From Christensenellaceae bacterium (GTDB lineage Bacteria; Bacillota; Clostridia; Christensenellales; CAG-138): a stretch of 64,000 nt of DNA. Position 1 is the stretch's first letter, and the number at the start of each line of letters is the position of its first letter. Positions 1 to 64,000 of the stretch are shown here, piece after piece. The stretch is from assembly GCA_031261085.1 (NCBI GenBank), contig JAISKB010000018.1:14409-78408 (forward strand). The letters run 5' to 3'. The notes under the pieces are model-generated. The model saw only the letters and a list, made by a program, of their open reading frames with translations. It had not been told where the DNA came from and did no database searches. A program made the position numbers and the translations under genes.

Positions 1-1
1 C

Positions 2-430
2 GCCCTGCTGCTCCCGGCGGATGCCGGACAAGCACAGCAAACGCAGTTTGCGGCGGAGCTTAACTCCATGGCGGTGTTTGCCTGCGCGGTAGCGGGCGGG
101 TGTTTAGGGTTTTTGCGGTTTAATACCTACCCGGCACAGGTGTTTATGGGGGATACGGGCTCGCTGGGGCTGGGCGGCGCGGTGGCTGTTATGGCGGTGT
201 TTTCCCGCTGTGTGCTGCTGCTGCCCATTATGGGCGCATGCTTCGTGGCCAGCACGGTGAGCGTTATTTTGCAGGTGGGCAGCTATAAGCTGCGGAAGAA
301 ACGCATCTTCAAAATGGCGCCGCTGCACCATCATTTCGAATTGCAGGGCCATAGCGAAACGCGCATCGTGGCGGTGTATATGATACTCACCACGGCGCTG
401 TGCCTGTTGTGCTTGCTGGCCTTTCAATAA
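2..430 (+). CDS. mraY: phospho-N-acetylmuramoyl-pentapeptide transferase MraY, C-terminal part (5' end outside window)
   Basis: The frame is open from the window edge. The translation contains FNTYPAQVFMGDTGSLGLGG and APLHHHFE, typical of MraY, and the gene sits directly upstream of murD. Confidence 0.9.
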   Translation, partial: ALLLPADAGQAQQTQFAAELNSMAVFACAVAGGCLGFLRFNTYPAQVFMGDTGSLGLGGAVAVMAVFSRCVLLLPIMGACFVASTVSVILQVGSYKLRKKRIFKMAPLHHHFELQGHSETRIVAVYMILTTALCLLCLLAFQ

Positions 431-650
431 TAAATCCGCCCTATAGGGCGGGCAGCTCCCCACGGGTGGGCAAACCAATATTGTTTTCAGTTTGCCGCTC
501 GGTGGCACATGTACCGGTTGGCCGTGGTTCTTTGGCGCTTGACACGGCAGCAGGGATCAAGGCGTTTGAGACAGGACGCGGCTCTTTGTCTCAAACACCC
601 TGAAGGTCATCGGGCGGCGTTTTTATTACAAACTTTTGTAGGAGACTGCT

Positions 651-2012
651 ATGGGAAACATGAAGACCGCTTTAATTTGCGGCATGGCCAAAAGCGGCAT
701 AGCCAGCGCCAGGCTGCTGGCGCAGGATGGATACCATGTTATCATCAACGACAGCAAGGCCGAAATACCAGGTCTTAAAGCCGCTTTAAACGGCATAGAT
801 TATACCGATGCGCTGGGCGTGGAGCCTGCCACGCTGCTAACCGGCGTGGATTTGCTGGTGCTAAGCCCCGTCATACCCCTGTTTGCCCCGTTTGCCGCGC
901 AGGCGCAGGCGATGGGCATAGAGGTGATAGGCGAAATCGAGCTGGGCTACCGCTATTGCAACCCGCAGACGCAATTCGTGTGCATCAGCGGCACCAACGG
1001 CAAAACCACCACCACCGCGCTGACGGGGGAGCTGTTCCGCACGGCGGGCAAAACCACGTTTGTGCTGGGCAACATCGGCATACCCATCACGCAGGAGGCC
1101 CTGCATACGCGGCCGGGGGATGTTGTGGTGGCCGAGGTGGCCGCGCTGCAGCTCGAGAGCATCGCGCGCTTTCGCCCGCACGCGATGGGTATGCTCAACA
1201 TCGCTGAGGATCACCTCAACCGCTTTGAGTATAAGCTGGAAAACTACATCGCCGCCAAGTGCCGCGCCTTCGAAAACCAAGCCCCAAGCGACTTCGCGGT
1301 GCTCAATTACGACGACGCCACCGTGCGGGATATGGCCAAGCGGACGCGCGCGCGCACGGTTTATTTTTCGCAAAACACGCGGCTGACAGAGGGCTTATGC
1401 TTGGCGGGGGGCTATATGGTTTGGCGGTGGGAGGGCCGCGAAACGCGGCTGATACGCCCTGACGAGCTTCGCATACCCGGCGCGCACAACCTGCAAAACG
1501 CGATGTGCGCCGCCGCGCTGGCGCTGTGCATGGGGCTGGAACCGGAGGCCGTGCGGCAGGGCCTGCGCGCGTTTGCGGGGGTAGAGCACCGCATCGAGTT
1601 TGTGCGGGAGGTAAACGGCGTGCGCTTTATAAACGATTCGAAGGGTACCAACCCCGCTTCCACCATCAAGGCGGTGCAGGCTATGGATAGGCCCACCATA
1701 CTTATGCTGGGCGTGGGCGATTATGATAAGCAAAGCGACTTCGCGCCGCTGTTCCAAGCCTTCGGCGGCCGGGTGAAGGGGGTAATCGCCTCCGGCTGCA
1801 ACATCCCCGCCATATGCAGGGCCGCAAAGGAAACCGGCTTTACGGCGATTCGCACCTATGAAGGGGATTATGAGGGCATGATACGGGAGGCCGCCGCCAT
1901 GGCGCAGCCGGGGGATGCGGTGCTGCTTTCGCCCGCCGCCGCCAGCTGGGGCCAATTCGACAATTTCGAGCAGCGCGGCGATAGGTTTAAGGAAATCGTG
2001 CAAGGGCTGTAG
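651..2012 (+). CDS. murD: UDP-N-acetylmuramoylalanine--D-glutamate ligase
   Basis: 453-aa ORF with a GGAG RBS 6 nt upstream. It has the Mur ligase P-loop ISGTNGKTTT and lies in dcw context. Confidence 0.95.
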   Translation: MGNMKTALICGMAKSGIASARLLAQDGYHVIINDSKAEIPGLKAALNGIDYTDALGVEPATLLTGVDLLVLSPVIPLFAPFAAQAQAMGIEVIGEIELGYRYCNPQTQFVCISGTNGKTTTTALTGELFRTAGKTTFVLGNIGIPITQEALHTRPGDVVVAEVAALQLESIARFRPHAMGMLNIAEDHLNRFEYKLENYIAAKCRAFENQAPSDFAVLNYDDATVRDMAKRTRARTVYFSQNTRLTEGLCLAGGYMVWRWEGRETRLIRPDELRIPGAHNLQNAMCAAALALCMGLEPEAVRQGLRAFAGVEHRIEFVREVNGVRFINDSKGTNPASTIKAVQAMDRPTILMLGVGDYDKQSDFAPLFQAFGGRVKGVIASGCNIPAICRAAKETGFTAIRTYEGDYEGMIREAAAMAQPGDAVLLSPAAASWGQFDNFEQRGDRFKEIVQGL

Positions 2013-2078
2013 CCGGCGGGCGTATGCGCCCATAGTAAGCGGGTGCGTTGCTATTGCGAAAGGAAGAGGAACGGGACG

Positions 2079-3197
2079 ATGGATAAACGACGTTCACTCA
2101 AAACCGGACAGATGGATTTTTGGCTCTATGCGGCAGTGCTAATCCTGTGCGCATTTGGGCTTATTATGGTATTTTCAGCCAGCTATTACTATGCGCAAAA
2201 TAACGAAAAGCTCGACTACGATGGCTTTTACTTTATGCGCCATCAGGCGGCGTACCTGGCCATAGGCATCGTGGTGATGTATGTGGCCTCCCGCGTAAAC
2301 TACCATAAGCTGGAGTCGCTCAGGGGCGTTGCGCTGGCGCTGGTTATGCTGCTGATGCTGCTGGTGGTGTTCATCGGCGTGGAGCTGAACGGCGCCAAGC
2401 GTTGGCTGCAGCTGGGCCCCGTACAGTTTCAGCCCTCCGAAATGGCGAAGTTTGCGCTCGTATTGTATATGGCCTCCTTCATGGCCAAGCGGGCCGCCTA
2501 TATGCGGGATTTTAAAAAGGGCGTCGTGCCCATGCTGATCGTAATGGGGGTGCTGTGCGCACTGCTCCTGGTTCAGCGCAATATGTCCATGATGATGATC
2601 GTGCTGTTGATTGGCATAGCGATGCTGTTTATAGGCGGGGCGGATATCAAGCACCTGATGGGCCTGTGCTTTTTGACCGTGCCTCTGTTCTTTTTGCTGG
2701 CCTATATCGCACCCTATCGTTGGGCGCGGCTCACCATATTTACCGACCCCTGGAAGGACCCGCTGGATAAGGGGTATCAGCTGATACAATCGCTTTATGC
2801 GCTGGGCAGCGGCGGCCTGTTTGGCAAGGGACTCAATTTTTCCACCCAAAAGCTGCTGTTCCTCACCTATGGCGAGAGCGACTTTATATTCGCCATCATC
2901 GGGGAGGAATTGGGGCTTATCGGCTGCGTGCTGCTGATGCTGCTATACTTCTTTTTGATTTGCCGCGGCATACGCATCGCCGCCAAGTGTAAGGATCGCT
3001 TTGGCAGCCTGCTGGCGGCGGGCATCACAACGGTAATCGCGCTGCAGGTGGCCGTAAACATAGGCGTGGTCACCAGCTCGGTGCCGCCTACCGGGCAAAC
3101 GCTGCCCTTCGTGAGCTCGGGCGGCACCTCCCTCGTCATATTCATGGCCGCCGTGGGGGTATTGCTGAATATTTCGCGCAACATCGGGGTGGAGTAA
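2079..3197 (+). CDS. ftsW: FtsW/SpoVE-type SEDS peptidoglycan glycosyltransferase
   Basis: Polytopic membrane protein of the FtsW/RodA/SpoVE family (SEMAKF, GLGxSxQK-like, PFVSSGGTS). I preferred the ATG at 2079 with a GAGGA RBS over the GTG at 2043 given in the ORF track. Confidence 0.9.
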   Translation: MDKRRSLKTGQMDFWLYAAVLILCAFGLIMVFSASYYYAQNNEKLDYDGFYFMRHQAAYLAIGIVVMYVASRVNYHKLESLRGVALALVMLLMLLVVFIGVELNGAKRWLQLGPVQFQPSEMAKFALVLYMASFMAKRAAYMRDFKKGVVPMLIVMGVLCALLLVQRNMSMMMIVLLIGIAMLFIGGADIKHLMGLCFLTVPLFFLLAYIAPYRWARLTIFTDPWKDPLDKGYQLIQSLYALGSGGLFGKGLNFSTQKLLFLTYGESDFIFAIIGEELGLIGCVLLMLLYFFLICRGIRIAAKCKDRFGSLLAAGITTVIALQVAVNIGVVTSSVPPTGQTLPFVSSGGTSLVIFMAAVGVLLNISRNIGVE

Positions 3198-3277
3198 CAC
3201 AAAAACGCCTTTCCCGCATAAGATGAAATGTGCCGCAAACCGGTAGCAGCTCAGATGCGGCGGGAGAGGGGTTTCGG

Positions 3278-4537
3278 ATGGCGAAATTCATCGTGGAGGG
3301 CGGGTATCCGCTCGTGGGCACGGCCAAGGTATCCGGGGCGAAAAACGCCGCATTGCCCATATTGGCCGCCAGCCTGATATGCCGCGGCCAAATACGGCTG
3401 CGCGGCTGCCCGCGGCTGCGGGATGTGGATAACATGCTCACGATACTTGCGGATTTGGGCGTGTGCTGCGCGTGGGAACCAAACGGCGGCTTAACGCTGG
3501 ATACGGCGGATGGGGTGGAATATGTGATGCCCCAGCGTATATCGAAGGAGCTGCGATCCTCCATTTTTATGCTGGGGCCGCTGTTGGCCCGGTGCGGCAA
3601 AGCGGTGTGCACCTACCCGGGCGGCTGCGAAATAGGCAACCGGCCCATCGATTTGCACCTGAGCGGCTTAAGCGCGCTGGGCGTGCAGATACGCGAGGAA
3701 CGCGGGCTTATACTCTGCGACGGCAGCGCCATGCGGGGCGCCGATATACATTTGGACTACCCCAGCGTGGGCGCCACCGAAAACATCATGATGGCGGCGG
3801 TGGCCGCCAAGGGCACCACCTATATCCGCAACGCGGCGCGCGAGCCCGAAACCGAGGATTTGCAAGCCTTTTTAAACGCGCTGGGCTGCGATGTGAGCGG
3901 CGCGGGCACCTCCAGTGTGCGCGTCAACGGCGGGCTGCCGCCCAAGGCCTATGTGCAGTACGACATCATGCCGGATCGTATCGTGGCCGGCACGCTGCTG
4001 TGCGGCGCGGCCATGACGGGCGGCGAAATCACGCTGAACAACGTGGTGCCGCAGCATGTGGGCAGTATGCTCAGCAAGCTGCGCGAGGCGGGCTGCGTGA
4101 TAGCCTGCGGGGAAAAGAGCGTTGCCCTGCGCGCGCCCAAGCGGCTGGGCGAAATAAAGATGATAGAAACGCTGCCCTACCCGGGCTTCCCGACCGATAT
4201 GCAGGCGCAGTTTTTTTCGCTGGCCACCATTGCGGATGGCATCTGCGTGATTGTGGAAAACGTGTTTGAAAACCGTTTTAAGCACGGGCCGGAGCTAACC
4301 CGCATGGGCGCCATCTATACGCAAAAGGATCGTACCACCGTCATACGCGGCGTAAAGGAGCTCACGGGCGCGCAGGTGGTGGCGCGGGATCTTAGGGGCG
4401 GGGCGGCGCTGACGCTGGCAGGGCTGGCCGCAACCGGCATAACCACCATACACGAGGCGGAGCTCATCGACCGCGGTTACGAGCGGCTGGACGCCATGCT
4501 GTGCGGCCTGGGCGCACATGTAACCAGGGAAGTATAA
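3278..4537 (+). CDS. murA: UDP-N-acetylglucosamine 1-carboxyvinyltransferase
   Basis: MurA-like sequence throughout (MAKFIVEGG..., [13 protein letters not shown], active-site loop [14 protein letters not shown]). The start was moved to the internal ATG that begins the conserved N-terminus. Confidence 0.92.
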
Positions 4538-4557
4538 CGATACATGAGAGGAATATC

Positions 4558-5850
4558 ATGCAAAAGCGGCAAAAAACAAGGTTTGCCAAACAGCATAGCG
4601 ATAACAAGCCCACGGGCAGGCGCAAGCGGGAGCGCGGCGAGGAGAACGCCGGTCAGCCCTCCATAGACCTTGCGCGCATACGGGCGCGCTATGGCGCGCG
4701 CGCGCTGGAGCCGTTGCAGGAGGAGGCGCAGGCCGCTGAAAAGGACATACTGTTTGTGGATGCGGAGACGCTTACGAAGGAACAGCTGCTCGAGCAGCTG
4801 CACGAGCAGGCGCAAACGCAGATAGAGGGGGAGGAAGTATCCTTCACCGGGGAGGAGCTTTCGGTTTTAGACGGTGCGGACAAGCCGCCTAAGCGAAAAA
4901 AACGCAAAAGGGCAAAGCATAAGTCCCGGCCCGAGCCCGATGCGCTGGGCTTGGTGGATTTTTCCAGGCCGCGCAAAAAGGTGCGGGTGAAGCGGGGCAC
5001 GGTAAAAATGGCGGCGCTGCTCATCTGCGTGGCGCTCATGCTGGGCCTGCTGGCCGCGCTGTACGCTTGGATGCAGATAGACAGCATAGAGATAAACGGC
5101 TGCCAAACGCTGGATAAAGCTGAGGTGCGCACCTTGGCGGGCATAAACGAAGGGGAGCAGATATTGCTGGTCAACACGGCAAAAGCGCGGGAGCGCTTGC
5201 TGCAAAGCCCCTACATACGCTCCGCCGCGGTCACGCGGCTTTACCCAAATAAGCTGATTATCTCCATCGCTGAGCGCAAGCCGGTGGCCGCCATCGTGAG
5301 CGGCGGGAATTATGCCATCATCGATGACCAGGGCTATGTGCTTTCCCTCGATGCCTCGTATGGCGAGCTGCCGCAGGCCTATGGCGTGGGCGCGGCCGGC
5401 GTGCAGATAGGCCAAAAGCTGGGCGATGCCGATAACTTCAACAGCGCCATATTGCTGGATATTGTGCGCGCGCTGCGCGATGTGGGCTTGCTCAATACCA
5501 TACAGAGCATAGATACCTCACAGCCGCTCAGCATCCGCCTGATTACCCGCACGGGCTACGCGGTGCATGTGGGGCAGCCCGAGGATATACCGCAAAAGCT
5601 GGCCAAGCTATCCGCCGTGCTGCGGGAGGTGCAAAGGCTGGGATATGTGGGCGGCACGATAGATGTCGCCGCGCAAGGGGACCCTGTATATTCGCCCCCG
5701 GCAGCGGCTTTGCCCGACCCCGCGCAGGAGGAGGGCACGCAGCCGGAGGCTGAGGGGGAGATAACGCCAAATGCCGAGGGCACGCCGACCAATGCGCTGC
5801 CCACGCCGCCGCCCCCGGTTCCTTCGGGGGAGCAGGGGTTTAGCGGGTAG
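4558..5850 (+). CDS. ftsQ: cell division protein FtsQ/DivIB (POTRA domain) with long basic N-terminal and Pro-rich C-terminal tails
   Basis: One TM segment (AALLICVALMLGLLAALYAW) is followed by a POTRA-like block (IEINGCQTLDKAEVRTLAGI...LYPNKLIISIAERKPVA). It sits between murA and ftsA. Confidence 0.85.
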   Translation: MQKRQKTRFAKQHSDNKPTGRRKRERGEENAGQPSIDLARIRARYGARALEPLQEEAQAAEKDILFVDAETLTKEQLLEQLHEQAQTQIEGEEVSFTGEELSVLDGADKPPKRKKRKRAKHKSRPEPDALGLVDFSRPRKKVRVKRGTVKMAALLICVALMLGLLAALYAWMQIDSIEINGCQTLDKAEVRTLAGINEGEQILLVNTAKARERLLQSPYIRSAAVTRLYPNKLIISIAERKPVAAIVSGGNYAIIDDQGYVLSLDASYGELPQAYGVGAAGVQIGQKLGDADNFNSAILLDIVRALRDVGLLNTIQSIDTSQPLSIRLITRTGYAVHVGQPEDIPQKLAKLSAVLREVQRLGYVGGTIDVAAQGDPVYSPPAAALPDPAQEEGTQPEAEGEITPNAEGTPTNALPTPPPPVPSGEQGFSG

Positions 5851-6026
5851 GGGTTGGTGAGATCGCGCCGGAGGTATGGTTTTGCAGAAAACTTGACAAA
5901 CCGGCCATATTTTGGAAAAATAGGGTATGACCATATTGCACAAAATATGGTGGTATGATATCCTAAAATACTGGTGGAGGTATATTTTGGCACGCCGGTG
6001 GGCCGTCTGCCCGCCGTGGAGGGAAC

Positions 6027-7235
6027 ATGGGGCAAAACACCGCCATACTGGATGTTGGCAGCAGCAAAATCATATGCCTGATATGCAGCACTGATGGTAA
6101 GGGCGGTATTGTTGTACGCGGCGCCGGTATTTGCGAATACGAGGGTTATAAGGCGGGTGCGTTTTTAGATGAACAGCATTTTGCCGATGCCATTATAGAC
6201 GCCCTGAATATGGCCGAAACCGAGGCGAAGCTGCGCGTGCGTACCCTGAGCGTGGGCGTGCCCGCCGCTTTTTTAAAGCTGGTGCTGCACGATGGCCACG
6301 CGGCGCCCGTGGGCCGAAACGGACGCGTTACGCCGGCCACGGTCGATGCGCTCATCAACGATTCGCTGCGCTTCGAGCAGCCCGAAGGCTATGCGCTCAT
6401 ACATTCCACGCCCATCGAGTTCCATCTTTCGGGCGCGGCGAACGGTATGCCGGATATGCCGCTTGGGCAAGCTACCAACGATCTGTCGGCGCCGGTGAGC
6501 CATGTGTTCGTATGCGAACGCTTTAAGGGCTTGGTATCCGGCGCGCTGCACCGGCTGGGGCTGGATGCCGATATGTACATCGGCGTGCCGCTTTCGGCGG
6601 GCAGCTTTATTATCCCCGAGCCCGAAAGGCAGGATTGCGCGGCGCTCATCGATGTGGGCGCGCAAAATACCGATGTGAGCCTGCTTAGGGCCAGCGCGCT
6701 GATCGCCTGCGAATCCATCCCGGTGGGGGGCGCGCATTTTACCAACGACCTGGTCTATGCGCTCAAGCTTCCCCCTGCTGTGGCAGAAGGGGTAAAGCGG
6801 CGGTATGTATATTCGCTCGACTATCAGGATTCCATCGATACCATCCGCATACCCGGCGGCGGCATGCTGCGCGTGGAGCACGCGGTGGTGCAATATATTT
6901 TAGAAGAACGTACGCGGGAGCTGGCGGAGCTGATTAAGGCTACCATACTCGAGATGGGCGTGCCGCTTTCCAACACGTTGCCGGTATACCTTACGGGGGG
7001 CGGCGTTTCGCTGATGCGGGGCAGCTGCGAATTCCTCGAAAAGGAGATAGGCATCCCCATCAAGGTGCGTATGCCCTGGATGCCCCGGCTCAGTTCCCCA
7101 AATTATGCGAGCGCGTTTTCGGTGATGGACTTCGTAACGCACGCGGATGACGATGATAATGCCGGCAGGTTAGAGGGCGCGGTGTTTTCCAGCGGTATTT
7201 TTAAAAAGTTAAGAGGCTTTTTTGTAAATAAATGA
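6027..7235 (+). CDS. ftsA: cell division protein FtsA
   Basis: Actin-like ATPase (ILDVGSSKI, IDVGAQNTDVS, LTGGGVSL) with a C-terminal amphipathic helix GIFKKLRGFFVNK. GGAGGG RBS, immediately upstream of ftsZ. Confidence 0.9.
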   Translation: MGQNTAILDVGSSKIICLICSTDGKGGIVVRGAGICEYEGYKAGAFLDEQHFADAIIDALNMAETEAKLRVRTLSVGVPAAFLKLVLHDGHAAPVGRNGRVTPATVDALINDSLRFEQPEGYALIHSTPIEFHLSGAANGMPDMPLGQATNDLSAPVSHVFVCERFKGLVSGALHRLGLDADMYIGVPLSAGSFIIPEPERQDCAALIDVGAQNTDVSLLRASALIACESIPVGGAHFTNDLVYALKLPPAVAEGVKRRYVYSLDYQDSIDTIRIPGGGMLRVEHAVVQYILEERTRELAELIKATILEMGVPLSNTLPVYLTGGGVSLMRGSCEFLEKEIGIPIKVRMPWMPRLSSPNYASAFSVMDFVTHADDDDNAGRLEGAVFSSGIFKKLRGFFVNK

Positions 7236-7296
7236 TACAATGAGCATGTGGATACATGGGCGGCGCAACGCTATGCGAGTTTAGGAGGTTACCATA

Positions 7297-8553
7297 ATGC
7301 CTATCGGTTTGGAATTGGATTTTGAAAGCGGCCAGCTTGCCCAGCTTAAGGTAGTTGGCGTTGGCGGTGCGGGCAATAACGCGGTCAACCGCATGATACA
7401 ATATGGGATACGCGGCGTGGAGTTTATTGCTGTTAACACCGATAAACAGGCGTTATACCTTTCCCGCGCCAACCAGAAGATACAAATCGGAGAAAAGAGC
7501 ACCAAGGGCCTTGGCGCCGGGGCCGATCCTGAGATTGGCCGCAAGGCCGCCGAGGAAAGCCGCGACTCCATACTCGAGGCGCTGCGCGGGGCCGACCTGG
7601 TGTTTATAACGGCCGGTATGGGCGGCGGCACGGGCACGGGCGCGGCGCCCGTTGTGGCCGAGTGCGCAAAGGAGCTTGGCATACTCACCATCGGCGTGGT
7701 TACCAAGCCCTTCTCCTTCGAGGGCAAGGTGCGCATGAACAACGCCGTAAACGGCATATTCAACTTAAAAAATACGGTGGATACGCTCATCACCATCCCC
7801 AACGACCGCTTGTTGGATACCGTGGGCAAGGTGAGCCTGTCCGAGGCCTTCCGTATCGCCGATGACGTGCTGCGCCAGGGCATACAGGGCATAAGCGACC
7901 TCATCGCGGTGCCGGCCATGATAAACCTGGACTTTGCCGATGTGCGCACCATCATGCGCGAGCGCGGCATGGCGCATATGGGCATAGGCTCGGCCAGCGG
8001 CGATAAGCGCGCGGCGGATGCGGCGCGGCAGGCGGTGGTAAGCCCCCTGCTCGAAACCACCATAAACGGCGCAAAGGGCGTGCTGCTCAACATTACGGGG
8101 GGCAGCGACCTGGGCATACACGAGGTGAGCGAAGCGGCCACCATCATACAAGAATATGCGGATCCGGATGCGAACATCATCTGGGGCGCGGGCATCGACG
8201 AGGAGATGGGCGAAGGCGTGCGCATCACGGTTATCGCCACGGGCTTCGACAGCGGCGAGGCGAAGCCGCAGCCGCAGCAATCGGTCAACCGGCAGCCCGA
8301 AAGCGCCGTGCGCCCGCCCCGCACCGTGGGCGATTTAAAGGGCAACCCGCCGCAGGGCACGCTAAAGGGTGCTCTAAGCGACGATCCTTTTTGGGAAAGG
8401 CCCAGGACCAAGGCGCCGGATTATGTTTCCCCGCTGCCCGAGGGCGAGGATGTAACCCCGCATTACACCAAGGCGGATTTGCCCAAGACCGAGTTTAACC
8501 CAAAAGAAAAGAACAACCTCGACCTGCCCAGCTTCTTGCGGCGGAACGACTAA
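7297..8553 (+). CDS. ftsZ: cell division protein FtsZ
   Basis: Tubulin signature [14 protein letters not shown]-terminal [15 protein letters not shown], and a C-terminal conserved peptide LDLPSFLRR. Confidence 0.98.
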
Positions 8554-8626
8554 AAAGCGCGGCCTCCCTTATGTTTAAAAGGGCGGCCTACCCATATTTA
8601 AATTTATGTGAAAGGGCCAATGAACT

Positions 8627-9634
8627 ATGTCTAAAACCGTAATCCCAGCAAACTACCGCCCCACCATGACGCTATACGAAACGCAGGATGCCATCTCGCT
8701 GATTAAGCGCACCTTTCAAGATAGCCTTGCGCGCGCCCTGCGGCTAAAGAGGGTGACCGCGCCCCTGTTCGTGGTGCCGGAAAGCGGCTTGAACGACAAC
8801 CTGAACGGCGTAGAACGCCCTGTGAGCTTCGATATACCCGCGGCGCACTGCAATGCCGAGGTGGTGCATTCGCTGGCCAAGTGGAAGCGTATGGCCCTGT
8901 ATCGCTACGATTTTCACCCCGGCAAGGGCTTGTATACCGATATGAACGCCATACGGCGCGATGAAGCGCTCGACAACCTGCATTCCATCTATGTGGATCA
9001 GTGGGATTGGGAAAAGGTGCTTACCGAGGAGACCCGCAATGTGCAAACGCTCCAAACCACCGTGCGCGCCATCGTAAACAGCGTGTGCGATACGCTGGAT
9101 GCGGTGCGGGCGCGGTACCCGCACATCACCACCGAGCTGGGCCGCGAGGTCACCTTCGTCACCACGCAAGAATTGGAGGATCGCTACCCCGACCTCGACA
9201 GGCAGGAGCGGGAAAACGCGATCGTCCGCGAGTATAAAACGGTGTTCCTCATGGGCATAGGCGATAAGCTCAAGAGCGGGCAGCCGCACGATGGCCGCGC
9301 GCCGGATTATGACGATTGGACGCTCAACGGCGATATCCTGTTCTACGATGCGCTGCTGGATTGCTCTATGGAGATATCCTCCATGGGCATCCGCGTGGAT
9401 GCAAAATCCCTCGACGCGCAGCTCACCAAGGCCGGCTGTAACGAGCGCCGCAAGCTGCCCTTCCACGCCATGCTGCTAAAAAACGAGCTGCCGCTTACGA
9501 TAGGCGGGGGCATAGGCCAAAGCCGCCTGTGCATGCTGATGCTGGGCAAGGCGCATATCGGCGAGGTACAGTCCTCGGTGTGGGATGCCGATACCATTGC
9601 CGCCTGCGAGGCCGCGGGCATAGCGCTGCTGTAA
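8627..9634 (+). CDS. asnA: aspartate--ammonia ligase (asparagine synthetase A)
   Basis: 335 aa of AsnA type: N-terminal ...[13 protein letters not shown]..., RVTAPLFV, and class-II aaRS-like motifs ([14 protein letters not shown]). Confidence 0.9.
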
Positions 9635-9661
9635 TTTTAAAAAGCGTGATTTCGACTCATT

Positions 9662-9687
9662 AAAAAGTGGCTTTGCCACTTTTTTTG
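9662..9687 (+). terminator. rho-independent terminator after asnA
   Basis: AGTGGC-TTT-GCCACT stem followed by a T7 run (aaaaagtggctttgccacttttttt). Confidence 0.75.
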
Positions 9688-9828
9688 TGCTTGCGGTTAG
9701 GAGCGGGGTAATACGGATGTGTCCAATCACGCTTCTCCAATTTTCCCATATATACGCATCATTGGTTCTACATGTTTTGGCGGCGCCGTATGCTAGTATA
9801 AACGCAACGGCAAGGGGGCGCTGGGCGT

Positions 9829-10587
9829 ATGTATATCGAATGGTTTTTGCTGGATAACGCGCTGATGGATTTTTTGATACTCCGCTTGGCCACGGCGTTT
9901 TATGGGCAAAAGCCCTGCATACGCCGCCTGTGCGCGTTTGCGTGCCTGGGCGCACTCTATGCGGTATGCGCCGCGCTTTGGCCATTTTTGGGTAGCCTGC
10001 CGTGTAAGCTGCTGTTTGGCGGCGTGATGGCGCTGGCGCTGCGCCCCGCGGGAGGCCGGGCTTACTTGAGCGCGCTGCTGTGCGTGCTTGCCGCCGCGTT
10101 TTTGGCGGGCGGCATGGCCATGTGCGTGGCTCTGGCCGCGGGGGGCAAGGTACGGGGCGGCATACTCTTCACCGGCTTGCCGCTGCGCGCCATGCTGTTT
10201 ATCGCGCTGGCGGCATACTGCCTGCCCAGGCTAACGCGCCGCATTTTGCATAGGCGTGCCGCCGGGCAAGTGCGGCTGCATATCGCCCAGGGCGGCGCAA
10301 CCTATGTATTGGAGGCCATGATAGATAGCGGCAACAGCCTATACGACCCGGTTTCCGGCCTGCCGGTCATCGTGGCGCACCTGCCCGCGCTGCTGCCGCT
10401 GGCCAATATCCCCATACCGGCGCATACCATAGGGGGCAGCGGCCTGATGTATGCGCTGCGGCCCGAACACATTCTATTGGCCGGCGCGGAACTGCCCGCG
10501 CTGCTCGCCATATCCATAACCCCCATCATAGGCGCCCAAGCGCTCATACCCCCGGCGGCGTTACCGGCAGCCAGCATAGGAGAATAA
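9829..10587 (+). CDS. spoIIGA: sigma-E processing peptidase SpoIIGA
   Basis: Multi-TM N-terminal half plus an aspartic-protease motif ([12 protein letters not shown]). It lies directly upstream of sigE with a 5-nt gap. Confidence 0.88.
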
Positions 10588-10592
10588 ACAAC

Positions 10593-11306
10593 ATGCTCCA
10601 TTCCCTGCTCTATCAATTGCTATCCAAGCTCTATGCCACGCTCCATGCGCTGGGCGGCGCGCTGCATTATATCAACAGCGGCGAAGCGCTGCCGCCCCCG
10701 CTCTCCAAGGAGGAGGAAGCAAACATGATGCTCATGCTCATGGAGGGCAGGGAGGATGTGAAGCAAACGCTCATAGAGCGCAACCTGCGCTTGGTGGTGT
10801 ATATCGCCCGCAAATTCGAAAACACCGGCGTGTGTGTGGAGGACTTGATATCCATAGGCGCGATTGGCTTGATCAAGGCGGTCAACACGTTTGACGCGCA
10901 TAAGAAAATCAAGCTGGCCACCTATGCTTCCCGGTGCATCGAGAATGAAATACTCATGTACCTGCGGCGCAGCTGCAAGCTCAAGCTGGAGGTATCGCTG
11001 GATGAGCCGCTCAATGTGGATTGGGATGGCAACGAGCTGCTGCTCTCGGATATACTGGGCACTGAGGCGGACGTGGTGTGCCGCAACATCGAGGATGAGG
11101 TGGATAAGGAGCTGCTCGACCTGGCGATGAAAAAGCTTACCCCGCGCGAAAAGCAGATTATGGAGCTGCGCTTTGGGCTGCGCGGCAACAGCGAATATAC
11201 GCAAAAACAGGTGGCGGATATGCTGGGCATATCCCAAAGCTACATATCCAGGCTCGAAAAGCATATCATCAAGGTGCTTCGCAGCGAGATGGCGCAAATG
11301 CTCTAA
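10593..11306 (+). CDS. sigE: RNA polymerase sporulation sigma factor SigE (pro-sigma-E)
   Basis: An N-terminal pro-sequence is followed by ...[14 protein letters not shown]-like..., [24 protein letters not shown] and the region 4 helix-turn-helix [20 protein letters not shown]. Confidence 0.93.
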
Positions 11307-11440
11307 CCGCGCCGCATATAGAGTATAATTTTTTAGACATAAGGGAGGGCAGCGGTTTGGCCGTTGCCCCCCTGTTGCGGCTATGATACAATGCAAATAG
11401 AGTATATTTGGCCAACAAAATACATATGAGGGAGCGATAT

Positions 11441-12190
11441 ATGAGCGAATTCATCAACATAAATAAAGACAACCTCGCCACCGAGCATTTGTGCTGCGCC
11501 ATTGCGGATAAAAAGCATCAGTGCGGGGTGGACGCCAAACGCGCGTGGCTGGCGGACAGGCTGCCGGAGGGGCATGTGTTTCGCAAGCTGAACGAGCGGG
11601 GCAAGGTGTTTATCGAGTATGCGCCGCTGGAAAGGGCTTGGGCGCCGGTGCTGGGCGAAAACTATATCTACTTGTATTGCCTGTGGGTTTCGGGCAGCTT
11701 TAAGGGCAAGGGCTATGGCGGGGAGCTGCTCGAATCCTGCATAGCGGATGCGAAGCGCCAAGGCAAATCCGGCATATGCGCCCTCAGCTCCCCCAAGAAA
11801 AAGCCGTTCCTTTCCGACGGGAAATTTTTGCGCAAATATGGCTTCCAGGCGGTGGATACCAGCGGCGGGGAATATGAGCTGCTCTCGCTTTCGTTCGACG
11901 GCACGCAGCCGCGCTTTGCGCCATCTGCCAAAGCGGGGCAAATCGAAAGCGAAACGCTGACCATATTCTATAGCCCGCAGTGCCCCTATATACCCGATTG
12001 CATCGCGCAGGTCGAGGCCTATTGCGGGCAAAACGCGGTGCCGCTCCGCTTGGCCTGGGTGGATACGGCGGAGAAGGCCAAGGCTGTGCCCTGCGTATTC
12101 AACAACTGGGCCGTGTTTTATGGCGGCAAGTTCCAAACGGTGCAGCTGCTCAATGCAAACTATCTTAAAAAGCTGTTGAATCTGCAATGA
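11441..12190 (+). CDS. GNAT N-acetyltransferase with YoaP-like C-terminal domain
   Basis: GNAT motif A (VSGSFKGKGYGGELL) plus a C-terminal Cys-containing YoaP-like block (IFYSPQCPYIPDC). The ATG at 11441 has a GAGGGAG RBS, whereas the ORF-track start at 11408 is a TTG. Confidence 0.7.
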   Translation: MSEFININKDNLATEHLCCAIADKKHQCGVDAKRAWLADRLPEGHVFRKLNERGKVFIEYAPLERAWAPVLGENYIYLYCLWVSGSFKGKGYGGELLESCIADAKRQGKSGICALSSPKKKPFLSDGKFLRKYGFQAVDTSGGEYELLSLSFDGTQPRFAPSAKAGQIESETLTIFYSPQCPYIPDCIAQVEAYCGQNAVPLRLAWVDTAEKAKAVPCVFNNWAVFYGGKFQTVQLLNANYLKKLLNLQ

Positions 12191-12247
12191 TTCGGTTTGA
12201 GGCTTCGCTTTGTGCATAATAAATCCATATAAATAACGTATACCCTA

Positions 12248-12276
12248 TTGACGAGGGTTCCCAATATATGTATACT
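12248..12276 (+). promoter_or_regulatory. sigma-A-type promoter of nrdD
   Basis: TTGACG (12248-12253), 17-nt spacer, TATACT (12271-12276), about 80 nt upstream of the nrdD ATG. Confidence 0.6.
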
Positions 12277-12305
12277 AAAACTGGATTCAATACTATATAT
12301 TGTGC
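12259..12305 (+). promoter_or_regulatory. tandem NrdR-box candidates
   Basis: Two 16-mers start 31 bp apart. atactatatattgtgc (12290-12305) matches 14/16 of the NrdR box consensus as I recall it (acaCwAtATaTwGtgt). tcccaatatatgtata (12259-12274) has a good left half but a weak right half. Box 1 lies inside the promoter spacer. Confidence 0.55.
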
Positions 12306-12356
12306 TTTAATGTGGATGTTGAAATCATTCTAATCATAGCAAAGTAAGGAGCCTTC

Positions 12357-14663
12357 ATGATTACCACCATTAAAAAGCGAGACGGTCGGGTCTCGTCATT
12401 CGACGTCGAAAAGATCGCCGTCGCTATCGAAAAAGCATTTGCCGCCACCGGCGTGAAGTGCGACAATATCACAAACCTCGCGCAAGAGGTTATGCAGCGG
12501 CTGGATGAAGCCGGGGTAGAAGAACCCGAGGTTGAGCAGATTCAAGACTGCGTGGAGCGGGTGCTCATCGACAACGGCCATGTGCGCACCGCCAAGGCCT
12601 ATATCCTATACCGGGCGGAGCGCAGCCGCGTGCGGCAGGCCAATACCCGCCTGATGCGCATCTACGAGGATATCACCTATAAAGATGCCCTCGACAGCGA
12701 CATCAAGCGCGAAAACGCCAATATCGACGGCAACACGGCCATGGGATCCATGCTCAAATACGGCAGCGAGGGCGCCAAGCAGTTTTATGAGCTGTATGTG
12801 CTCAATCCCAAGCACGCGGCCGCGCACCGCGAAGGGGATATTCATATCCACGACCTCGATTTTTATACGCTCACCACCACCTGCTGCCAAATCGACCTGC
12901 TGCGCCTGTTCGACGGCGGCTTTTCGACCGGCCATGGCGTTTTGCGGGAGCCCAAGCACATATCCAGCTACGCCGCGCTGGCCTGCATCGCCATACAATC
13001 CAACCAAAACGACCAGCACGGCGGGCAGAGCATCGTCAACTTCGATTACGGTCTGGCGCCCGGCGTGGCCAAAACCTACATGCAAAACTATACGCGGCAC
13101 CTATCCCGCAGCCTGGAGCTGCTGCTGGATGAACCAAACGATGTGATAGAGGGCATAAACCAACAGCTCAAAAACGAAAACCTGAAGCCTTCCCTGGATG
13201 ACAGCAACGGGTACCTTGCCCGGGAGCGCGAGCTATACCTAGCCGCCGGCTTGGATACAAAACTTTTCGATAAGGCGCAGGCGTTCACCCGCGAAAAGGC
13301 GGTGGATGATACCGACCGCGATACCTACAAGGCCATGGTGGCGCTGGTGCACAACCTCAACACCATGCACTCGCGCGCCGGCGCGCAAACGCCGTTTTCC
13401 AGCATCAACTATGGCATGGATACCAGCGCCGAGGGCCGCATGGTGATGAAGAACATGCTGCTTGCCACTGAGGCGGGGCTGGGCAACGGGGAAACGCCCA
13501 TATTCCCCATACAGATATTCCGCGTAAAAGAGGGGATTAACTATAACCCCGGCGAGCCCAACTACGACCTGTTTCGTTTGGCATGCCGCTGTTCCGCCAA
13601 GCGGCTGTTCCCCAACTTTTCGTTCATCGACGCCCCCTTCAACCTGCCCTACTATAAGCCCGGGCAGTACGAAACCGAGGTGGGCTACATGGGCTGCCGC
13701 ACCCGCGTGATGGCCAACTATTACGACCCAACCAACGAGATTGCGCCCCGCCGCGGCAACCTCAGCTTTACTACCGTTAACCTGCCCCGCATCGCCATAC
13801 TTTCGGGCGGCAATATCGAGTGGTTCTTCGATGAGCTGGACCGCAAGCTGGAGCTTTGCGCCGACCAGCTGCTGGAGCGCTTTGCGATACAGAGCAAAAA
13901 GAAGGTGTGCAATTATCCGTTCCTCATGGGCGAGGGCTGCTGGCTGGGGAGCGAAAACCTGGGCTGGGACGACGAGGTAGGCGAGGTGCTCAAGCACGGC
14001 ACGCTGTCGGTGGGCTTCATTGGCTTGGCCGAATGCCTGTATGCGCTCATCGGCGAGCACCACGGCCAAAGCGAGCGCGCGCAGAACATGGGCTTGGAGA
14101 TCATATCCCACATGCGCAAATGGCTCGATGAAACCACGCGCAAGCGCAACCTCAACTTCACGCTGCTGGCCACGCCCGCCGAGGGTTTGAGCGGCCGCTT
14201 CGTAAAGCTGGATAAAAAGCGTTTTGGCTCCATACCCGGCGTGACCGACCGGGAATATTATACCAACAGCTTCCATATACCCGTGTATTTCCCCATCAGC
14301 GCCTTCGATAAAATCAAGCTCGAAGCGCCCTATCACGCCTTGACCAACGCGGGGCACATCAGCTATGTGGAGTTGGATGGCGACACGGCCAAAAATTTGG
14401 ATGCGTTCGAGAGCATCGTACGCTGCATGAAAGAAAACGGCGTGGGCTACGGCTCCATCAATCACCCGGTGGATAGGGATAGCGTGTGCGGCTATAACGG
14501 CATAATAGGGGACACATGCCCCAAGTGCGGCCGCAGCGAGCACGAAAGCGGCCCGCAGTTCCAACGCATACGCCGCATTACGGGGTACCTGGTGGGCACG
14601 CTGGATCGCTTCAACAACGCCAAACGAACCGAAGAGGCGGATAGGGTTAAGCATACGCTGTAA
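12357..14663 (+). CDS. nrdD: anaerobic ribonucleoside-triphosphate reductase (class III)
   Basis: 768 aa with an ATP-cone-like N-terminus, a C-terminal Zn site (CPKCG) and the glycyl-radical motif RRITGYLVG. AGGAG RBS. Confidence 0.96.
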   Translation: MITTIKKRDGRVSSFDVEKIAVAIEKAFAATGVKCDNITNLAQEVMQRLDEAGVEEPEVEQIQDCVERVLIDNGHVRTAKAYILYRAERSRVRQANTRLMRIYEDITYKDALDSDIKRENANIDGNTAMGSMLKYGSEGAKQFYELYVLNPKHAAAHREGDIHIHDLDFYTLTTTCCQIDLLRLFDGGFSTGHGVLREPKHISSYAALACIAIQSNQNDQHGGQSIVNFDYGLAPGVAKTYMQNYTRHLSRSLELLLDEPNDVIEGINQQLKNENLKPSLDDSNGYLARERELYLAAGLDTKLFDKAQAFTREKAVDDTDRDTYKAMVALVHNLNTMHSRAGAQTPFSSINYGMDTSAEGRMVMKNMLLATEAGLGNGETPIFPIQIFRVKEGINYNPGEPNYDLFRLACRCSAKRLFPNFSFIDAPFNLPYYKPGQYETEVGYMGCRTRVMANYYDPTNEIAPRRGNLSFTTVNLPRIAILSGGNIEWFFDELDRKLELCADQLLERFAIQSKKKVCNYPFLMGEGCWLGSENLGWDDEVGEVLKHGTLSVGFIGLAECLYALIGEHHGQSERAQNMGLEIISHMRKWLDETTRKRNLNFTLLATPAEGLSGRFVKLDKKRFGSIPGVTDREYYTNSFHIPVYFPISAFDKIKLEAPYHALTNAGHISYVELDGDTAKNLDAFESIVRCMKENGVGYGSINHPVDRDSVCGYNGIIGDTCPKCGRSEHESGPQFQRIRRITGYLVGTLDRFNNAKRTEEADRVKHTL

Positions 14664-14682
14664 CCCAACGCCCACCCACTAA

Positions 14683-14704
14683 CCCCCTCCCTAAAGGGAG
14701 GGGG
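14683..14704. repeat. perfect C5/G5 palindrome in the nrdD-nrdG spacer
   Basis: CCCCCTCCCT-aa-AGGGAGGGGG forms a 10-bp perfect stem. It is preceded by CCCACCCACTAACCCCC, a motif also seen at 20698 and 45652. Confidence 0.7.
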
Positions 14705-14793
14705 AACTATATTAAAAAACTTTGTTTTTGGGGGCTTTGCCTCGGCTGCGGCGCGGCCGCAACACCCCTCCTTCCCCATAAAAGGAGTATCTT

Positions 14794-15306
14794 ATGCAAA
14801 TCCGCCTATCCGGCGTAGTATACGATTCCATCGTGGATGGCCCCGGCCTGCGCGCCGCCATCTTCACACAGGGCTGCCCGCACGCCTGCCCCGGCTGCCA
14901 TAACCCGCTCACGCACGACCCCGCGGGCGGTTATTTGGAGGATACCGACAGCATACTCGCCGCCCTCGATAAAAACCCGCTCGCCCGCGGCATCACGCTG
15001 ACCGGCGGCGAGCCCTTTGAACAACCCGCGGCCTGCCTGGCCCTCGCGCGCGGCGCGCATGCGCTGGGTAAAGATGTGTGGGCGTTTTCGGGCTATACGC
15101 TGGAGCGGCTGCGCGCAAAAAACGACCCCGATACAGCCGCGCTGCTCGAGGAGCTGGATGTGCTGGTGGACGGGCCATTTATACTGAAGGAACGCTCGCT
15201 GGATTTGGACTTTCGCGGCAGCAAAAACCAGCGCGTGCTCGATATGCGCAAAACCGGCGGAGGCGTCCCCGTGCTTTGGCAGGACCCTTGGAAGTTGTCC
15301 TTTTGA
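14794..15306 (+). CDS. nrdG: anaerobic ribonucleotide reductase activating protein (radical SAM)
   Basis: 170 aa with the radical-SAM cluster motif GCPHACPGCHNP and GGEPF. AAGGAG RBS, downstream of nrdD. Confidence 0.93.
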   Translation: MQIRLSGVVYDSIVDGPGLRAAIFTQGCPHACPGCHNPLTHDPAGGYLEDTDSILAALDKNPLARGITLTGGEPFEQPAACLALARGAHALGKDVWAFSGYTLERLRAKNDPDTAALLEELDVLVDGPFILKERSLDLDFRGSKNQRVLDMRKTGGGVPVLWQDPWKLSF

Positions 15307-15326
15307 TAACTGACAAAAATTCGCTA

Positions 15327-15354
15327 TTGACAACGGCTCAAAATATTATATAAT
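15327..15354 (+). promoter_or_regulatory. sigma-A-type promoter of the Fur-family gene, with a 10-bp palindrome over the -10
   Basis: TTGACA (15327-15332), 16-nt spacer, TATAAT (15349-15354). The perfect palindrome ATTATATAAT (15345-15354) overlaps the -10 and could be an autoregulatory Fur/PerR-type half-site arrangement. Confidence 0.6.
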
Positions 15355-15389
15355 AACATTAAGAACAATTATCATTATATAGGATGGTT

Positions 15390-15764
15390 ATGATTTATTC
15401 AAAACAAAGGGAACTCGTGCTGGATGCGCTGTGTAAGGCGGGCCAAATGCATCCTACCGCGGACATGCTGTATGCCGATATACGCGCGGCCTTTCCTACT
15501 ATCAGCTTGGCCACCGTATACCGCAACCTCAACCAATTCGCCGATGCGGGGCAGATTGCGCGCGTGCGCATACCCGGCTGTGCCGATAGGTTTGACGCGG
15601 TAAACGACGGGCACCAGCATATGCTCTGCACCGAATGCGGCAAGGTGGTGGATATCCCCGCCTCGGCACTGCCCGATATATGCGGCGCGGCACAAAGCGC
15701 CACGCATCTGCATATCGATAGCTGCAAGCTCATGCTGTATGGCAGGTGCGAAGGCTGCGAATAA
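15390..15764 (+). CDS. Fur-family transcriptional regulator (Fur/PerR/Zur type not resolved)
   Basis: A winged-helix N-terminus (ISLATVYRNLNQFADAG), HQH, and two CxxC pairs (CTECG ... CEGC). The start could be 15384 or 15390; an AGGA RBS favours 15390. Confidence 0.85.
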   Translation: MIYSKQRELVLDALCKAGQMHPTADMLYADIRAAFPTISLATVYRNLNQFADAGQIARVRIPGCADRFDAVNDGHQHMLCTECGKVVDIPASALPDICGAAQSATHLHIDSCKLMLYGRCEGCE

Positions 15765-15786
15765 GCTTAAAGATTGATTTTAATAA

Positions 15787-15812
15787 ACGCGCCGGGGCTG
15801 GGCGCGTTTTTT
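15787..15812 (+). terminator. rho-independent terminator after the Fur-family gene
   Basis: ACGCGCC-ggggctg-GGCGCGT stem followed by TTTTT. Confidence 0.75.
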
Positions 15813-15830
15813 ATATGGTTTTATGATAAC

Positions 15831-15854
15831 AAAAAGGCCCTTAAAAAGGGCCTT
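15831..15854 (-). terminator. rho-independent terminator after the zinc-ribbon gene
   Basis: The minus strand reads AAGGCCC-uuuuuaa-GGGCCUU followed by UUUUU. Confidence 0.65.
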
Positions 15855-15944
15855 GATTGCTTTTTCTAATTCACCGATTTATCCGCAGCGCGGAAATAGG
15901 GGATTAGTAAGCCGCTGTGCCTAAAAAGGCTGTCGTCTTGTTGG

Positions 15945-16214
15945 TTACCTGCGGGCCTGGAAGCAAGCGCTGCAGTAGATCGGGCGATCGTTTTTGGGAA
16001 CGAACGGGATCTTGGTGGGCGCGCCACACTCGGCACAAACGGCATCGTACATTTCACGTTCACCGCTGCGCTGGGTTTTACGCGTGTTCCTGCATGCCTT
16101 GCAGCGAATGGGCTCATTCTGGAAACCCTTTTCAGCGTAGAATTCCTGCTCTCCGGCAGTGAAAATGAACTCAGCGCCGCAATCCTTGCATACCAAAGTC
16201 TTGTCTACGAACAT
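15945..16214 (-). CDS. double zinc-ribbon protein (zf-trcl-like CxxC...CxxC plus CxxC-x17-CxxC)
   Basis: 89 aa. The first ribbon is CKDCG-x25-CKAC within ...FTAGEQEFYAEKGF.... The second is CAECG-(17 residues)-CSAC. There is an AAGGGG RBS. Function is unknown. Confidence 0.8.
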   Translation of the reverse strand: MFVDKTLVCKDCGAEFIFTAGEQEFYAEKGFQNEPIRCKACRNTRKTQRSGEREMYDAVCAECGAPTKIPFVPKNDRPIYCSACFQARR

Positions 16215-16247
16215 CGTGATAAAATCCCCTTGTAAAATATATTTTTT

Positions 16248-16480
16248 GGTTGTTCATGCTTTCGGCTGACCTGGTCTTTGACCCCACACTCGCCGCCTGG
16301 AAGGTTCGCTACTAGGCAATTACGCCGCCCACTACTGCTTCTCTCGCGCGGTTTCCCACGCGGACGGGCTTACATCTAAGCCGCACCATGCTCACGGGCG
16401 GTTATACGCCCGCTTATGTGGATCGTTTCGCCTGCGACTGGCATCGATTTGCAACCACAGCCCGAATATCCGAACAACCA
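16248..16480 (-). ncRNA. candidate structured RNA (standalone sRNA or long 5' leader of the zinc-ribbon gene), family not recognised
   Basis: No ORF of 60 aa or more lies here on either strand. A consensus promoter puts +1 at about 16480. An 8-bp closing helix pairs GGUUGUUC (16479-16472) with GAACAACC (16255-16248). Internal perfect hairpins lie at 16413-16394, at 16382-16367 (GGCUUA-GAUG-UAAGCC) and at 16362-16345 (7 bp with a GAAA tetraloop). Confidence 0.45.
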
Positions 16481-16486
16481 ATTTAT

Positions 16487-16515
16487 ATTATAATCTAAAC
16501 GTATAGAAAAAACAA
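16487..16515 (-). promoter_or_regulatory. strong sigma-A-type promoter with A/T-rich UP-like tract
   Basis: The minus strand reads TTGTTT (16515-16510), 17-nt spacer, TATAAT (16492-16487). An AAATAAAAAAAATAG tract lies just upstream (16521-16540). Confidence 0.6.
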
Positions 16516-16624
16516 CAACTATTTTTTTTATTTATGCCTGCCGCATTTTGGGAAATACCATACACGGCAAACAAAAGGCTTCCATCTTTTTGAAAACGTC
16601 GCTGTTCTCGAAGGAAATTTCGCA

Positions 16625-17185
16625 TCAATGCGGGGGGGTATCATCGTATTGCGCCCGTGGGCCGCCCACATATTTGGGGCGGGTGCGCGCCATCACGAGG
16701 CCGGCCTCGCCGATGTGCCGCGTGTTCGCGTGGATGGGCACAGCCACCGAGCGCAGATGCATGCCGATGAGCGTGCCGCCAATATCCATGCCCGCGCGCG
16801 CCTTCGAGCGCAGGTCCTCCACCATCACATAATCGCGCAGCTGCTCCATAGCCTGCATCGCAAACGCGCCACCCGCGTGCAGGTGCGGCCGCACCCAAAC
16901 CTGCTGCAGGTCATATTGCTCCATACAGGCGCGCTCCACCACCAGGCAGCGGTTTAAGTGCTCGCAGCATTGCACGCACAAAAACAGGCCGCGCTTTTGC
17001 GTTTCGGGCAATATGGCCCGCATAACGGCGGCGGCCGCCTCGTGCGAGGAGCCGGTGCCTATGCGCTTGCCGCAAATTTCGCTGGTAGAGCAGCCTACCA
17101 CCAGCATATCGCCTTGTTTCAAGCCTTCCGCCGCCAACAGCAATTCTGCGATGGCCGCCTTGGCTTGCTCGTATACTTGTTGCAT
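16625..17185 (-). CDS. TIGR01440/UPF0340 (YwlG-like) family protein
   Basis: Conserved blocks VVGCSTSEICGKRIG, QCCEHLNRCLVVER and DIGGTLIGMHL. The start was set at the ATG with a GGAGGG RBS (17185); the ORF-track N-terminal extension has no support. Confidence 0.85.
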   Translation of the reverse strand: MQQVYEQAKAAIAELLLAAEGLKQGDMLVVGCSTSEICGKRIGTGSSHEAAAAVMRAILPETQKRGLFLCVQCCEHLNRCLVVERACMEQYDLQQVWVRPHLHAGGAFAMQAMEQLRDYVMVEDLRSKARAGMDIGGTLIGMHLRSVAVPIHANTRHIGEAGLVMARTRPKYVGGPRAQYDDTPPH

Positions 17186-17419
17186 AGTTCCCTCCAACGT
17201 GGTATAAACGTAACCTCCCACATTATAGCGGCTTTGCGCGCGGGTTGCAACCATACGATTCAAGCGGCCGCGCGGCTTCGAGCAAGCATAACCCCAAGAG
17301 CGCGCAGCGAGTATGCCGCGCTTTGGGCAAAACGGCTTGACAAGCCGAAATGGCAAACCCTATACTACATGAGTAGCGCAAGGGCGCAATGGATGTAAAA
17401 GGGAAGAAGGCGCTTTTTT

Positions 17420-19945
17420 ATGGATACGATTCGCGGCTCGCTGGGCGAACTCGCGCCGGGGCAAAGCGGATATGTTTATGCGGTGGATACCGCCGATTCA
17501 CGCGTCCGCGGCCGCATTGTGGATATGGGCATCACGCCGGGCATTGAGGTTACGCTCGTGAAGGCGGCGCCTATGGGCGACCCCATCGAGGTATCGCTTC
17601 GGGGGTACTCGCTTTCGCTGCGCCGCGCCGACGCCCTGCATATCACGCTGATGAGCGGGGCCGAGCAGGAGGAATATCTGCGCAAGCGGCAGGCGGCGCA
17701 GGGCGAGCACGCACGCAGCGCCCGCGCGCAGCTGAGCCATGCGCGGGATACCGACGCCGCGGGGCACCGGCAGGCGGCCAGGCTAACCGCCATATTCGAA
17801 ACCCGCCGGGCAAACCGCCCCTTGCGCCCCCTGCCGAATGATGACGATGCGCCGGTGAAGCTGGCGCTGGTGGGCAACCCCAACTGCGGTAAAACCACGC
17901 TGTTTAACGCCATGACGGGCGGGCACGAGTATGTGGGCAACTGGCCCGGCGTCACGGTCGAAAAGAAAGAGGGCCGGGTGAAGCAGCCCAACCGGGGCAC
18001 GGTGGGGCAGCCTGCCCTATATACGCACGGGCATGAGATGACGCTGGTGGATTTGCCCGGCATCTACTCGCTGTCGCCGCACTCCATGGAGGAGATCATC
18101 GCGCGGCGCTTCATCGTGGATGAAAAGCCGGACGCCGTTATCAACATCGTGGATGGAACCAATCTGGAGCGCAACCTATACCTGACCGTGCAGCTGCTGG
18201 AGCTGGAACGGCCCATGATTATCGCGCTCAACATGATGGATGAGGTAAAAAAGAACGGCGATCAAATCGACATACAGCGGCTTTCGCTGGAGCTTGGCAT
18301 ACCCGTCATCCCGATTTCGGCGCGCACCGGCATGGGGGTGGATTTGCTCATCGAGCAGGCGCAAAAGCTGATTCACGCCATACATGTGCAGATGCACGAG
18401 GGCTTCAACATCGAGCCGGATGACGTATACGACGACTATACCCACGCGGCGCATCACCGCATAGGCGAGGTGGCGGAGCAATATGCGGCGAAAGCGGGGC
18501 TGCCGCTGCACTGGGCGGAGATTAAGCTGCTGGAGGGGGACCCGCTGCTTAAAGAGCGGCTGCACATGCCGCCGGAGGCGCAGGCGAAAATAGACGCCAT
18601 CGCAAGGGAATATGCTTCGGCCAACCCCTTGGGCGATAACGAAACCATGGTGGCGGATAGCCGCTATCAATATGTGGGGCGGGTGTGCGAGGCGGCGCTG
18701 CGCCGGGCGCGCGGGCAGGGCGAAGGCTCCCCTTCCAATAAAATCGACGCGGTGCTTACGAATAAGGTTTTGGCGATTCCGATTTTTATCGGTATCATGC
18801 TGTTGATATTTTCGCTCACGTTTTCTACGGTAGGCGCGTGGCTGAGCAATATGGTGAGCGTGCTGATATGGGATTTGCTCATACCCTATGTGCGCGCGGC
18901 GTTGGAGCGGGTGGACGCGTTTGCCTGGCTTACCAGCCTGGTTTGCGATGGCATACTCACCGGCGTGGGCGGCGTGCTCACGTTTTTGCCGCAGATTGCC
19001 ATACTGTTCTTCTGCCTATCCCTGCTGGAGGATAGCGGGTATATGAGCCGCATCGCCTTCATTATGGATAAGCCGATGCGCCGCTTTGGCTTAAGCGGCA
19101 AAAGCTTCATACCGCTTTTGATGGGGTTTGGCTGCACGGTGCCCGCCGCCATGGGCGCGCGCACCATGGATAACGAAAAGGATAAGCGCATGACCATATT
19201 GCTGCTGCCCTTTATGAGCTGCTCGGCCAAGCTGCCGGTATATGGGCTGATTGCGGGCGCGTTTTTTTCAAAGGGCAGGGGGCTTATTATACTAAGCCTG
19301 TATGCTTTGGGCATATTGATGGGCATCGCCTCGGGGCTGCTGTTTAAAAAGAAGCTGTTCGCCGGGCAGGATGCTCCCTTTGTTATAGAACTGCCGCCTT
19401 ACCGCGTGCCCACGGCGCGCAATACGTTCACGCATGTGTGGGAGCGGGTGCGCCACTTTTTGCAGCGGGCGGGCACGGTGATATTTGCCGTGAGCGTGCT
19501 GCTGTGGTTTTTGCAGAGCTTCGATTTTAGGCTGGCGCTAACACAGGATGCCGCCCGCAGCATATTGGGCACGCTGGGCGGCGTGGTTGCCCCGCTGTTT
19601 ACGCCGCTGGGCTTTGGCACCTGGCAGGCGGCGGTGGCGTTGCTGACCGGCATCGCGGCCAAGGAGGCGGTGGTGAGCAGCCTGGCCATGTTTTATGGGT
19701 TTTCGCTCTCGGCGCAAAACGGGGCCATCGCCGCGGCGCTTTCCACCACGTTTACACCGCGCGCGGCCTATGCCTTTTTGGTGTTCGTATTGCTGTATAC
19801 GCCTTGCCTGGCGGCGGTAACCACCATGCACCGCGAGCTCAACAGCGGAAAGTGGACCGTTTTTGCCATCGTATATCAAATCGTGGTGGCGTATTTGGTG
19901 TCCTTTGCCGTATATATGATTTTGGGATTATTTCTTACGCATTGA
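17420..19945 (+). CDS. feoB: ferrous iron transporter FeoB with fused N-terminal FeoA domain
   Basis: A FeoA-like SH3 domain occupies roughly residues 1-80. A low-complexity linker of about 70 aa follows, then the G domain (LVGNPNCGKTTLFNAMTG) and a polytopic permease. Confidence 0.92.
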   Translation: MDTIRGSLGELAPGQSGYVYAVDTADSRVRGRIVDMGITPGIEVTLVKAAPMGDPIEVSLRGYSLSLRRADALHITLMSGAEQEEYLRKRQAAQGEHARSARAQLSHARDTDAAGHRQAARLTAIFETRRANRPLRPLPNDDDAPVKLALVGNPNCGKTTLFNAMTGGHEYVGNWPGVTVEKKEGRVKQPNRGTVGQPALYTHGHEMTLVDLPGIYSLSPHSMEEIIARRFIVDEKPDAVINIVDGTNLERNLYLTVQLLELERPMIIALNMMDEVKKNGDQIDIQRLSLELGIPVIPISARTGMGVDLLIEQAQKLIHAIHVQMHEGFNIEPDDVYDDYTHAAHHRIGEVAEQYAAKAGLPLHWAEIKLLEGDPLLKERLHMPPEAQAKIDAIAREYASANPLGDNETMVADSRYQYVGRVCEAALRRARGQGEGSPSNKIDAVLTNKVLAIPIFIGIMLLIFSLTFSTVGAWLSNMVSVLIWDLLIPYVRAALERVDAFAWLTSLVCDGILTGVGGVLTFLPQIAILFFCLSLLEDSGYMSRIAFIMDKPMRRFGLSGKSFIPLLMGFGCTVPAAMGARTMDNEKDKRMTILLLPFMSCSAKLPVYGLIAGAFFSKGRGLIILSLYALGILMGIASGLLFKKKLFAGQDAPFVIELPPYRVPTARNTFTHVWERVRHFLQRAGTVIFAVSVLLWFLQSFDFRLALTQDAARSILGTLGGVVAPLFTPLGFGTWQAAVALLTGIAAKEAVVSSLAMFYGFSLSAQNGAIAAALSTTFTPRAAYAFLVFVLLYTPCLAAVTTMHRELNSGKWTVFAIVYQIVVAYLVSFAVYMILGLFLTH

Positions 19946-20059
19946 TTTGCGGTTGGTTTGTTTTCTAATCGCAATCTGTGGTATAATCTTAGTTAAAGAA
20001 ACGAGTGCGCCGCAGTGTGGCTTAAGCACGGTAAAGGCGGCGCGGGAAGGGGAAGGATT

Positions 20060-20593
20060 ATGCGAATTTCCATCACCGGCAAAAACATTGAGATTTCGGA
20101 TTACCTCGAAGACCTCGTCGTTAAGAAGGTAGCCAAACTCGACAAGTATTTCCCCGAGGATACCGAGGCGCATGTGACGCTGGCGGTTGAGCGCAGCCGC
20201 CATATCGTCGAAGTGACGATTCCCTACAGTGGCGGCATCATTCGCGGCGAAGTGGTTTCCGGCGACATGTACGCATCGGTGGATAGCGTGCTTGCGAAGC
20301 TTGAGCGCCAAATCGTCAAGCACCGTACCAAGCTCGAAAAGAACCTGCGGCAGGGTGCGTTTAAGGGCGGGGAGCCCGTGTATGCCCCCATCGACGACGA
20401 CGCGGAAGAAACGCGCGAGGTCGTGCGCGTAAAGCGGTTTGCCATGAAGCCCATGAGCGTGGATGAGGCCATACTGCAGCTGGAGCTGCTGGGGCATTCG
20501 TTCTATGTGTTCGAAAATGCCGAAAATGGCAGCGTGAATGTGCTCTATCAGCGCAATGATGGGAACTATGGCTTGATTGCGCCTGAAAGATAA
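20060..20593 (+). CDS. hpf: ribosome hibernation-promoting factor (long HPF)
   Basis: MRISITGKNIEISDYL... N-terminal domain plus the C-terminal dimerisation domain (KRFAMKPMSVDEAILQLELLGHSFYVF). Purine-rich RBS. Confidence 0.92.
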   Translation: MRISITGKNIEISDYLEDLVVKKVAKLDKYFPEDTEAHVTLAVERSRHIVEVTIPYSGGIIRGEVVSGDMYASVDSVLAKLERQIVKHRTKLEKNLRQGAFKGGEPVYAPIDDDAEETREVVRVKRFAMKPMSVDEAILQLELLGHSFYVFENAENGSVNVLYQRNDGNYGLIAPER

Positions 20594-20642
20594 ACAGGTT
20601 CGCCTAAATTGGCGTAGGATATGGCATAATAGTTTGATAAAG

Positions 20643-20667
20643 GCGCACCCTGTTGGGTGCGCTTTTT
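20643..20667 (+). terminator. rho-independent terminator after hpf
   Basis: GCGCACCC-tgtt-GGGTGCGC stem followed by TTTTT. Confidence 0.85.
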
Positions 20668-20698
20668 GTATGGAGGGCTGCTGTGTAAGATGTTGCGC

Positions 20699-20820
20699 CC
20701 ACCCCCTGCCCCCTCTCCCGGGAGAAGGAAAAGGATTAAAGAGTTTGTACTCGGGGACAGACGTCCCCGAGGAACGTTCTTCCCAAAAGCTCCTGTTCTC
20801 TTGGAGGGGGGAAGGGGTGG
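20699..20820. repeat. ~120-bp C/G-tract element bounded by 17-nt imperfect inverted repeats
   Basis: The left arm CCACCCCCTGCCCCCTC (20699-20715) matches the reverse complement of 20804-20820 (CCACCCCTTCCCCCCTC) at 15/17. The centre holds a perfect 9-bp hairpin, CTCGGGGAC-agac-GTCCCCGAG (20750-20771). The element lies between the two convergent terminators. Confidence 0.55.
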
Positions 20821-20839
20821 AGAAATCCTCACCCCACGC

Positions 20840-20870
20840 AAAAAGCGGCATGCCATAACAGCACGCCGCT
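20840..20870 (-). terminator. rho-independent terminator after hup
   Basis: The minus strand reads AGCGGCGUGC-loop-GCAUGCCGCU (10 bp including one G-U) followed by a U run. The G-U is a mismatch on the plus strand, which supports minus orientation. Confidence 0.75.
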
Positions 20871-20893
20871 TATTTTTGCTTGTAAACAGTCGT

Positions 20894-21166
20894 TTAGTTG
20901 AGCGCTTCTTTGAACGCCTTGCCCGCTTTAAACGCAGGGGCTTTGCTGGCCGCGATCTCGATTTCGGCGCCGGTCATGGGGTTGTGACCCTTGTGCGCAG
21001 GACGCTCACGGACTTCAAACAGACCGAAACCAACCAGCTGTACCTTATCGCCGGATTTCAGCGTATCGGTAATGGTGGAAAGTACGGCGGAAACGGCCTT
21101 TTCGGCATCTTTCTTGGAAAGAGTGCTTTTTTCAGCCACAGCGGCGATTAACTCAGTTTTGTTCAT
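20894..21166 (-). CDS. hup: DNA-binding protein HU
   Basis: 90 aa reading [13 protein letters not shown]...[26 protein letters not shown], the canonical HU/IHF fold sequence. Confidence 0.96.
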
Positions 21167-21209
21167 GAATCGTTCCTCCTATTTTGTTTCTTACAATTTA
21201 GCCTTGTTT

Positions 21210-21238
21210 ATTGTATCAGGGTTTATTGCGAAGGGCAA
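21210..21238 (-). promoter_or_regulatory. sigma-A-type promoter of hup
   Basis: The minus strand reads TTGCCC, 17-nt spacer, TACAAT, with a TG extension (cccTGaTACAAT). Confidence 0.55.
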
Positions 21239-21260
21239 GCCCCTTTTTTGCTTATTTTGC

Positions 21261-22694
21261 TTATTTTTGCTTGATTTTATTCCAATATTGATCCATTTCG
21301 GACAAGGTCATACCTTCCATGCTCCCACGCTCCTGCAGTATGCGCTCTTCCATGCGCGAAAAACGCCGCATAAACTTATCGGTAGCCGCATGCAGCATCG
21401 CCTCCGGGTCCCTTTTTAGCAGCCGCGCCACGTTGACCGCCGCAAAAAGGAGGTCTCCCAATTCCTCATCCACATGCGCGGCATCCGTGCCGGCCATGGC
21501 CTCCTGCAGCTCCTGCGCTTCTTCATATAGCTTTTCGAGGGCGCCCTCCGCCTTATCCCAATCGAACCCGATATGCGCCGCCTTTTTTTGTACCTTGGCG
21601 CTGCGCATCAGCGCCGGGAAAGCGCGGGGCACGGCCTGCATGGCCTCCGACGTGGTGTGCTGCCGCTTCTCCTTGCGCTTGAGCTGTTCCCAATTGGCCA
21701 GTACCTCGCCGCTGTTTTGCACCTGCGTGCCGCCAAACACATGCGGGTGCCGGTATATCAGCTTTTGCACGAGGCCGGTCGTAACATCCCGCAGGGTGAA
21801 CGCCGCCTGCTCCTCGGCAATGACGCTGTGCAGCGCCACCTGCAGCAGCAGGTCGCCAAGCTCCTCGCACAGCGCCTCGTCGTCCTCCCGTTCGATGGCG
21901 TCCAGCACCTCATACGCTTCCTCAATCAGTGGGCCGCGCAGGCTCAAGTGCGTCTGCTCGGCATCCCAGGGGCAGCCGCCCGGCGCGCGCAGCCGCTCCA
22001 GCACCCGCATCAGCTCCTGCACGCCCTGCCGCGGCAGCTCTTCCGCCTGCGCGGGGCCCAGTATGGCGCAGCAGGCCGCGTCATATGCGGGCTGCCGGTC
22101 TAGCTCGCATACGGATATGCGCTTTGCCGCATACCCGGCCTTGCCCAAGGCGCAAAACCACACGGGGTATGCGTCGCCATAATATTCCGCCAGCGCCAGC
22201 TTTACATCCCCGGCCAGCAGCGCGCCGGCAACCTCTTCTATACAAAGCGTGTGGTAGGGGTCGATTTGCGCGGGCAGGCTGCCCGCGGTGCAAACGGTAT
22301 AACGGTCTAACGATACCGGCTCGGGCAGCGCGCAAAGCGCGGCCTGCGCATACCCCGGCGCGGGAAGCGTCAGCACTTGCAGGCCCGCCGCCTCCGCCGC
22401 GCGCAGCAATGCGCCAAAGGCGGCGTCGCCCATGCGCCCGCACACGGCATATACGGCATCGCCCGCCGCCTGCGTCAGCCGTGCCGCAACGGCCCGGTTG
22501 AGCGCGTCGAAATCCTCACTTTGATCGTATAGGTCATCCATCGAGGTGTAGGCTATACCCTCTTTTTTTAGCCAAGCCGCGCAAAGGCTCTGCTCCGTCT
22601 GTAAAAACACATGCGCCGCGCCCAGTATGGCGGCCCTTGCCGCCGCCGTGGTGTTGCCCGGCGTGCCCAGCGGCGCGATGGTGATCGCTTTCAT
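21261..22694 (-). CDS. YabN-type fusion: tetrapyrrole-methylase-like domain + MazG nucleoside triphosphate pyrophosphohydrolase
   Basis: The C-terminal tandem MazG repeats are visible (EEAYEVLDAIE...LGDLLLQV and EEAQELQEAMA...ELGDLLFAAVNVARL). The N-terminal half is YabN-like. The start at 22694 overlaps the ispDF stop. Confidence 0.85.
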   Translation of the reverse strand: MKAITIAPLGTPGNTTAAARAAILGAAHVFLQTEQSLCAAWLKKEGIAYTSMDDLYDQSEDFDALNRAVAARLTQAAGDAVYAVCGRMGDAAFGALLRAAEAAGLQVLTLPAPGYAQAALCALPEPVSLDRYTVCTAGSLPAQIDPYHTLCIEEVAGALLAGDVKLALAEYYGDAYPVWFCALGKAGYAAKRISVCELDRQPAYDAACCAILGPAQAEELPRQGVQELMRVLERLRAPGGCPWDAEQTHLSLRGPLIEEAYEVLDAIEREDDEALCEELGDLLLQVALHSVIAEEQAAFTLRDVTTGLVQKLIYRHPHVFGGTQVQNSGEVLANWEQLKRKEKRQHTTSEAMQAVPRAFPALMRSAKVQKKAAHIGFDWDKAEGALEKLYEEAQELQEAMAGTDAAHVDEELGDLLFAAVNVARLLKRDPEAMLHAATDKFMRRFSRMEERILQERGSMEGMTLSEMDQYWNKIKQK

Positions 22695-23812
22695 AGCAAG
22701 TTCTCCTCTATGGCGCATACGCAGCGCGCGGTGATGCATTCGAGCCGGCCTTCCTTGCCGCAGCCTTCGGTGGTGGTGGCCTGTATGTTCACGCGGCCCG
22801 CCTCTATGCCCAGCGCGTCCGCAATCCGCTTGCACATATCCGGCATATAAGCGGCCAGCCTGGGTTTTTGTGCGATGATGGTGGCTGAAATGTTCCCTAT
22901 GCCATAGCCTTTTTCCCGCAGCAGCGTCCCCACGCGCGCAAGCAGCTTTAGCGAGCAGATGTCCTTGTATTGTATGTCCGTATCCGGGAAATGCCGGCCG
23001 ATATCCCCCAGCGCCGCCGCGCCCAGCAGCGCGTCCATCACCGCGTGGGTCAGCGCATCGGCATCGGAATGGCCCAGCAGCCCCAGCTCAAACGGGATGT
23101 CCACACCGCCCAGTATCAGCTTGCGGCCCTGCACCAGCCGGTGCGTATCCTCTCCATACCCCATGCGCATAGGCGCGCTCCCTTTCAATATCGCTTCAAA
23201 CAGCGGAATATCCTCTGGCGCAGTCAGCTTGATGTTGCGCGGGCTGCCCCCGGTAAAATGCACCGAACCCCAATGGCGGGCATACAGCGCCGCGTCGTCG
23301 GTGGCAGAGATGCCCTCTGCCCGCGCCGATTCATAAGCGGCCAATATGCGCGCGCGGTTAAACGCCTGCGGCGTTTGCGTGAGGTAAAGCGCATCGCGAT
23401 TTAGCGGCGCGTCACCCTGCCATACGGTATCCGCAGGGCGCAGCGCGGCCACGCCGCTGCCGTTTGCCCCCGCTCCCGCAATGCTGGCCCGTATCACCGC
23501 CCCTGGCACCAGGCAGCGCGCCGCGTCGTGTATCACGACAATATCGCCCTGCGCCATAGAGAGCGCCTTATAAACGGATTCCCCCCGCGTTTGCCCGCCC
23601 TCTATCACCATGGCGCCGCCCTGCGCCGCAAGCCGCTCGGCCTGAGCGCGGGTGGCGTCGCAAACCGCAATGACGATATCCGCGATGCCGGCGCTTTTTA
23701 GCGCCATAAACGAGCGTTCCAGCGCGGTATGGCCGCATAGCGGGAGCGTGAGCTTAGGGTGCCCCATGCGGCTGGAGGCGCCGGCCGCCAGCAATATGCC
23801 CGTGACCCGCAT
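22691..23812 (-). CDS. ispDF: bifunctional IspD/IspF (MEP cytidylyltransferase / MEcPP synthase)
   Basis: The N-terminus carries GILLAAGASSRMG (IspD). The C-terminus carries MRMGYGEDTHRL...GHSDADALTHAVMDALLGA (IspF). It is a single ORF, and the internal ATG at 23812 lies 2 nt from the S4 gene stop. Confidence 0.9.
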   Translation of the reverse strand: MRVTGILLAAGASSRMGHPKLTLPLCGHTALERSFMALKSAGIADIVIAVCDATRAQAERLAAQGGAMVIEGGQTRGESVYKALSMAQGDIVVIHDAARCLVPGAVIRASIAGAGANGSGVAALRPADTVWQGDAPLNRDALYLTQTPQAFNRARILAAYESARAEGISATDDAALYARHWGSVHFTGGSPRNIKLTAPEDIPLFEAILKGSAPMRMGYGEDTHRLVQGRKLILGGVDIPFELGLLGHSDADALTHAVMDALLGAAALGDIGRHFPDTDIQYKDICSLKLLARVGTLLREKGYGIGNISATIIAQKPRLAAYMPDMCKRIADALGIEAGRVNIQATTTEGCGKEGRLECITARCVCAIEENLL

Positions 23813-23813
23813 G

Positions 23814-24065
23814 TTATTGCGCCCCGCCGAGCATTTCGTACATGCCGGTGGCATCCGCCTTAAGCGCGTGCTCCTGCGTGGATAGCACCCGCACGCGCAC
23901 ATGTGTGCCGCCCAGCAGTATGTCCAGCTCATCGCCCGGCTTCACCTCGCTCGAGGGCTTGGCCACCTTCCCGCCGATCATCACGCGGCCCCGGTCGCAG
24001 GCCTCGTTGGCCACCGTTCGCCGCTTGATAATGCGGGATACCTTTAAAAATTTATCCAGCCGCAT
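23814..24065 (-). CDS. S4-domain RNA-binding protein (YabO/Hsp15-like)
   Basis: MRLDKFLKVSRIIKRRTVANEACDRGRV... is a classic S4 motif. GAGGAG RBS. The ORF-track N-terminal extension was rejected. Confidence 0.85.
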   Translation of the reverse strand: MRLDKFLKVSRIIKRRTVANEACDRGRVMIGGKVAKPSSEVKPGDELDILLGGTHVRVRVLSTQEHALKADATGMYEMLGGAQ

Positions 24066-24176
24066 GGTTTCTCCTCGGTTTGCAGTTTTATTTATCATAG
24101 CACAAAATGGGGGATATTTATATTGCGATTTCGAGATATGCGCGCGGGGGAGGGGGATAGATGGGCGGCCAAGGGC

Positions 24177-24206
24177 AAAAAATACCCTCTCCTTACGAAG
24201 AGGGTA
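24177..24206 (-). terminator. rho-independent terminator after the PrsA-like gene
   Basis: The minus strand reads UACCCUCU-ucguaagg-AGAGGGUA followed by UUUUUU. Confidence 0.8.
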
Positions 24207-24227
24207 TAAATGCAAGGGGATGTTAGC

Positions 24228-25649
24228 TTAGCCTACGGCGTTGTAGTTGTAGCTGCGCACCAAATCCTGATTGATGGTCACGCTGCCGTCGTTGCGCCAG
24301 GTTTCCAGCATGCTTGCCCACTCGGTCTGCTGCAGGTCGCCCAGCAGCAGCTCGCGGATACCCGCGGCAATGCCGGCCATGGGCACCGCGCCGGCAGGCT
24401 CATCGCCCAGGTAGTATAGGATGTGACAGCCTTCGCTATCTTGAACTACCGCGGAATATGCGCCGGGCTTTAGGGCGGCAAACGCCGTTTTCACCTCGGG
24501 AGACCAATCGGTTTCGCTCTCGTAGCTGTTGCTGATGAGCAACCCTTTTTTGGATATCGTCTCGTTGTCTATCATGGCGTTATCCTCGGTATATTCCTTC
24601 ATAATGGCGGCAAAATCGTTGCCCGCCTTCAGCTTTGCATAGGCATCATCGGCCTTGGTGCGCGCGGAGGTGAAGCGCGCGTTCTCCAGCGTTTCCACCT
24701 CGGCCTGCAACGCCTTATATTCCTTTAGTATTTCGCTCAGGCGGGCATCGTTGGCGCCATTGACAGCCGCGTCGAAGGAGAGCTCCTTGTATTCGGACTG
24801 CAGCGCTTCCATAGAGGTAACCTTTTCATCGTATTCGGCGCTGGGGTCATCCTGCGGCAATACGAGTATGTGCAGCACGCGGCTATAGCCCTCGGGCACA
24901 TAGGTTACGGGCGTACCGCCATACAGCTCGAAGGCCTCCTCGTTATCCTTATACGCGCCGCCGCTCTCGGTATAGGCTTGCGTATCCTGCTCGAGCGCAT
25001 CGGCATACCAGGCGGCCAAAGCATCGTCCGTCACGGTGACATCCTGCAGCACCATTTCGCGGAACAGCTCGCCTATTTCGGATTTGATGAAGTTTTCGAG
25101 AATCCATTGTTCAAACTCATCGTAGGACATGGTTTTGCCGGTATAATATTCGCTTTCGGCGGCGACCAGCTCCTTGATGCGGGCTTCCACATCCACCGAG
25201 CTATCCTGTGCGGCTTCGCTTTGCGCCTGCTCGCGGTAGCCTTCCGCAAAGGCGGCAATCTCCCCCGCGGCGGCGGCTTCCACCTCTTTAAGCTGTGCGT
25301 CGGTCAGCGCGGTCAAGCCGCTCTGCCTGGCCTGATAGGCGATGATCTTTTCCTCGGCCAATATGTCGATGATAAAATCCTGAAATTCATTGAGCGACTC
25401 TGTGGACTCGGCTACATTATAGCCATAGGCGGAATAGTAGGAGGCATAGCTGTCGAACATGTCGATGTAGTCGCCCATCGTCACGGTTTCGTCGCCAACG
25501 GTCACCACCGCGGCGTCCCGGTCGTAGCTTTCATTGGGGATTACCGTGGCGGCATCGGTGTTATCGGGTAGCTTCGGCAAAAGCGAGCAGGCCGCCAGTG
25601 CGCTGAGCGCCAGTAAAACCGCGAGGATAAGGGCAATCGTTTTTTTCAT
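24228..25649 (-). CDS. PrsA/SurA-like foldase lipoprotein (degenerate parvulin PPIase domain)
   Basis: Lipoprotein signal MKKTIALILAVLLALSALAAC, a long helical SurA_N-like region, and a parvulin-like C-terminal end (...SEGCHILYY). GGAG RBS at the internal ATG. Confidence 0.65.
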   Translation of the reverse strand: MKKTIALILAVLLALSALAACSLLPKLPDNTDAATVIPNESYDRDAAVVTVGDETVTMGDYIDMFDSYASYYSAYGYNVAESTESLNEFQDFIIDILAEEKIIAYQARQSGLTALTDAQLKEVEAAAAGEIAAFAEGYREQAQSEAAQDSSVDVEARIKELVAAESEYYTGKTMSYDEFEQWILENFIKSEIGELFREMVLQDVTVTDDALAAWYADALEQDTQAYTESGGAYKDNEEAFELYGGTPVTYVPEGYSRVLHILVLPQDDPSAEYDEKVTSMEALQSEYKELSFDAAVNGANDARLSEILKEYKALQAEVETLENARFTSARTKADDAYAKLKAGNDFAAIMKEYTEDNAMIDNETISKKGLLISNSYESETDWSPEVKTAFAALKPGAYSAVVQDSEGCHILYYLGDEPAGAVPMAGIAAGIRELLLGDLQQTEWASMLETWRNDGSVTINQDLVRSYNYNAVG

Positions 25650-25713
25650 AGTATTCTCCAAATCTGAGAGCGCGGCTCTCATTTATTTCGCATTGCATAC
25701 TTTTTTCATTATA

Positions 25714-28700
25714 TCACGCGCTGGGTGTAATACAATCGTTTAGAGTGTAAACAATTTGTGGCATATCAAAGCACAGCGCCTGCGCGGTTTGCCTGGGACG
25801 GCGTATGATGAGCCGCGGCGTTTCACCCATGCGCAGCTGCGCGCCCTCTATGCTTTGCGCCGCGTCAAACAGCTTGGCGCCATTGATGGGGGCCTCCACA
25901 TCCAGCGAAAGCACGGCCTCGCCCTCCTTCACCGATATGCGGGTAACGAACGCCCGCCGCGCGTTTGCCTTGAGCAGCGAGATGAACAGCAGGTTTTGCA
26001 CCTGCTTGGGGATATCCCCAAAGCGGTCGATAAGCTCATCCTGCACATCATAGATATCCTGCTGCGCCGTTATGGCCGCAATGCGCTTGTACATGGCCAG
26101 GCGGTCGCTCTCGCGCGGCACATATTCGTGCGGCAGGCTGGCGGGCAGCGGCAGTTCCATCACGGTGTCGATCTCCCGGCGCACCGGCTCGCCCTTGGCC
26201 TCGCGCACGGCGCTATCCACAATTTTGCAGTAGAGGTCATACCCCACCGCCTCCATATGCCCGCTCTGCTCCGGCCCCAGCAGGTTGCCCGCGCCGCGTA
26301 TTTCCAAATCCCGCATGGCGATGCGGAAGCCCGAGCCGAATTGCGTCAGCTCGCGTATGGCGGACAGCCGCCTTTCGGCTACCTCGCTGAGCACCTTGTT
26401 GCGCCTAAAGAACATATAGGCATATCCCAGCCGCACGCCGCGCCCTACCCGGCCCCGCAGCTGGTATAGCTGCGAAAGCCCCATCTGGTCGGCATCGTAT
26501 ACGAACATGGTGTTGACGTTGGTGATATCCAGCCCGCTTTCGATGATGGTGGAGCACAGCAGCACGTCAAACTGCTTGTCGAGAAAATCCAGCATGGTCT
26601 TTTCCAGCGCGCGCTCACCCATTTGTCCATGCGCAAACGCGATGCGCGCCTCCGGCACCAGCTCGCGCAAATAGGTGGCAAAATGCTCCATGGTGCGCAC
26701 ATGGTTATATACGAAATATACCTGCCCGCCCCGGCCTATTTCCTTGCGTATGGCTTCGCGCACCAGGCCGTCGGCATATTCCATCACATAGGTTTGCACC
26801 GGGTACCGCTGCGCCGGCGGCGTTTCGATAACCGACATATCCCGTATGCCGGTCATGGACATATGCAGCGTACGGGGTATGGGCGTGGCCGAAAGCGTAA
26901 GCACATCCACGCTGCGCTTTATGTTTTTAATCTGCTCCTTATGCGCTACGCCAAAGCGCTGCTCCTCATCCACAATCAGCAGGCCCAAATCCTTAAACTG
27001 CACGGCTTTGCCCAGCAATTTATGCGTGCCCACCACAAAGTCGATGCGGCCCTGCTTAAGGCCCTGCAAAATCTCCTGCTGCTCCTTGGGGGTTTTAAAG
27101 CGCGACAGCAGCGCCACGTTAACGGGGAAGCCCGAAAACCGCGATACGATGGTGTTATAATGCTGCTGCGCCAGTATGGTGGTGGGCACCAGCATGGCCA
27201 CCTGCTTGCCCGAAAGCACAGCTTTAAACGCCGCGCGCAGGGCAACCTCGGTTTTGCCATACCCCACGTCGCCGCAGAGCAGGCGATCCATCACGCGGCC
27301 GCTGCACATATCCCGCTTGATTTCCTCTATGCTGGTGAGCTGATCCGCCGTTTCTTCATAGGGGAAGCTCTCCTCCAGCCGCTGCTGCCAGGCGTTATCC
27401 TCGGCAAAGCAAAAGCCCTTGCGCTTTTGCCGCTCGCCATAGAGCTGCACCAAATCGAAGGCGAGCTTTTTGGCGCCCTCGCGCGTGCGGGCCACCGCCC
27501 GCTGCCACTCCCCGCTGCCCAGCTTGGAAAGCCGCGCCAAGCCCCCGTCCTCGCCGCCGATATACTTTTGCACGCGGTCGAGCTGATCGGTGGGGATATA
27601 CAGCTTGTCGCCGCCCGAATAGACGAGGTGCAGATAATCCCGCGCCGCGCCATCCACCATGAGCGTCACCACGCCCACAAAGCGGCCTATGCCGTGCAGC
27701 TCGTGCACCACAAGGTCGCCCACCGCAAGGTCGGTAAACGCCATCTGCGGCCGGCTGCGGTGCGATTTGGCTCGCTTGCGCGGCACATCGCCATACAGCT
27801 CATTTTCACTGATTACCACCAGGCCCAGCTCGCTGTATTCATAGCCGCGCTCCAGCGTTTCGCCAATGATAATCTGCTCGCCCCGCACGATGGGGCGTTC
27901 GAGCGCCGGGGTGACCGGCACAAGGGCATCCATATCCCGCAGCCTATCCTGCAGGCGCTGCGCATGCGCGCCGGCATACAGCAGCACCGTTGCGCCATTT
28001 TTGCGCCACAGCGCCAAATCCTCACGAAGCAGCGTTTCGTCCCCCACATAGCGGGAAACCGGCCGCGTTTCAAACCGGAACAGCGCCTTGGGCGCAATGA
28101 GACCATAGCTGCGGGTAAACGCGAAGAACAATGCCGTACGCGGCGTGCCCAGGCGCTGTATGACGGCAAGCGGCGCGCAGAGCGAGGCGGCCTGCTCGCC
28201 GGGTATATCCCCCGCGGCGACCAGCGCGCTCACGGCCTCGGCAAACTGCGCGTGCAGCAGGTGGGCGCTCTCCTCGATGCGGGACATATCATCGAGCAAA
28301 AACAGCGCGTCCTTAAAATAATCCTGCAGGGTGTATTCTTCGGGGTAGAACAGCGGCAGCAGCCGCACCGCGCAGGAAGGCACGCCGCCCGCCCGCAGGG
28401 CTTCATATGCCTCCGCGCAAACGGGACGCCCCTGCATGGCGGCCATCGCTCGCGCCCGCGCCTCCGCCGTTATGGGCATTTCGGCGGCGGGCGGCACGCT
28501 GACGCTATCCACGTTTTCGATGGAGCGCTGCGTGAGCGCGTCGTAGCTGCGCATGGTGTCTATCTCGTCATCGAAGAATTCGATGCGCACGGGATTTTCC
28601 GCCGTGATGGGGAAAATATCCACATACCCGCCGCGCTGGGATACCTGCCGGCGGCTCTCGCACGCATCCACCCGCTCATAGCCCGCGGCCAAAAATTCCG

Positions 28701-29169
28701 CCAGCAAGGCGCGGGGTTCTATCACATCCCCCACATGCAGCGTACGCACCGCCTGCCGCAGCGTTTGGGGCGGGGCAAGGCGCTGCAGCATCGCTTCGAT
28801 GGAGGCGGTGATGGCGACGGGCTCTTCCTGCGCCGCGCTCAATATGGCCACCCGCCGGGCTTCCAGGCCATCGGAGCTGACGAAATCGCCGGTGAGGGGA
28901 ATATCCCTTGCGGGGAAATGCGCGCAGGGCACATAGCAGGCGATTTCATCGGCCAGCTTGGCTGCCGCCGCCTCGCTGGGCGTAACGAATACCAGGGCAC
29001 GCTTCGCATCGGCAAACAACGCCGCCGCGAGGTGCCCCTTGCTGGCTTCGCCCACGCCAAACACGCTTACGGGGCCCTCACCCTGGGTGAGCGCCTCCCG
29101 CAGGCGTACATATTCGCTGTGCTGTGAAAGTATTTGAAGAAGCGGATGGTGTATCACGGTATCATGCAT
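25714..29169 (-). CDS. mfd: transcription-repair coupling factor
   Basis: 1151 aa with an RNAP-interacting block (GDLVVHELHGIGRFVG) and superfamily-2 helicase motifs (GDVGYGKTEVALRA, DEEQRFGV). Located downstream of pth, as in Bacillus. Confidence 0.97.
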   Translation of the reverse strand: MHDTVIHHPLLQILSQHSEYVRLREALTQGEGPVSVFGVGEASKGHLAAALFADAKRALVFVTPSEAAAAKLADEIACYVPCAHFPARDIPLTGDFVSSDGLEARRVAILSAAQEEPVAITASIEAMLQRLAPPQTLRQAVRTLHVGDVIEPRALLAEFLAAGYERVDACESRRQVSQRGGYVDIFPITAENPVRIEFFDDEIDTMRSYDALTQRSIENVDSVSVPPAAEMPITAEARARAMAAMQGRPVCAEAYEALRAGGVPSCAVRLLPLFYPEEYTLQDYFKDALFLLDDMSRIEESAHLLHAQFAEAVSALVAAGDIPGEQAASLCAPLAVIQRLGTPRTALFFAFTRSYGLIAPKALFRFETRPVSRYVGDETLLREDLALWRKNGATVLLYAGAHAQRLQDRLRDMDALVPVTPALERPIVRGEQIIIGETLERGYEYSELGLVVISENELYGDVPRKRAKSHRSRPQMAFTDLAVGDLVVHELHGIGRFVGVVTLMVDGAARDYLHLVYSGGDKLYIPTDQLDRVQKYIGGEDGGLARLSKLGSGEWQRAVARTREGAKKLAFDLVQLYGERQKRKGFCFAEDNAWQQRLEESFPYEETADQLTSIEEIKRDMCSGRVMDRLLCGDVGYGKTEVALRAAFKAVLSGKQVAMLVPTTILAQQHYNTIVSRFSGFPVNVALLSRFKTPKEQQEILQGLKQGRIDFVVGTHKLLGKAVQFKDLGLLIVDEEQRFGVAHKEQIKNIKRSVDVLTLSATPIPRTLHMSMTGIRDMSVIETPPAQRYPVQTYVMEYADGLVREAIRKEIGRGGQVYFVYNHVRTMEHFATYLRELVPEARIAFAHGQMGERALEKTMLDFLDKQFDVLLCSTIIESGLDITNVNTMFVYDADQMGLSQLYQLRGRVGRGVRLGYAYMFFRRNKVLSEVAERRLSAIRELTQFGSGFRIAMRDLEIRGAGNLLGPEQSGHMEAVGYDLYCKIVDSAVREAKGEPVRREIDTVMELPLPASLPHEYVPRESDRLAMYKRIAAITAQQDIYDVQDELIDRFGDIPKQVQNLLFISLLKANARRAFVTRISVKEGEAVLSLDVEAPINGAKLFDAAQSIEGAQLRMGETPRLIIRRPRQTAQALCFDMPQIVYTLNDCITPSA

Positions 29170-29809
29170 CCTGTTCCGGCGCCGCTGTGCCCTGCGCGTT
29201 CTCCGGCGGCGCTTCCTGTGTTTCTTTGGGCGGCGATGCCTTTTTGGGGCGCTTATTATACTTCGCCTGCGCTTGGGCCAAGTCCCCCGCCACGATCAGG
29301 GCGGCGGCGTCGGCCGCGTTGGCCATGGCCTGCGCCAGCAGTTTTTTCTCATCGGCTGCGGGCAAGCCCAGCACATGCGCAATCAGGCTTTTGCGCTCGC
29401 CGGTTTGGCCTATCCCCACCCGTATGCGGGGGAAGTCGTCATAGCACAGCTGATAGATCACGCTGCGCATACCGTTGTGCGTGCCGGCGCTGCCGCCCGC
29501 CCGGATGCGAATATCCCCCAGGGGTATGTCGATATCGTCATAGATGACCAGCAGCTCACGGGGCTCGCACTTATACCAGTGCATGGCCTCCCGCACCGCC
29601 CGGCCGGATTCGTTCATGAATGTTTCGGGCTTTAGCAGCAGCACCTTCTGCCCGCCAAAATGCCCCTCGCCCAGCACCGCGTTAAAATGATGCCGCTTGA
29701 TATCTATATTCCAGCGGTCGGCCAATAAGTCCAGCGTCATAAAGCCCGCGTTATGGCGTGTGCCGCTATATTCCCTGCCGGGGTTGCCCAAGCCCGCAAT
29801 AATAAACAT
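29162..29809 (-). CDS. pth: peptidyl-tRNA hydrolase
   Basis: MFIIAGLGNPGREYSGTRHNAGF... with a GAGGAG RBS. It has a short Pro/Ala-rich C-terminal extension and overlaps the mfd start by 8 nt. Confidence 0.93.
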   Translation of the reverse strand: MFIIAGLGNPGREYSGTRHNAGFMTLDLLADRWNIDIKRHHFNAVLGEGHFGGQKVLLLKPETFMNESGRAVREAMHWYKCEPRELLVIYDDIDIPLGDIRIRAGGSAGTHNGMRSVIYQLCYDDFPRIRVGIGQTGERKSLIAHVLGLPAADEKKLLAQAMANAADAAALIVAGDLAQAQAKYNKRPKKASPPKETQEAPPENAQGTAAPEQDA

Positions 29810-29945
29810 GGCTCTCCTCTTTACATGCACATATGCCCTCATATCGCGCGGCATGAGGGTGTGGAACGAATCACTCCTGCTATTATACCCATTTTTTGTG
29901 CGATGAACAAGCGAAAGAGGGAATAAGTTTTACCCCGTATACTTT

Positions 29946-29977
29946 AAAAGCGCGCCTTAAGCATAAGACGCGCTTTT
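29946..29977 (-). terminator. terminator hairpin after the bPH_2 gene
   Basis: GCGCG ... CGCGC stem flanked by an A4 and a T4 run (aaaagcgcg-14 nt-cgcgctttt). The minus-strand reading ends in UUUU. Confidence 0.5.
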
Positions 29978-30017
29978 GCGCTGTAAAGCCATGCAACCGA
30001 ACGTTTTAAACAACCGC

Positions 30018-30470
30018 TCAATCGGGGATACCATCCCCGTCAAAATCGACGAAATTGGGCGGCTCAACATGCTCCGTGCCGGTAAACCCGGATGCGCCAT
30101 ATATTTCGCGCCCCACCAGCCCCTTGGAGGCGCGCTCATATTCCACCATCCTGCTGATGAACGCGCGCACCTTCTCGGCGTTTTTGATGTTGGTCAAATG
30201 CAGGGTGGCGCTTGTCTTATCGGCGGAATACAGCGTGACGGTGCCCACGCCGCACAGCTTTTGCCCCAACGTGCGCACGCATTTGATATCCAATATGCGG
30301 TATAGCAGCAGCTCGTCGGTCTCGGTTTTAAGCAGGCCGCGGTGGCAGGTGAGCCGCTCGCTATCCACCGTGTAGCGGGTAAAGCTGATGGGCAGGCCCA
30401 GTATGCGTTTGCGGTCTTTCCACAATGGTTCGGCGGCCTCAAACCGGTTTAAGGAAGATTGTTTCGCCAT
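30018..30470 (-). CDS. bacterial PH domain (bPH_2, YdbS/YdbT-like) protein
   Basis: 150 aa. The ...RYTVDSERLTCHRGLLKTETDELLLYRILDIKCVRTLGQKL.GVGTV... pattern is typical of bPH_2. Confidence 0.7.
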   Translation of the reverse strand: MAKQSSLNRFEAAEPLWKDRKRILGLPISFTRYTVDSERLTCHRGLLKTETDELLLYRILDIKCVRTLGQKLCGVGTVTLYSADKTSATLHLTNIKNAEKVRAFISRMVEYERASKGLVGREIYGASGFTGTEHVEPPNFVDFDGDGIPD

Positions 30471-30652
30471 GCGCCTTAACTCCTATCTATATTTTCTGTA
30501 ACGATTATACAACAAAAGCGTGCCGCCGTATAGGGCTTCTCGTTTAAAAAAGGCCTGATTTATAACACCGCGTGCATAGACATGCAACAAAAGAACGTAT
30601 ATAATTGAGGGAAGAATTGGGGCAGACTACCGCAATAAAAGGGGGAAACAAC

Positions 30653-31450
30653 ATGCAGGATACATATGCCTTTATAGGCTGTGGAAATATGGGCGGTGCG
30701 CTCGCCAGAGCGCTGTGCAAGCAAGTGCCGCCGCAAAAGGTGCTGCTGTGCGACCCGCAGCAGGCGGAAGCGCTTTCTAAAGAGCTGGGCTGCCGCGTGG
30801 GGAGCCAGCGCGAGGCCGCCCAGTGCGGGACTATCTTTTTAGGCATAAAGCCGCATCTTATGGCAGAGGCGCTCCAGCCGATGCAGGCGTTGCTTGCCGC
30901 CAGAAAAGACCGCTTTATACTGGTGAGCATGGCGGCGGGGCTGCCCATAGCCCGTCTGCACGAGATGCTGGGCGGCGCATACCCCGTGATACGGATTATG
31001 CCCAACACGGCCTGCGCGGTGGGCGAGGGGATGACCCTATACTGCGCCGCCGGTGTGAAGGATGAGGAATTGGCCGCGTTTGCGGCAAGTATGGCGGGGG
31101 CGGGGCGATTGGACCCTCTGGATGAAAGCCTAATCGACGCGGGCAGCGGCATAACCGGGTGCGGCGGCGCGTTCGCCTGCCTGTTTTTGGAAGCGCTGGC
31201 CGATGGCGGCGTGGCCTGCGGGCTGCCCCGGGGCAAGGCGCGGGAATACGCGGCGCAGATGCTGCTGGGCACAGCCAAGCTGGCGCTGACGAGTGGGGAG
31301 CATACCGGCGCGCTCAAGGATGCCGTGTGCAGCCCCGGCGGCAGCACCATCGCGGGCGTGCGGGCGCTGGAGCAGGGCGGGTTCCGCGGCACGGCGATGG
31401 AAGCGGTGATTGCGGCATACGAAAAAACCAAGCTGTTGGGGAAAAACTGA
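30653..31450 (+). CDS. proC: pyrroline-5-carboxylate reductase
   Basis: FIGCGNMGGALARAL Rossmann motif and a ProC C-terminal block (SPGGSTIAGVRALE). The ATG has a GGGGGA RBS; the ORF-track start is an upstream TTG. Confidence 0.92.
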   Translation: MQDTYAFIGCGNMGGALARALCKQVPPQKVLLCDPQQAEALSKELGCRVGSQREAAQCGTIFLGIKPHLMAEALQPMQALLAARKDRFILVSMAAGLPIARLHEMLGGAYPVIRIMPNTACAVGEGMTLYCAAGVKDEELAAFAASMAGAGRLDPLDESLIDAGSGITGCGGAFACLFLEALADGGVACGLPRGKAREYAAQMLLGTAKLALTSGEHTGALKDAVCSPGGSTIAGVRALEQGGFRGTAMEAVIAAYEKTKLLGKN

Positions 31451-31451
31451 T

Positions 31452-32222
31452 ATGCGAATTGTAATAAAAGTAGGCACCTCCACACTGGCGCACAGCACCG
31501 GCCGCCTGAACATACGCCATGTGGAAAAGCTGGTAAAGGTGCTCAGCGATTTAAAAAACGCCGGGCATGAGTTGATATTGGTTTCCAGCGGCGCCATCGG
31601 CATGGGCGTGGGCAAGCTGCTGCTCCCCGGCCGCCCCGCCGATATCCCCACCAAGCAGGCGGCGGCCGCGGTGGGGCAGTGCGAGCTGATGTACACCTAC
31701 GACAAGATGTTTACCGAATATAACCATACCGTGGCGCAGCTTTTGGTTACCGCCGCGGATGTGCAGGACGAGGGCCGGCGCGGGCATTTTGAGGATACGC
31801 TGTTCCGCCTGCTGGAGTTGAGCGCGCTGCCCGTCATCAACGAAAACGATACCGTGTCGACCGAGGAGCTGGGCATTGGCGATAACGATACCCTGGGCGC
31901 CATCGTGGCCGAGGCCGTGCGGGCCGACCTGCTGGTGCTGCTCAGCGATATCGATGGATTGTATACGGGGGACCCGCATAAGGATGCCGGGGCCAGGCGC
32001 ATAGACAGGGTGGAGGAACTCACGCCCGATATTTTGGCGCTGGGCGGCGAAAGGGGGAGCGAGATGGGCACCGGCGGCATGGCTACCAAGCTGCTTGCGG
32101 CGCAGCGGGCAACCCGCGCGGGCGTGGATATGGTCATTGCCGATGGCGGAAACCCCGAGCTGCTCTATGATATTTTGGAGGGCAAGCCGGCCGGCACCTA
32201 TTTTGTGGGCAAGCGGGGGTAG
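31452..32222 (+). CDS. proB: glutamate 5-kinase (short form, no PUA domain)
   Basis: [12 protein letters not shown]..., SSGAIGMG, and [11 protein letters not shown]. It starts 1 nt after the proC stop. Confidence 0.93.
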
Positions 32223-32226
32223 CAAA

Positions 32227-33483
32227 ATGACGACGATAGAACTTTTGCGCGGGGCAAACGCCGCAAAACGGCAGATGGCGGCGGCGAGCACGCAGTGTAA
32301 AAACGAGGCGCTCCGGGCTATGGCCGCTGCGCTGCGCCAAAGCGCCCCAGCCATACTCGAGGCCAACGCGCTGGATATGCGGGCCGCGCAGGGCAAATTG
32401 CGGGATGTTATGCTGGATAGGCTGGCGCTGAACGAAGCGCGCATAGAAGCCATGGCGCGGGGGCTGGAAGACGTAGCCGCGCTGCCCAACCCGGTAGGGC
32501 GGGAGCTTAGCCGGCATGCGCGCCCCAACGGGCTGCTGATACGCAAGGTGGCCGTGCCGATGGGCGTGGTGGCCATCATCTATGAGAGCCGTCCCAACGT
32601 CACGGCGGATGCGGCGGCGCTGGCGCTCAAAAGCGGCAACGTATGCGTGCTGCGCGGCGGCAAGGAGGCGTATGGGAGCAATCGCGCCATCAGCGCCGCA
32701 TTGCGCGCGGGCCTGCAGCAGGCGGGCTTGCCGGTTCAGGCGGTCTGCCTGGTGGAGGATACCAGCCGCGCTTCCGCCGCCGAGCTGATGGCGGCGGTGG
32801 GCTTGGTGGATTTGCTGATTCCGCGCGGCGGCGAGGGGCTTATACGCGCCTGCGTCGAAAACGCGAAGGTGCCCTGCATCCAAACCGGCACCGGCATATG
32901 CCATGTGTATGTGGATGCCGCGGCCGACCTCGACATGGCGCTGTCCATCATCGAAAACGCGAAGGCCAGCCGCCCTTCGGTATGCAATTCCGAAGAGGTT
33001 TGCCTGGTACACGCATCCGTCGCGGAGGCGTTTTTGCCCCGGCTCTTTGCGCGCCTGGGTACCGAGCGGCAGGCGGCGGGCTTGCAGCCCATAGAGCTGC
33101 GGCTGTGCCCCCGCGCGGCAAAGTATATACAGGGCACCCCGGCCGGCACGGCGGATTTTGACACCGAGTTTTTGGATTATATACTCGCGGTAAAGGTGGT
33201 GGATAGCCTGGAGGCGGCGCTCGAGCATATCGCGGCGCACGGCACCGGCCACAGCGATGCGATCGTCACCGGGGACGAGACGGCGGCGCAGGCGTTTGTG
33301 CGGGATGTGGACAGTGCGGCGGTGTATGTAAACGCTTCCACCCGCTTTACCGATGGCGGCGAGTTTGGGCTGGGCTGCGAGATGGGCATATCCACCCAAA
33401 AGACGCACGCGCGCGGGCCCATGGGGCTGGAGGAGCTGTGCAGCTACAAGTATGTGATACAGGGCGCCGGGCAGGTACGATGA
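32227..33483 (+). CDS. proA: glutamate-5-semialdehyde dehydrogenase
   Basis: 418 aa of GPR family (IYESRPNVT, the catalytic-Cys region [11 protein letters not shown], and [11 protein letters not shown]). Confidence 0.94.
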
Positions 33484-33728
33484 AGCCCGGCATACGCACG
33501 CTGGATCTGCATGGCAAAACCACCTATCAGGCGCGCGTCCTCATCGACGCGGCGCTGCGGCGGTCGGCGGGCATCTATCGCCTGCGGTTGATACACGGGT
33601 ATGGGCACAATACCGCCCTAAAGGATATGATTCATGCGGCGTATGCCGGGCACCCGGCGGTGCTGCGGCTGGAAGCAGGGGAGAACCCCGGCCAGACCGA
33701 GCTGGTTTTAAAGGAATATTACGGTTAA
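33480..33728 (+). CDS. small Smr-domain protein
   Basis: [16 protein letters not shown]...[13 protein letters not shown] matches the Smr signature (LDLHG...HG.G). The ATG overlaps the proA stop (ATGA). Confidence 0.7.
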
Positions 33729-33729
33729 G

Positions 33730-33766
33730 AAAAAACAGGGCTATCCGTTTTCGGATAGCCTTTGTT
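33730..33766. terminator. bidirectional rho-independent terminator (smr / coat gene)
   Basis: GGCTATCCG-tttt-CGGATAGCC perfect 9-bp stem, flanked by an A-run upstream and a T-run downstream. Confidence 0.85.
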
Positions 33767-33799
33767 GTGATATAATTTACTTATCTGGGGGCAAACGGC

Positions 33800-34087
33800 T
33801 TATAGGCCGGTCTGCTGCCGAAGCTGATCCATATTTTGCCTGGCGGTTTGCACCTCGGTATCGGGGGCCTGCTTGGTTGCGTACATGTTGCGGCTGTGCA
33901 TCTGGTCAAATACGCAATACTGGTCGTTGGAGCATTCGGTCATGTTGCTGATGAGCAGCTGGCGCAAATTGGGGCAGGAGGATTCCGTCACGCTGCTGGC
34001 ATAGTCCTTGATGAGCTGCTTTTCCTGCGATAGGATGTCGGTGAGCATTTCCTGCTCGCTCATGGTATTGAAGCTGGTGTTGTTCAT
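33800..34087 (-). CDS. spore coat protein, CotF-like (Coat_F domain)
   Basis: 95 aa. The pattern EQEMLTDILSQEKQLIKDYASSVTESSCPNLRQLL...MHSRNMY is typical of Coat_F. Confidence 0.75.
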   Translation of the reverse strand: MNNTSFNTMSEQEMLTDILSQEKQLIKDYASSVTESSCPNLRQLLISNMTECSNDQYCVFDQMHSRNMYATKQAPDTEVQTARQNMDQLRQQTGL

Positions 34088-34102
34088 CTTTGTTACTCTC
34101 CT

Positions 34103-34360
34103 TTACTGATGGCAGTTCAAAAAGCTCTGCAGCGCGTCGAAATGCTGCTTGTGATGCTGGGCAAAATCGCTTGCCATATCCTTTAAGGGCTGCTCGCCAA
34201 GGCATTGGGCATACACCATACACTTTTTGTACGCCAGCGCCTCGTGGAACATTTCATCCTTCAGGATGTCGAGGTTTTTGGTATCGAGGGGTGCGCTGGC
34301 TTCCATATTAAAGGTGTTGGGCGGGGCCATAAAAGGGCTGTTCGGGTTATTGGGTGACAT
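34103..34360 (-). CDS. small helical protein, putative coat-associated partner of the CotF-like gene
   Basis: 85 aa. The ATG at 34360 has a GGAGG RBS; the ORF-track start is a TTG. The Coat_F-like helix pattern is weak (LDILKDEMFHEALAYKKC...). It lies 15 nt upstream of the CotF-like gene. Confidence 0.5.
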   Translation of the reverse strand: MSPNNPNSPFMAPPNTFNMEASAPLDTKNLDILKDEMFHEALAYKKCMVYAQCLGEQPLKDMASDFAQHHKQHFDALQSFLNCHQ

Positions 34361-34471
34361 AGTTACCTCCAATTATAAGTTTTTTGCGCGTGAGCGCATG
34401 TACCGATAGTATGCCGCAGGTTGCGGCGTATTATCGCAGAGGAACAAAAAAACATTCTGTAAGGAGCCACC

Positions 34472-34996
34472 ATGGCAAAAAAACAAAAAGGTACTTCGCC
34501 GATGGATGCGGCGCTCGCGTATTTAACATCAAGGCCGCGCACCGTGCGCGAGGTGGAGCTGCACCTGGACGCCAAACAGTATGGCGAATATGAGGTATAC
34601 GATTGCGTGGAGCGGCTAAAGGAGCTGGGCTATTTAAACGATGCGGCGTATGCCGCGGACTTTATACAGACCAGGCTCAACACAAAGCCGGTCAGCCGCC
34701 GCAAGCTGCGGGAACAGCTATACAACCACAAGCTGGAAAAAAGCGCGATAGAAACCGCGTTGGAGCTTGTGACCGAGGAAACGGAAAATCAAAACGCGGT
34801 GCAGATCGCGCAGAAATATTGGCGGCAGCTAGAAGCGCTGCCCGATGATGAGCGCAAGCAGCGCGTGGTGCGCCGCCTGATGGCGCGGGGCTACGATTTC
34901 GAGGGCATACGCCGCGGTGTGGAAACGGTGCTGGGCAGCCTGGATGCCATAGACCCAAACGGCCTGGGCGCGGCGGATGAGGATGAGGACGAATAA
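34472..34996 (+). CDS. recX: recombination regulator RecX
   Basis: Three-repeat helical RecX pattern (ALAYLTSRPRTVREVELHL..., YLNDAAYAADFIQTRL, ...) with an acidic tail. Confidence 0.88.
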   Translation: MAKKQKGTSPMDAALAYLTSRPRTVREVELHLDAKQYGEYEVYDCVERLKELGYLNDAAYAADFIQTRLNTKPVSRRKLREQLYNHKLEKSAIETALELVTEETENQNAVQIAQKYWRQLEALPDDERKQRVVRRLMARGYDFEGIRRGVETVLGSLDAIDPNGLGAADEDEDE

Positions 34997-35907
34997 TGGG
35001 CACGCTTACCGAAATACAAGGCCTGCTGGTGGGCCATTATACCGATGACGCGGCGCAAACGGGCTGCACGGCCATACTCTGCCCCGGCGGCGCCGTGGCG
35101 GGGGTGGATGTGCGGGGCAGCGCGCCCGGCACGCGGGAAACCGATTTGCTCAGGGGCTACAACGTGGTGGAGCGGGTGCACGCCATACTGCTGTCGGGCG
35201 GCAGCGCCTATGGGCTGGACAGCGCTTCGGGCGCCATGCAGTATTTAGAAGAAACCGGCAGCGGCTTTGACGCCGGCGTGAGCCTGGTGCCCATCGTGCC
35301 GGCGGCGGTGATATTCGATCTGGATGTGGGCGATCCTCGCGTGCGGCCCGGCAAGCGCGAAGGCTATGCCGCCTGCCAAAACGCCACGGCGGCCCCCGTG
35401 CAAACGGGCAGGGTGGGCGCGGGCCGGGGCGCCACGGTGGGCAAGGCGTTTGGGCCGCAATATGCCCTGCCGGGCGGCGTGGGCAGCAGCTGTATCCATT
35501 TGCAAAACGGCATAAAGGTGGCGGCGCTCGTGGTGGTCAACGCCATGGGGGATATCTATGACCCCACAACCGGCGCCCTGCTGGCCGCCGCCCATATCGA
35601 AGGCAAATTGACGCCCTGCCTGCACAGCCCCGCGCTGGGGCGGGCGGGCTTTGGCAACACCACCATAGGCGTGGTGGCCACCAACGCGCGCCTAACGCGG
35701 GAGGAGGCCAATAAGCTTGCGTCTATGGGGCACGACGGCATGGCGCTTAGCATACGCCCCGTGCATACCAATCTGGATGGCGATACGCTCTTTGCGCTCT
35801 CTACGGGGGAAGCGCAGGCGGACTTGCTGCCTATATTGGTGGCGGGCGCCGAGGCGGTCAGCCGCGCGGTGATGGGCGCCGTACGCCCGGACCTATACCC
35901 GGCCTAA
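34996..35907 (+). CDS. P1/S58 family peptidase (DmpA/BapA-like aminopeptidase)
   Basis: GLLVGHYTDDAAQTGCTAIL...GVDVRGSAPGTRETDLL is the family signature. The start overlaps the recX stop (TAATG). Confidence 0.85.
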   Translation: MGTLTEIQGLLVGHYTDDAAQTGCTAILCPGGAVAGVDVRGSAPGTRETDLLRGYNVVERVHAILLSGGSAYGLDSASGAMQYLEETGSGFDAGVSLVPIVPAAVIFDLDVGDPRVRPGKREGYAACQNATAAPVQTGRVGAGRGATVGKAFGPQYALPGGVGSSCIHLQNGIKVAALVVVNAMGDIYDPTTGALLAAAHIEGKLTPCLHSPALGRAGFGNTTIGVVATNARLTREEANKLASMGHDGMALSIRPVHTNLDGDTLFALSTGEAQADLLPILVAGAEAVSRAVMGAVRPDLYPA

Positions 35908-35953
35908 ATATACACTTGCGCATTTATATATCGCTAGAGAAAGAGGAACCCGC

Positions 35954-36337
35954 ATGATCCTAGGTACCGGCATCGATATCATTGAGGTGGAGCGCACACA
36001 GCGCGCGGCGGCGAAGGCAGGCTTTGCCGAGCGCGTGTTTACCGTGGAGGAGCGCGCGCTGATTGCAAAGCGGCGCAACGACGCGCAAACCATCGCCGGC
36101 ATATTTGCGGCCAAGGAGGCTGTCGCCAAGGCGCTGGGGCGCGGCTTTTTTGGCGGGATGAGCTTCCAGGATGTGGAGATCCTGCACGAGCCCTCCGGCC
36201 GGCCGGTCGCGCGGCTGCGCGGCGCAGCGGCGGAACGCTTGCTGGAGCTAAACGCGACGCAGGTGTTTGTGAGCATTTCGCATATCAAGGCGGTGGCGGT
36301 GGCAAACGCCATCATAACCGATGGACAAGGTGTTTAG
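35954..36337 (+). CDS. acpS: holo-[acyl-carrier-protein] synthase
   Basis: 127 aa reading MILGTGIDIIEVERT...FAAKEAVAKALG...SISHIKAVAVA. Confidence 0.93.
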   Translation: MILGTGIDIIEVERTQRAAAKAGFAERVFTVEERALIAKRRNDAQTIAGIFAAKEAVAKALGRGFFGGMSFQDVEILHEPSGRPVARLRGAAAERLLELNATQVFVSISHIKAVAVANAIITDGQGV

Positions 36338-36343
36338 CGCGAT

Positions 36344-37195
36344 ATGTGTGAGTTGCTTACCCATGCGCGCGTCGCGGCGTGCTTAGGCGCCCGCAGGCGG
36401 GATAGCAATAAGGGGGATAACGGCAAGGGCTTGCTGCTGGCGGGCAGCGAGGGCTTGTTTGGCGCGGCGCTGATGAGTGCGGCGGCGTGCCTGCGCGGCG
36501 GCATCGGCACGCTTAAGGCGCTGTGCCCCACGGGCGCGCGCGCATACTTTGCCGCGCTGCCCGAAGCCATGCTGTTGGATGTGGGCGCAACCTGGACGGC
36601 TTGCGATAGGGCCATGGTGCGGGCGCACGTCAAAGAGGCTGATTGCATAGCGCTAGGCCCCGGCATGGGGCGGGAAGAAGCGGTGCAAGCCATACTGCTT
36701 GCGACGCTGGAGGCCGGCAAACCCACCGTGATAGATGCCGACGGGTTAAACGCGCTATCCGCCATGGCGGGGGAACGGCCGCCGCTGCACCCCAACGTGA
36801 TACTCACGCCGCATCCCAGGGAAATGCACCGTCTGTGCGGCGCGCCCGTTATGGAGATTGCGGCGGATCTGCCAGGCTATGCCGCGCGGTATGCAAGGGC
36901 ATGGGGCTGTACGGTGCTGCTCAAGGGCGCGCAAAGCGCTATAGCCGCGCCGGATGGACGAATTTGCCGCAATGCCACGGGCAACGCGGGGCTGGCCAAA
37001 GGCGGCAGCGGGGATGTGCTTACGGGCATTATACTGGCGCTGCTGGGGCAGGGGCTTTCCGCTTTTGACGCCGCGTGCGCGGGCAGCTACCTGCTGGGCG
37101 CGTCGGCGGAGGAAGCGCTTGCGCTGCTAAACGAGCGGGCGCTGCTGGCGCGGGATGTGATAGACGCCATCGCGCGCACGCTGCAATCATTTTAG
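36344..37195 (+). CDS. nnrD: ADP-dependent NAD(P)H-hydrate dehydratase (dehydratase domain only)
   Basis: KGDNGKGLLLAGS, HPREM and GGSGDVLTGII motifs are present. There is no N-terminal epimerase domain. Confidence 0.88.
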   Translation: MCELLTHARVAACLGARRRDSNKGDNGKGLLLAGSEGLFGAALMSAAACLRGGIGTLKALCPTGARAYFAALPEAMLLDVGATWTACDRAMVRAHVKEADCIALGPGMGREEAVQAILLATLEAGKPTVIDADGLNALSAMAGERPPLHPNVILTPHPREMHRLCGAPVMEIAADLPGYAARYARAWGCTVLLKGAQSAIAAPDGRICRNATGNAGLAKGGSGDVLTGIILALLGQGLSAFDAACAGSYLLGASAEEALALLNERALLARDVIDAIARTLQSF

Positions 37196-37240
37196 CCGGG
37201 GCCGCGATAAAGCCCCGCATATTTTATTGGGGAGACCGAT

Positions 37241-38398
37241 ATGTATCTGCTTAAAAACGCAACCGTATTTTCCGTGGCGCGCCCACCCTTTGTGGGGGAC
37301 GTGCTGATAGAGGGGAAAACCATACGCGAGGTGGGGGAAGCTATACTTTGCCCCGGCGCGCAAACGTTGGATGCAACGGGCCTATATGCAATGCCGGGCA
37401 TCGTGGATGCGCACGACCATATCGGCATGTGGGAGGATGGCATACAGGTCGAGGGGGACGACGGCAACGAGATGAGCGACCCCTGCACGCCGGAGCTTCG
37501 GGCTATAGACGCCATCAACCCGTTTGACCGCTGCTTCAAAGAAGCGCGCGAGGGCGGCATAACCACCTGCGTAACGGGCCCGGGCAGCGCCAACGTGCTG
37601 GGCGGGCAGTTCGCCGCGCTCAAAACATGGGGCAGCGGCGTGGACGCGATGCTGATAAAAGCGCCCATCGCCATGAAGGCCGCGCTGGGCGAAAACCCAA
37701 AGAGCGTATACAGCGGGCAAAAGGCCGCGCCGCAAACCCGCATGGCCACGGCGGCCATACTCCGCCGCGCCCTGCTCGAGGCGCAGGCATATGCCCTTAA
37801 GCTGCAGGCCGAAGAAGAAAGCGACAAGCCGGAGTTTGACATGGTGAAGGAAGCCATGCTGCCGGTGCTTTCGCGGGAGCTGCCGCTTAAAATACATGCC
37901 CACCGGGCGGACGATATACTCACCGCGCTGCGCATCGCAAAGGAATTCAACCTGCGCATCACGCTGGATCATTGTACCGAGGGGCATCTGATACCGGAGC
38001 ACATCAAGGCGGCGGCGGAAGCGGGCGCGGGCATCATACTGGGCCCCTTGCTGACCGACCGCAGTAAGGTGGAGCTGCGCAACCAAACCTTCGCCGCGCC
38101 CCGGCTTTTGCATGAGGCGGGCGTGGAATTTGCGCTTATGAGCGACCACCCGGTGATACCGGTGCAATATTTGCCCGTGGTGGCGGCGCTGGCCGTGCGG
38201 GATGGCTTGCCGGAGGAGATAGCGTTAAAGGCCATCACGCTGCACGCGGCGCGGGCGGTAGGGCTATCCGCGCGCATAGGCAGCCTCGAGCCGGGCAAGG
38301 ATGCCGACATCGCGGTATTTTCGGCGCATCCGTTCAGCTACTTGGCCAAATGCGTGCTCACGCTGATAGATGGGACAATCGTACATGACGCAAGATGA
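37241..38398 (+). CDS. metal-dependent amidohydrolase family protein (substrate unknown)
   Basis: N-terminal beta-sandwich followed by GIVDAHDHIG (HxH metal site), with a later ...HAHRADD... and DHC. 385 aa. Confidence 0.8.
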   Translation: MYLLKNATVFSVARPPFVGDVLIEGKTIREVGEAILCPGAQTLDATGLYAMPGIVDAHDHIGMWEDGIQVEGDDGNEMSDPCTPELRAIDAINPFDRCFKEAREGGITTCVTGPGSANVLGGQFAALKTWGSGVDAMLIKAPIAMKAALGENPKSVYSGQKAAPQTRMATAAILRRALLEAQAYALKLQAEEESDKPEFDMVKEAMLPVLSRELPLKIHAHRADDILTALRIAKEFNLRITLDHCTEGHLIPEHIKAAAEAGAGIILGPLLTDRSKVELRNQTFAAPRLLHEAGVEFALMSDHPVIPVQYLPVVAALAVRDGLPEEIALKAITLHAARAVGLSARIGSLEPGKDADIAVFSAHPFSYLAKCVLTLIDGTIVHDAR

Positions 38399-38981
38399 AA
38401 TCGCGCGGCAAAAAGCAACTTTGCGCAAAGAGGTGCGGCAGCGGCTCGCAAGCTTGAGCCAAGCCGAAATCGCCCGCCAATCCGCGCTGGCCTGCGAGCG
38501 GGTATGCGCGCTGATAGCATATCAATGCGCCGATACGATTTTGGCGTATAAGGCGCTGCCCCGCGAGTGCGACCCGGCGGGCATCGTGGAGCACGCGCGG
38601 CTGCGGGGCAAGCGTGTGGCGTTCCCGCTGTGCGGGCCGGGCAACACCCTGCGGCTGTACCTGCCGCTTGGCGGCGAGGGAGCGTTTGTGCGGGGCAAAT
38701 ATGGCATATGGGAGCCAAACCCGGCCAACTGTCAGGAAATCAGCCCGCTCGAGCTGAACCTGGTGTTGACGCCGCTGGTGGCGTTTGACGCGGCGTGCGC
38801 CCGCCTGGGGCAGGGCGGCGGCTATTATGACCGGCTTTTGCGCCAAACGACGGCGCAGCGCGTGGGCCTGGCGCTTGAAGAGCAACGGGTAGAAAGCATC
38901 CCCGTGGACGCCTATGATGTGCCGCTGCAGGCGGTGGTCACCGCCTCGGCGTGCTTTGCGCGGGGCGATATTTTGAAATAA
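38385..38981 (+). CDS. 5-formyltetrahydrofolate cyclo-ligase
   Basis: K..LR.EV...L at the N-terminus and the LGQGGGYYDRLL signature. The start overlaps the end of the amidohydrolase gene. Confidence 0.88.
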   Translation: MTQDEIARQKATLRKEVRQRLASLSQAEIARQSALACERVCALIAYQCADTILAYKALPRECDPAGIVEHARLRGKRVAFPLCGPGNTLRLYLPLGGEGAFVRGKYGIWEPNPANCQEISPLELNLVLTPLVAFDAACARLGQGGGYYDRLLRQTTAQRVGLALEEQRVESIPVDAYDVPLQAVVTASACFARGDILK

Positions 38982-39132
38982 TACGCTGGTTTTGTGAATA
39001 AATGGTATTTCAGCTTGTGTGCCGGTGGGAAATAATGCTACAATATATAGCAATAGGCAGCGAAGCTAAAAAATGGGTATACTTATTATTGCCCAAGCGA
39101 ATGCCTAAGCGAAAATACGGGTGGAGGAAACG

Positions 39133-39687
39133 GTGCGCATCATAGCCGGAAGCAAACGCGGGAGCCTCATTGCGGCGCCCAAGGGCATGGATACGCGGCC
39201 TACGCTAAGCAGGGTAAAAGAAAGCCTGTTTGGCATACTCCAATTCGGTATCCCGGGCAAGCGGGCGCTGGACTTATTTGCGGGCTCGGGGAGCCTGGGG
39301 CTGGAGGCACTTTCTCGCGGGGCGGCGCATGTTGTTTTTTGCGACAGCGCGCGCCAAGCGGCAGAGGTCGTGCGGGCCAACCTGCAAAAGCTTGGGTTTA
39401 CCGCGCGCGCGAGCGTGTATGCGTGCGATTATGCCGCGGCGCTTCGCACCATGGCCGCAAAGGGCGAAAGGGTGGATATCGCCTTTCTCGACCCGCCCTA
39501 TGCATCCGGCCTGGCCGAAAAGGCGCTGCATGCGCTTGCGCACAGCGGCTTGCTCCAAAGCGGCTATGTATTGGTGGTGGAACATGCGCCAAGCCTGCCG
39601 CCCGTCCTGCCGCAGGGCATGCGGGTGTGCGATACCCGCCGCTATGGCGAGGTGGCGCTTTCGTTTATACGGGAGGATGCACGATGA
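39133..39687 (+). CDS. rsmD: 16S rRNA (guanine966-N2)-methyltransferase
   Basis: (M)RIIAGSKRG..., TRPTLSRVKESLF, DLFAGSGSLGLEALSRGA and DPPY. I preferred the GTG at 39133, 5 nt after GGAGG. Confidence 0.9.
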   Translation: MRIIAGSKRGSLIAAPKGMDTRPTLSRVKESLFGILQFGIPGKRALDLFAGSGSLGLEALSRGAAHVVFCDSARQAAEVVRANLQKLGFTARASVYACDYAAALRTMAAKGERVDIAFLDPPYASGLAEKALHALAHSGLLQSGYVLVVEHAPSLPPVLPQGMRVCDTRRYGEVALSFIREDAR

Positions 39688-40172
39688 AGTCAGCGGTATA
39701 CGCGGGCACGTTCAGCCCGTTTACCATGGGGCACCTCGATATACTGTCCCGCGCCTGCGCGCTGTTTGACCGCGTGTATGTTGCGGTGCTGGCGAATGGC
39801 GAAAAGGCGCCTGTGTTCACGCTGGAGGAGCGGCGGGATATGATTGCCGCCTGCGCAAGGGCAGAGGGGTTAACAAATGTTGTTGCCGAAACCGGCGCCG
39901 GCCTGCTGGTAGAATATATGAAGGCCAAAGGCGCATGCACGGTGGTGCGCGGTTTGCGCGGCGCGGCCGACCTGGCCTACGAATCCCAGCTCGATTGCGC
40001 CAACCGGCACCTGCTGCCCGGGTTCGAAACGGTTTGCCTGCTTGCGAAGCCGGAGCTGAGCTTTTTGAGCTCGAGCGTGGTGCGGGAAATTGGCGCATAT
40101 GGCGGGGACCTGGATGGATTGGTGCCTGCCGCAATAAAAAATTTTATCGCAGAAAGGTTGATAACGCGATGA
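39684..40172 (+). CDS. coaD: phosphopantetheine adenylyltransferase
   Basis: AVYAGTFSPFTMGHLDI (T/HxGH motif). ATGA overlap with rsmD. The long ORF-track N-terminal extension was rejected. Confidence 0.94.
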   Translation: MKSAVYAGTFSPFTMGHLDILSRACALFDRVYVAVLANGEKAPVFTLEERRDMIAACARAEGLTNVVAETGAGLLVEYMKAKGACTVVRGLRGAADLAYESQLDCANRHLLPGFETVCLLAKPELSFLSSSVVREIGAYGGDLDGLVPAAIKNFIAERLITR

Positions 40173-40942
40173 GCAACATACAAAACTTAAAAATCTACGA
40201 CATCATCGAACAATTTGAAGATTTGGTGGAGAATAGCCCCAAGCCTAAGCTGGGCGGCAACGCGAATAAGCGCATCGTCGATGTCGAAGAAATATTCGAT
40301 CTGCTGGGCGATTTGAAGGCTACCATCCCGGAGGATATCCGCCGGGCCAACAGCGTGATTGCCGAGAGCCGCACCATGCTCGACAATGCCGAGGAGCACG
40401 CCCGCGATGTGGCGCAGGATGCCGAAAATCAGGCGGCGGCCATCGTGGCCAGCGCCAACGATAAATCCGCGCATATTTTAGAAAAAGCCAAGCTGGAATA
40501 TGAGCGGCTGATTTCTGAGGATGAAATATATCAAGAGGCGCAAAAACGCGCGCAGCTGCTGGCCATGAAGGCGGAATACAACGCCGGCGAGGTATATGAA
40601 AACGCAAAGACGTATGCCGACGACATATTATCCGACCTGGATCGCTTTTTGGGCGAATATAAGCGGCTGGTCGAGGTGAACCGGCGGGATCTTGACGCCC
40701 GCGCGCCCCGGCCCATCGCGCCGGCCCAGGCCGCGCCCGCCGTGCAAATCGTCCCCGCGCCCGCGGCGGCTCCGCAGGAACGCGCGCCCAAGGCGGCGCG
40801 CAAGCCGGTCGAAGAGGAGTATGACGATGAGGATGCCTTTGACGACGAAGAGGACGAACGCGGCGGCTTCCTGTTTGGCCTGTTCAAAAAGAAAAAGAAC
40901 TTCGACGAAGAGGATTTTGACGACGCCGGGTATGACGAATAG
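40169..40942 (+). CDS. coiled-coil protein with Pro/Ala linker and strongly acidic C-terminal tail, function unknown
   Basis: 257 aa. ATGA overlap with coaD. The helical N-terminal ~170 aa are rich in E/A/K/R. A PAPAQAAPA linker follows, then EEEYDDEDAFDDEEDE...FDEEDFDDAGYDE. Confidence 0.75.
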   Translation: MSNIQNLKIYDIIEQFEDLVENSPKPKLGGNANKRIVDVEEIFDLLGDLKATIPEDIRRANSVIAESRTMLDNAEEHARDVAQDAENQAAAIVASANDKSAHILEKAKLEYERLISEDEIYQEAQKRAQLLAMKAEYNAGEVYENAKTYADDILSDLDRFLGEYKRLVEVNRRDLDARAPRPIAPAQAAPAVQIVPAPAAAPQERAPKAARKPVEEEYDDEDAFDDEEDERGGFLFGLFKKKKNFDEEDFDDAGYDE

Positions 40943-40970
40943 CGGAACGCATATCGTGTATAGATAAAAC

Positions 40971-40997
40971 AAAAGCGGCTAAAAGCCGCTTTTTTTG
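40971..40997. terminator. bidirectional rho-independent terminator
   Basis: aaaAGCGGCT-aaa-AGCCGCTttttttt forms a 7-bp stem with an A-run and a T-run on the two sides. It lies between convergent genes. Confidence 0.85.
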
Positions 40998-41044
40998 TAG
41001 GATGAAGGTTTTTTATCCTGCCGGTAGGGTGAGGATTGGGGAAA

Positions 41045-41536
41045 TTACACGATTACACTCCACGCCGCAATCAGCTTTTCCAAATCCCACGCCGCGTTGG
41101 CGGGGCTGGTGGAGGGCAGCCGCAGTGCCTCCCGGTGGGTATGGGGCTGGCAATGGCGCGCATATAACGCGCGCGCCGCCGCGCCGTTTGTGTAAATTTG
41201 TTCGATGGGCGCCGCGCAAAGCAGCGCCGCGATGTCGTTGGCGATGATGTCCCGCAGCGAAGCATCGGATGAGCCGACGATGGTGCAGGAGGCGATCACA
41301 TCCCACAGCGCGATGTGCTGACCGAGCAGCAGCTGCCGCTTTTCGGGCAGGGTATCGGGCAGGGGCTGTGCGCATACGGCGCTGAGCACCTTCCAAAACC
41401 TGTTTTGCGGGTGCCCATAAAAGAAGCCCTGCTCCCGCGAGCGCACCGAAGGGAAGCTGCCCAAAATCAGCACGCGGGAGCCCGCGTCATACAGCGGGGG
41501 GATGGTGTGCACCTGACGGAGCGGCTGCGCGCCCAT
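41045..41536 (-). CDS. UDG-superfamily DNA glycosylase (DNA-deoxyinosine glycosylase-like)
   Basis: Matches the family pattern at ILGSFPSVRSREQGFFYGHPQNRFW, IALWDV and LPSTSPANA. Confidence 0.8.
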   Translation of the reverse strand: MGAQPLRQVHTIPPLYDAGSRVLILGSFPSVRSREQGFFYGHPQNRFWKVLSAVCAQPLPDTLPEKRQLLLGQHIALWDVIASCTIVGSSDASLRDIIANDIAALLCAAPIEQIYTNGAAARALYARHCQPHTHREALRLPSTSPANAAWDLEKLIAAWSVIV

Positions 41537-43128
41537 CAGTCGCGGTACATAAGGCGGCGCAGCTTGCGGCCGCCGGGGATATACTCGAGCTCCTCCCGGG
41601 TGAAAAACCGCAGATACACGGCGGCGATGGCATATACCAGCACGCCCGCCGCAACCGAAGCCAAGGTGGCCAGCGTGCCATGCCCTTGCCCCACAAGGAA
41701 GCCGCGCACCATAAACACCATAAAGCCCATCACGAGGCTGGAGAGCAGGGGCTTAAGCAGTACATCCCAAACGTTAAGCTCCAAATTGGCCTTGCGCGCA
41801 ATGTAAATGGTATCCGCAATGCCGGCGAAGGCGTAGCATACCACGGTAGAAACCGCCGCGCCCTGTATGTTGATATCCGGGATGTTCATGAGCACCAGCA
41901 GCGTGACCACCTTGAGCGCAAAGCCAATCAGCAGGTTGAATACCGGCACGTTGGGCTTGCCAAAGCCCTGAATTACGCCCGTCATGGCCTGCACCAGCGA
42001 AAGGAATATAACGCCTATGGAGGCGGTGCGCATCAGGTCGGCGGCCACGGCGAGGGAACCCTCGCTCAAATAGGGGTATAACATAGAAAGTATGGGTTCC
42101 GCCAGCACATACAGCCCCACCGCGCAGGGCAGGCCCACGATGATGGCAAACTTTAGCCCCAGCCGCGCCGCGCTCTGCATGCCGCCCCTATCCCGCTTGG
42201 CCATGCAGGCCGATATGGCGGGGACGAGGCTCATGGCCAGCGCCATGGTGAGCACGCCGGGCATGTTGGTGAGGGTGTTTACATTGGTGCGCAACAGCGA
42301 AAACGCCGTCTGCGCCATCTCTTTGGAGTAGCCGAGCTTAAGCAGTATGCGCAGTATCAGCGCGCTGTCCACCACGCCGGCCAGGGGGCTTATCGAAGCG
42401 CCTATGGTGATGGGCAGGGCGATGGCCAAAAGCTTGCGCGCCACGGGCTGTTCCTTCAGGTGCAGGCTCTGCTTTATGCGCGCCCGTATGCGGGGGAGCC
42501 GCCGCCGGTATTCCCACATCATATACAGCATGCCGAGCAGCTCGCTGATGGTCACGCCAATGAGCGCGCCCATGGCGGCATATTCCGGCCCCTTGGGCAG
42601 CAATGCATACGCGAGCGCGAGGCCCGCGGCCAGCTTGCCCAGCTGCTCCACGATTTGGGAAATCGCCGTGGGCGTCATCTGCTGCATACCCTGCAGGTAG
42701 CCGCGATAGGCGCTCATGACGGATACGAAAAACAGCGAGGGCGCCAGCGCGCGGAAGCAATTTGCCATTTCGGCCAGCTGGTGGAACTCGGCGATATAAT
42801 CCGACGCGAAAAACATGATGATGCCGGTGAACAGGCCTATGCCCAGCAGCACCTGCATCGCCGTGGAAAATACCTTGTGCGCGCCGCGATAATCGCCCAG
42901 CGTAGTGCGCTCGGATACCAGCTTGGATATGGCGGTAGGCAATCCGCTGGAGGATATGACCAGCAGCCAGGAATAATAGGGGTATGCCGTATCGTAATAA
43001 CTGGCGCCGATGCTGCCGATGGTATTGGCCAGAGGTATGCGGAACGCCGCGCCGATGATCTTAACGATAAGACCCGCAACGGCCAGTATGGCCGCGCCTT
43101 TTACGAATGAGGCCTTTTTCTTTTCCAT
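41536..43128 (-). CDS. MOP-superfamily flippase (MurJ/SpoVB-like lipid II or polysaccharide flippase)
   Basis: About 530 aa with roughly 14 predicted TM segments. N-terminal KGAAILAVAGLIVKIIGAAFRIPLANTIG. GGAG RBS at 43128. The stop shares 1 nt with the downstream glycosylase ATG. Confidence 0.8.
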   Translation of the reverse strand: MEKKKASFVKGAAILAVAGLIVKIIGAAFRIPLANTIGSIGASYYDTAYPYYSWLLVISSSGLPTAISKLVSERTTLGDYRGAHKVFSTAMQVLLGIGLFTGIIMFFASDYIAEFHQLAEMANCFRALAPSLFFVSVMSAYRGYLQGMQQMTPTAISQIVEQLGKLAAGLALAYALLPKGPEYAAMGALIGVTISELLGMLYMMWEYRRRLPRIRARIKQSLHLKEQPVARKLLAIALPITIGASISPLAGVVDSALILRILLKLGYSKEMAQTAFSLLRTNVNTLTNMPGVLTMALAMSLVPAISACMAKRDRGGMQSAARLGLKFAIIVGLPCAVGLYVLAEPILSMLYPYLSEGSLAVAADLMRTASIGVIFLSLVQAMTGVIQGFGKPNVPVFNLLIGFALKVVTLLVLMNIPDINIQGAAVSTVVCYAFAGIADTIYIARKANLELNVWDVLLKPLLSSLVMGFMVFMVRGFLVGQGHGTLATLASVAAGVLVYAIAAVYLRFFTREELEYIPGGRKLRRLMYRD

Positions 43129-43202
43129 TACAACTCCTGCATTGGGGCACATGCCCCCATAATCAATATCCACCATTATAACAGATTTATTCAAGAAGCG
43201 AT

Positions 43203-43243
43203 AAAAAAATAAGCGAACGGGCTGATACCAGTTGTCCGTTCGC
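43203..43243 (-). terminator. rho-independent terminator after ansA
   Basis: The minus strand reads GCGAACGG-15 nt-CCGUUCGC followed by UUAUUUUUUU. Confidence 0.8.
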
Positions 43244-43249
43244 GATATT

Positions 43250-44239
43250 TTATGGTATGGATATCTCCCCGCACAGGTTTTGCCGCATAAAAGCGCGTAT
43301 GCGCTCGGTATCCTTCGTTTGCCCCAAGCCCCACATCAGCTTGGTTACGGCGGCCTCGGTGGTCATATCTCCGGCGGAAATAACACCCGCCTCCTTCAGC
43401 GGGCGGCTCACCTCGTAGATATCCGGTGTGCTGGCCTCGTAAAGGCACTGGGAGGTGAGCACCACCGGGATGCCCTGCGCCATCAGCTGCTGCAGCGCCT
43501 CGGCATGGTCGCGGCGGAAGTTGGATACCCCGCCCAGGCCAAATGCTTCCACCACCACGCCCCGCATATGGCAATCGGCCAGCGCGGTAAGCTGGCGCGG
43601 GGTGGTGCCGGGTATAAGCTTCATAAGCGCCACGCGCGGGTCGATATCCGGGTAATATTGGAATGCGCCCGGCGCCTTCGTTTCGTTTGTTAGGTTGATG
43701 AATTTGCCCTCCATTATCGTGCCGATATAGGGGGCGTTGATGGATTCAAACGCGTTGAGGGAGGTGGTGCGGGTTTTTACCGCGCGGCAGCCGCGTATCA
43801 CGGCATTGCCAAAGGCGATATATATGCCGCCGGGCAGCGCCTGCGCCGCCGCAACGGCCCCGCTCAGGTTGGCCTTGCCATCGCTGTCCGGTCGGAGGAT
43901 GGGGTATTGCGCGCCGGTGAGCACCACGGGGATGGGTAGGTTTTGCAGCATAAACGTGAGCATGGAAGCGGTGTAGGCCATGGTATCGGTGCCGTGGGTG
44001 ATGACGATGCCGTCATATTGCGCCCCGCGCTCGAGTATGGCCTTGGCCATCAGCCGCCATTCCTCGGGCTGGATGTTGGAGCTATCCATATTGAACAGAT
44101 CGAGGCAGGCGATTTCGCCCTGCGGCGCGGGGGATAGATAGCTTAAAAGCTGCGTGGCGCTCAGCGAAGGAGCCAGTCCATCCGGCGAGGGTACGCAGGC
44201 GATGGTGCCGCCGGTGGCGATAAGAAGTATACGGGGCAT
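43250..44239 (-). CDS. ansA: L-asparaginase, type I
   Basis: ILLIATGGTIA active-site motif, HGTDTMAYTA, 329 aa. Confidence 0.92.
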   Translation of the reverse strand: MPRILLIATGGTIACVPSPDGLAPSLSATQLLSYLSPAPQGEIACLDLFNMDSSNIQPEEWRLMAKAILERGAQYDGIVITHGTDTMAYTASMLTFMLQNLPIPVVLTGAQYPILRPDSDGKANLSGAVAAAQALPGGIYIAFGNAVIRGCRAVKTRTTSLNAFESINAPYIGTIMEGKFINLTNETKAPGAFQYYPDIDPRVALMKLIPGTTPRQLTALADCHMRGVVVEAFGLGGVSNFRRDHAEALQQLMAQGIPVVLTSQCLYEASTPDIYEVSRPLKEAGVISAGDMTTEAAVTKLMWGLGQTKDTERIRAFMRQNLCGEISIP

Positions 44240-44385
44240 AAAAACCTCCTGTAGGGCATGCTGTAGTATTTGTTAAGGCGAAGCGACGCGGGTTTGGGCG
44301 CAATGCCTTGCGGCCCGGGCGAGATTGTGGTTTAATGCTAGTATACCATATTTATCCTACACAATTCTGTATGTCGGAGGAACTT

Positions 44386-45642
44386 ATGCAGCTTAATTAC
44401 AAGCGTACCATACTGGTTGGCCTGGCGTTTTTTTCCATATGCGCGTTTTGGCAGATGTATGACAACATCATACCGCTCATCCTAAAAAACACCTTTGGCC
44501 TGGGGGATACCATATCCGGCTTCATCATGTCGCTCGATAACATATTGGCGCTGTTTATGCTGCCGCTGTTTGGCGCGTTAAGCGATAAGGCGGGGCGGCG
44601 CATGCCGTTTGTGGTAGCAGGCACAGCGGCGGCGGTGGCGCTTTGTGTGCTTTTGCCCTTTGCGGATAGGCAGGCTTCACTGCCGCTGTTCATAGCCATA
44701 TTGGGGATGCTGCTCATCGCCATGAGCACCTACCGCTCGCCCGCGGTGGCGCTGATGCCGGATGTTACGCCCAAGCCCCTGCGTTCCAAGGCGAATGCCG
44801 TCATCAACCTGATGGGCGCGCTGGGCGGCGTGTACACGCTGCTGATGGTCACGCTGCTGGTAAAGCAGCCCGATAGCGGCTTGCCCAACTACCAGCCGCT
44901 GTTTATCGCGGTGGCCGGCATTATGGCCATATCGGTGCTGGCGCTGGGCTTGCGCCTGCACGAAAACAAGCTCCTCAAAGAAGGCGCAGATGAAACGGAG
45001 GAGATTGCCGAGCCAAGCGTAAAATTGCCCAGGGAGGTAAGGCGCAGCCTCGTGCTCATATTGGCTTCGGTGGCGCTGTGGTATATGGGCTATAACGCGG
45101 TGACGACGGCGTTTACCAAGTATGCCGAAGTGGTGTGGGGGCAGGGGGTAGGGCAGGCCAGCACCTGCCTGCTCATCGCCACGGTGGGCGCGGTGGTTTC
45201 GTATATCCCTATAGGCTTGCTCTCGAGCCGTATCGGCCGTAAAAAGACCGTGCTCATAGGCGTTGTTTTGCTCGCGGGTTCCTTTGCGGCCGGCGGGTGG
45301 CTGGCCAATCGGTTTAGCCCTGCGTTATATGGCTTGTTTGCGCTGGTGGGCTTCTCGTGGGCGGCAATCAACGTCAACAGCTACCCCATGGTGGTGGAAA
45401 TCAGCAAATACGGCTCGGTGGGCAAATATACCGGCTATTATTACACCTTCTCCATGGCCGCGCAAATCGTGACGCCCATACTCTCGGGCGCGCTGCTCGA
45501 ATATATCGGATACCATACACTGTTCCCCTATGCGGCCATCTGCGTGGCGCTGGCGCTGGGCACCATGGCCTGTACCCGCCATGGCGATAACAAGCCCCCG
45601 CGCCGCAGCAGCAAATTGGATGCGTATGAGGATATGGCATAA
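44386..45642 (+). CDS. MFS transporter (GPH/SLC45-like)
   Basis: 12-TM pattern and the LPLFGALSDKAGRR loop motif. The ATG at 44386 lies 5 nt after GGAGG. Confidence 0.8.
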   Translation: MQLNYKRTILVGLAFFSICAFWQMYDNIIPLILKNTFGLGDTISGFIMSLDNILALFMLPLFGALSDKAGRRMPFVVAGTAAAVALCVLLPFADRQASLPLFIAILGMLLIAMSTYRSPAVALMPDVTPKPLRSKANAVINLMGALGGVYTLLMVTLLVKQPDSGLPNYQPLFIAVAGIMAISVLALGLRLHENKLLKEGADETEEIAEPSVKLPREVRRSLVLILASVALWYMGYNAVTTAFTKYAEVVWGQGVGQASTCLLIATVGAVVSYIPIGLLSSRIGRKKTVLIGVVLLAGSFAAGGWLANRFSPALYGLFALVGFSWAAINVNSYPMVVEISKYGSVGKYTGYYYTFSMAAQIVTPILSGALLEYIGYHTLFPYAAICVALALGTMACTRHGDNKPPRRSSKLDAYEDMA

Positions 45643-45664
45643 GGGTTTTATCCACCCCCCCTAA

Positions 45665-45699
45665 CCCCCACCTGACTATCGGGCGGGGGACTTTTTATT
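45665..45699 (+). terminator. rho-independent terminator after the MFS gene
   Basis: CCCCCaCC-loop-GGgCGGGGG stem, then aCTTTTTATT. Confidence 0.65.
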
Positions 45700-45735
45700 G
45701 CGGTTGCTGGCTTGCACTCAGTTGCGCGCCGCAAC

Positions 45736-45761
45736 AAAAATCCCCTTCCAACGGGAAGGGG
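45736..45761 (-). terminator. rho-independent terminator after the VanW gene
   Basis: The minus strand reads CCCCUUCC-cguu-GGAAGGGG followed by AUUUUUGUU. Confidence 0.7.
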
Positions 45762-45781
45762 AAGGGGGCTTTAAAAAAGAT

Positions 45782-47554
45782 TCAGTTCATGGGCACCGCA
45801 TTGGCCGGCGGCGTATAATATTTGGGGCTGGCGGTGCCGCGCCGGGCATATTCGGCGTTGCCCGCATAGGTATCGGTGTAGAGGTATTCGCTGCTCACCT
45901 TGCCGTTGCCCACATATTTGTCGAGGTATACCTCCGCCACATACGCGGGCCGCGATTCGGTAGTAATTACCTTATAGCCGCGGGGGATGGTGGCGTCGTC
46001 GGTATAGATTATATCCTTGCGGGGCGTCTCTTTTACCTCGCTGCGCCCCTGGTAGCTGATGTTGTTTTCGAGCGGCTGGCCGTAGATTAAAAACGTGACG
46101 GTCTCCTGATGGCGGCCTTCTACCTGTTCATAATAGGTGAACAAGTATAGCGGCGCGCTCGTATCGTTGCGGAATTTTAAATCGATACCCCGGGAATCCA
46201 CCGTGGCGTCCAGCCCCTTTGGTACATAGCTGGAAGGGATGCTGTGCGCCAGCCTGTCGGTAATGGTGATGTTGCCGCAGAGCAGCGCGTTATACAGCGT
46301 GGTGGATACCTGGCATATGCCGCCGCCTACCTGCAGGGTATAATCCTTGCCATAGGCGATGCCGTTGGCTTCCTTCCAGCCATCCTGGGCGGTGCGCAGG
46401 CCCACATACTGGTTAAAGCCCCATTCCTCGCCCGGCAGCACCACGCAGTTGTTGATAATATCCGCCGCCTTGTGTATGTTGAATACGCGGTTTTGCGTGA
46501 TGGTATCCTCGGTGATGGCATACTTGGTGGTAAAGCTGGCGCGCAGCTGCAGGTGCTGCGAAATCATACCCGCCGTTACGGAAGGCGGCACTGCGTTATA
46601 AATGCCCTCGATTTCGGCGGCATATATGCCCAGGCGGAACATGGCTTCGATTTTATCGGCGGTGGCGTTTGTGTCGAGCGCCCGGCCCTCGCGGCCTTCC
46701 TGGTAGGTGAAGGTAACGCTGTGATCCTCGTGCAGGGTGGGCGCGCCAATGGCGTCTATCGGCGCTATGTCAAACGCTATGGCAATCTCTTGTACGGCGC
46801 GGCGCAAGGCCTCGCTATCCCATGTGAACACATCGTTGATTTCGCCCGCGTTGCCCCCGCTCGTGATGTCGATGGCGTCGGTGTTTTCGGCTTGCGGGTC
46901 ATAGGCCATGGCGCGATTCAAAATGGCTTCGACATCGTAGGTTAGGCCTGCCTCGGCGCCGGTGATGGTGTAGCGGGTATCGCCCAGCTGCAAGGTGACG
47001 CCGGCCTTGCCCAGCAGTGCGTCGGCGGCGGCGGCAATGCTGGAGCGCGCGGAGGCCTTTGTTTTGCCCCCCACATCCAAGCCCAGCACGCGCACGCCAT
47101 CGGGGAGCTTTTGCGCCGAATTGGCGGTTAACGGGCCGGTATAGGCGGGGGCGGCGCTTGCGCGCTGCAGCATGTATATGGCGCCCCACACCACGGCTAT
47201 AACGGCGAGTATCGCCAGCAGCCGGCCCGGATGCAGGGTGAACTTGCGCTGGTTTTTTTGCGTTTGCTGTTCGGCGCCGCGCGCGCGGTTGGCGATTTGG
47301 GAGGAGGATAAATCCAGCGCCGCCGGTGCGGCGGGCTTGGCGGGTTGTTTTGCGGTGCGCGCGGTGCGGCCGCCGCTGGGCTGCGCTGCGCGGGCCGAAG
47401 AAGCGGATTTGCGCCCCTTGGCCTGTGCGGTGCGCTCGTTTACGGCGGCGCCCGATGCCTGCTTTGGCGCAGACGAAGCCACGGGTGGCTTTTGGCCGCC
47501 CTTTACTTTCATATAACTTGGCAGATTCAGTTCGGTCGGTTTTTTATCCGCCAT
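45782..47554 (-). CDS. VanW-domain protein with disordered basic N-terminus and one TM segment
   Basis: VanW core (GGGICQVSTTLYNALL...DRLAHS) preceded by a TM segment (LLAILAVIAVVWGAIYML). I chose the ATG at 47554 (MADKKPTEL...); the RBS is weak. Confidence 0.8.
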   Translation of the reverse strand: MADKKPTELNLPSYMKVKGGQKPPVASSAPKQASGAAVNERTAQAKGRKSASSARAAQPSGGRTARTAKQPAKPAAPAALDLSSSQIANRARGAEQQTQKNQRKFTLHPGRLLAILAVIAVVWGAIYMLQRASAAPAYTGPLTANSAQKLPDGVRVLGLDVGGKTKASARSSIAAAADALLGKAGVTLQLGDTRYTITGAEAGLTYDVEAILNRAMAYDPQAENTDAIDITSGGNAGEINDVFTWDSEALRRAVQEIAIAFDIAPIDAIGAPTLHEDHSVTFTYQEGREGRALDTNATADKIEAMFRLGIYAAEIEGIYNAVPPSVTAGMISQHLQLRASFTTKYAITEDTITQNRVFNIHKAADIINNCVVLPGEEWGFNQYVGLRTAQDGWKEANGIAYGKDYTLQVGGGICQVSTTLYNALLCGNITITDRLAHSIPSSYVPKGLDATVDSRGIDLKFRNDTSAPLYLFTYYEQVEGRHQETVTFLIYGQPLENNISYQGRSEVKETPRKDIIYTDDATIPRGYKVITTESRPAYVAEVYLDKYVGNGKVSSEYLYTDTYAGNAEYARRGTASPKYYTPPANAVPMN

Positions 47555-47582
47555 AACGATCCTTTTTGGCATGGGTGCGCAT

Positions 47583-48311
47583 CTATCTGCCGATGGCGCG
47601 CAGCACCACATCCGGGCAATTTGTGATGATGCCATGCACGTTGCTGGCGGCCAATGCCGCGGCGCTTTGCGCGTCGTTTACCGTCCAGGCGTTGATGGCG
47701 ATGCCGGCGTCGCGGCAGCCCTCGATAAGCCCGGGGCAATGCTGGGCGGCAAGGTAGTGCGGGTGGATGGCATCCGCCTTAAGGCGCTGGGCATAAATCC
47801 ACGGGTCTACCATCGCGTTGCCATACAGCAGGCCAATCTCGGAATCCGGGTCCAGCTCGCGGACCTTTAAGAGCACATAGTGGTTGAAGGAAGAATAGAG
47901 TATGCGCCCCGCCATGCCCATCTCGCGCTCGGTTTGCAAAAGCTTATCCCAAATGCCGGGGTAGGGCGTTGCGTCATATTTGATTTCGATATTTATGCGC
48001 AGATTGGAACCCTTGATTAAACCGTATACCTCGCGCAGCGTGGGGATACGCGCGCCTTCGTAGCCGCGCATCCCACAGGAAAAATCGAGCTTTTTTAGTT
48101 CTTGGCAGGTAAACTCCGCCACGCGGCCAAACCCGTTGCTGGTGCGGTCTACGGTATCGTCATGGAGAACCACCAGCTTGCCATCCGCGGTTTCCTGTAC
48201 ATCCAGCTCGATGCCGTCGGCGCCCTGCTCTATGGCCAGCTGAAAAGCGGGGATGGTGTTTTCGGGCGCGTATGCGCTCGCGCCCCGATGCGCCCAAACT
48301 TTGGTTGCCAT
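47583..48311 (-). CDS. glycerophosphodiester phosphodiesterase
   Basis: WAHRGASAYAPENTIPAF...GADGIELDVQ...VVLHDDTVDRT is the GDPD signature. GGAGG RBS. Confidence 0.9.
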   Translation of the reverse strand: MATKVWAHRGASAYAPENTIPAFQLAIEQGADGIELDVQETADGKLVVLHDDTVDRTSNGFGRVAEFTCQELKKLDFSCGMRGYEGARIPTLREVYGLIKGSNLRINIEIKYDATPYPGIWDKLLQTEREMGMAGRILYSSFNHYVLLKVRELDPDSEIGLLYGNAMVDPWIYAQRLKADAIHPHYLAAQHCPGLIEGCRDAGIAINAWTVNDAQSAAALAASNVHGIITNCPDVVLRAIGR

Positions 48312-48421
48312 ACCTATAATACCTCCCGGGAAAATCATTGAAAAAACGTCAAATTCTCTCCAATTATGAGTATTATAGCATATGCCGGGCATTATTTGAA
48401 GGATTTGGAGGCAAAAACACC

Positions 48422-48829
48422 TTAAAACAGGTTATAAATATTGAATGTTTCGGAGGCGTCCATGTGCTCCAGCACGCGCAGCGCATCCTGAAGCTCCGTG
48501 AGCATGTTGCCCCATTCGGCGATGGCGGCAAGATGCAGGGAAGCTTCCACCGCCATGTGCAGCTGGTTCACATTTTCGTGGTTGATAAACAGCCTGAGCG
48601 TGCCCTCGGCCCTGCCCAGCGTTTCGAGCATGGAGTTCACAGCGCGGCTGGCGGCCTTCACATCGCCGGCCATGGCGGCGGCTTCCGCCTTGCTGGCCTG
48701 CTCCCGCATATCGGTTGTGAAGCCGGTTACATACGCGTGCGGCGCAATGAACAAAAACAGCAGCAGCGCGCCCAAAACGCACATGAAAATGCGGTTTATG
48801 AGGGGGAAGGAGGTGTGCTTCGACATCAT
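48422..48829 (-). CDS. DUF4363-family small membrane-anchored protein
   Basis: 135 aa with an N-terminal TM segment followed by helices. ATGA-type overlap with the upstream DUF421 gene, the usual pairing for this family. Confidence 0.7.
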   Translation of the reverse strand: MMSKHTSFPLINRIFMCVLGALLLFLFIAPHAYVTGFTTDMREQASKAEAAAMAGDVKAASRAVNSMLETLGRAEGTLRLFINHENVNQLHMAVEASLHLAAIAEWGNMLTELQDALRVLEHMDASETFNIYNLF

Positions 48830-49545
48830 GCCGCACCGCCCTTGCCTATGGAGAGGAAGCGGACATCCCCGCCGAACCTGGCTTTGCGCTGTATATGCAG
48901 CGTTTGGCCAGCGAGGAACGCGAAGAGCACCTGCTGTGCATCGGATATATCCGCGCGGCGCAGCTGGGCGTTTAGCCAGCTTTCGGTATACCCGGCCTGC
49001 CGCAGGGTAGGCAGGTGCATATGACCATCCTGAATTAGCAGATACGGCGGCCTGGCAACGGGGGATTCCAGCTTTAGCGCCTCGTAGCTGGGCGCCTGTC
49101 TGGGCCCCTTGGGCAGCACCGATAGGCTGCCGTTGGTTTCGAGTATGGCATACTCCACATCGGCCAGGTTGAACATATCCTTCGTGCGCAGCTGCTCCAT
49201 CAGGTCGTTGAGGGAATAGCGCGCATCGTGCAGCGCGTGCTCGTTGACGATGCCCTGGGAGATGAGCAAAATGGGGTGGCCGCACAGCCCTACGCGTACG
49301 CGTTCAAACTTGAGGGAAAGAAAAGCCAGTAGCTGCTGCATAAAAAGCAGCGCGATGATGGGCACCACGCCATAGAGCAGCGGTATGCTCATATCGGAGG
49401 CCGGTTCGCTGGCGAGGTCGGCAACGAGCAGCGTAATCAGCAGGTCAAACGGCTGCAGGTCGCTCAGCTGGCGTTTGCCCGTCATGCGGATGATGAGGAA
49501 CACCAGCACATATAGTATGATAGCGCGCACAAATAGTATCAGCAT
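48826..49545 (-). CDS. DUF421 (YetF-like) membrane protein
   Basis: ILYVLVFLIIRMTGKRQLSDLQPFDLLITLLVADLA is the DUF421 N-terminal signature. The start is uncertain: ATG at 49545, or TTG at 49578 as in the ORF track. Confidence 0.8.
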   Translation of the reverse strand: MLILFVRAIILYVLVFLIIRMTGKRQLSDLQPFDLLITLLVADLASEPASDMSIPLLYGVVPIIALLFMQQLLAFLSLKFERVRVGLCGHPILLISQGIVNEHALHDARYSLNDLMEQLRTKDMFNLADVEYAILETNGSLSVLPKGPRQAPSYEALKLESPVARPPYLLIQDGHMHLPTLRQAGYTESWLNAQLRRADISDAQQVLFAFLAGQTLHIQRKARFGGDVRFLSIGKGGAA

Positions 49546-49603
49546 AGCCCTAGTATGGCTCAAATCCGCCCAAAACAATCAAATTTGCAATCGCAATCAC
49601 CCG

Positions 49604-49632
49604 TTGACACCAATGTGCGTTTCTGATACAAT
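49604..49632 (+). promoter_or_regulatory. consensus sigma-A promoter of the tRNA operon
   Basis: TTGACA (49604-49609), 17-nt spacer, TACAAT (49627-49632), with a TGa extension. Confidence 0.75.
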
Positions 49633-49693
49633 ACATAAATGTCGGCAGGGATAGCCTGTATTGCGGCTTCACTTGGCTTGCGTTTTTGGATAT

Positions 49694-49770
49694 GCGCCTG
49701 TAGCTCAGCTGGATAGAGCAACGGCCTTCTAAGCCGTAGGCCCAGGGTTCGAATCCCTGCGGGCGCGCCA
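49694..49770 (+). tRNA. tRNA-Arg (anticodon UCU)
   Basis: Hand-folded cloverleaf: acceptor GCGCCUG/CGGGCGC, D arm GCUC...GAGC, anticodon stem ACGGC/GCCGU with loop CUUCUAA, T arm CAGGG-UUCGAAU-CCCUG, encoded CCA. Confidence 0.9.
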
Positions 49771-49867
49771 ACCCTATTTGCGTTTGCATCTTGCGATAGC
49801 AAGTCAAGCGCAGCAGGCGTGCGGGGTATCTTTTTCGGAGTACCCTGCCACATCCGTTTCATGATAT

Positions 49868-49946
49868 GGTGGGTATAGTTCAGCCTGGTTAGAATGCCAG
49901 ATTGTGGCTCTGGAGGTCGTGGGTTCGAGTCCCACTACCCACCCCA
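49868..49946 (+). tRNA. tRNA-His (anticodon GUG) with encoded G-1
   Basis: G-1 plus acceptor GUGGGUA/UACCCAC, anticodon stem CCAGA/UCUGG with loop UUGUGGC, T arm GUGGG-UUCGAGU-CCCAC, C73, encoded CCA. Confidence 0.9.
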
Positions 49947-50014
49947 TATTGCCATGAGTGGCCGTGCCGGTTCGCCTGAGTGGCGCGTTAGTGCGGCCAT
50001 CTCATTACCCACAA

Positions 50015-50089
50015 TGGGGTGTCGCCAAGCGGTAAGGCACGGGACTTTGACTCCCGCATGCGTAGGTTCAAATCCTGCCACCCCAGCCA
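50015..50089 (+). tRNA. tRNA-Gln (anticodon UUG)
   Basis: Acceptor UGGGGUG/CACCCCA, anticodon stem CGGGA/UCCCG with loop CUUUGAC, T arm GUAGG-UUCAAAU-CCUGC, encoded CCA. Confidence 0.88.
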
Positions 50090-50131
50090 AGATTCAGGCT
50101 GCCCAGGGCATTTTCCCTGCACAGCCATCGT

Positions 50132-50154
50132 GACCCGTTAGCTCAGCGGTGAGG
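50132..50154 (+). pseudogene. truncated tRNA 5' fragment (acceptor strand + D arm only)
   Basis: GACCCGU-UA-GCUC-AGCGGU-GAGg is a textbook tRNA 5' third. The sequence then runs straight into a terminator hairpin, with no anticodon or T arm. Confidence 0.4.
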
Positions 50155-50156
50155 AA

Positions 50157-50200
50157 AAGAGGACAAGCCCCTTTGAATAAAGGGTTTGTCCTCTTTTTTT
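50157..50200 (+). terminator. rho-independent terminator closing the tRNA operon
   Basis: AGAGGACAAgCCCcUUU-gaaua-AAAGGGuUUGUCCUCU long stem followed by T7. Confidence 0.85.
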
Positions 50201-50227
50201 ATGCCTTCACTTCTCCATATAAAACCA

Positions 50228-50277
50228 TTGACAAACACAGGCAAGTATGTTGTAATATTAATTAATCAAATTAATTA
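50228..50277 (+). promoter_or_regulatory. promoter of the transketolase operon with an overlapping AT-palindrome (candidate operator)
   Basis: TTGACA (50228-50233), 17-nt spacer, TGTAAT (50251-50256) with an upstream TGt. It is immediately followed by the inverted repeat TAATTAAT-caa-ATTAATTA (50259-50277). The 10-mer TATTAATTAA lies at 50256-50265. Confidence 0.6.
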
Positions 50278-50289
50278 TAATAATAAATA

Positions 50290-50309
50290 TAGAATTAAAT
50301 AGAATTAAA
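50290..50309. repeat. perfect tandem 10-mer (TAGAATTAAA x2) in the operon leader
   Basis: 50290-50299 and 50300-50309 are identical. Confidence 0.8.
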
Positions 50310-50376
50310 ATAAATCCAATAGCGCGACGGCGAGAGGTATGCCGGTATTTTATGAGGAAGGCAATGGGTAAAAAGC

Positions 50377-51246
50377 ATGTTGGATAACCAAAGAGAACTG
50401 CTGGAACGCATGAGTGCCGATATTCGCATACAATTTTTAAAGATGTTCGGCAAGCTGGGCTTTGGGCATGTTGGCGGCTGTGCCTCCATAGCGGATGTAC
50501 TCGCCGTGTTGTATGGCGGCATGATGCGCGTGGATCCAGCCAACCCGGCCGCACAAGACAGGGATTGGCTGGTGCTCTCCAAGGGCCATGCGGCGCCGGC
50601 ACTATATGCGGCGCTGGCGCTGCGGGGGTTTTTCCCCATGGAATGGCTTGCAACGCTGAACATGCCCGGCACAAAGCTGCCCAGCCATGCCGATGCGCGA
50701 ACGGTGCCCGGTATAGATTTTTGCACGGGATCGTTGGGGCAGGGTATTTCGGCGGCGGTGGGCATATGCCTTGCGAACCGCCTGAAAGGGCAAAGCAGCT
50801 GGGTGTATTGCATACTGGGCGATGGGGAACTTAACGAAGGGCAGGTGTTTGAAGCCTGCGGCACTGCGGCGCACTATGGGCTGGACCATTTTATATGCTT
50901 TGTTGACTGGAACAAAAAGCAGCTGGACGGAACGCTTGCGCAGGTGCAAAACCCTGTGGATATAGCGGGGAAATTCAAGGCCTTTGGTTTTGATACGCAG
51001 ATGGCAAGGGGCTATGATGTGGAGGATATCCACGCGTGCATATTGCGGGCAAAGGACGCGCCGGACGCGCCGCATTGCATCGTACTGGATACCTACAAGG
51101 GGTTAGGCATCGACTTTGCGGAAGAGCAGGAACACAACCATCACCTTGTTTGCAGCGCGGAGCAATGCGCCGCCGCTATAGAAGAAATTGAAAGGCGCCT
51201 AAAAGAGGGCTGCTATCCCGGAGGTATGCGTTATGGTAAAGCTTAA
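50377..51246 (+). CDS. transketolase, N-terminal (TPP-binding) subunit
   Basis: Split-transketolase pattern GHVGGCASIADVLAVLY, and GSLGQGISAAVG...GDGELNEGQVFEA (TPP motif). Confidence 0.9.
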   Translation: MLDNQRELLERMSADIRIQFLKMFGKLGFGHVGGCASIADVLAVLYGGMMRVDPANPAAQDRDWLVLSKGHAAPALYAALALRGFFPMEWLATLNMPGTKLPSHADARTVPGIDFCTGSLGQGISAAVGICLANRLKGQSSWVYCILGDGELNEGQVFEACGTAAHYGLDHFICFVDWNKKQLDGTLAQVQNPVDIAGKFKAFGFDTQMARGYDVEDIHACILRAKDAPDAPHCIVLDTYKGLGIDFAEEQEHNHHLVCSAEQCAAAIEEIERRLKEGCYPGGMRYGKA

Positions 51247-52201
51247 GCAAACGCCTGCGGCGGGGGCACAAGAGATGCGCGGCGCCTGCTGCGAAGCGCT
51301 GATGGAAGAAGCGGGCAAAAACGACAGCATCGTGGTAATCAACTGCGATTTATGCGGGCCTATGGGGCTAAAGCTGTTTGAAAAACAGTTTCCAACGCGC
51401 TCCATCAACGTGGGCATTGCAGAAGCAAACGCGTGCAGCATGGCGGGCGGGATGTCGGCGGCGGGCATGGTTCCCTTTTTTGTTACGTTTGCGGTATTTG
51501 CAAGCCGCCGCGTTTACGACCAGGTTTTTATGAGCTGTGCGTACCCGGGCCTAAATGTAAAGATTATCGGCGGGGATTCCGGCGTGACCAGCGAATACAA
51601 CGGCGGCACGCATATGGCGTTTGAGGATGTCGGCATGCTGCGGATTATGCCCAACATCACCATAATGGAGCCTTCGGATACGGTGATGATGAAGGCGCTT
51701 ATCCGGGAAATGACGCGCACATACGGCGTACAATACCTGCGCACGCCGCGCAAAAAAACGCCGCAAATATATGAGGAAGGCACGGCGTTTGAAATAGGCA
51801 AAGGCGTTGTGCTGCGCGAGGGTAGCGATGTTACGCTGATGGCGTATGGGATTACCGTGTGTGAAGCGCTTAAGGCGGCGGATGTGCTCAAAGAAGAAGG
51901 CATCTTGGCGCGCGTGGTGGATATGTTTACGATAAAGCCGCTGGATAAGGCATGCGTGCTGGAAAGCGCAAGGCGTACCGGCGCGATTGTAACCGCCGAA
52001 AACCATCAGGTAACAGGCGGGCTGGGCAGCGCCGTGGCGGAGCTGCTTTCCGAAACCCTGCCAACGCCCATCGAGCGCGTGGGCGTGCAGGATGAATTTG
52101 GCGAAGTGGGCACGCAGGCTTACCTGATGGAGCGATTTAGCCTTACGGCCGCGTCGATTGTTGAAAGAGCAAAGCTGGCGGTTGCCAGAAAAAACAGTTA
52201 G
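51233..52201 (+). CDS. transketolase, C-terminal (pyrimidine-binding) subunit
   Basis: INVGIAEANACSMAGGMSAAGMVPF, a later GGTHMAFEDVGMLR, and the C-terminal domain. Overlaps the N-subunit gene by 14 nt. GGAGG RBS. Confidence 0.9.
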   Translation: MVKLKQTPAAGAQEMRGACCEALMEEAGKNDSIVVINCDLCGPMGLKLFEKQFPTRSINVGIAEANACSMAGGMSAAGMVPFFVTFAVFASRRVYDQVFMSCAYPGLNVKIIGGDSGVTSEYNGGTHMAFEDVGMLRIMPNITIMEPSDTVMMKALIREMTRTYGVQYLRTPRKKTPQIYEEGTAFEIGKGVVLREGSDVTLMAYGITVCEALKAADVLKEEGILARVVDMFTIKPLDKACVLESARRTGAIVTAENHQVTGGLGSAVAELLSETLPTPIERVGVQDEFGEVGTQAYLMERFSLTAASIVERAKLAVARKNS

Positions 52202-52228
52202 CCAAACAAGGGCGGAAAGGGATAACAA

Positions 52229-53599
52229 GTGGAACAGAGCTACATTGATATGCTGCTTGAAAAAGCGAGGAAGGCGCAGCGGGAGTTGGAGTCGTATACG
52301 CAGGGGGAAATCGACCGTATCGTAAAGACGATAGGCAAAACCATATACGACAATGCAGAAGTGCTTGCGGAGGAAGCGGTGAAGGAATCCGGCTTTGGGC
52401 GCGTGGACAGCAAAACCTGGAAGCAAAAGAAAACCTGCGTCGCCGCGTGGAGATACCTGCGGGATAAAAAATCTACCGGCATTATCGAGGAGGATTTTCT
52501 CCACGAGGTTATTACATATGCAAAGCCCATCGGCGTGATTGCATGCGTGGCGCCCAGCACCAACCCAACCTCCACTGTGGCGAGCAACGGCATGAGCATC
52601 ATAAAGGCGGGTAACGCGATGATCGTTGCGCCGCATCCACGCACCAAAGGATGTACGCAGCACGGCGTTGCGCTGATTAACGCGGCGCTGGCCAATATAA
52701 AATCGCCCGCAAACCTTATACAGGTTATTGAGGCGCCCACCATGGCGCTTTCGCAAGAGCTTATGAGCAAGTGCGACGTTACCCTTGCGACCGGCGGCGT
52801 AGCCATGGTAAAGGCGGCCTATTCCAGCGGGAAGCCCAGCTTTGGCGTGGGGCAGGGGAATGTGCAAACCATCGTTGCGGCGGATTACAGCGATTATGAT
52901 AACGTCGCTTCCATCGTAACCGGCAACCGCGCTTATGATAACGGCGTGCCCTGCACATGTGACCAGTGCCTACACTTCCCGAAGGCGGCGGAGGAGCAAA
53001 TACTTGCCTCGTTCCAAAAGAGCGGGGCGTATATCCTTAATGACGAAAAGAAGATAGACGAGCTGCTCACCATCATGTTTCAGCCAAACGGGGCCATCAA
53101 CCCGCAAAATGTGGGCATACCCGCCATTGAGCTTGCCAGGCGGTTGGGGATTGATGCGCCCGAGGATACGATGATATTGATGGCAAAGGCGCGCGGCGTG
53201 GGCCGGCAGGATATGCTTTGCAAGGAAAAGCTGAACCCCGTGCTTGCCTATATGCCGTATGCGGCATTTGAGCAGGGTGTGCAAAACGCGAAGGAAAACC
53301 TGCTTATGGAGGGCGCGGGCCATTCCGCGGTGGTGTTTACGAACGAAACGGAAACGGCAAGCCAGGTTGGCGCCATACTGCCCGTAAGCCGGGTTGTGGT
53401 AAACCAGGCGGGCGGCACGGCCTCCGGCGGAAACCTGTGCAATGGGCTAAACCCTACCATGTCGCTTGGCTGCGGGAGCTGGGGCAACAACAGCATCAGT
53501 GAAAACCTGACCTACCGCCACCTCATGAATATGACGAAGGTCGCGTTCCCCATCAAGGGCGCAACGTTCCCAACGCCGGAGGAAGCGTGGGCAGATTAG
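52229..53599 (+). CDS. CoA-acylating aldehyde dehydrogenase, SucD type (substrate unknown)
   Basis: By my recollection it aligns along its whole length with Clostridium kluyveri acylating succinate-semialdehyde dehydrogenase (LIEKA..AQ..LE.Y.Q, APHP..K, VKAAYSSGKP.(F/Y)GVG.GN, YDNG..C, LGCGSWG.NSISENLTY). GTG start. Confidence 0.8.
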   Translation: MEQSYIDMLLEKARKAQRELESYTQGEIDRIVKTIGKTIYDNAEVLAEEAVKESGFGRVDSKTWKQKKTCVAAWRYLRDKKSTGIIEEDFLHEVITYAKPIGVIACVAPSTNPTSTVASNGMSIIKAGNAMIVAPHPRTKGCTQHGVALINAALANIKSPANLIQVIEAPTMALSQELMSKCDVTLATGGVAMVKAAYSSGKPSFGVGQGNVQTIVAADYSDYDNVASIVTGNRAYDNGVPCTCDQCLHFPKAAEEQILASFQKSGAYILNDEKKIDELLTIMFQPNGAINPQNVGIPAIELARRLGIDAPEDTMILMAKARGVGRQDMLCKEKLNPVLAYMPYAAFEQGVQNAKENLLMEGAGHSAVVFTNETETASQVGAILPVSRVVVNQAGGTASGGNLCNGLNPTMSLGCGSWGNNSISENLTYRHLMNMTKVAFPIKGATFPTPEEAWAD

Positions 53600-53613
53600 C
53601 GGGAGGTAATGGT

Positions 53614-54804
53614 ATGCAGTATAGCCGCCTAAAAAATAAATACGCCATAGCCGGCATAGGCTATACGCCGCAGGGGAAGGTGCCGGGGCGTACGGCCGCA
53701 AGCTTCCACGCGCAAGCATGCATCAACGCGGCAAAGGATGCCGGGGTCGCCCTGCAGGAGGTAGACGGCCTGCTGCTATACCGCCATTTCCCACCTGTGG
53801 GCGAGGATATAGAAACGACCGCCTTTACCGTTGCAGAGCAGCTTGGCATACAGCCCGCAATCTTGGGGCAGGAGCATTACTGCACGCGCAACGGCCTGCC
53901 GCAGGCCATCGGATTGCTGGAAAGCGGCCTGTGCAACTATGTGCTGATTTCCTATGGGGATAATGCCCGCAGCGGGAAGCGCAGCTTTGTGAAGGAGGTC
54001 ATAGGGGAACAGGCCACGGATGAGCTTGCGGCCTATGGGGATATGAGCACCCTTGCGAAATACGCGATGCTTGCACGGCGCGCGGAGTATGAATTTGGCA
54101 CGGGCGCGCACGTTTGGAAGGAAATCGCGCTTGCGCAGCGCGCTTGGGCGCAGTTGAACCCCATTGCGCAAATGCACGGGAAGCCGCTTACGGATGAACA
54201 ATATGAAAACGAGCGGATGGTGGTGGAGCCGTTCCGCCTGCTGGACGCAACGCCGGTGAGCGATGGGGGGCGGGCCATACTGCTTACCTCCGCAAAAAAC
54301 GCGCATCGCCTAAAGCAGCCGCCGGTTTATATATCCGGCATAGGGTTTGCCAACCGGCCGGAATCCCCCTATAGGCATGTGCCGGGGGACCCGTATAGCG
54401 CGGCGGCGGTCGCCGCCAAACAGGCATTCCAGATGGCGGGCGTTACCCATAAGGATATCGATGCCTGCGAGCTTTATGATTGCTTTACCTACACGGTTGA
54501 GTCCCTGCTGGTGGACTATGGCTTTTGCAAAGCAAACGAAAGCGGCGCCTTCATCACGCGGGGACGGATAGGGCCGGGGGGCGCGCTGCCCGTGAACACC
54601 TCCGGCGGGATGCTTTCGGAAGCGTATTTTATGGGTATGACGGCAATTTGCGAAGCGGCGATGCAGCTTATGGGCCGCGCCGGAGAAAGGCAGTTGGGGG
54701 AGCGAACGGGGACAAAAGCGCCCAAAACCATCGTCTGCGGCGATAACGGCGGCGTGTTCCAAAGCCATTGCACGCTGATACTATCCGGGGGGATACAAGT
54801 ATGA
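53614..54804 (+). CDS. SCP-x-type thiolase-like protein with non-canonical catalytic motifs
   Basis: Thiolase fold pattern (YAIAGIGYTPQG, PVSDGGRAILLTS, NTSGGMLSE). The usual ACASG and GHPLGATG blocks read HYCTRNG and EAYFMGMTA here. GGGAGG RBS. Confidence 0.7.
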   Translation: MQYSRLKNKYAIAGIGYTPQGKVPGRTAASFHAQACINAAKDAGVALQEVDGLLLYRHFPPVGEDIETTAFTVAEQLGIQPAILGQEHYCTRNGLPQAIGLLESGLCNYVLISYGDNARSGKRSFVKEVIGEQATDELAAYGDMSTLAKYAMLARRAEYEFGTGAHVWKEIALAQRAWAQLNPIAQMHGKPLTDEQYENERMVVEPFRLLDATPVSDGGRAILLTSAKNAHRLKQPPVYISGIGFANRPESPYRHVPGDPYSAAAVAAKQAFQMAGVTHKDIDACELYDCFTYTVESLLVDYGFCKANESGAFITRGRIGPGGALPVNTSGGMLSEAYFMGMTAICEAAMQLMGRAGERQLGERTGTKAPKTIVCGDNGGVFQSHCTLILSGGIQV

Positions 54805-55214
54805 TACATATTCCGCCTAAAATTTCATGTGACACGGCGCCATTTTGGGCCGCCTGCAACGAGCGCACGCTGCAGCTTAGGCAATGTGAGGCGTGCGGCC
54901 ATATATACTGGCCGGCGGCGCCCTTTTGCCCGGCCTGCGCATCCGCCAACGTAAAATGGCAAAAGCTCACGGGGGAAGGCACCGTGTTTTCATATGTGGT
55001 ATTTCGGCAGGCGTTTGACGCAAGGCTGCAGGAGGCGATACCCTATGTGGTTGCGGTGATACGCCTGCGCGAGGGCCCCAAAATCGTATCCAACATCCTA
55101 TGCTGCCCGCCCGAAAAAATATTTATCGACATGCCGGTGCGGGTAGCCTGGAGCGAGGAAGGGATACAGCGCGTTCCGCAGTTTGTACCGTGCGGCACGG
55201 GGGCAAAAGCATGA
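54801..55214 (+). CDS. DUF35 Zn-ribbon/OB-fold protein (thiolase partner)
   Basis: CEACGHIYWPAAPFCPAC rubredoxin-like ribbon followed by an OB-fold block (GEGTVFSYVV...PYVVAVIRLREGP). ATGA overlaps on both sides. Confidence 0.8.
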   Translation: MIHIPPKISCDTAPFWAACNERTLQLRQCEACGHIYWPAAPFCPACASANVKWQKLTGEGTVFSYVVFRQAFDARLQEAIPYVVAVIRLREGPKIVSNILCCPPEKIFIDMPVRVAWSEEGIQRVPQFVPCGTGAKA

Positions 55215-56545
55215 AGGTTTTAATCATAGGCGGCAACGCCGCGGGCATGAGCGCCGCCTCCAAGCTAAAGCGCAGCATGCCGCAAACGCAGGTTGTCGTT
55301 TTTGAGCGCGGCGAAGAAACCTCCTATGGCGCCTGCGGCCTGCCTTATTACATAAGCGGGGAAAACCCGGATATCGACCTTGTGCGCATACGCAAGCCCG
55401 ATGCATTTTTGCAGGAAGGGATAGACCTGCGCCTGCGGCATACGGTAGCAAGTGTGGATACCGAAGCAAAAACCGTGGCGGTGCTAAACGGCGCGGGTGG
55501 GGAAGCCTATGAGGAAACATATGACAGGCTGATCATAGCGAGCGGGGCCGCGCCCATCGTGCCGAATTGGCCCGGCGTGAGCTTAAAAAACATATTCTCG
55601 CTAAAAACAATCTCCGATGCCGAGGCAATTAAGCGCTGCCTTGCGCAGCCGGGTATAAGGCGCGTGGCGATTGTAGGCGGTGGGTATATCGGGCTTGAGA
55701 TTGCCGAAGCCTGCATACGGCTGAAAAAGGAGGTGCGCATACTGGAAGCGGCGCCACACTGCCTCCCCGCATTTGACCCGGAATTTGGCGCGGCCGTGAA
55801 ACGGGAGCTTGAAAATCACGGCGCACAGGTGCATACGGGCGAGAGGGTGGCGGCCTTTACGGGCGAAGAAGCGCTGAGCGGCATACTTACGGAAAGCGGT
55901 GCGCGATATGAAGCGGATGCGGCTATCATCGCTATAGGCGTGCGGCCCAATACGCGGTTTTTCCGCCCGGAGCAAATCCATATGCTGGGGAATGGGGCGC
56001 TTATTGTGGATGCTGCGATGCGCACCAGCGCCACCGATATTTATGCGGCGGGGGATTGCGCCACCGTGTACCACAGGCTGCTGGATGCGCCCGTATACCT
56101 TCCCTTGGCCACAAACGCAAACAAACAGGGCCGGTTGGCGGCGGTAAGCGTGCTGGGCGGCGATGTATCCCTAAAGAGGGCGCTTGGTACAAGCATGCTG
56201 CGGTGCCTAAAGCTGGAGTTTGGCAAAACCGGCCTTACGCAAGCGGAGGCGCAGGCGCATTGCCTAAGAGCAAAAAGCATTACCATACAGGCAAAAACGC
56301 ACGCCCGTTATTACCCCGGCAGCGCCGATATCACCATACGCCTTTGCTACAACAGCGAAACAAAGGTGATACTGGGGGCGCAGCTGATGGGCGAAAAGGA
56401 AACGGCGTGGAGGACGGATGTGCTGGCCTGCGCGATAGACCGGGGCATGACGACGGAGGAGCTGGGTTACCTGGATTTGGCGTATTCCCCCATCTATGCA
56501 TCCGTGTGGGACCCAATACTCATAGCGGCGAATGCGGCAAAATGA
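55211..56545 (+). CDS. pyridine nucleotide-disulfide oxidoreductase, CoA-disulfide reductase/NADH oxidase-like
   Basis: MKVLIIGGNAAGMSAA (FAD motif), a single redox Cys in SYGACGLPYYI, and a second Rossmann motif VAIVGGGYIGLE. No rhodanese extension. Confidence 0.8.
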   Translation: MKVLIIGGNAAGMSAASKLKRSMPQTQVVVFERGEETSYGACGLPYYISGENPDIDLVRIRKPDAFLQEGIDLRLRHTVASVDTEAKTVAVLNGAGGEAYEETYDRLIIASGAAPIVPNWPGVSLKNIFSLKTISDAEAIKRCLAQPGIRRVAIVGGGYIGLEIAEACIRLKKEVRILEAAPHCLPAFDPEFGAAVKRELENHGAQVHTGERVAAFTGEEALSGILTESGARYEADAAIIAIGVRPNTRFFRPEQIHMLGNGALIVDAAMRTSATDIYAAGDCATVYHRLLDAPVYLPLATNANKQGRLAAVSVLGGDVSLKRALGTSMLRCLKLEFGKTGLTQAEAQAHCLRAKSITIQAKTHARYYPGSADITIRLCYNSETKVILGAQLMGEKETAWRTDVLACAIDRGMTTEELGYLDLAYSPIYASVWDPILIAANAAK

Positions 56546-56557
56546 AGGAGCGTGCCT

Positions 56558-57094
56558 ATGAATAACGCAGAATTGGCGGCGCACAACAAAAACCGCCGCA
56601 TCACGCAGGTTTGCTATGTTACGGATGATTACACGCGCACAATACAATATCTGTATCATGCGCTGCAATTTGGGCCGTGGAAAATTCTTTCCCTTTCAAG
56701 CGGGAATACCTCCAACGTAAGGCTGGAGGGAAAGCCTGTGGAAGAGCCGTTTGCGTTTGCCGTGGCGTTATGCTATATCGGCGCTATGCAGCTGGAGGTG
56801 GTTCAGCCGCTTCATGGCCCTACCGTATATGAAAGGTTTTTAAAGGAGCGCGGCCCCGGCATCCATCATATAAAAGAGAGCATGCCACGCGGTCAGGTGG
56901 AGGCGTTTATGCAAAAGGCCGCCGTGCAGGGGCACCGGGAAGCGTTTCATGGGGATGGCTTCCAGGGGGAAGAGGATGTGGACGGGTTTTGGTATATAGA
57001 TACCTACGCGCAGCTGGGCGCATATTATGAGCTTGGCAACAGTCCCGCCGTGCACCTGGCGGCGGATCAATATACGATGTGGCCGCAGGAGTAA
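56558..57094 (+). CDS. VOC (glyoxalase/bleomycin-resistance/dioxygenase) family protein
   Basis: 178 aa with paired beta-alpha-beta-beta-beta pattern, ...QLEVVQPLHGPTVYERFLKERGPGIHHI... GAAGGAG RBS 7 nt upstream of the ATG. Confidence 0.65.
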   Translation: MNNAELAAHNKNRRITQVCYVTDDYTRTIQYLYHALQFGPWKILSLSSGNTSNVRLEGKPVEEPFAFAVALCYIGAMQLEVVQPLHGPTVYERFLKERGPGIHHIKESMPRGQVEAFMQKAAVQGHREAFHGDGFQGEEDVDGFWYIDTYAQLGAYYELGNSPAVHLAADQYTMWPQE

Positions 57095-57112
57095 AGAATT
57101 TATATTTACCAG

Positions 57113-57148
57113 TTGACAGAAAAAGCATAGCATGATATTATTAATTAA
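57113..57148 (+). promoter_or_regulatory. promoter of the transaldolase gene carrying the same TATTAATTAA motif
   Basis: TTGACA (57113-57118), 17-nt spacer, TATTAT (57136-57141) with a TGa extension. TATTAATTAA at 57139-57148 overlaps the -10. Confidence 0.6.
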
Positions 57149-57271
57149 AATAAATACTTAAATGAATGAATTATAAAAACAAATAAACAAACTTATCGCG
57201 TTCTATGCCAAAAAGGGCTATTCATAAGCAGGGTATACAAATAAAAAACCGGCAGGTATCGGAGGTAAAAA

Positions 57272-57925
57272 ATGAGACTTTTCGTTGATTCTGCAAACTT
57301 GAGGGATATTGAAACGGCGTTTGATATGGGCATCATATCGGGTGTTACGACAAACCCGGTGCTCATTCATAAAGAATGCCCGGAAAACAAGCTCAAGCAG
57401 CATATTCAAAGCATACGTTCCATTTGCGATGGAGAGATTTTAACGCAGGTCGTGGGCAGCACTGCAAAAGAAATGGTGCGTCAGGCCAAGGAAATCAATT
57501 CTTGGGATAGCAACATTACCGTGAAGATCCCCCTCGTGCGGGAAGGGATTAAGGCCGTGTCCATGCTGCAAAAAGAGGGCGGCATACGCACTTGCAACAC
57601 GATTACCTTCAATGCGGGGCAGGCGCTTGCGGCGGCCATGGCAGGCGCAACCTATATATCACCATTTTACAACAGGGCGAATAAGGATACGAATTGCGGG
57701 CTGCAGATGATGGAAGCCATCACGCAGATATTCCGCGTAAACGCGCTCAAAACCAAAATATTGGTTGCGAGCATTGACAAACCCATGGATGTGGTGAACC
57801 TGGCCATGCTGGGCGTTGATGTGATTACCGCGCCCCTGCCCGTGTGGGAGGGCCTGTTTGAAAACACATTGACCGACGCCGTACTCGCTAAATTCCTGAA
57901 AGACTGGAAAGGAGATGAAATTTGA
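57272..57925 (+). CDS. transaldolase family 3B / fructose-6-phosphate aldolase-like
   Basis: 217 aa reading MRLFVDSANLRDIE...GVTTNP, with the Schiff-base Lys in ITVKIP and then ISPFYNR. GGAGGT RBS. Confidence 0.88.
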   Translation: MRLFVDSANLRDIETAFDMGIISGVTTNPVLIHKECPENKLKQHIQSIRSICDGEILTQVVGSTAKEMVRQAKEINSWDSNITVKIPLVREGIKAVSMLQKEGGIRTCNTITFNAGQALAAAMAGATYISPFYNRANKDTNCGLQMMEAITQIFRVNALKTKILVASIDKPMDVVNLAMLGVDVITAPLPVWEGLFENTLTDAVLAKFLKDWKGDEI

Positions 57926-57927
57926 TT

Positions 57928-57950
57928 TATAATTAATTTGGTTAATTATA
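57928..57950. promoter_or_regulatory. perfect 9-bp inverted repeat upstream of the ROK gene (candidate operator)
   Basis: TATAATTAA-tttgg-TTAATTATA lies 3 nt after the transaldolase stop and 65 nt before the ROK ATG. It shares the TAATTAA core with 50259-50277 and 57139-57148. Confidence 0.5.
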
Positions 57951-58014
57951 TAAAGCCGCTGTGCAGGTATCCGGCTTGTATAAAAACCAAATTTATAGGA
58001 AAGAAACAGGAATT

Positions 58015-59256
58015 ATGAGCACAGAAGTATTATCGCTACAGCAGAGGGGCAAAAACCTCGAAAGCGTTCAGGAGATGAACCGGGCCTCGGTTCTGCGGAT
58101 TATGATGAAGCGCAGCACGTGCTCGCGTGCAGAAATCGCCAGGGAGCTTGGTTTAAAGCAGGCGACCATTACAAACATCATCAACGATTTTTTGAGTTGG
58201 GGATTGGTTGTGGAAACGAGCCTGCTGAGCGGAAAAAAGGGAAGACGAAGCATAGGTGTGCAAATCAGCCAAAAGTCGTTTTATGTGATTGGCGTGCGGC
58301 TGCGCCGTACCAGCTATAAAGTAGGGCTTTTTGATATATATGGCGAGAACATCGTGATGGAAAAGTACCCTTACGATAAAAAACTGGGCCCCATGCGCGT
58401 GGTGCGCATGATGCGCGAAAGCATAGAAAACATGCTGCAAGCGCATGCGGATAAGCGCATCGTGGCAATAGGCGTGGCGGTGCCGGGGCCGTATTTTTCC
58501 GAAAAAGGCATGATATCCTCTATGACGGAGTTCCCGGGGTGGGAAGACATCCCGTTCCAGGAAGAGATGGCAAAGGGCTTTAGCATACCGGTCATCGTAG
58601 ACCACGACTCAAACGCCGGCGCGCTGGCGGAATGGTGGCTGGCGACAAACGAGCAGTTGTCGGGCACGCTCGTGTACATCGGCGCAGGCGACGGGATAGG
58701 CGCGGGCATATTGCACGATGGCGCGGTGTTCCGCGGCGCGATGGGGATAGCGGGCGAAATAGGGCATGCCAGCATAAACAAGGATGGGCCGGTGTGCGAA
58801 TGCGGGAACAGGGGCTGCCTTACAAACTATGTATCTACGCCGTATATGGCGCAAAGGATTAACGGGGCGCTTGCGGATTACCCCGGAACGATACTGAAAA
58901 GGGATAGCAGCTTTTTCGAAATCGTTGAGGCGATCAACAAAAAGGATCCGCTGGCGCTTTATGTATTCCGCGATGTAATGGGCAGCTTATCCATAGGGAT
59001 TATCAACGTTATATGCGCATATGGGCCAAATGAAATTATTATTTCGGACAGGTTCAGCCTGATTGGCGAGAGCATTATCGATACGCTGATGGAGATGGTT
59101 ACAGAGAAGGCCAAACGGAATTACTTTGAAAACGTTACGCTCCGCTTGGGCTCATTCACAAAGGATTCGTCCTTTATAGGCGCCGCGGCGCTGGCGATAG
59201 ACTACTGCTTTGGGAATTCAAACATATTCGAGCGAAGCGCAGGCGCGCAGGCATAA
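58015..59256 (+). CDS. ROK-family transcriptional regulator
   Basis: N-terminal winged helix-turn-helix (NRASVLRIMMKRSTCSRAEIARELGLKQATITNIINDF) plus a ROK sugar-kinase-like domain with the Zn motif CECGNRGCL. Confidence 0.88.
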   Translation: MSTEVLSLQQRGKNLESVQEMNRASVLRIMMKRSTCSRAEIARELGLKQATITNIINDFLSWGLVVETSLLSGKKGRRSIGVQISQKSFYVIGVRLRRTSYKVGLFDIYGENIVMEKYPYDKKLGPMRVVRMMRESIENMLQAHADKRIVAIGVAVPGPYFSEKGMISSMTEFPGWEDIPFQEEMAKGFSIPVIVDHDSNAGALAEWWLATNEQLSGTLVYIGAGDGIGAGILHDGAVFRGAMGIAGEIGHASINKDGPVCECGNRGCLTNYVSTPYMAQRINGALADYPGTILKRDSSFFEIVEAINKKDPLALYVFRDVMGSLSIGIINVICAYGPNEIIISDRFSLIGESIIDTLMEMVTEKAKRNYFENVTLRLGSFTKDSSFIGAAALAIDYCFGNSNIFERSAGAQA

Positions 59257-59410
59257 GCAGCAAAACAGACGGCAGGCAATTAGGAGAAGCCTTATACAAC
59301 AACATAGTGGTATGCGGCCCGCGATGCTTTTTGCGATGCAGGCTTGGGGTAGTTTACGCTTTGTTGGCGGCAGTAAAAACGCAATTTGGTTGTGAGGAAG
59401 AGGAGACGAT

Positions 59411-59884
59411 ATGAAAGTTGCAATGGGCGCAGAGCGGTTTGGGTATCCGCTTAAAGAAATTCTCGCAAAGCACCTTGTTGGGCAGGGGCATGAGATTATC
59501 GATTTTGGAATGTATGACTTGGAAAACAAACTCAGCTACATTTATGTGAGCGATGAAGTTTCGAAGGCCGTGGCATCCGGCGCGGCGGAGCGCGGTATCG
59601 TACTATGCTCCAGCGGTATGGGCGTCGCCATAGTGGCCAACAAGCATAAGGGCGTGCACTGCGCGCTGGTGGAAAGTGTGGATACGGCGCGTATGAGCCG
59701 GGAAATCAACGACGCGAATGTGCTTGCGCTTGGCGGTTCCGTTGTGGACGCGGCGCTTGCCACACAGATGGTGGACGCTTTTATGACGACGGAATTTGCA
59801 AGCGCGGGTGACGCGGCGCGGGCGGCATTGCTGCGCAGCCTAATCAACGAGGTAAAGGCGATGGAGGATGGGAACTTCAAATAA
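59411..59884 (+). CDS. rpiB: RpiB/LacA/LacB-family sugar-phosphate isomerase
   Basis: 157 aa with ERGIVLCSSGMGVAIVANKHKGV (catalytic Cys block) and NVLALGG. Specificity (ribose-5-P or another sugar) is not determinable. Confidence 0.85.
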   Translation: MKVAMGAERFGYPLKEILAKHLVGQGHEIIDFGMYDLENKLSYIYVSDEVSKAVASGAAERGIVLCSSGMGVAIVANKHKGVHCALVESVDTARMSREINDANVLALGGSVVDAALATQMVDAFMTTEFASAGDAARAALLRSLINEVKAMEDGNFK

Positions 59885-59953
59885 TTGCCAAAAAAATATT
59901 GAGAGGCAAAGGCGGTTGAAGAGGAAAACTTCAAATAATCGCCAAAAAAATAT
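59873..59953. repeat. 27-bp direct repeat duplicating the rpiB 3' end
   Basis: AACTTCAAATAATTGCCAAAAAAATAT (59873-59899, includes the rpiB stop) matches AACTTCAAATAATCGCCAAAAAAATAT (59927-59953) at 26/27, with a 54-bp offset. Confidence 0.85.
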
Positions 59954-59968
59954 AAACAGGAGGGAATC

Positions 59969-61291
59969 ATGAAAAAACTACTCTCACTCTTTGTAGCGCT
60001 GGCGATGATGTTATCGCTGACGGCCTGCACAACCGGGGCGCCGAACAGCACTGCCCCCGCGGGCACACCTGCCGCAACGGTGGAGAAGCCCGTGGCGGCG
60101 CCGGGAGAAACCGGCGATGTGGAAACGATAAAAATCGGCGTGCTGTTCCCTATGTCGGGTGGCTCGGCATCTTCGGGCAACCTATCATGGATGGGAACCC
60201 AAATGGCGGTGGATTACTTCAATAACAACGGCGGATTTAAAAACTTGAACGCGGCAGTTGAACTGGTGCTCATCGATACTGAGACCAAACCCGATGTAGC
60301 GGCCTCGGCATTTGAACGCCTTGTAACAGAAGAAAACGTTATTGGCGTAGTTGGCAACTTTAACAGCGCTACAAGCGCTACCTGTGTTCCCATGGCAATT
60401 AAATATGGTGTTCCTTATATTATTTCCGCATGCGCGAACGATAACCTGATGGAACAGGAAAATGATTATGTTTATCGGGTGGGCGCCGGGAATGCGGAAG
60501 TATATCAGAAGCGCATAGAATTTATTCAGTGGCTTGGCAATGCGACGGATGTGAAGACCGGCTCAATTATCTACAGCGCGGATGATTTTGGCGCGCAGAC
60601 TTCGGAGAGTTGGGCAAGCGTGCTTAAAGACGCCGGGATCGACATCATATTAACCGAATCGATTCAGGGGGGAGCTTCTGATTTAAGCGGCATAGTAAAC
60701 AAATTGAAGGCGTCTGACCCTGATTTGGCAATTGTCGTGCTTAATACGAATGAGGCGGTGCTATTCCAAAAGGGGCTCAAGGAGTATAATTGTAACGTTC
60801 CGATTCTGGCAGGCGGCGCTGGATATATGGAGCCTACTTTTATTGACACCGTAGGGAAAGATGCCGCAGAATATGTGTTTGTGAATACCGGATGGATACC
60901 CGATTCATTATCGAATTCTCCGGCTGTTGCTACCGACCTTGTGAATGAAGCATTGGCCAAATACGGCTATGAGTTTGCAGAAGCTTCTATGTATGCGTGG
61001 GCATCCACGGCAGTTTTGATAGATGCGATTGACAGAGCGGGAGTAATTGACAGAGAAGCTGTTGCGCAGGCCCTTAAGACGACGGATCTTGATAAGGATC
61101 ATTGGGTAAACATGTATACAAACTTGAGCGGAATTAAGTTTGGAACGGTAGATGGGCGCTATAATGTAAATGTAAACGTATTGTCCTTCTGCGCACAGGT
61201 TGTAGATGGCGAATGGAGAATAGTATGGCCGGACGATAATATTGCGGATAATCCTCTTGTGTGGCCCATTCCGAATTGGGACGAGCGTTAA
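59969..61291 (+). CDS. ABC transporter substrate-binding lipoprotein, LivK/Peripla_BP_6 type (ligand unknown)
   Basis: Lipobox LSLTAC, IKIGVLFPMSGG, and typical cluster-B SBP blocks. GGAGGG RBS. Confidence 0.85.
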   Translation: MKKLLSLFVALAMMLSLTACTTGAPNSTAPAGTPAATVEKPVAAPGETGDVETIKIGVLFPMSGGSASSGNLSWMGTQMAVDYFNNNGGFKNLNAAVELVLIDTETKPDVAASAFERLVTEENVIGVVGNFNSATSATCVPMAIKYGVPYIISACANDNLMEQENDYVYRVGAGNAEVYQKRIEFIQWLGNATDVKTGSIIYSADDFGAQTSESWASVLKDAGIDIILTESIQGGASDLSGIVNKLKASDPDLAIVVLNTNEAVLFQKGLKEYNCNVPILAGGAGYMEPTFIDTVGKDAAEYVFVNTGWIPDSLSNSPAVATDLVNEALAKYGYEFAEASMYAWASTAVLIDAIDRAGVIDREAVAQALKTTDLDKDHWVNMYTNLSGIKFGTVDGRYNVNVNVLSFCAQVVDGEWRIVWPDDNIADNPLVWPIPNWDER

Positions 61292-61327
61292 CCAAAAAGC
61301 TGTAAGCATGGAAATGGGGTGAGCAAA

Positions 61328-62104
61328 ATGGGGATAGAAGGGAAAGTAACTGCTGTTGTGGGCGGCGGGAGTGGCATTGGTGCAGGAATTTGTGAGCACT
61401 TTGCCGCCAAAGGGGCGAAGGTGGCGGTTTGTGATGTAAATGCGCAAAAGGCGCAGGATGTTGCGGACAGGATAGTAAAAGCCGGAGGAACGGCAATTGC
61501 CATGTGCTTTGATGTGCGGCATCGCCAAGAGATTGAGAAAAGCTTCCTATCAATCGAAAACGAGCTTGGTGAACTGGATGTTTTGGTGAATAGTGCCGGT
61601 ATATCTATAATCGTACCTTGCTTGGAGTGTACAGAAGAGATATGGGATTTGACGCTCGATATCAATCTAAAAGGCACGTTCCAATGCTGCCAGGCAGCGT
61701 TGCGGCATATGGCGCCCCGCAAACGCGGCTCCATTATCAACATCTCCTCCCAATCCGGTAAAGTGGGGCATACTGAATACCAGGCATATTGTGCCAGCAA
61801 ATTCGGTATTATTGGCGTTACCCAATCGCTTGCGGCAGAGTTTGCGCCTTTGGGAATTCGTGTAAATGCCATATGTCCCGGGATTGTGATGACGCAAATG
61901 TGGAAGGAACAGCTTCCTTCATATTGTAAAAAGCACCATTTTTCTGCCGAAGAAGCGGTGCCCTATATGGAAGGGAATATACCAATGCACCGATTGGGGA
62001 CGGTAGAGGATGTTGCGAATGTTGCGGAGTTTCTTGCGTGGAGCGAGTCAAGCTACATCACTGGCCAATCCATAAATGTCGTAGGCGGCTATATTATGCA
62101 TTGA
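61328..62104 (+). CDS. SDR-family oxidoreductase
   Basis: VVGGGSGIGAGI (TGxxxGxG-like), NSAG, and the catalytic YxxxK in YCASKFG. The start could be the ATG at 61328 or the GTG at 61319. Confidence 0.88.
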   Translation: MGIEGKVTAVVGGGSGIGAGICEHFAAKGAKVAVCDVNAQKAQDVADRIVKAGGTAIAMCFDVRHRQEIEKSFLSIENELGELDVLVNSAGISIIVPCLECTEEIWDLTLDINLKGTFQCCQAALRHMAPRKRGSIINISSQSGKVGHTEYQAYCASKFGIIGVTQSLAAEFAPLGIRVNAICPGIVMTQMWKEQLPSYCKKHHFSAEEAVPYMEGNIPMHRLGTVEDVANVAEFLAWSESSYITGQSINVVGGYIMH

Positions 62105-62160
62105 GCGGTCATTGCAGAATGAAAGGCCCTCCATTAGCAAAACATAAGTGTATGAAGTTG

Positions 62161-62191
62161 GGTGATATGCGGGGCAGTCCTGCATATCACC
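62161..62191 (+). other. perfect 10-bp (extendable to 13-bp) hairpin in the SDR-permease spacer
   Basis: GGTGATATGC-ggggcagtcct-GCATATCACC with no U-run. It may be a processing or stability element. Confidence 0.5.
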
Positions 62192-62283
62192 GGCTTATCG
62201 CAAGGGTACTTGGGAACTGAATTATTACTATAGTAACAACAGGTTGATGGGCAAAAGCATCCGCCTGTGGAAGGTTAGTAAAA

Positions 62284-63174
62284 ATGGCAACAATTTATTT
62301 GCAAGCCTTAATTGATGGGATTTTACAGGGCGGCGTATACGCCACGATCGCGGTGGGACTTAGCTTATGCTTTGGTGTCATGGGGATCATTAATTGGGCG
62401 CACGGGGAAACGTTGATGGTAGGGATGTATATTTCCTATCTTTGCGTTCAGCATTTGGGGATGGATCCATATTTAACGATATTCATTACGGCCACAGTAT
62501 TGTTTGTTTTTGGCTTTTTGCTTCAAAAATTTGTTTTTAATGATTTGCTCAAGAGAGAGGTGGCAAGGGAGCCGCTGAGTGTGCTATTATCTACCGCAGG
62601 CTTGTCGATGGTGCTTTGGAATTGCATGACGATGATATTCGGTTCTTTTGTTATGGGGGTTAATACAAAATATTCGGGAACGACGATTCGACTTAATGAT
62701 TTGATTATTTCCAGACCTAGATTGATATCGTTTTGCATTGCATTGGTTGTAACGGGGGCACTTTACCTGTTTTTGCAAAAATCAGAGCAAGGCAGGGCGT
62801 TGCGAGCAACGGCTCAAAATAGAACGGTAGCGCGGCTGATGGGCATCAATATTGAATTGCTGTTTTGCTTGGCCTTTGGCCTTAGCTTGGCGCTGGTGGG
62901 CGTTTCGAGCGCACTGCTTATTCCAACCTTCCAAATATATCCGAAGGTAGGGGCGGTTTTTTCCAATAAATCATTTATAATCGTGGTGTTGGGCGGAAAG
63001 GGAGATGTAAAGGGAGCACTTATAGGCGGGCTGATTATTGGGATAATTGAGCGGGTTGGCGCGGTATTGCTAAATGAATCCTATGCTTTGGAACTCACGT
63101 ATGTGCTGTTCATAATAATCCTCCTGTTTATGCCGGAAGGCCTCTTTAACAGGAAGAGCAAAATGAAGGGTTAA
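62284..63174 (+). CDS. ABC transporter permease, LivH type
   Basis: 296 aa, polytopic, with N-terminal LQALIDGILQGGVYATIAVGLSL and the INWAHGE motif typical of HAAT-family permeases. Confidence 0.88.
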   Translation: MATIYLQALIDGILQGGVYATIAVGLSLCFGVMGIINWAHGETLMVGMYISYLCVQHLGMDPYLTIFITATVLFVFGFLLQKFVFNDLLKREVAREPLSVLLSTAGLSMVLWNCMTMIFGSFVMGVNTKYSGTTIRLNDLIISRPRLISFCIALVVTGALYLFLQKSEQGRALRATAQNRTVARLMGINIELLFCLAFGLSLALVGVSSALLIPTFQIYPKVGAVFSNKSFIIVVLGGKGDVKGALIGGLIIGIIERVGAVLLNESYALELTYVLFIIILLFMPEGLFNRKSKMKG

Positions 63175-63186
63175 TGGGTGGCATGT

Positions 63187-64000
63187 ATGAAGAAGCTGAG
63201 CAAAAATAATGTATGGATGCTGATAGCCTTCGCCGTGGCTGTCATATTGCCAAACACAACAAAGTCTTCAAGCGTACTTCAAATTATGGTTGTTACCATG
63301 ATGTACGCATTTTTTACAACGGCCTGGAATATCAGCGGCGGTTATGCGGGCCAGCTTGGCCTTGGTAATGGCGTATATATTGGAATTGGTGCTTATATAA
63401 CAGGAATATTGTTCAATGAACTGCATGTTTCGCCATGGTTTGGGTTACTGGCTGGAGGCGTTTTTGCAGCGATTATATCTTTGGGTATGGGCTCCTTTAC
63501 ATTCAAACTCCAAGGCACATACTATTCTCTCGCAACGGTAGCTTTGCTGGCGATATTGCGAATATTTCTAAATGAAAACAGGTATATTATGGGCTGGGAT
63601 TTTGGCGGCCCTGCCGGACTGAAAACGAAATGGTTGGGCGTTTCTTTCCAAAATATGCAATTTATGGATAAACGGATATACTACTACATTGCGTTGGGCT
63701 TTTTAATGATCTCGTTGCTGGCATGCTGGCATACCAGCAGATCCAAATCCGGCTACTACTTCCGTGCAATTGATACAAACCAGGAGGCTGCGGCGTCACT
63801 GGGCGTAAATGTGATGCAGTACAAGCTGCAGGCGCAGTTCATATCCGCACTGCTTATGGGCATGGGCGGTGGCTTTTATGTAGCGTTTTACCAATTTATT
63901 GATACAGAAACCATGTTTAACTTCGAACTATCCTTTCAAACCATGCTGATGGCCGTAATTGGCGGGCGAGCAACGGTATTTGGGCCAGCCGTGGCCGCAT
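63187..64000 (+). CDS. ABC transporter permease, LivM type (3' end outside window)
   Basis: Hand-translated from the ATG at 63187: MKKLSKNNVWMLIAFAVAV...AWNISGGYAGQLGLGNGVYIGIGAY... The frame is open to the window edge. It is absent from the ORF track because no stop codon falls in the window. Confidence 0.8.
   Translation, partial: MKKLSKNNVWMLIAFAVAVILPNTTKSSSVLQIMVVTMMYAFFTTAWNISGGYAGQLGLGNGVYIGIGAYITGILFNELHVSPWFGLLAGGVFAAIISLGMGSFTFKLQGTYYSLATVALLAILRIFLNENRYIMGWDFGGPAGLKTKWLGVSFQNMQFMDKRIYYYIALGFLMISLLACWHTSRSKSGYYFRAIDTNQEAAASLGVNVMQYKLQAQFISALLMGMGGGFYVAFYQFIDTETMFNFELSFQTMLMAVIGGRATVFGPAVAA

Follow-up and report, generated by a model that had tools for sequence, protein, structure and literature searches.

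A raiA motif (ModT) RNA directly upstream of a small zinc-ribbon gene in a Christensenellaceae bacterium and related Clostridia

The raiA motif RNA was first described in 2017 (PMC5737381). Among Bacillota and Actinomycetota it is known from over 2,500 species, and its usual place is between comFC and raiA/hpf (PMC10861870, PMC11706538). These neighbours are typical of the family and do not define it: comFC lies upstream in 74% of cases and raiA/hpf downstream in 66%. The RNA has its own SigA promoter, reaches very high abundance and stability, and acts in trans, as demonstrated by the complementation of deletions in trans; cells from which it has been deleted are altered in how they sporulate, aggregate and enter stationary phase (PMC10861870, PMC11706538). 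Cryo-EM structures show a compact core from which the P1 stem protrudes (PMC12968392), and the fold of the RNA is described in one published account as a new RNA 3D fold. In the closing stem P1, a GU bulge and a GGU bulge mark off three parts, P1a, P1b and P1c (PMC12968392). [quoted passage not shown]

C. acetobutylicum and C. difficile have the RNA as a unit of its own that terminates independently, and the authors of that work rate gene neighbourhood as a poor guide to function; in most lineages other than the present one the RNA is far from, or opposite to, the neighbouring genes. Gene neighbourhoods gave Soares et al. no strong candidate for a protein partner, and Lence et al. considered synteny a poor indicator of raiA RNA function. 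The raiA papers that we consulted name no zinc-ribbon neighbour in their main texts. Among small proteins of the CxxC-x17-CxxC type, zinc binding has been shown for archaeal members.

We analysed a stretch of 64,000 nucleotides from a Christensenellaceae bacterium (contig JAISKB010000018.1, positions 14,409 to 78,408), hereafter the window, in which positions are counted from its first letter. A cmscan search of the whole window against Rfam 15 revealed that 16470..16257 on the minus strand matches RF03072, the raiA RNA family, scoring 179.6 bits where the gathering score is 101.3, with an E value of 1.2e-45. The alignment spans model positions 1-209, is full length with both ends complete, and is the sole strong non-tRNA Rfam match in the whole window. 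A permissive Rfam scan of the region gave the same RF03072 result and nothing credible besides it, and neither scan found a match there to 6S RNA, RNase P RNA, SRP RNA or tmRNA. The nearest related loci come from Clostridia MAGs (Candidatus Pelethousia, Acutalibacteraceae, Christensenellaceae), in agreement with the known hosts of the family among Bacillota and Actinomycetota. An earlier note, made from the letters of this DNA, had described an orphan RNA that matches no known class and had named a significant Rfam match as one result that would overturn this; since the match to RF03072 is strong, the RNA is not an orphan and that description has to be abandoned. The locus almost certainly encodes a raiA motif (ModT) RNA, which, with its extended closing helix, we predict to occupy 16246..16481 on the minus strand, as judged from the Rfam match, the minimum free energy (MFE) fold and 39 relatives. 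The RNA itself is an ordinary member of a known family and is not new.

The structural part of the earlier description fared better. The gap between 16215 and 16624 contains no credible ORF, as had been claimed, and the RNA of about 235 nt in it is indeed structured: the MFE of a 243-nt stretch is -96.2 kcal/mol (z = -3.75), and none of 200 dinucleotide shuffles folds as well. At the outer edge, GGUUGUUC (16479-16472) is complementary to GAACAACC (16255-16248) on the minus strand, which is the closing helix that the note had read there, and in the MFE fold it extends to 11 bp, pairing 16481-16471 with 16256-16246. The two strands of this P1a extension are UUGGUUGUUCG (5' strand, 16471..16481, minus strand), which lies outside the Rfam model, and UGAACAACCAA (3' strand, 16246..16256, minus strand), both taken from the MFE fold and also seen as a duplex in relatives. 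Comparison of the window with 42 related loci showed the 5' leader pairing with the 3' tail over 9-20 bp in 41 of these 43, with a sequence that differs among loci. Because the duplex varies from locus to locus, the outer helix is a genuine covarying extension of P1a. A second helix had been noted at 16466-16458 (UUCGG-G-CUG) with 16268-16261 (CAG-CCGAA); this pairing is present and corresponds to P1a and P1b. In the window, P1a as a whole consists of 5 bp, a 4x4 internal loop and 11 bp, only part of which the Rfam model covers. The three parts of the published P1 can be recognised as UUCGG/CCGAA (P1a), CUG/CAG (P1b), the GGU bulge and UGGUU/GACCA (P1c), with two deviations, namely the 11-bp P1a extension and a GU bulge reduced to G by deletion of the U, which is also seen in one relative (locus L003).

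The relatives were also used to evaluate the interior of the fold. When the Rfam consensus structure was placed on 39 relatives, 83.7% of cells were paired, compared with 33-46% when the 3' partners were slid, and 30 pairs showed compensatory changes, a score that none of 500 shuffles attained; both the Rfam model and these pair counts comprise nested pairs only. The fold is thus kept in relatives. About 80 columns of the 39-sequence alignment are invariant. A helix predicted by RNAalifold on a MAFFT alignment (columns 26-36 with 48-58) was rejected: it joins invariant segments, lacks covariation and conflicts with the Rfam consensus and with P1 in the cryo-EM structures. As the Rfam consensus scored far better, it replaced the RNAalifold fold.

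Three perfect local hairpins had been listed in the earlier note, and two of them hold. The peripheral hairpin GCGGGCG-UAUAAC-CGCCCGU (16394..16413, minus strand) is formed by Rfam consensus pairs and shows compensatory changes (columns 76-80 with 97-101). The hairpin CGCGUGG-GAAA-CCGCGCG (16345..16362, minus strand) is helix 7 of the Rfam consensus, in which 4 of 5 pairs covary in relatives, and by our reading it corresponds to P5 of the published models. In some relatives the sequence at or near the equivalent of this hairpin is enlarged by an insertion of ~85-150 nt. The remaining one, GGCUUA-GAUG-UAAGCC, does not belong to the family fold: its bases are shared with the 3' strand of P3, the linker and the first pair of P4, it showed zero compensatory changes in the 39 relatives, and its score was attained by 478 of 500 shuffles. 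We regard it as an artefact of local folding, one that would sequester the linker that is single-stranded in the cryo-EM structures. This linker, UUAGAUGUAA (16370..16379, minus strand), matches the published UUAGA(C/A)GUAA (PMC12968392) except at its sixth base, a position that is also variable among the 39 relatives.

Helices picked out by eye carry a general hazard, and they could in principle be a chance product of GC-rich intergenic DNA or a misreading of coding or repeat sequence; apart from that hazard, nothing speaks for such an origin. The E value of 1.2e-45 was obtained against a curated covariance model, the z score of -3.75 sets the fold apart from shuffled sequences, the covariation in 39 relatives is strong, and the gap contains no ORF of note. 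We therefore consider the chance that the helices are spurious to be negligible.

The RNA very probably has its own sigma-A-type promoter, judging from sequence elements whose position is conserved in relatives. On the minus strand, a putative -35 element, TTGTTT (16510..16515), is followed after a spacer of 17 nt by a putative -10 element, TATAAT (16487..16492), and an A-rich tract resembling an UP element lies 5' of the -35 (16520..16535). A perfect TATAAT is found at the equivalent site in 42 of 43 related loci, TTGnnn (mostly TTGC) lies 17 nt 5' of it in nearly all relatives, and a comparable A-rich tract is present in most of the 43. A scan for consensus promoters did not list TTGTTT-17-TATAAT, which we attribute to the -35, as just 3 of its 6 bases agree with TTGACA. 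Positional conservation in relatives thus backs the predicted promoter far better than its match to the consensus does. The promoter had been described as a consensus one; its coordinates, its 17-nt spacer and the A-rich tract agree with that account, while the word consensus does not suit a -35 of this kind. The 5' end is predicted near 16481-16479, at the foot of the extended P1a, and in 41 of 43 loci the distance from the -10 to the P1a duplex is 1-8 nt, so that the duplex starts where transcription is expected to begin.

Downstream of the RNA on the same strand lies a gene for a protein of 89 aa (15945..16214, minus strand; ATG at 16214). The earlier note had called it a double zinc-ribbon gene, and both domains were matched in Pfam: zf_Tbcl (PF13451) with an E value of 3.2e-26 and zf_Tbcl_2 (PF23477) with 4.5e-20, the product also matching TIGR04272 and carrying the CxxC-x17-CxxC pattern. 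More than 4,000 relatives of the protein were found at E < 1e-5, and annotation gives it a bare name, either 'zinc-ribbon domain containing protein' or 'CxxC-x17-CxxC domain-containing protein'. An AlphaFold2 model (pLDDT 87) predicts two zinc modules, each a beta-hairpin plus helix. A Foldseek search of the PDB with this model gave no significant match (best E 0.16), and the PDB holds no sequence relatives of the protein, a profile search returning only C2H2-repeat noise. A link to the ribosome-hibernation factors SriA/SriB was considered and rejected: the Foldseek hit to 9znf_BV, from a structure of the M. acetivorans ribosome with SriA/SriB, has an E value of 1.1 and is noise, and the Sri proteins are CBS-domain proteins rather than zinc ribbons.

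To the upstream side, the window carries a gene of the DUF436/TIGR01440 family, and the typical comFC/hpf neighbourhood is replaced by DUF436 upstream and zf_Tbcl downstream. Two samples were used to evaluate how often the RNA and the zinc-ribbon gene occur together. The first was anchored on the protein and comprised 80 genomic loci encoding zinc-ribbon relatives, in which the RNA was sought by profile nhmmer; a raiA RNA was present directly upstream on the same strand in 43 of the 80. Rfam confirmed all 6 of the related RNAs submitted to it, with 151-181 bits. The second was anchored on the RNA and was drawn from metagenome contigs with a core raiA pattern; of 120 loci, 105 had the RNA and 96 of these had at least 330 nt downstream. 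The zinc-ribbon gene followed the RNA at a distance of 22-49 nt in 16 of the 96 loci, always on the same strand. The naively picked downstream ORFs of the same loci included periplasmic binding protein (16), Hpf (14), SecA (2) and response regulators (2), counts that are lower bounds for every family other than zinc-ribbon. Since the naive ORFs recovered the published neighbours, the RNA-anchored sample looks representative, and within it the zinc-ribbon gene is about as frequent downstream as hpf or periplasmic binding protein.

Around the pair, gene content differs between loci. DUF436 is upstream in 13 of the 43 loci (tblastn), and the naively picked flanking ORFs fall into 43 Pfam families upstream and 42 downstream, including Pribosyltran (ComFC-like) three times, RecD2 once and Hpf once. 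A 3.9-Mb assembly has the order of the window, with DUF436, a raiA RNA (188 bits) and the zinc-ribbon gene. In the cultured Gehongia tenuis, at about 92.3-97.5 kb of contig JACRSR010000003.1 in assembly GCA_014384795.1, the order is RecD2, ComFC, raiA RNA (184 bits), the zinc-ribbon gene 41 nt on, three genes and Hpf, which places the zinc-ribbon gene inside the canonical raiA neighbourhood. As far as the compared sequences go, raiA RNA and the zinc-ribbon gene are, in these gut Clostridia, a conserved pair amid changing flanks. As a separate observation, zinc-ribbon genes without a raiA RNA are often preceded by a tRNA-like leader; this leader matches no Rfam family at the gathering score (the tRNA model gives 20.9 bits against 29), and ARAGORN found no tRNA gene in it.

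The arrangement could be that of a riboswitch-like leader acting in cis, which would respond to a ligand or protein and so regulate how the zinc-ribbon gene is transcribed or translated. Rfam assigns RF03072 the type 'Cis-reg; riboswitch', in this lineage the RNA stands where a 5' UTR would, 21-54 nt ahead of the start codon and in every case on the strand of the gene, and its fold is complex enough for a binding pocket. A riboswitch requires an expression platform, however, and none was found. No terminator or anti-terminator was detected in the scan of the window or in 41 spacers. Sequestration of the Shine-Dalgarno as an alternative platform was rejected, since its unpaired probability ranges from 0.05 to 0.97 (mean 0.47) over 42 loci without pattern or consistent signal. 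Elsewhere in the family the RNA is mostly distant from or opposite to its neighbours, deletions are complemented in trans in published work, and in published in vitro experiments raiA RNAs gave no evidence of binding small molecules. Control in cis is thus quite improbable. Two roles had been offered in the earlier note, that of a cis-regulatory leader and that of a processed stable RNA; the former fits poorly, given the missing platform, the inconsistent masking of the Shine-Dalgarno and a family that acts in trans, while the latter fits the published traits of the family, which is abundant, stable and trans-acting (PMC10861870, PMC11706538).

How the RNA and the gene would be expressed depends on the spacer between them. 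In the window this is an A/U-rich segment of ~30 nt (16215..16245, minus strand) that shows neither a terminator hairpin nor a conserved promoter. As had been read earlier, the closing helix is followed by an A6 run, then by the Shine-Dalgarno AAGGGGA (16231-16225) and the ATG at 16214; the claim that no U-run terminator follows the RNA likewise stands, as the terminator scan of the window listed nothing terminator-like in the stretch from the RNA to the gene. Transcription from the RNA promoter would first meet a terminator candidate at 15834..15854 (minus strand), 3' of the zinc-ribbon gene; this is a hairpin with a T run, which scores on both strands and lies between that gene and a convergent Fur-family gene. 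Across 41 loci the end of P1a and the start codon are 21-54 nt apart (median 30), and the spacers are A/U-rich and end in a strong Shine-Dalgarno. A -10-like hexamer occurs in 8 of the 41 spacers, a T run of at least 4 in 19 (~6 nt after P1a) and one of at least 5 in 12. With such frequencies neither a terminator nor a second promoter is conserved; the idea that P1 and a T run act as an intrinsic terminator common to these loci was rejected, and so was that of a common internal promoter in the spacer. A short A/U-rich spacer with a strong ribosome-binding site, and with neither terminator nor promoter in between, makes read-through the most likely outcome.

We suggest the following scheme. Transcription from TTGTTT-17-TATAAT would start at the foot of P1a, where the RNA's 5' and 3' ends would pair. 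RNA polymerase would then read through, so that the raiA transcript would be lengthened on its 3' side by the zinc-ribbon mRNA and would meet its first terminator candidate after the zinc-ribbon gene, at 15854-15834. The stable RNA would be freed by nuclease trimming to the P1 helix, or by partial termination where a T run is present; some termination at P1 is possible, given the T run of at least 4 in 19 of the 41 spacers. For this organism, we infer the 5' end, the 3' end and the read-through from the DNA. We hold it likely that raiA RNA and the zinc-ribbon gene are co-transcribed. The joint account, in which a trans-acting raiA RNA with its own promoter would be read through into the zinc-ribbon gene, explains the locus as a whole with high probability.

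The two could also be abutting but separate units, brought together by neutral synteny or promoter hitch-hiking and lacking a functional link, with the RNA ending at or near the P1 helix or a T run and the gene transcribed from its own weak promoter in the spacer. The T run of at least 4 soon after P1a in 19 of 41 spacers and the -10-like hexamer in 8 of 41 are in line with this, as is a -10-like TATATT within the spacer of the window; moreover, 37 of the 80 zinc-ribbon loci lack the RNA and about five-sixths of the raiA loci lack the zinc-ribbon gene. Yet the T run and the hexamer are both unconserved across the pair. P1a is A/U-rich and the T run does not directly adjoin it, which would make a poor intrinsic terminator, and a transcript begun within the spacer would have hardly any leader 5' of the Shine-Dalgarno. 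Finally, the pair is kept while both flanks vary over more than 40 Pfam families. Separate units therefore seem unlikely to us, and we retain read-through from the RNA promoter as the preferred explanation.

The interest of this locus lies in the gene linkage and not in the RNA, as Rfam and the literature have covered raiA/ModT since 2017 and there are several cryo-EM structures of it. The attachment of a small zinc-binding protein gene to raiA RNA in many Clostridia is a possible clue to function and offers a candidate partner. It is conceivable, as a tentative proposal drawn from gene order, that raiA RNA and the zf_Tbcl/CxxC-x17-CxxC protein form a functional pair in which the protein binds, processes or works with the RNA. 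If true, this would be the first protein partner of raiA RNA suggested by gene linkage, and the pair would be co-transcribed from the RNA promoter in about one-sixth of the sampled raiA loci. The tRNA-like leaders elsewhere hint that the protein may recognise structured RNA or be fed by RNA processing. Because the pair is present in the cultured Gehongia tenuis, the idea of a partner can be tested by binding assays and genetics.

Compared with known systems, the locus resembles riboswitches and structured 5' leaders in that an RNA with a complex, conserved fold lies directly upstream of an ORF on the same strand, but raiA RNA differs from them in having no expression platform or known ligand and in belonging to a family that acts in trans. 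With 6S RNA, RNase P RNA, SRP RNA and tmRNA it shares a strong promoter of its own, a helix closing the 5' and 3' ends and a high expected stability, and published raiA RNAs rival them in abundance; the fold is distinct from theirs. Among the small zinc-binding proteins of the zf_Tbcl/CxxC-x17-CxxC family, the product of the gene in the window is typical in matching both Pfam models and TIGR04272; we found no published mention that connects this family with raiA RNA. The closest system is raiA RNA (RF03072; Weinberg 2017, Soares 2024, Lence 2024, He 2026) itself. The window departs from the published examples in its neighbours, DUF436 upstream and the zf_Tbcl gene downstream in place of comFC and raiA/hpf, in having no terminator after the RNA, in its extended P1a and in the single G that represents the GU bulge between P1a and P1b. 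It agrees with them in the full-length match to the covariance model, the P1 closing helix with its GGU bulge, the conserved core, the UUAGAUGUAA linker, an E-loop-type AGUA/GAA segment, the predicted sigma-A-type promoter of its own and a host among the Clostridia, and a close relative of the locus lies in the canonical comFC...hpf neighbourhood.

Comparison of the loci revealed a conserved pair composed of the raiA RNA (ModT) and a gene encoding a zinc-ribbon protein of the zf_Tbcl/CxxC-x17-CxxC type. The two lie on the same strand, separated by a gap of 21-54 nt, while the flanking genes are variable; in the window, the pair occupies positions 15945-16481 on the minus strand. It was present in 43 of the 80 loci found through the zinc-ribbon protein and in 16 of the 96 loci found through the RNA alone. 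The loci carrying the pair include L001-L030 and others, L201-L204, L089, L097, L107, L118, L122, L135, L136, L144, L156, L161, L169-L171, L175, L179 and L184. In a cultured species, Gehongia tenuis, the gene order is ComFC, the RNA, the zinc-ribbon gene and, farther on, Hpf. The raiA papers that we consulted make no reference to this pairing in their main text. A Clostridia-type pair was also observed on contigs labelled Alloprevotella sp., Bacteroidaceae bacterium and Phocaeicola dorei (L019, L020 and L024), which were probably mis-binned in MAGs of these taxa.

In the window, the RNA is surrounded by iron-related and anaerobic-metabolism genes (12357-19945). On the plus strand, these comprise a 768-aa ORF (12357-14663), which we take to resemble an anaerobic ribonucleotide reductase, the radical-SAM activase paired with it (14794-15306), a regulator of the Fur family (15384-15764) and a FeoA-FeoB fusion (17420-19945). 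The Candidatus Pelethousia locus L003 has counterparts of the 768-aa ORF (84% identical), of the activase, of FeoB and of DUF436, which suggests that the source organism is a close relative. Two terminator-like hairpins were located in 15785-15854, between the zinc-ribbon gene and the convergent Fur-family gene; because the hairpin at 15834-15854 scores as terminator-like on both strands, it may be a bidirectional terminator. Elsewhere in the window, Rfam detected a cluster of three tRNA genes on the plus strand (49694-50086), at 49694-49767, 49869-49943 and 50015-50086, with scores of 62-72 bits.

A tRNA-like element of ~70 nt was found in the leader of 10 of the 37 zinc-ribbon loci without raiA (L038, L039, L043, L050, L058, L061, L066, L072, L077 and L080). 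It lies about 36-120 nt 5' of the start codon (locus positions ~3880-3965, with the gene starting at 4001) and possesses an acceptor-like stem that covaries, a D-arm-like segment (UAGCUUAA..AGAGCG) and a T-arm-like segment (GGUGUCGGU...AGUCCG). The element often directly follows the 3' end of another gene, and judged by eye this end presumably resembles sigma-70 region 4. Against the Rfam tRNA model the element scored 20.9 bits, below the gathering score of 29; ARAGORN predicted no tRNA gene there, and no other Rfam family matched.

The raiA RNAs of this group also vary in structure. In some, the P5 hairpin or its vicinity holds an insertion of ~85-150 nt (L006 3669-3962; L017 3682-3964; L057 about 3618-3958; L203 2166-2460; L201 2165-2459), and those scored with Rfam (L006, L017, L203 and L201) nevertheless reached 168-184 bits across the full model. 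A GU bulge is replaced by a G bulge in the window (16461) and in L003. P1a, the outer part of the closing stem (window 16471-16481 and 16246-16256; columns 1-27 of the raiA RNA alignment A1), forms a duplex of 9 to 20 bp, and between the -10 element and the P1b anchor CUGUGG lie about 17 to 30 nt. The length of P1a, highly conserved according to the raiA literature, is not constant in this group. Rfam 15 assigns RF03072 (raiA) the type 'Cis-reg; riboswitch', whereas the experimental papers describe raiA as a trans-acting non-coding RNA without a known ligand.

Follow-up and report, generated by a model that had tools for sequence, protein, structure and literature searches.

A split SqwGH-like transketolase and a conserved CoA cassette in a putative catabolic island of a Christensenellaceae bacterium

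The 64,000-nt stretch of Christensenellaceae DNA that was analysed (the window) carries seven tightly coupled open reading frames between positions 50377 and 57094, all confirmed and all on the plus strand. Pfam, NCBIfam and PDB profile or sequence matches bore out the families that the first-pass annotation had assigned to each of them. The first two genes encode a split transketolase, comprising the TPP-binding, SqwG-like subunit TktN (50377..51246; Pfam Transketolase_N, 148 bits), whose nearest homologues share 60-72% identity with it, and the SqwH-like Pyr/C-terminal subunit TktC (51233..52201; Transket_pyr and Transketolase_C). These are followed by genes for a CoA-acylating aldehyde dehydrogenase (ALDH) of the SucD/SauS/AdhE-N clade (52229..53599; NCBIfam AdhE-N, 379 bits), a thiolase-like protein (53614..54804; Thiolase_C_1), its DUF35 partner with a C-x2-C-x10-C-x2-C zinc ribbon and an OB fold (54801..55214; Pfam zf-ChsH2 and OB_ChsH2_C), a CoADR-type flavoprotein (55211..56545; NCBIfam NF007123, 486 bits, above the cut-off of 458) and a VOC-fold protein (56558..57094; Glyoxalase_4). 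The junctions were as previously described: tktN runs 14 nt into tktC, ATGA overlaps link the thiolase-like gene to the DUF35 gene (54801-54804) and the DUF35 gene to the CoADR gene (55211-55214), and the remaining gaps measure 27, 14 and 12 nt.

A single consensus promoter had been placed ahead of these genes at 50228..50256 (plus strand). The site, P1, is present (TTGACA-17-TGTAAT, with a TG upstream) and has a counterpart at the equivalent place in a relative, L094 (TTGACA-17-TATTAT), but we read it as near-consensus rather than consensus. It went unlisted in a promoter scan because of the G at position 2 of its second hexamer; that scan returned 16 promoter-like matches across the region against 14.2 expected, i.e., the chance level. 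Directly 3' of the -10 hexamer lies an AT-rich palindromic element, ATTAATTAAT...ATTAATTAT (50257..50290, no strand assigned), which we consider a candidate operator. A strong promoter-like site, P2 (57113-57141, plus strand; TTGACA-17-TATTAT with TG), is followed by ATTAATTAA (the whole feature spanning 57113..57148), and within the window ATTAATTAA occurs only there and at the palindromic element. The sequence upstream of tktN aligns with that upstream of the transaldolase/FSA-like gene that follows P2. P2, like P1, is conserved in L094, as are the AT-rich elements, including one that resembles the palindrome.

The seven genes had been taken as a complete unit. They are not free-standing, and the functional unit extends beyond 57094, since P2 precedes a transaldolase/FSA-ROK gene pair that is followed by RpiB, binding-protein, SDR and LivHMGF genes in an order conserved in L094. 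These further genes, also on the plus strand, encode a transaldolase/FSA-like (TAL-like) enzyme (57272..57925; NCBIfam fsa_talC, 211 bits), a ROK regulator of the NagC/Mlc type (58015..59256; NCBIfam NagC 179 bits, Mlc 159 bits; GTG at 57961 is an alternative start, the gene call on the twin contig L001 favouring the ATG), an RpiB/LacAB-family isomerase (59411..59884; NCBIfam), a Liv/HAAT-type ABC substrate-binding lipoprotein (59969..61291; NCBIfam, Pfam Peripla_BP_5 and Peripla_BP_6), an SDR oxidoreductase (61328..62104, alternative GTG start 61319; NCBIfam) and LivH-like and LivM-like permeases (62284..64000), the second of which is cut by the window end. L001 was used to read past position 64000, and there two ABC ATPases follow the permeases.

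The left border of this region is an array of tRNA-Arg(TCT), tRNA-His(GTG) and tRNA-Gln(TTG) genes (49694..50089, plus strand; ARAGORN), to the left of which lie housekeeping genes with a GC3 of 0.73-0.80. A 23-nt direct repeat, GCCATCGTGACCCGTTAGCTCAG, occurs once in the window (50124..50146, plus strand), where 8 nt are followed by the initial 15 nt of a tRNA-like gene truncated at that point. Its second copy, which continues into a tRNA-Lys-like 5' half, is on L001 (13843-13865, corresponding to ~66126 on the window scale), ~16.0 kb further downstream. GC3 was 0.62-0.70 in the operon and 0.50-0.64 in the downstream genes, all below the 0.73-0.80 of the housekeeping genes that flank the region. 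Based on the low GC3, the tRNA array and the repeat bracketing ~16 kb, we regard the seven genes as the first transcription unit of a ~16-kb, ~16-gene, probably horizontally acquired catabolic island. The search for the gene order in other genomes that had been suggested was fruitful: the first 12 island genes occur in the same order in L094 (GC 46.5%, ~10 points below the genome studied here) at 52-75% amino-acid identity, with the SDR missing from that version, and L095 has a TktN-TktC-ALDH-thiolase-like arrangement.

Alignment of TktC with 6yaj and human transketolase placed R16, P43, F86, D115, N123 and R173 in its substrate pocket, at positions that are R, S, F, H, D and R in canonical transketolases. 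The validated sulfofructose transketolase SqwH of MSTE9 has R15, A42, F85, D114, N122 and R172 (Borusak et al., Supplementary Table S6); TktC shares its H→D and D→N changes and differs in having P43 in place of A42. Both changed positions were D and N in 120/120 of the closest TktC homologues. The two conserved Arg residues of this non-phosphate pocket point to an anionic tail on the substrate.

The anion pockets of the isomerase and of the TAL-like enzyme were also altered. Alignment with C. thermocellum and E. coli RpiB showed that the isomerase retains the catalytic Cys and is changed at the positions matching E. coli RpiB H10, H99, R133 and H134. Relative to the T. maritima and T. acidophilum transaldolases, the TAL-like enzyme has Glu60 replaced by Gln, SPFVGR by SPFYNR and ASIR by ASID; it has no WAR motif and scores 170 bits against ordinary transaldolases, far above the 84 bits for BmSF-TAL. 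Annotation of the island genes in the window and L001 turned up no glycosidase, kinase or exporter. Together with the TktC pocket, these features suggest that the substrate is not phosphorylated. PDB matches of the Liv/HAAT-type binding protein were uninformative on its ligand, and such a protein is without precedent for sulfosugars, which counts against a sulfosugar reading.

The top PDB match of the ALDH was C. kluyveri SucD (8cei, 417 bits), and its score against the SauS model (370 bits) was under the cut-off of 600 and about equal to that for AdhE-N. Its pocket residues K66, K/R69, Cys-Thr and Gly395 are kept in all ALDHs of this type that adjoin the thiolase-like gene, with basic K/R69 and Thr243 conserved in every gene context, producing a polar and basic pocket unlike the hydrophobic one of PduP. 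For the thiolase-like protein, profile alignment to true thiolases, Ltp2 and Sal, together with an AlphaFold2 model and Foldseek search, revealed a hybrid active site (C90, Y288-D-C290-F, Y338). C90, invariant in the family, aligns with the thiolase nucleophile, which Ltp2 and Sal lack, while Tyr replaces both thiolase catalytic His residues (YDCF, SEAYFMG) in 26/26 aligned family members. Y288 and Y338 align with Tyr294 and Tyr344 of Ltp2, and C290 with the catalytic Cys304 of Sal; these two proteins ranked second and third among the sequence matches and were the best characterised of the structural ones. Since the nucleophilic Cys is kept but Ltp2-type Tyr residues replace both His, the protein is, on these alignments, not the ordinary thiolase that the first-pass annotation had supposed.

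The CoADR retains Cys42 (in SYGACGLPY), Tyr367/368 and Tyr425, the Tyr residues aligning with those of B. anthracis CoADR, a PDB match (345 bits). The earlier proposal that it keeps CoA or a persulfide reduced, a housekeeping role, is at odds with its almost invariable association with the thiolase-like/DUF35 pair (36/39 related loci). The VOC assignment was correct as to family but incomplete: in its AlphaFold2 model (pLDDT 97) the protein resembles specifically methylmalonyl-CoA epimerase, as the top Foldseek matches (3gm5, 6wf6, 6bu2, 3rmu and 1jc5) were all such enzymes, and E80, H104 and E158 are invariant.

The ALDH, thiolase-like, DUF35 and CoADR genes constitute an independent, conserved four-gene CoA cassette that was found in ~25 gut Clostridia genomes, mostly in other contexts, and the transketolase is not its conserved partner, as had been implied. 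The literature yielded no publication on this cassette and, as stated previously, no described pathway that unites these genes. The thiolase-like family was represented by 269 loci among 185k species genomes. Contexts were counted in 39 non-redundant loci whose thiolase-like protein had at least 59% identity: the thiolase-like/DUF35/CoADR trio was together in the 36 noted above and the ALDH adjoined in 26, while below ~56% identity neither CoADR nor ALDH was linked any more. The cassette mostly adjoins class II aldolase/MTR-kinase clusters and SuyAB-like clusters. Ten loci are methylthioribose DHAP-shunt clusters (NCBIfam MTR kinase 367 bits, cut-off 275; MTR-1-P isomerase 325 bits, cut-off 271), a type that releases methylthioacetaldehyde. 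Seven carry a short SuyA-like protein without a Pfam match and a PF20629+PF04295 SuyB-like protein, and 15 a PF00389+PF02826 protein of SlcC architecture; the SuyAB-like and SlcC-like labels denote architecture matches only, and the SuyB-like large subunit scores 223 bits on galactarate dehydratase too. LarA lactate racemase adjoins the cassette in eight loci (equivalog-level, 568 bits, cut-off 460) and TctA in four, TctABC-type (TTT) systems elsewhere being importers of sulfoacetate and sulfolactate. Other neighbours include RraA-like aldolases, 2-hydroxyacid dehydrogenases and TctABC. The DHAP-shunt, SuyAB-, SlcC- and LarA-like and TctABC contexts may indicate a link to sulfur.

The explanation that we favour, and hold tentatively, is that the island encodes a kinase-less pathway for a never-phosphorylated sugar with a non-phosphate anionic tail, most likely a sulfonate or other sulfur substituent, ending in C-S cleavage. 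The Liv-type ABC system would import the sugar and the RpiB/LacAB-like isomerase would convert it to a ketose, from which the SqwGH-type transketolase would move C2, and the TAL/FSA-like enzyme C3, onto phosphorylated acceptors of central metabolism, a front end that would need no kinase. The leftover would be a short tail-bearing aldehyde, e.g., sulfoacetaldehyde or sulfolactaldehyde. The cassette would act as a portable back end that other Clostridia join to different aldehyde-forming front ends. In it, the SucD/SauS-type ALDH would yield a CoA thioester and NADH, and the thiolase-like/DUF35 pair, whose active site has two invariant Cys and, where thiolases have His, two Tyr, would process the thioester. 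Each turnover would generate a CoA-containing disulfide, which the CoADR would reduce again at the expense of the NADH. The VOC protein might enolise or epimerise an alpha-substituted acyl-CoA. Gene content, coupling, co-conservation, pocket substitutions and cassette distribution were observed directly; that the substrate is sulfonated, that the steps run in this order and that the C-S bond is cleaved reductively we infer. The previously proposed general logic, TPP-dependent ketol transfer releasing an aldehyde that is trapped as acyl-CoA, we judge to be right, and the first-pass interpretation overall is partly supported.

Less probable, but of appreciable weight, is a carboxylate in place of phosphate, such that the island would degrade a uronate or keto-aldonate. 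The aldehyde released by the transketolase and TAL-like enzyme would then be glyoxylate or the semialdehyde of tartronate or malonate, the ALDH would yield oxalyl-CoA, tartronyl-CoA or malonyl-CoA, the VOC protein would epimerise a malonyl-type thioester, the thiolase-like/DUF35 pair would decarboxylate or condense it, and the CoADR would be accessory. The closest D/N-type transketolases (L092 and L093, 71-72% identity) have two SDRs, a cyclase, a non-acylating ALDH and an MBL-fold protein that may be a lactonase as neighbours, a setting more suggestive of sugar acids with a carboxylate tail than of sulfonates. Also consistent are the succinate-semialdehyde dehydrogenase SucD as best structural relative of the ALDH, the basic pocket residue kept in the cassette ALDHs, the epimerase-like VOC protein, the galactarate-dehydratase-like, RraA-like, 2-hydroxyacid dehydrogenase and TctABC neighbours, and the slow decarboxylation of malonyl-CoA by TbSLP, a relative with the YDCF motif. 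However, a carboxylate tail gives the closely linked CoADR no stoichiometric role and leaves the ten DHAP-shunt loci unexplained, and a pocket with both the H→D and the D→N change has so far been documented for sulfofructose transketolases only.

Rather doubtful is that the transketolase simply cuts a ketose, with acetaldehyde, glycolaldehyde or lactaldehyde converted to acyl-CoA, an ordinary thiolase/DUF35 pair making or breaking acetoacetyl-CoA as in archaea and BbsAB, and the CoADR serving CoA upkeep or as an NADH oxidase. The family annotations, the position of C90, the established thiolase/DUF35 complexes, the adjoining LarA, and the acetaldehyde or lactaldehyde possible from DHAP-shunt and FucA-like contexts would all agree with this. 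It conflicts with the invariant His-to-Tyr replacements, the polar ALDH pocket and the two transketolase Arg residues, and translational coupling of housekeeping CoADRs to one enzyme family across at least four Clostridia families is not expected. It is improbable that the thiolase-like/DUF35 pair is a CoA-dependent aldolase, interconverting acetyl-CoA plus a sugar-derived aldehyde and 3-hydroxyacyl-CoA, with the ALDH supplying acetyl-CoA or removing aldehyde, a sequence like that of Sal and then Sad when steroid side chains are degraded: the Ltp2 Tyr pair, the Sal Cys, the rank of both proteins among the matches and the adjoining ALDH gene fit, but C90 has no counterpart in either, and the CoADR and VOC protein are left without explanation. 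Fortuitous adjacency of unrelated genes is hardly credible, and effectively refuted by the L094 and L095 orders, for although the transketolase lies directly beside the cassette only in the window, L001, L094 and L095, that near the L009 cassette being canonical, the 12-gene order kept in L094 despite the GC gap puts the adjacency far beyond chance, start and stop codons overlap, and the cassette recurs in at least 25 genomes.

The first-pass annotation had noted a partial likeness to the sulfo-transketolase route; the likeness holds and is in fact stronger, as the TktC pocket resembles that of SqwH and, 2.3 kb downstream in the island, there is an isomerase of PF02502, the family to which SqwI belongs (PMC9594981). 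The earlier statement that the window has no sulfoquinovosidase was confirmed across the 64 kb, and neither island nor window contains SqvD, YihS (SQ isomerases), SqvB, SqwF/SqwE or SqwKL; these absences weigh against the favoured pathway. A further point against it is that we know of no enzymatic precedent for thiol-driven cleavage of a C-sulfonate bond. According to a 2026 review, C-sulfonate cleavage in anaerobes needs radical enzymes. The island and cassette may represent a new anaerobic way of processing sulfur-bearing sugar fragments, in which X-CH2-CHO + CoA → acetyl-CoA + X- (X = sulfite or thiol) would be redox neutral, with an outcome equal to that of Xsc and Pta.

Profile searches bore out the families that the first-pass annotation had assigned to seven plus-strand ORFs, and their positions were as it had given them: TktN (50377-51246; Transketolase_N), TktC (51233-52201; Transket_pyr and Transketolase_C), a CoA-acylating aldehyde dehydrogenase (ALDH; 52229-53599), a thiolase-like protein (53614-54804; Thiolase_C_1), a DUF35 Zn-ribbon/OB protein (54801-55214), a CoADR-type flavoprotein (55211-56545; 486.5 bits on NF007123 against a curated cut-off of 458) and a VOC-fold protein (56558-57094). 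The junctions it described, a 14-nt overlap of tktN and tktC and ATGA overlaps at 54801-54804 and 55211-55214, were likewise present, and the remaining gaps are 27, 14 and 12 nt. Five of the seven operon proteins are enzymes of CoA or CoA thioesters. The site at 50228-50256 that had been called a consensus promoter is a good one, but it reads TTGACA-17-TGTAAT with an upstream TG and hence is not consensus; promoter-like matches across the region were no commoner than in shuffled sequence.

The seven genes did not hold up as the whole unit, as same-strand genes go on past 57094 after a gap of 177 nt, within which lies a second strong promoter-like site (57113-57141). The downstream genes encode a TAL/FSA-like protein, a ROK protein, an isomerase of the RpiB/LacAB family, a Liv/HAAT-type ABC binding protein, an SDR and Liv-type permeases. 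A 16 kb twin contig of the window (L001) supplied the second permease and two ATPases, bringing the island to what appears to be 16 genes, none of which encodes a kinase, a glycosidase or an exporter.

The closest TktC relatives with Pro at the Ser position led to a contig of 46.5% GC (L094) that has the same order, TktN-TktC-ALDH-thiolase-like-DUF35-CoADR-VOC-TAL/FSA-ROK-RpiB-SBP-permease, at 52-75% amino-acid identity. Both promoters are kept there, each with an AT-rich TTAATTAA-type element. A second relative (L095) shows the first four genes (TktN-TktC-ALDH-thiolase-like), and a scan of metagenomes yielded one further relative of 5.4 kb (L096). The first-pass annotation had held that its operon proposal would fall if the genes were not co-conserved in relatives; with order, promoters and AT-rich elements kept in L094, it did not fall. 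Its statement that no described pathway combines these genes also stood, in that full-text searches of the literature for the combination or for the predicted intermediates found none. We are highly confident that the functional unit, and the ALDH-thiolase-like-DUF35-CoADR cassette within it, are real. The SDR gene (61319-62104), between the binding-protein and permease genes, is missing from the otherwise collinear L094 island, and for this reason it probably either joined the island later or performs an accessory step.

The region was marked as acquired based on a GC3 contrast, adjacent tRNA genes and a direct repeat. GC3 is 0.62-0.70 in the operon and 0.50-0.64 in the downstream island genes, and 0.73-0.80 to the left of 49.6 kb. 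Three tRNA genes lie left of the island at 49694-50089, and the island is bracketed by a 23-nt direct repeat, GCCATCGTGACCCGTTAGCTCAG, whose copies, at 50124-50146 in the window and in the 13843-13887 region of L001, are ~16.0 kb apart. The right copy (~66126-66170 in window coordinates) leads into the 5' half of a tRNA-Lys(TTT)-like gene and the left copy is cut short, an arrangement that looks like insertion into a tRNA gene; no integrase was found in the island. Window positions 1-49600 hold what look like ordinary housekeeping genes, judged from the ORF list and sizes and N-terminal sequences. By the same means we named a cell-division/cell-wall-like gene cluster at ~0.6-8.5 kb, ORFs of 768 and 170 aa at 12357-15306 that look like an anaerobic ribonucleotide reductase and its activase, and a 1151-aa Mfd-like ORF adjoining a Pth-like ORF at 25714-29854.

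Within the window, ATTAATTAA occurs only directly after the two -10 hexamers. AT-rich palindromic elements of this type were located at 50257-50290 and 57140-57148 in the window and at ~300-340 and 7140-7175 in L094, and the sequences upstream of the two island transcription units align with each other. The placement of ATTAATTAA and the aligned upstream regions hint that one regulator may be common to both units. These elements may serve as operators for the ROK regulator, whose gene lies at 58015-59256.

The substrate pocket of the window TktC (R16, P43, F86, D115, N123 and R173) departs from those of canonical split and human transketolases. According to the published residue table of Borusak et al., canonical enzymes have R, S, F, H, D and R, whereas the biochemically validated SqwH of MSTE9 has R15, A42, F85, D114, N122 and R172, and the Faecalicatena enzyme R9, A36, F79, D108, N116 and R166. 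Relative to the canonical phosphate-orienting R-S-F-H-R set and acceptor Asp, TktC thus has His changed to Asp115, Asp to Asn123 and Ser to Pro43, giving an SqwH-type pocket in which the Ser position is Pro rather than the Ala of SqwH. The Asp/Asn pair was present in 120 of the 120 closest TktC homologues. The enzyme does give the Pfam matches of the ThDP domains and has the catalytic Glu (IAEAN). Based on these residues, we consider it probable that the transketolase acts on a non-phosphate substrate. The pocket signals a non-phosphate anionic tail, and does not prove it to be a sulfonate, because its likeness to SqwH stands against the missing sulfo-TK partners and the other genomic contexts of Asp/Asn-type transketolases.

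Several such contexts were recovered. The closest Ser-type Asp/Asn relatives of TktC (71-72% identity; L092 and L093) lie in a cluster with LacI, a cupin, a ribose-type ABC transporter, a PF04199 cyclase, an MBL-fold protein, two SDRs, TktN, TktC and a 504-aa non-acylating ALDH. The cluster looks like a further kinase-less pathway around a transketolase, so far undescribed, whose substrate is possibly a sugar acid. Contigs with TktN relatives of 67-69% identity have minimal clusters around this transketolase type, one of IclR, a 505-aa ALDH, TktN, TktC, an Fe-ADH and an AEC-type transporter (L091), and one of TktNC and an Fe-ADH adjoining an aldehyde:ferredoxin oxidoreductase (L090); Asp/Asn-type transketolases are repeatedly paired with aldehyde-disposing enzymes. 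A contig that had seemed a second transketolase-plus-cassette genome (L009) was dropped as strong evidence, as its transketolase pocket is canonical H/D.

The isomerase (59411-59884) passed the TIGR00689 cut-off of 88 with 122 bits. Its catalytic Cys is kept, and the residues aligned with E. coli RpiB H10, H99, R133 and H134 are changed. The TAL-like protein retains the Schiff-base Lys (VKIP), Asp6 and Phe132, with Tyr at position 133, and its catalytic Glu60 is replaced by Gln, as in FSA. One of its two phosphate-binding Arg residues is kept (VGR to YNR) and the other has become Asp (ASIR to ASID). It scored 211 bits on TIGR00875, below the cut-off of 246, and by PDB bit scores it is far nearer to ordinary transaldolases than to BmSF-TAL. 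The PDB matches of the island substrate-binding protein gave no clue to its ligand. The Asp substitutions and a binding protein of the amino-acid type made S-ribosylhomocysteine an attractive candidate substrate; it was set aside, as it would give the transketolase nothing to do. A neutral "deoxy-TK" route for a 6-deoxyhexose (fucose or rhamnose) was likewise rejected, since it gives no role to the Arg pair, the basic ALDH pocket, CoADR or the VOC protein, and conversion of glycolaldehyde to glycolyl-CoA was considered and set aside.

The best solved relative of the ALDH was C. kluyveri SucD (417 bits); its scores on the SauS model, in a full-length alignment, and on AdhE-N were 370.5 (cut-off 600) and 379 bits, respectively. 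The ALDH has the catalytic Cys as well as equivalents of the His and Thr/Ser. In SucD, Lys70 and Ser243 bind the distal carboxylate. In the window ALDH, Lys70 is replaced by Thr69 and Ser243 by Thr, and a basic residue lies one position earlier (K/R69, CkSucD numbering). K66, K/R69, Cys-Thr243 and Gly395 are conserved in the cassette ALDHs of every context, and this conservation of the pocket suggests that they may all take one kind of polar or anionic aldehyde.

In the thiolase-like protein, C90 aligns with the EAACASG Cys of 7yvy and 6esq, and so the nucleophile is retained; C90, Y288 and Y338 are invariant in 26 family members. The catalytic His residues of thiolases are lost, HDCF having become YDCF and the GH(P) His a Tyr in SEAYFMG. 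An AlphaFold2 model (pTM 0.83) matched 4u4e, Ltp2, Sal, PhlC-type acyltransferases and archaeal thiolases, with Ltp2 and Sal as the top characterised structural neighbours. These steroid side-chain aldolases, Ltp2-ChsH2(DUF35) and Sal-Shy(DUF35), have the same SCP2-thiolase fold, DUF35 partner and YDxF Tyr; Y288 and Y338 align with Y294 and Y344, the two catalytic Tyr of Ltp2, and C290 with C304, the catalytic Cys of Sal. At 27-28% identity, however, they lack the Cys90 nucleophile and belong to steroid-CoA metabolism, whereas the window protein keeps C90, lies among sugar/sulfonate-type genes and has relatives in Clostridia hosts without a steroid context. Known thiolase/DUF35 complexes likewise pair a thiolase-like subunit with a Zn-ribbon/OB DUF35 subunit and conserve the nucleophilic Cys; the window pair differs from them in YDCF for HDCF and AY for GH, with both catalytic His gone, and in having an obligate CoADR neighbour instead of an HMG-CoA synthase or PhlA partner. 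Read from these residues, the active site is a hybrid of the thiolase and aldolase types.

The flavoprotein has the features expected of a CoADR, with a predicted single redox Cys42 in SYxxCGLPY, the Tyr set, and FAD and NAD(P)H domains. The 27 cassette copies examined all have C42, Y367/368 and Y425, in alignment with the CoADR of B. anthracis (3cgb, 345 bits). The same single redox Cys and Tyr residues occur in that enzyme, the S. aureus and Pyrococcus CoADRs and the CoA-persulfide reductases. That the flavoprotein might serve the Zn ribbon of DUF35 as a rubredoxin-type reductase was rejected because Cys42 and the Tyr set are kept. The VOC model (pLDDT 97) best matched methylmalonyl-CoA epimerases (TMt up to 0.79), which would relate the two by fold, and an E/H/E metal-type triad (E80, H104, E158) is invariant. 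It differs from these epimerases in its identity of 14-23%, no NCBIfam match and a first ligand position that is Gln, not His. A CoA-dependent glyoxalase role was rejected, the fold being nearer methylmalonyl-CoA epimerase. The VOC family is small (9 representatives at E <= 1e-30).

The thiolase-like protein has >2,000 database relatives, with 269 loci among 185k species genomes. We counted neighbours from tblastn presence/absence tables. Among 39 non-redundant loci with at least 59% identity to the window protein, CoADR was adjacent at 36 and a SucD-like ALDH at 26; at the remaining retrieved loci, with identity below ~56% (Deltaproteobacteria, Dehalococcoidia, Desulfurella), there was essentially no CoADR and no ALDH. 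In the high-identity loci the ALDH is directly upstream, and CoADR follows directly or after a GntR regulator and a 2-hydroxyacid dehydrogenase. A transketolase is not a usual cassette neighbour.

Ten of the 39 loci are DHAP-shunt clusters, with MTR kinase (367 bits, cut-off 275), MTR-1-P isomerase (325 bits, cut-off 271) and a class II aldolase, often along with an Fe-ADH and an MFS transporter. LarA racemase accompanies eight loci (568 bits, cut-off 460). A short Pfam-less protein and a PF20629+PF04295 protein occur at seven, with a PTS/Zn-ADH/FucA-like or a TctABC/RraA-like set; a further seven have a BMP-type ABC transporter, VOC, a homocitrate-synthase-like protein and GntR. A PF00389+PF02826 dehydrogenase is found at 15 loci across contexts. 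At the level of architecture only, the PF20629+PF04295 protein matches SuyB and the PF00389+PF02826 dehydrogenase matches SlcC; SuyA, like the short neighbour, has no Pfam match. In Bilophila, sulfoacetate is imported by a system of the TctC family, and the SauS of that organism was first annotated as SucD.

Some loci departed from the common arrangement. In one variant (L028, L032-L035, L039, L041 and L048) a homocitrate/isopropylmalate-synthase-like (HMGL-like) protein replaces the ALDH directly upstream of thiolase-like/DUF35; GntR and a 2-hydroxyacid dehydrogenase are inserted before CoADR, and upstream there are also genes for a small VOC and an ABC transporter of the BMP (nucleoside-like) type. 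In two contigs binned as Candidatus Acidoferrum and Terriglobales (L043, L049), the gltX/thiolase-like/DUF35/CoADR region closely matches an Oscillospiraceae contig (L053), and their taxonomy is probably a binning error in public MAGs. A Cat1-like ORF follows the thiolase-like/DUF35/CoADR trio in L049 and L053. In Subdoligranulum (L002/L003), a PF00756 esterase (7502-8503) is directly upstream of the cassette ALDH, and the cluster also holds two paralogous MTR-kinase-like genes; PF00756 is the family of S-formylglutathione hydrolase, a thioesterase. No description of the cassette was found in the literature searched.

Known CoADRs are stand-alone enzymes of thiol homeostasis or sulfur reduction, in contrast to the cassette enzyme, which is translationally coupled to thiolase-like/DUF35 at 36/39 loci. 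Because overlapping codons tie it to one enzyme family across several Clostridia families, it is hard to call housekeeping. Such coupling implies that every turnover yields a disulfide containing CoA, or an S-S species related to it. Together with the NADH-producing ALDH, the two invariant Cys residues and front ends that release sulfur-substituted aldehydes, this linkage led us to a three-step model, which seems the most economical. An aldehyde X-CH2-CHO would be oxidised to X-CH2-CO-SCoA; thiol-dependent reductive cleavage of the C-X bond would give acetyl-CoA and X-, at a thiolase-like site that has two invariant Cys and would be built to stabilise the acetyl-CoA enolate; and CoADR would reduce the disulfide with NADH. 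The sum would be redox neutral and, for sulfoacetaldehyde, equal to the Xsc plus Pta reaction. The model fits loci with the trio only (L004/L005, L025) and those in which the trio precedes an ORF resembling a Cat1-type CoA-transferase (L049, L053), and it would give the absence of an exporter a role.

We place a sulfur-bearing substrate a little short of an even chance, and regard reductive C-S cleavage as unlikely. It is similarly doubtful that the cassette is a hitherto unknown, O2- and radical-independent C-S lyase converting sulfur-substituted acetaldehydes to acetyl-CoA and sulfite or a thiol. Candidate substrates would be sulfoacetaldehyde, from sulfosugars, and methylthioacetaldehyde, from methylthioribose; the thiolase-fold enzyme would cleave the bond beside the thioester carbonyl using two active-site Cys or CoA itself, and CoADR would close the cycle with the NADH just made by the ALDH.

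Of the other readings, a carboxylate-tailed substrate, a uronate or keto-aldonate yielding glyoxylate or tartronate semialdehyde, survives best, although we think it rather improbable. It fits the L092/L093 clusters, the SucD likeness of the ALDH, the epimerase-like VOC and the GarD-like/RraA-like/TctABC neighbours, but leaves CoADR and the MTR clusters unexplained. That the cassette holds an ordinary thiolase with a housekeeping CoADR is somewhat less probable still: it conflicts with the tight linkage and with the absence of the two catalytic His residues. An aldol reaction of the Ltp2/Sal type would suit the Tyr residues, but the retained Cys90 and CoADR do not fit and make it the least likely of the three. 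Chance adjacency of the operon genes is excluded by L094.

Reductive C-S cleavage as in the three-step model has possible mechanistic analogues. In 2-KPCC (2-ketopropyl-CoM oxidoreductase/carboxylase), and in glycine reductase protein C with thioredoxin reductase, C-S or C-Se cleavage beside a carbonyl is thiol/disulfide-driven and reductive; the enolate or acetyl thioester is trapped, and the cycle is completed by a disulfide reductase of the flavoprotein class. These systems act on different substrates and have no sequence relation to the cassette beyond the flavoprotein superfamily. The parallel is a lead rather than a finding. Xsc plus Pta would share the proposed net reaction, sulfoacetaldehyde + CoA to acetyl-CoA + sulfite, but Xsc is a single ThDP enzyme that forms acetyl phosphate, whereas the cassette would couple NAD+ oxidation to NADH reduction via CoA thioesters. 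The DHAP shunt of 5'-deoxynucleoside/5-methylthioribose salvage (MtnK, MtnA, Ald2) houses the same cassette in 10 related genomes and likewise leaves a substituted acetaldehyde, methylthioacetaldehyde or acetaldehyde. Described shunts reduce this aldehyde to an alcohol, and no acyl-CoA branch was found in the literature searched; the window itself lacks the shunt kinase, MtnA and class II aldolase.

Sulfoquinovose and related organosulfur sugars are produced on a gigaton scale, and their anaerobic breakdown in the gut feeds H2S. According to the newest review of sulfoquinovose catabolism, every described anaerobic route excretes an organosulfonate or breaks the C-S bond with a glycyl-radical enzyme. 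An island with a sulfofructose-type transketolase and no exporter, but an undescribed CoA/thiol-redox cassette instead, would suggest that the sulfonated or thioether fragment meets a fate not seen before. If the C-S lyase reading is true, fermenting gut Clostridia could mineralise sulfonates and salvage sulfur with no need of glycyl-radical enzymes, ThDP-dependent Xsc or oxygenases. The presence of the cassette in methylthioribose DHAP-shunt clusters, at 10 of the 39 loci, makes a long-standing gap, anaerobic sulfur recovery from methylthioacetaldehyde, directly testable. If the sulfur reading is wrong, the Asp/Asn-pocket transketolases for non-phosphorylated substrates and the Cys-plus-Tyr/Tyr thiolase-like enzymes tied to CoADR would still be two well-delimited families, which current annotations call only "transketolase", "thiolase family protein" and "CoA-disulfide reductase".

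The nearest described system is the sulfo-TK route of Clostridium sp. MSTE9, Acholeplasma and Faecalicatena, which runs through SqvD, SqwGH and SqwI and then SqwF/SqwE or SqwD/SqwKL. We compared SqwI, SuyA/SuyB and SlcC by Pfam family or architecture. None of the 16 island genes encodes the SQ isomerase SqvD (PF02952), SqvB (DUF4867) or a sulfoquinovosidase, the rest of the window being judged by ORF list and N-termini. Of the genes for sulfoacetaldehyde fate, a SqwD-like acylating ALDH is present, but at 370 bits on the SauS model against a cut-off of 600; the reductase SqwF and exporter SqwE, any Fe-ADH or other exporter, and the ADP-forming ligase SqwKL are absent from the island, with the trio in their place. 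The systems differ further in Pro43 of TktC, Ala in SqwH (the best 120 homologues have RSFDNR or RPFDNR, none RAFDNR), and in the transporter, Liv-type here and of the SBP_bac_1 type in sulfo-TK. The island acyl-CoA would pass to a trio seen in no sulfoglycolysis variant; the same review recognises two sulfoacetaldehyde fates only, SqwF/SqwE or SqwD/SqwKL, and holds that sulfonate C-S bonds can be cleaved in strict anaerobes only by radical enzymes. Common to both are the split transketolase, in which the pocket has changed from H to D and from D to N while retaining its two Arg, a PF02502 isomerase (the family of the sulfoerythrose isomerase SqwI, PMC9594981; a family-level match only), a SauS-like CoA-acylating ALDH, the lack of a kinase, and anaerobic Clostridia as hosts. 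A TAL-like enzyme accompanies the transketolase, as in the bifurcated Faecalicatena pathway, and transketolase and transaldolase reactions without a kinase are the logic of the sulfo-TK and sulfo-TAL routes. We read the island as a probable kinase-less pathway of the sulfo-TK/TAL type joined to a new back end, which could itself be a new kind of enzyme system.
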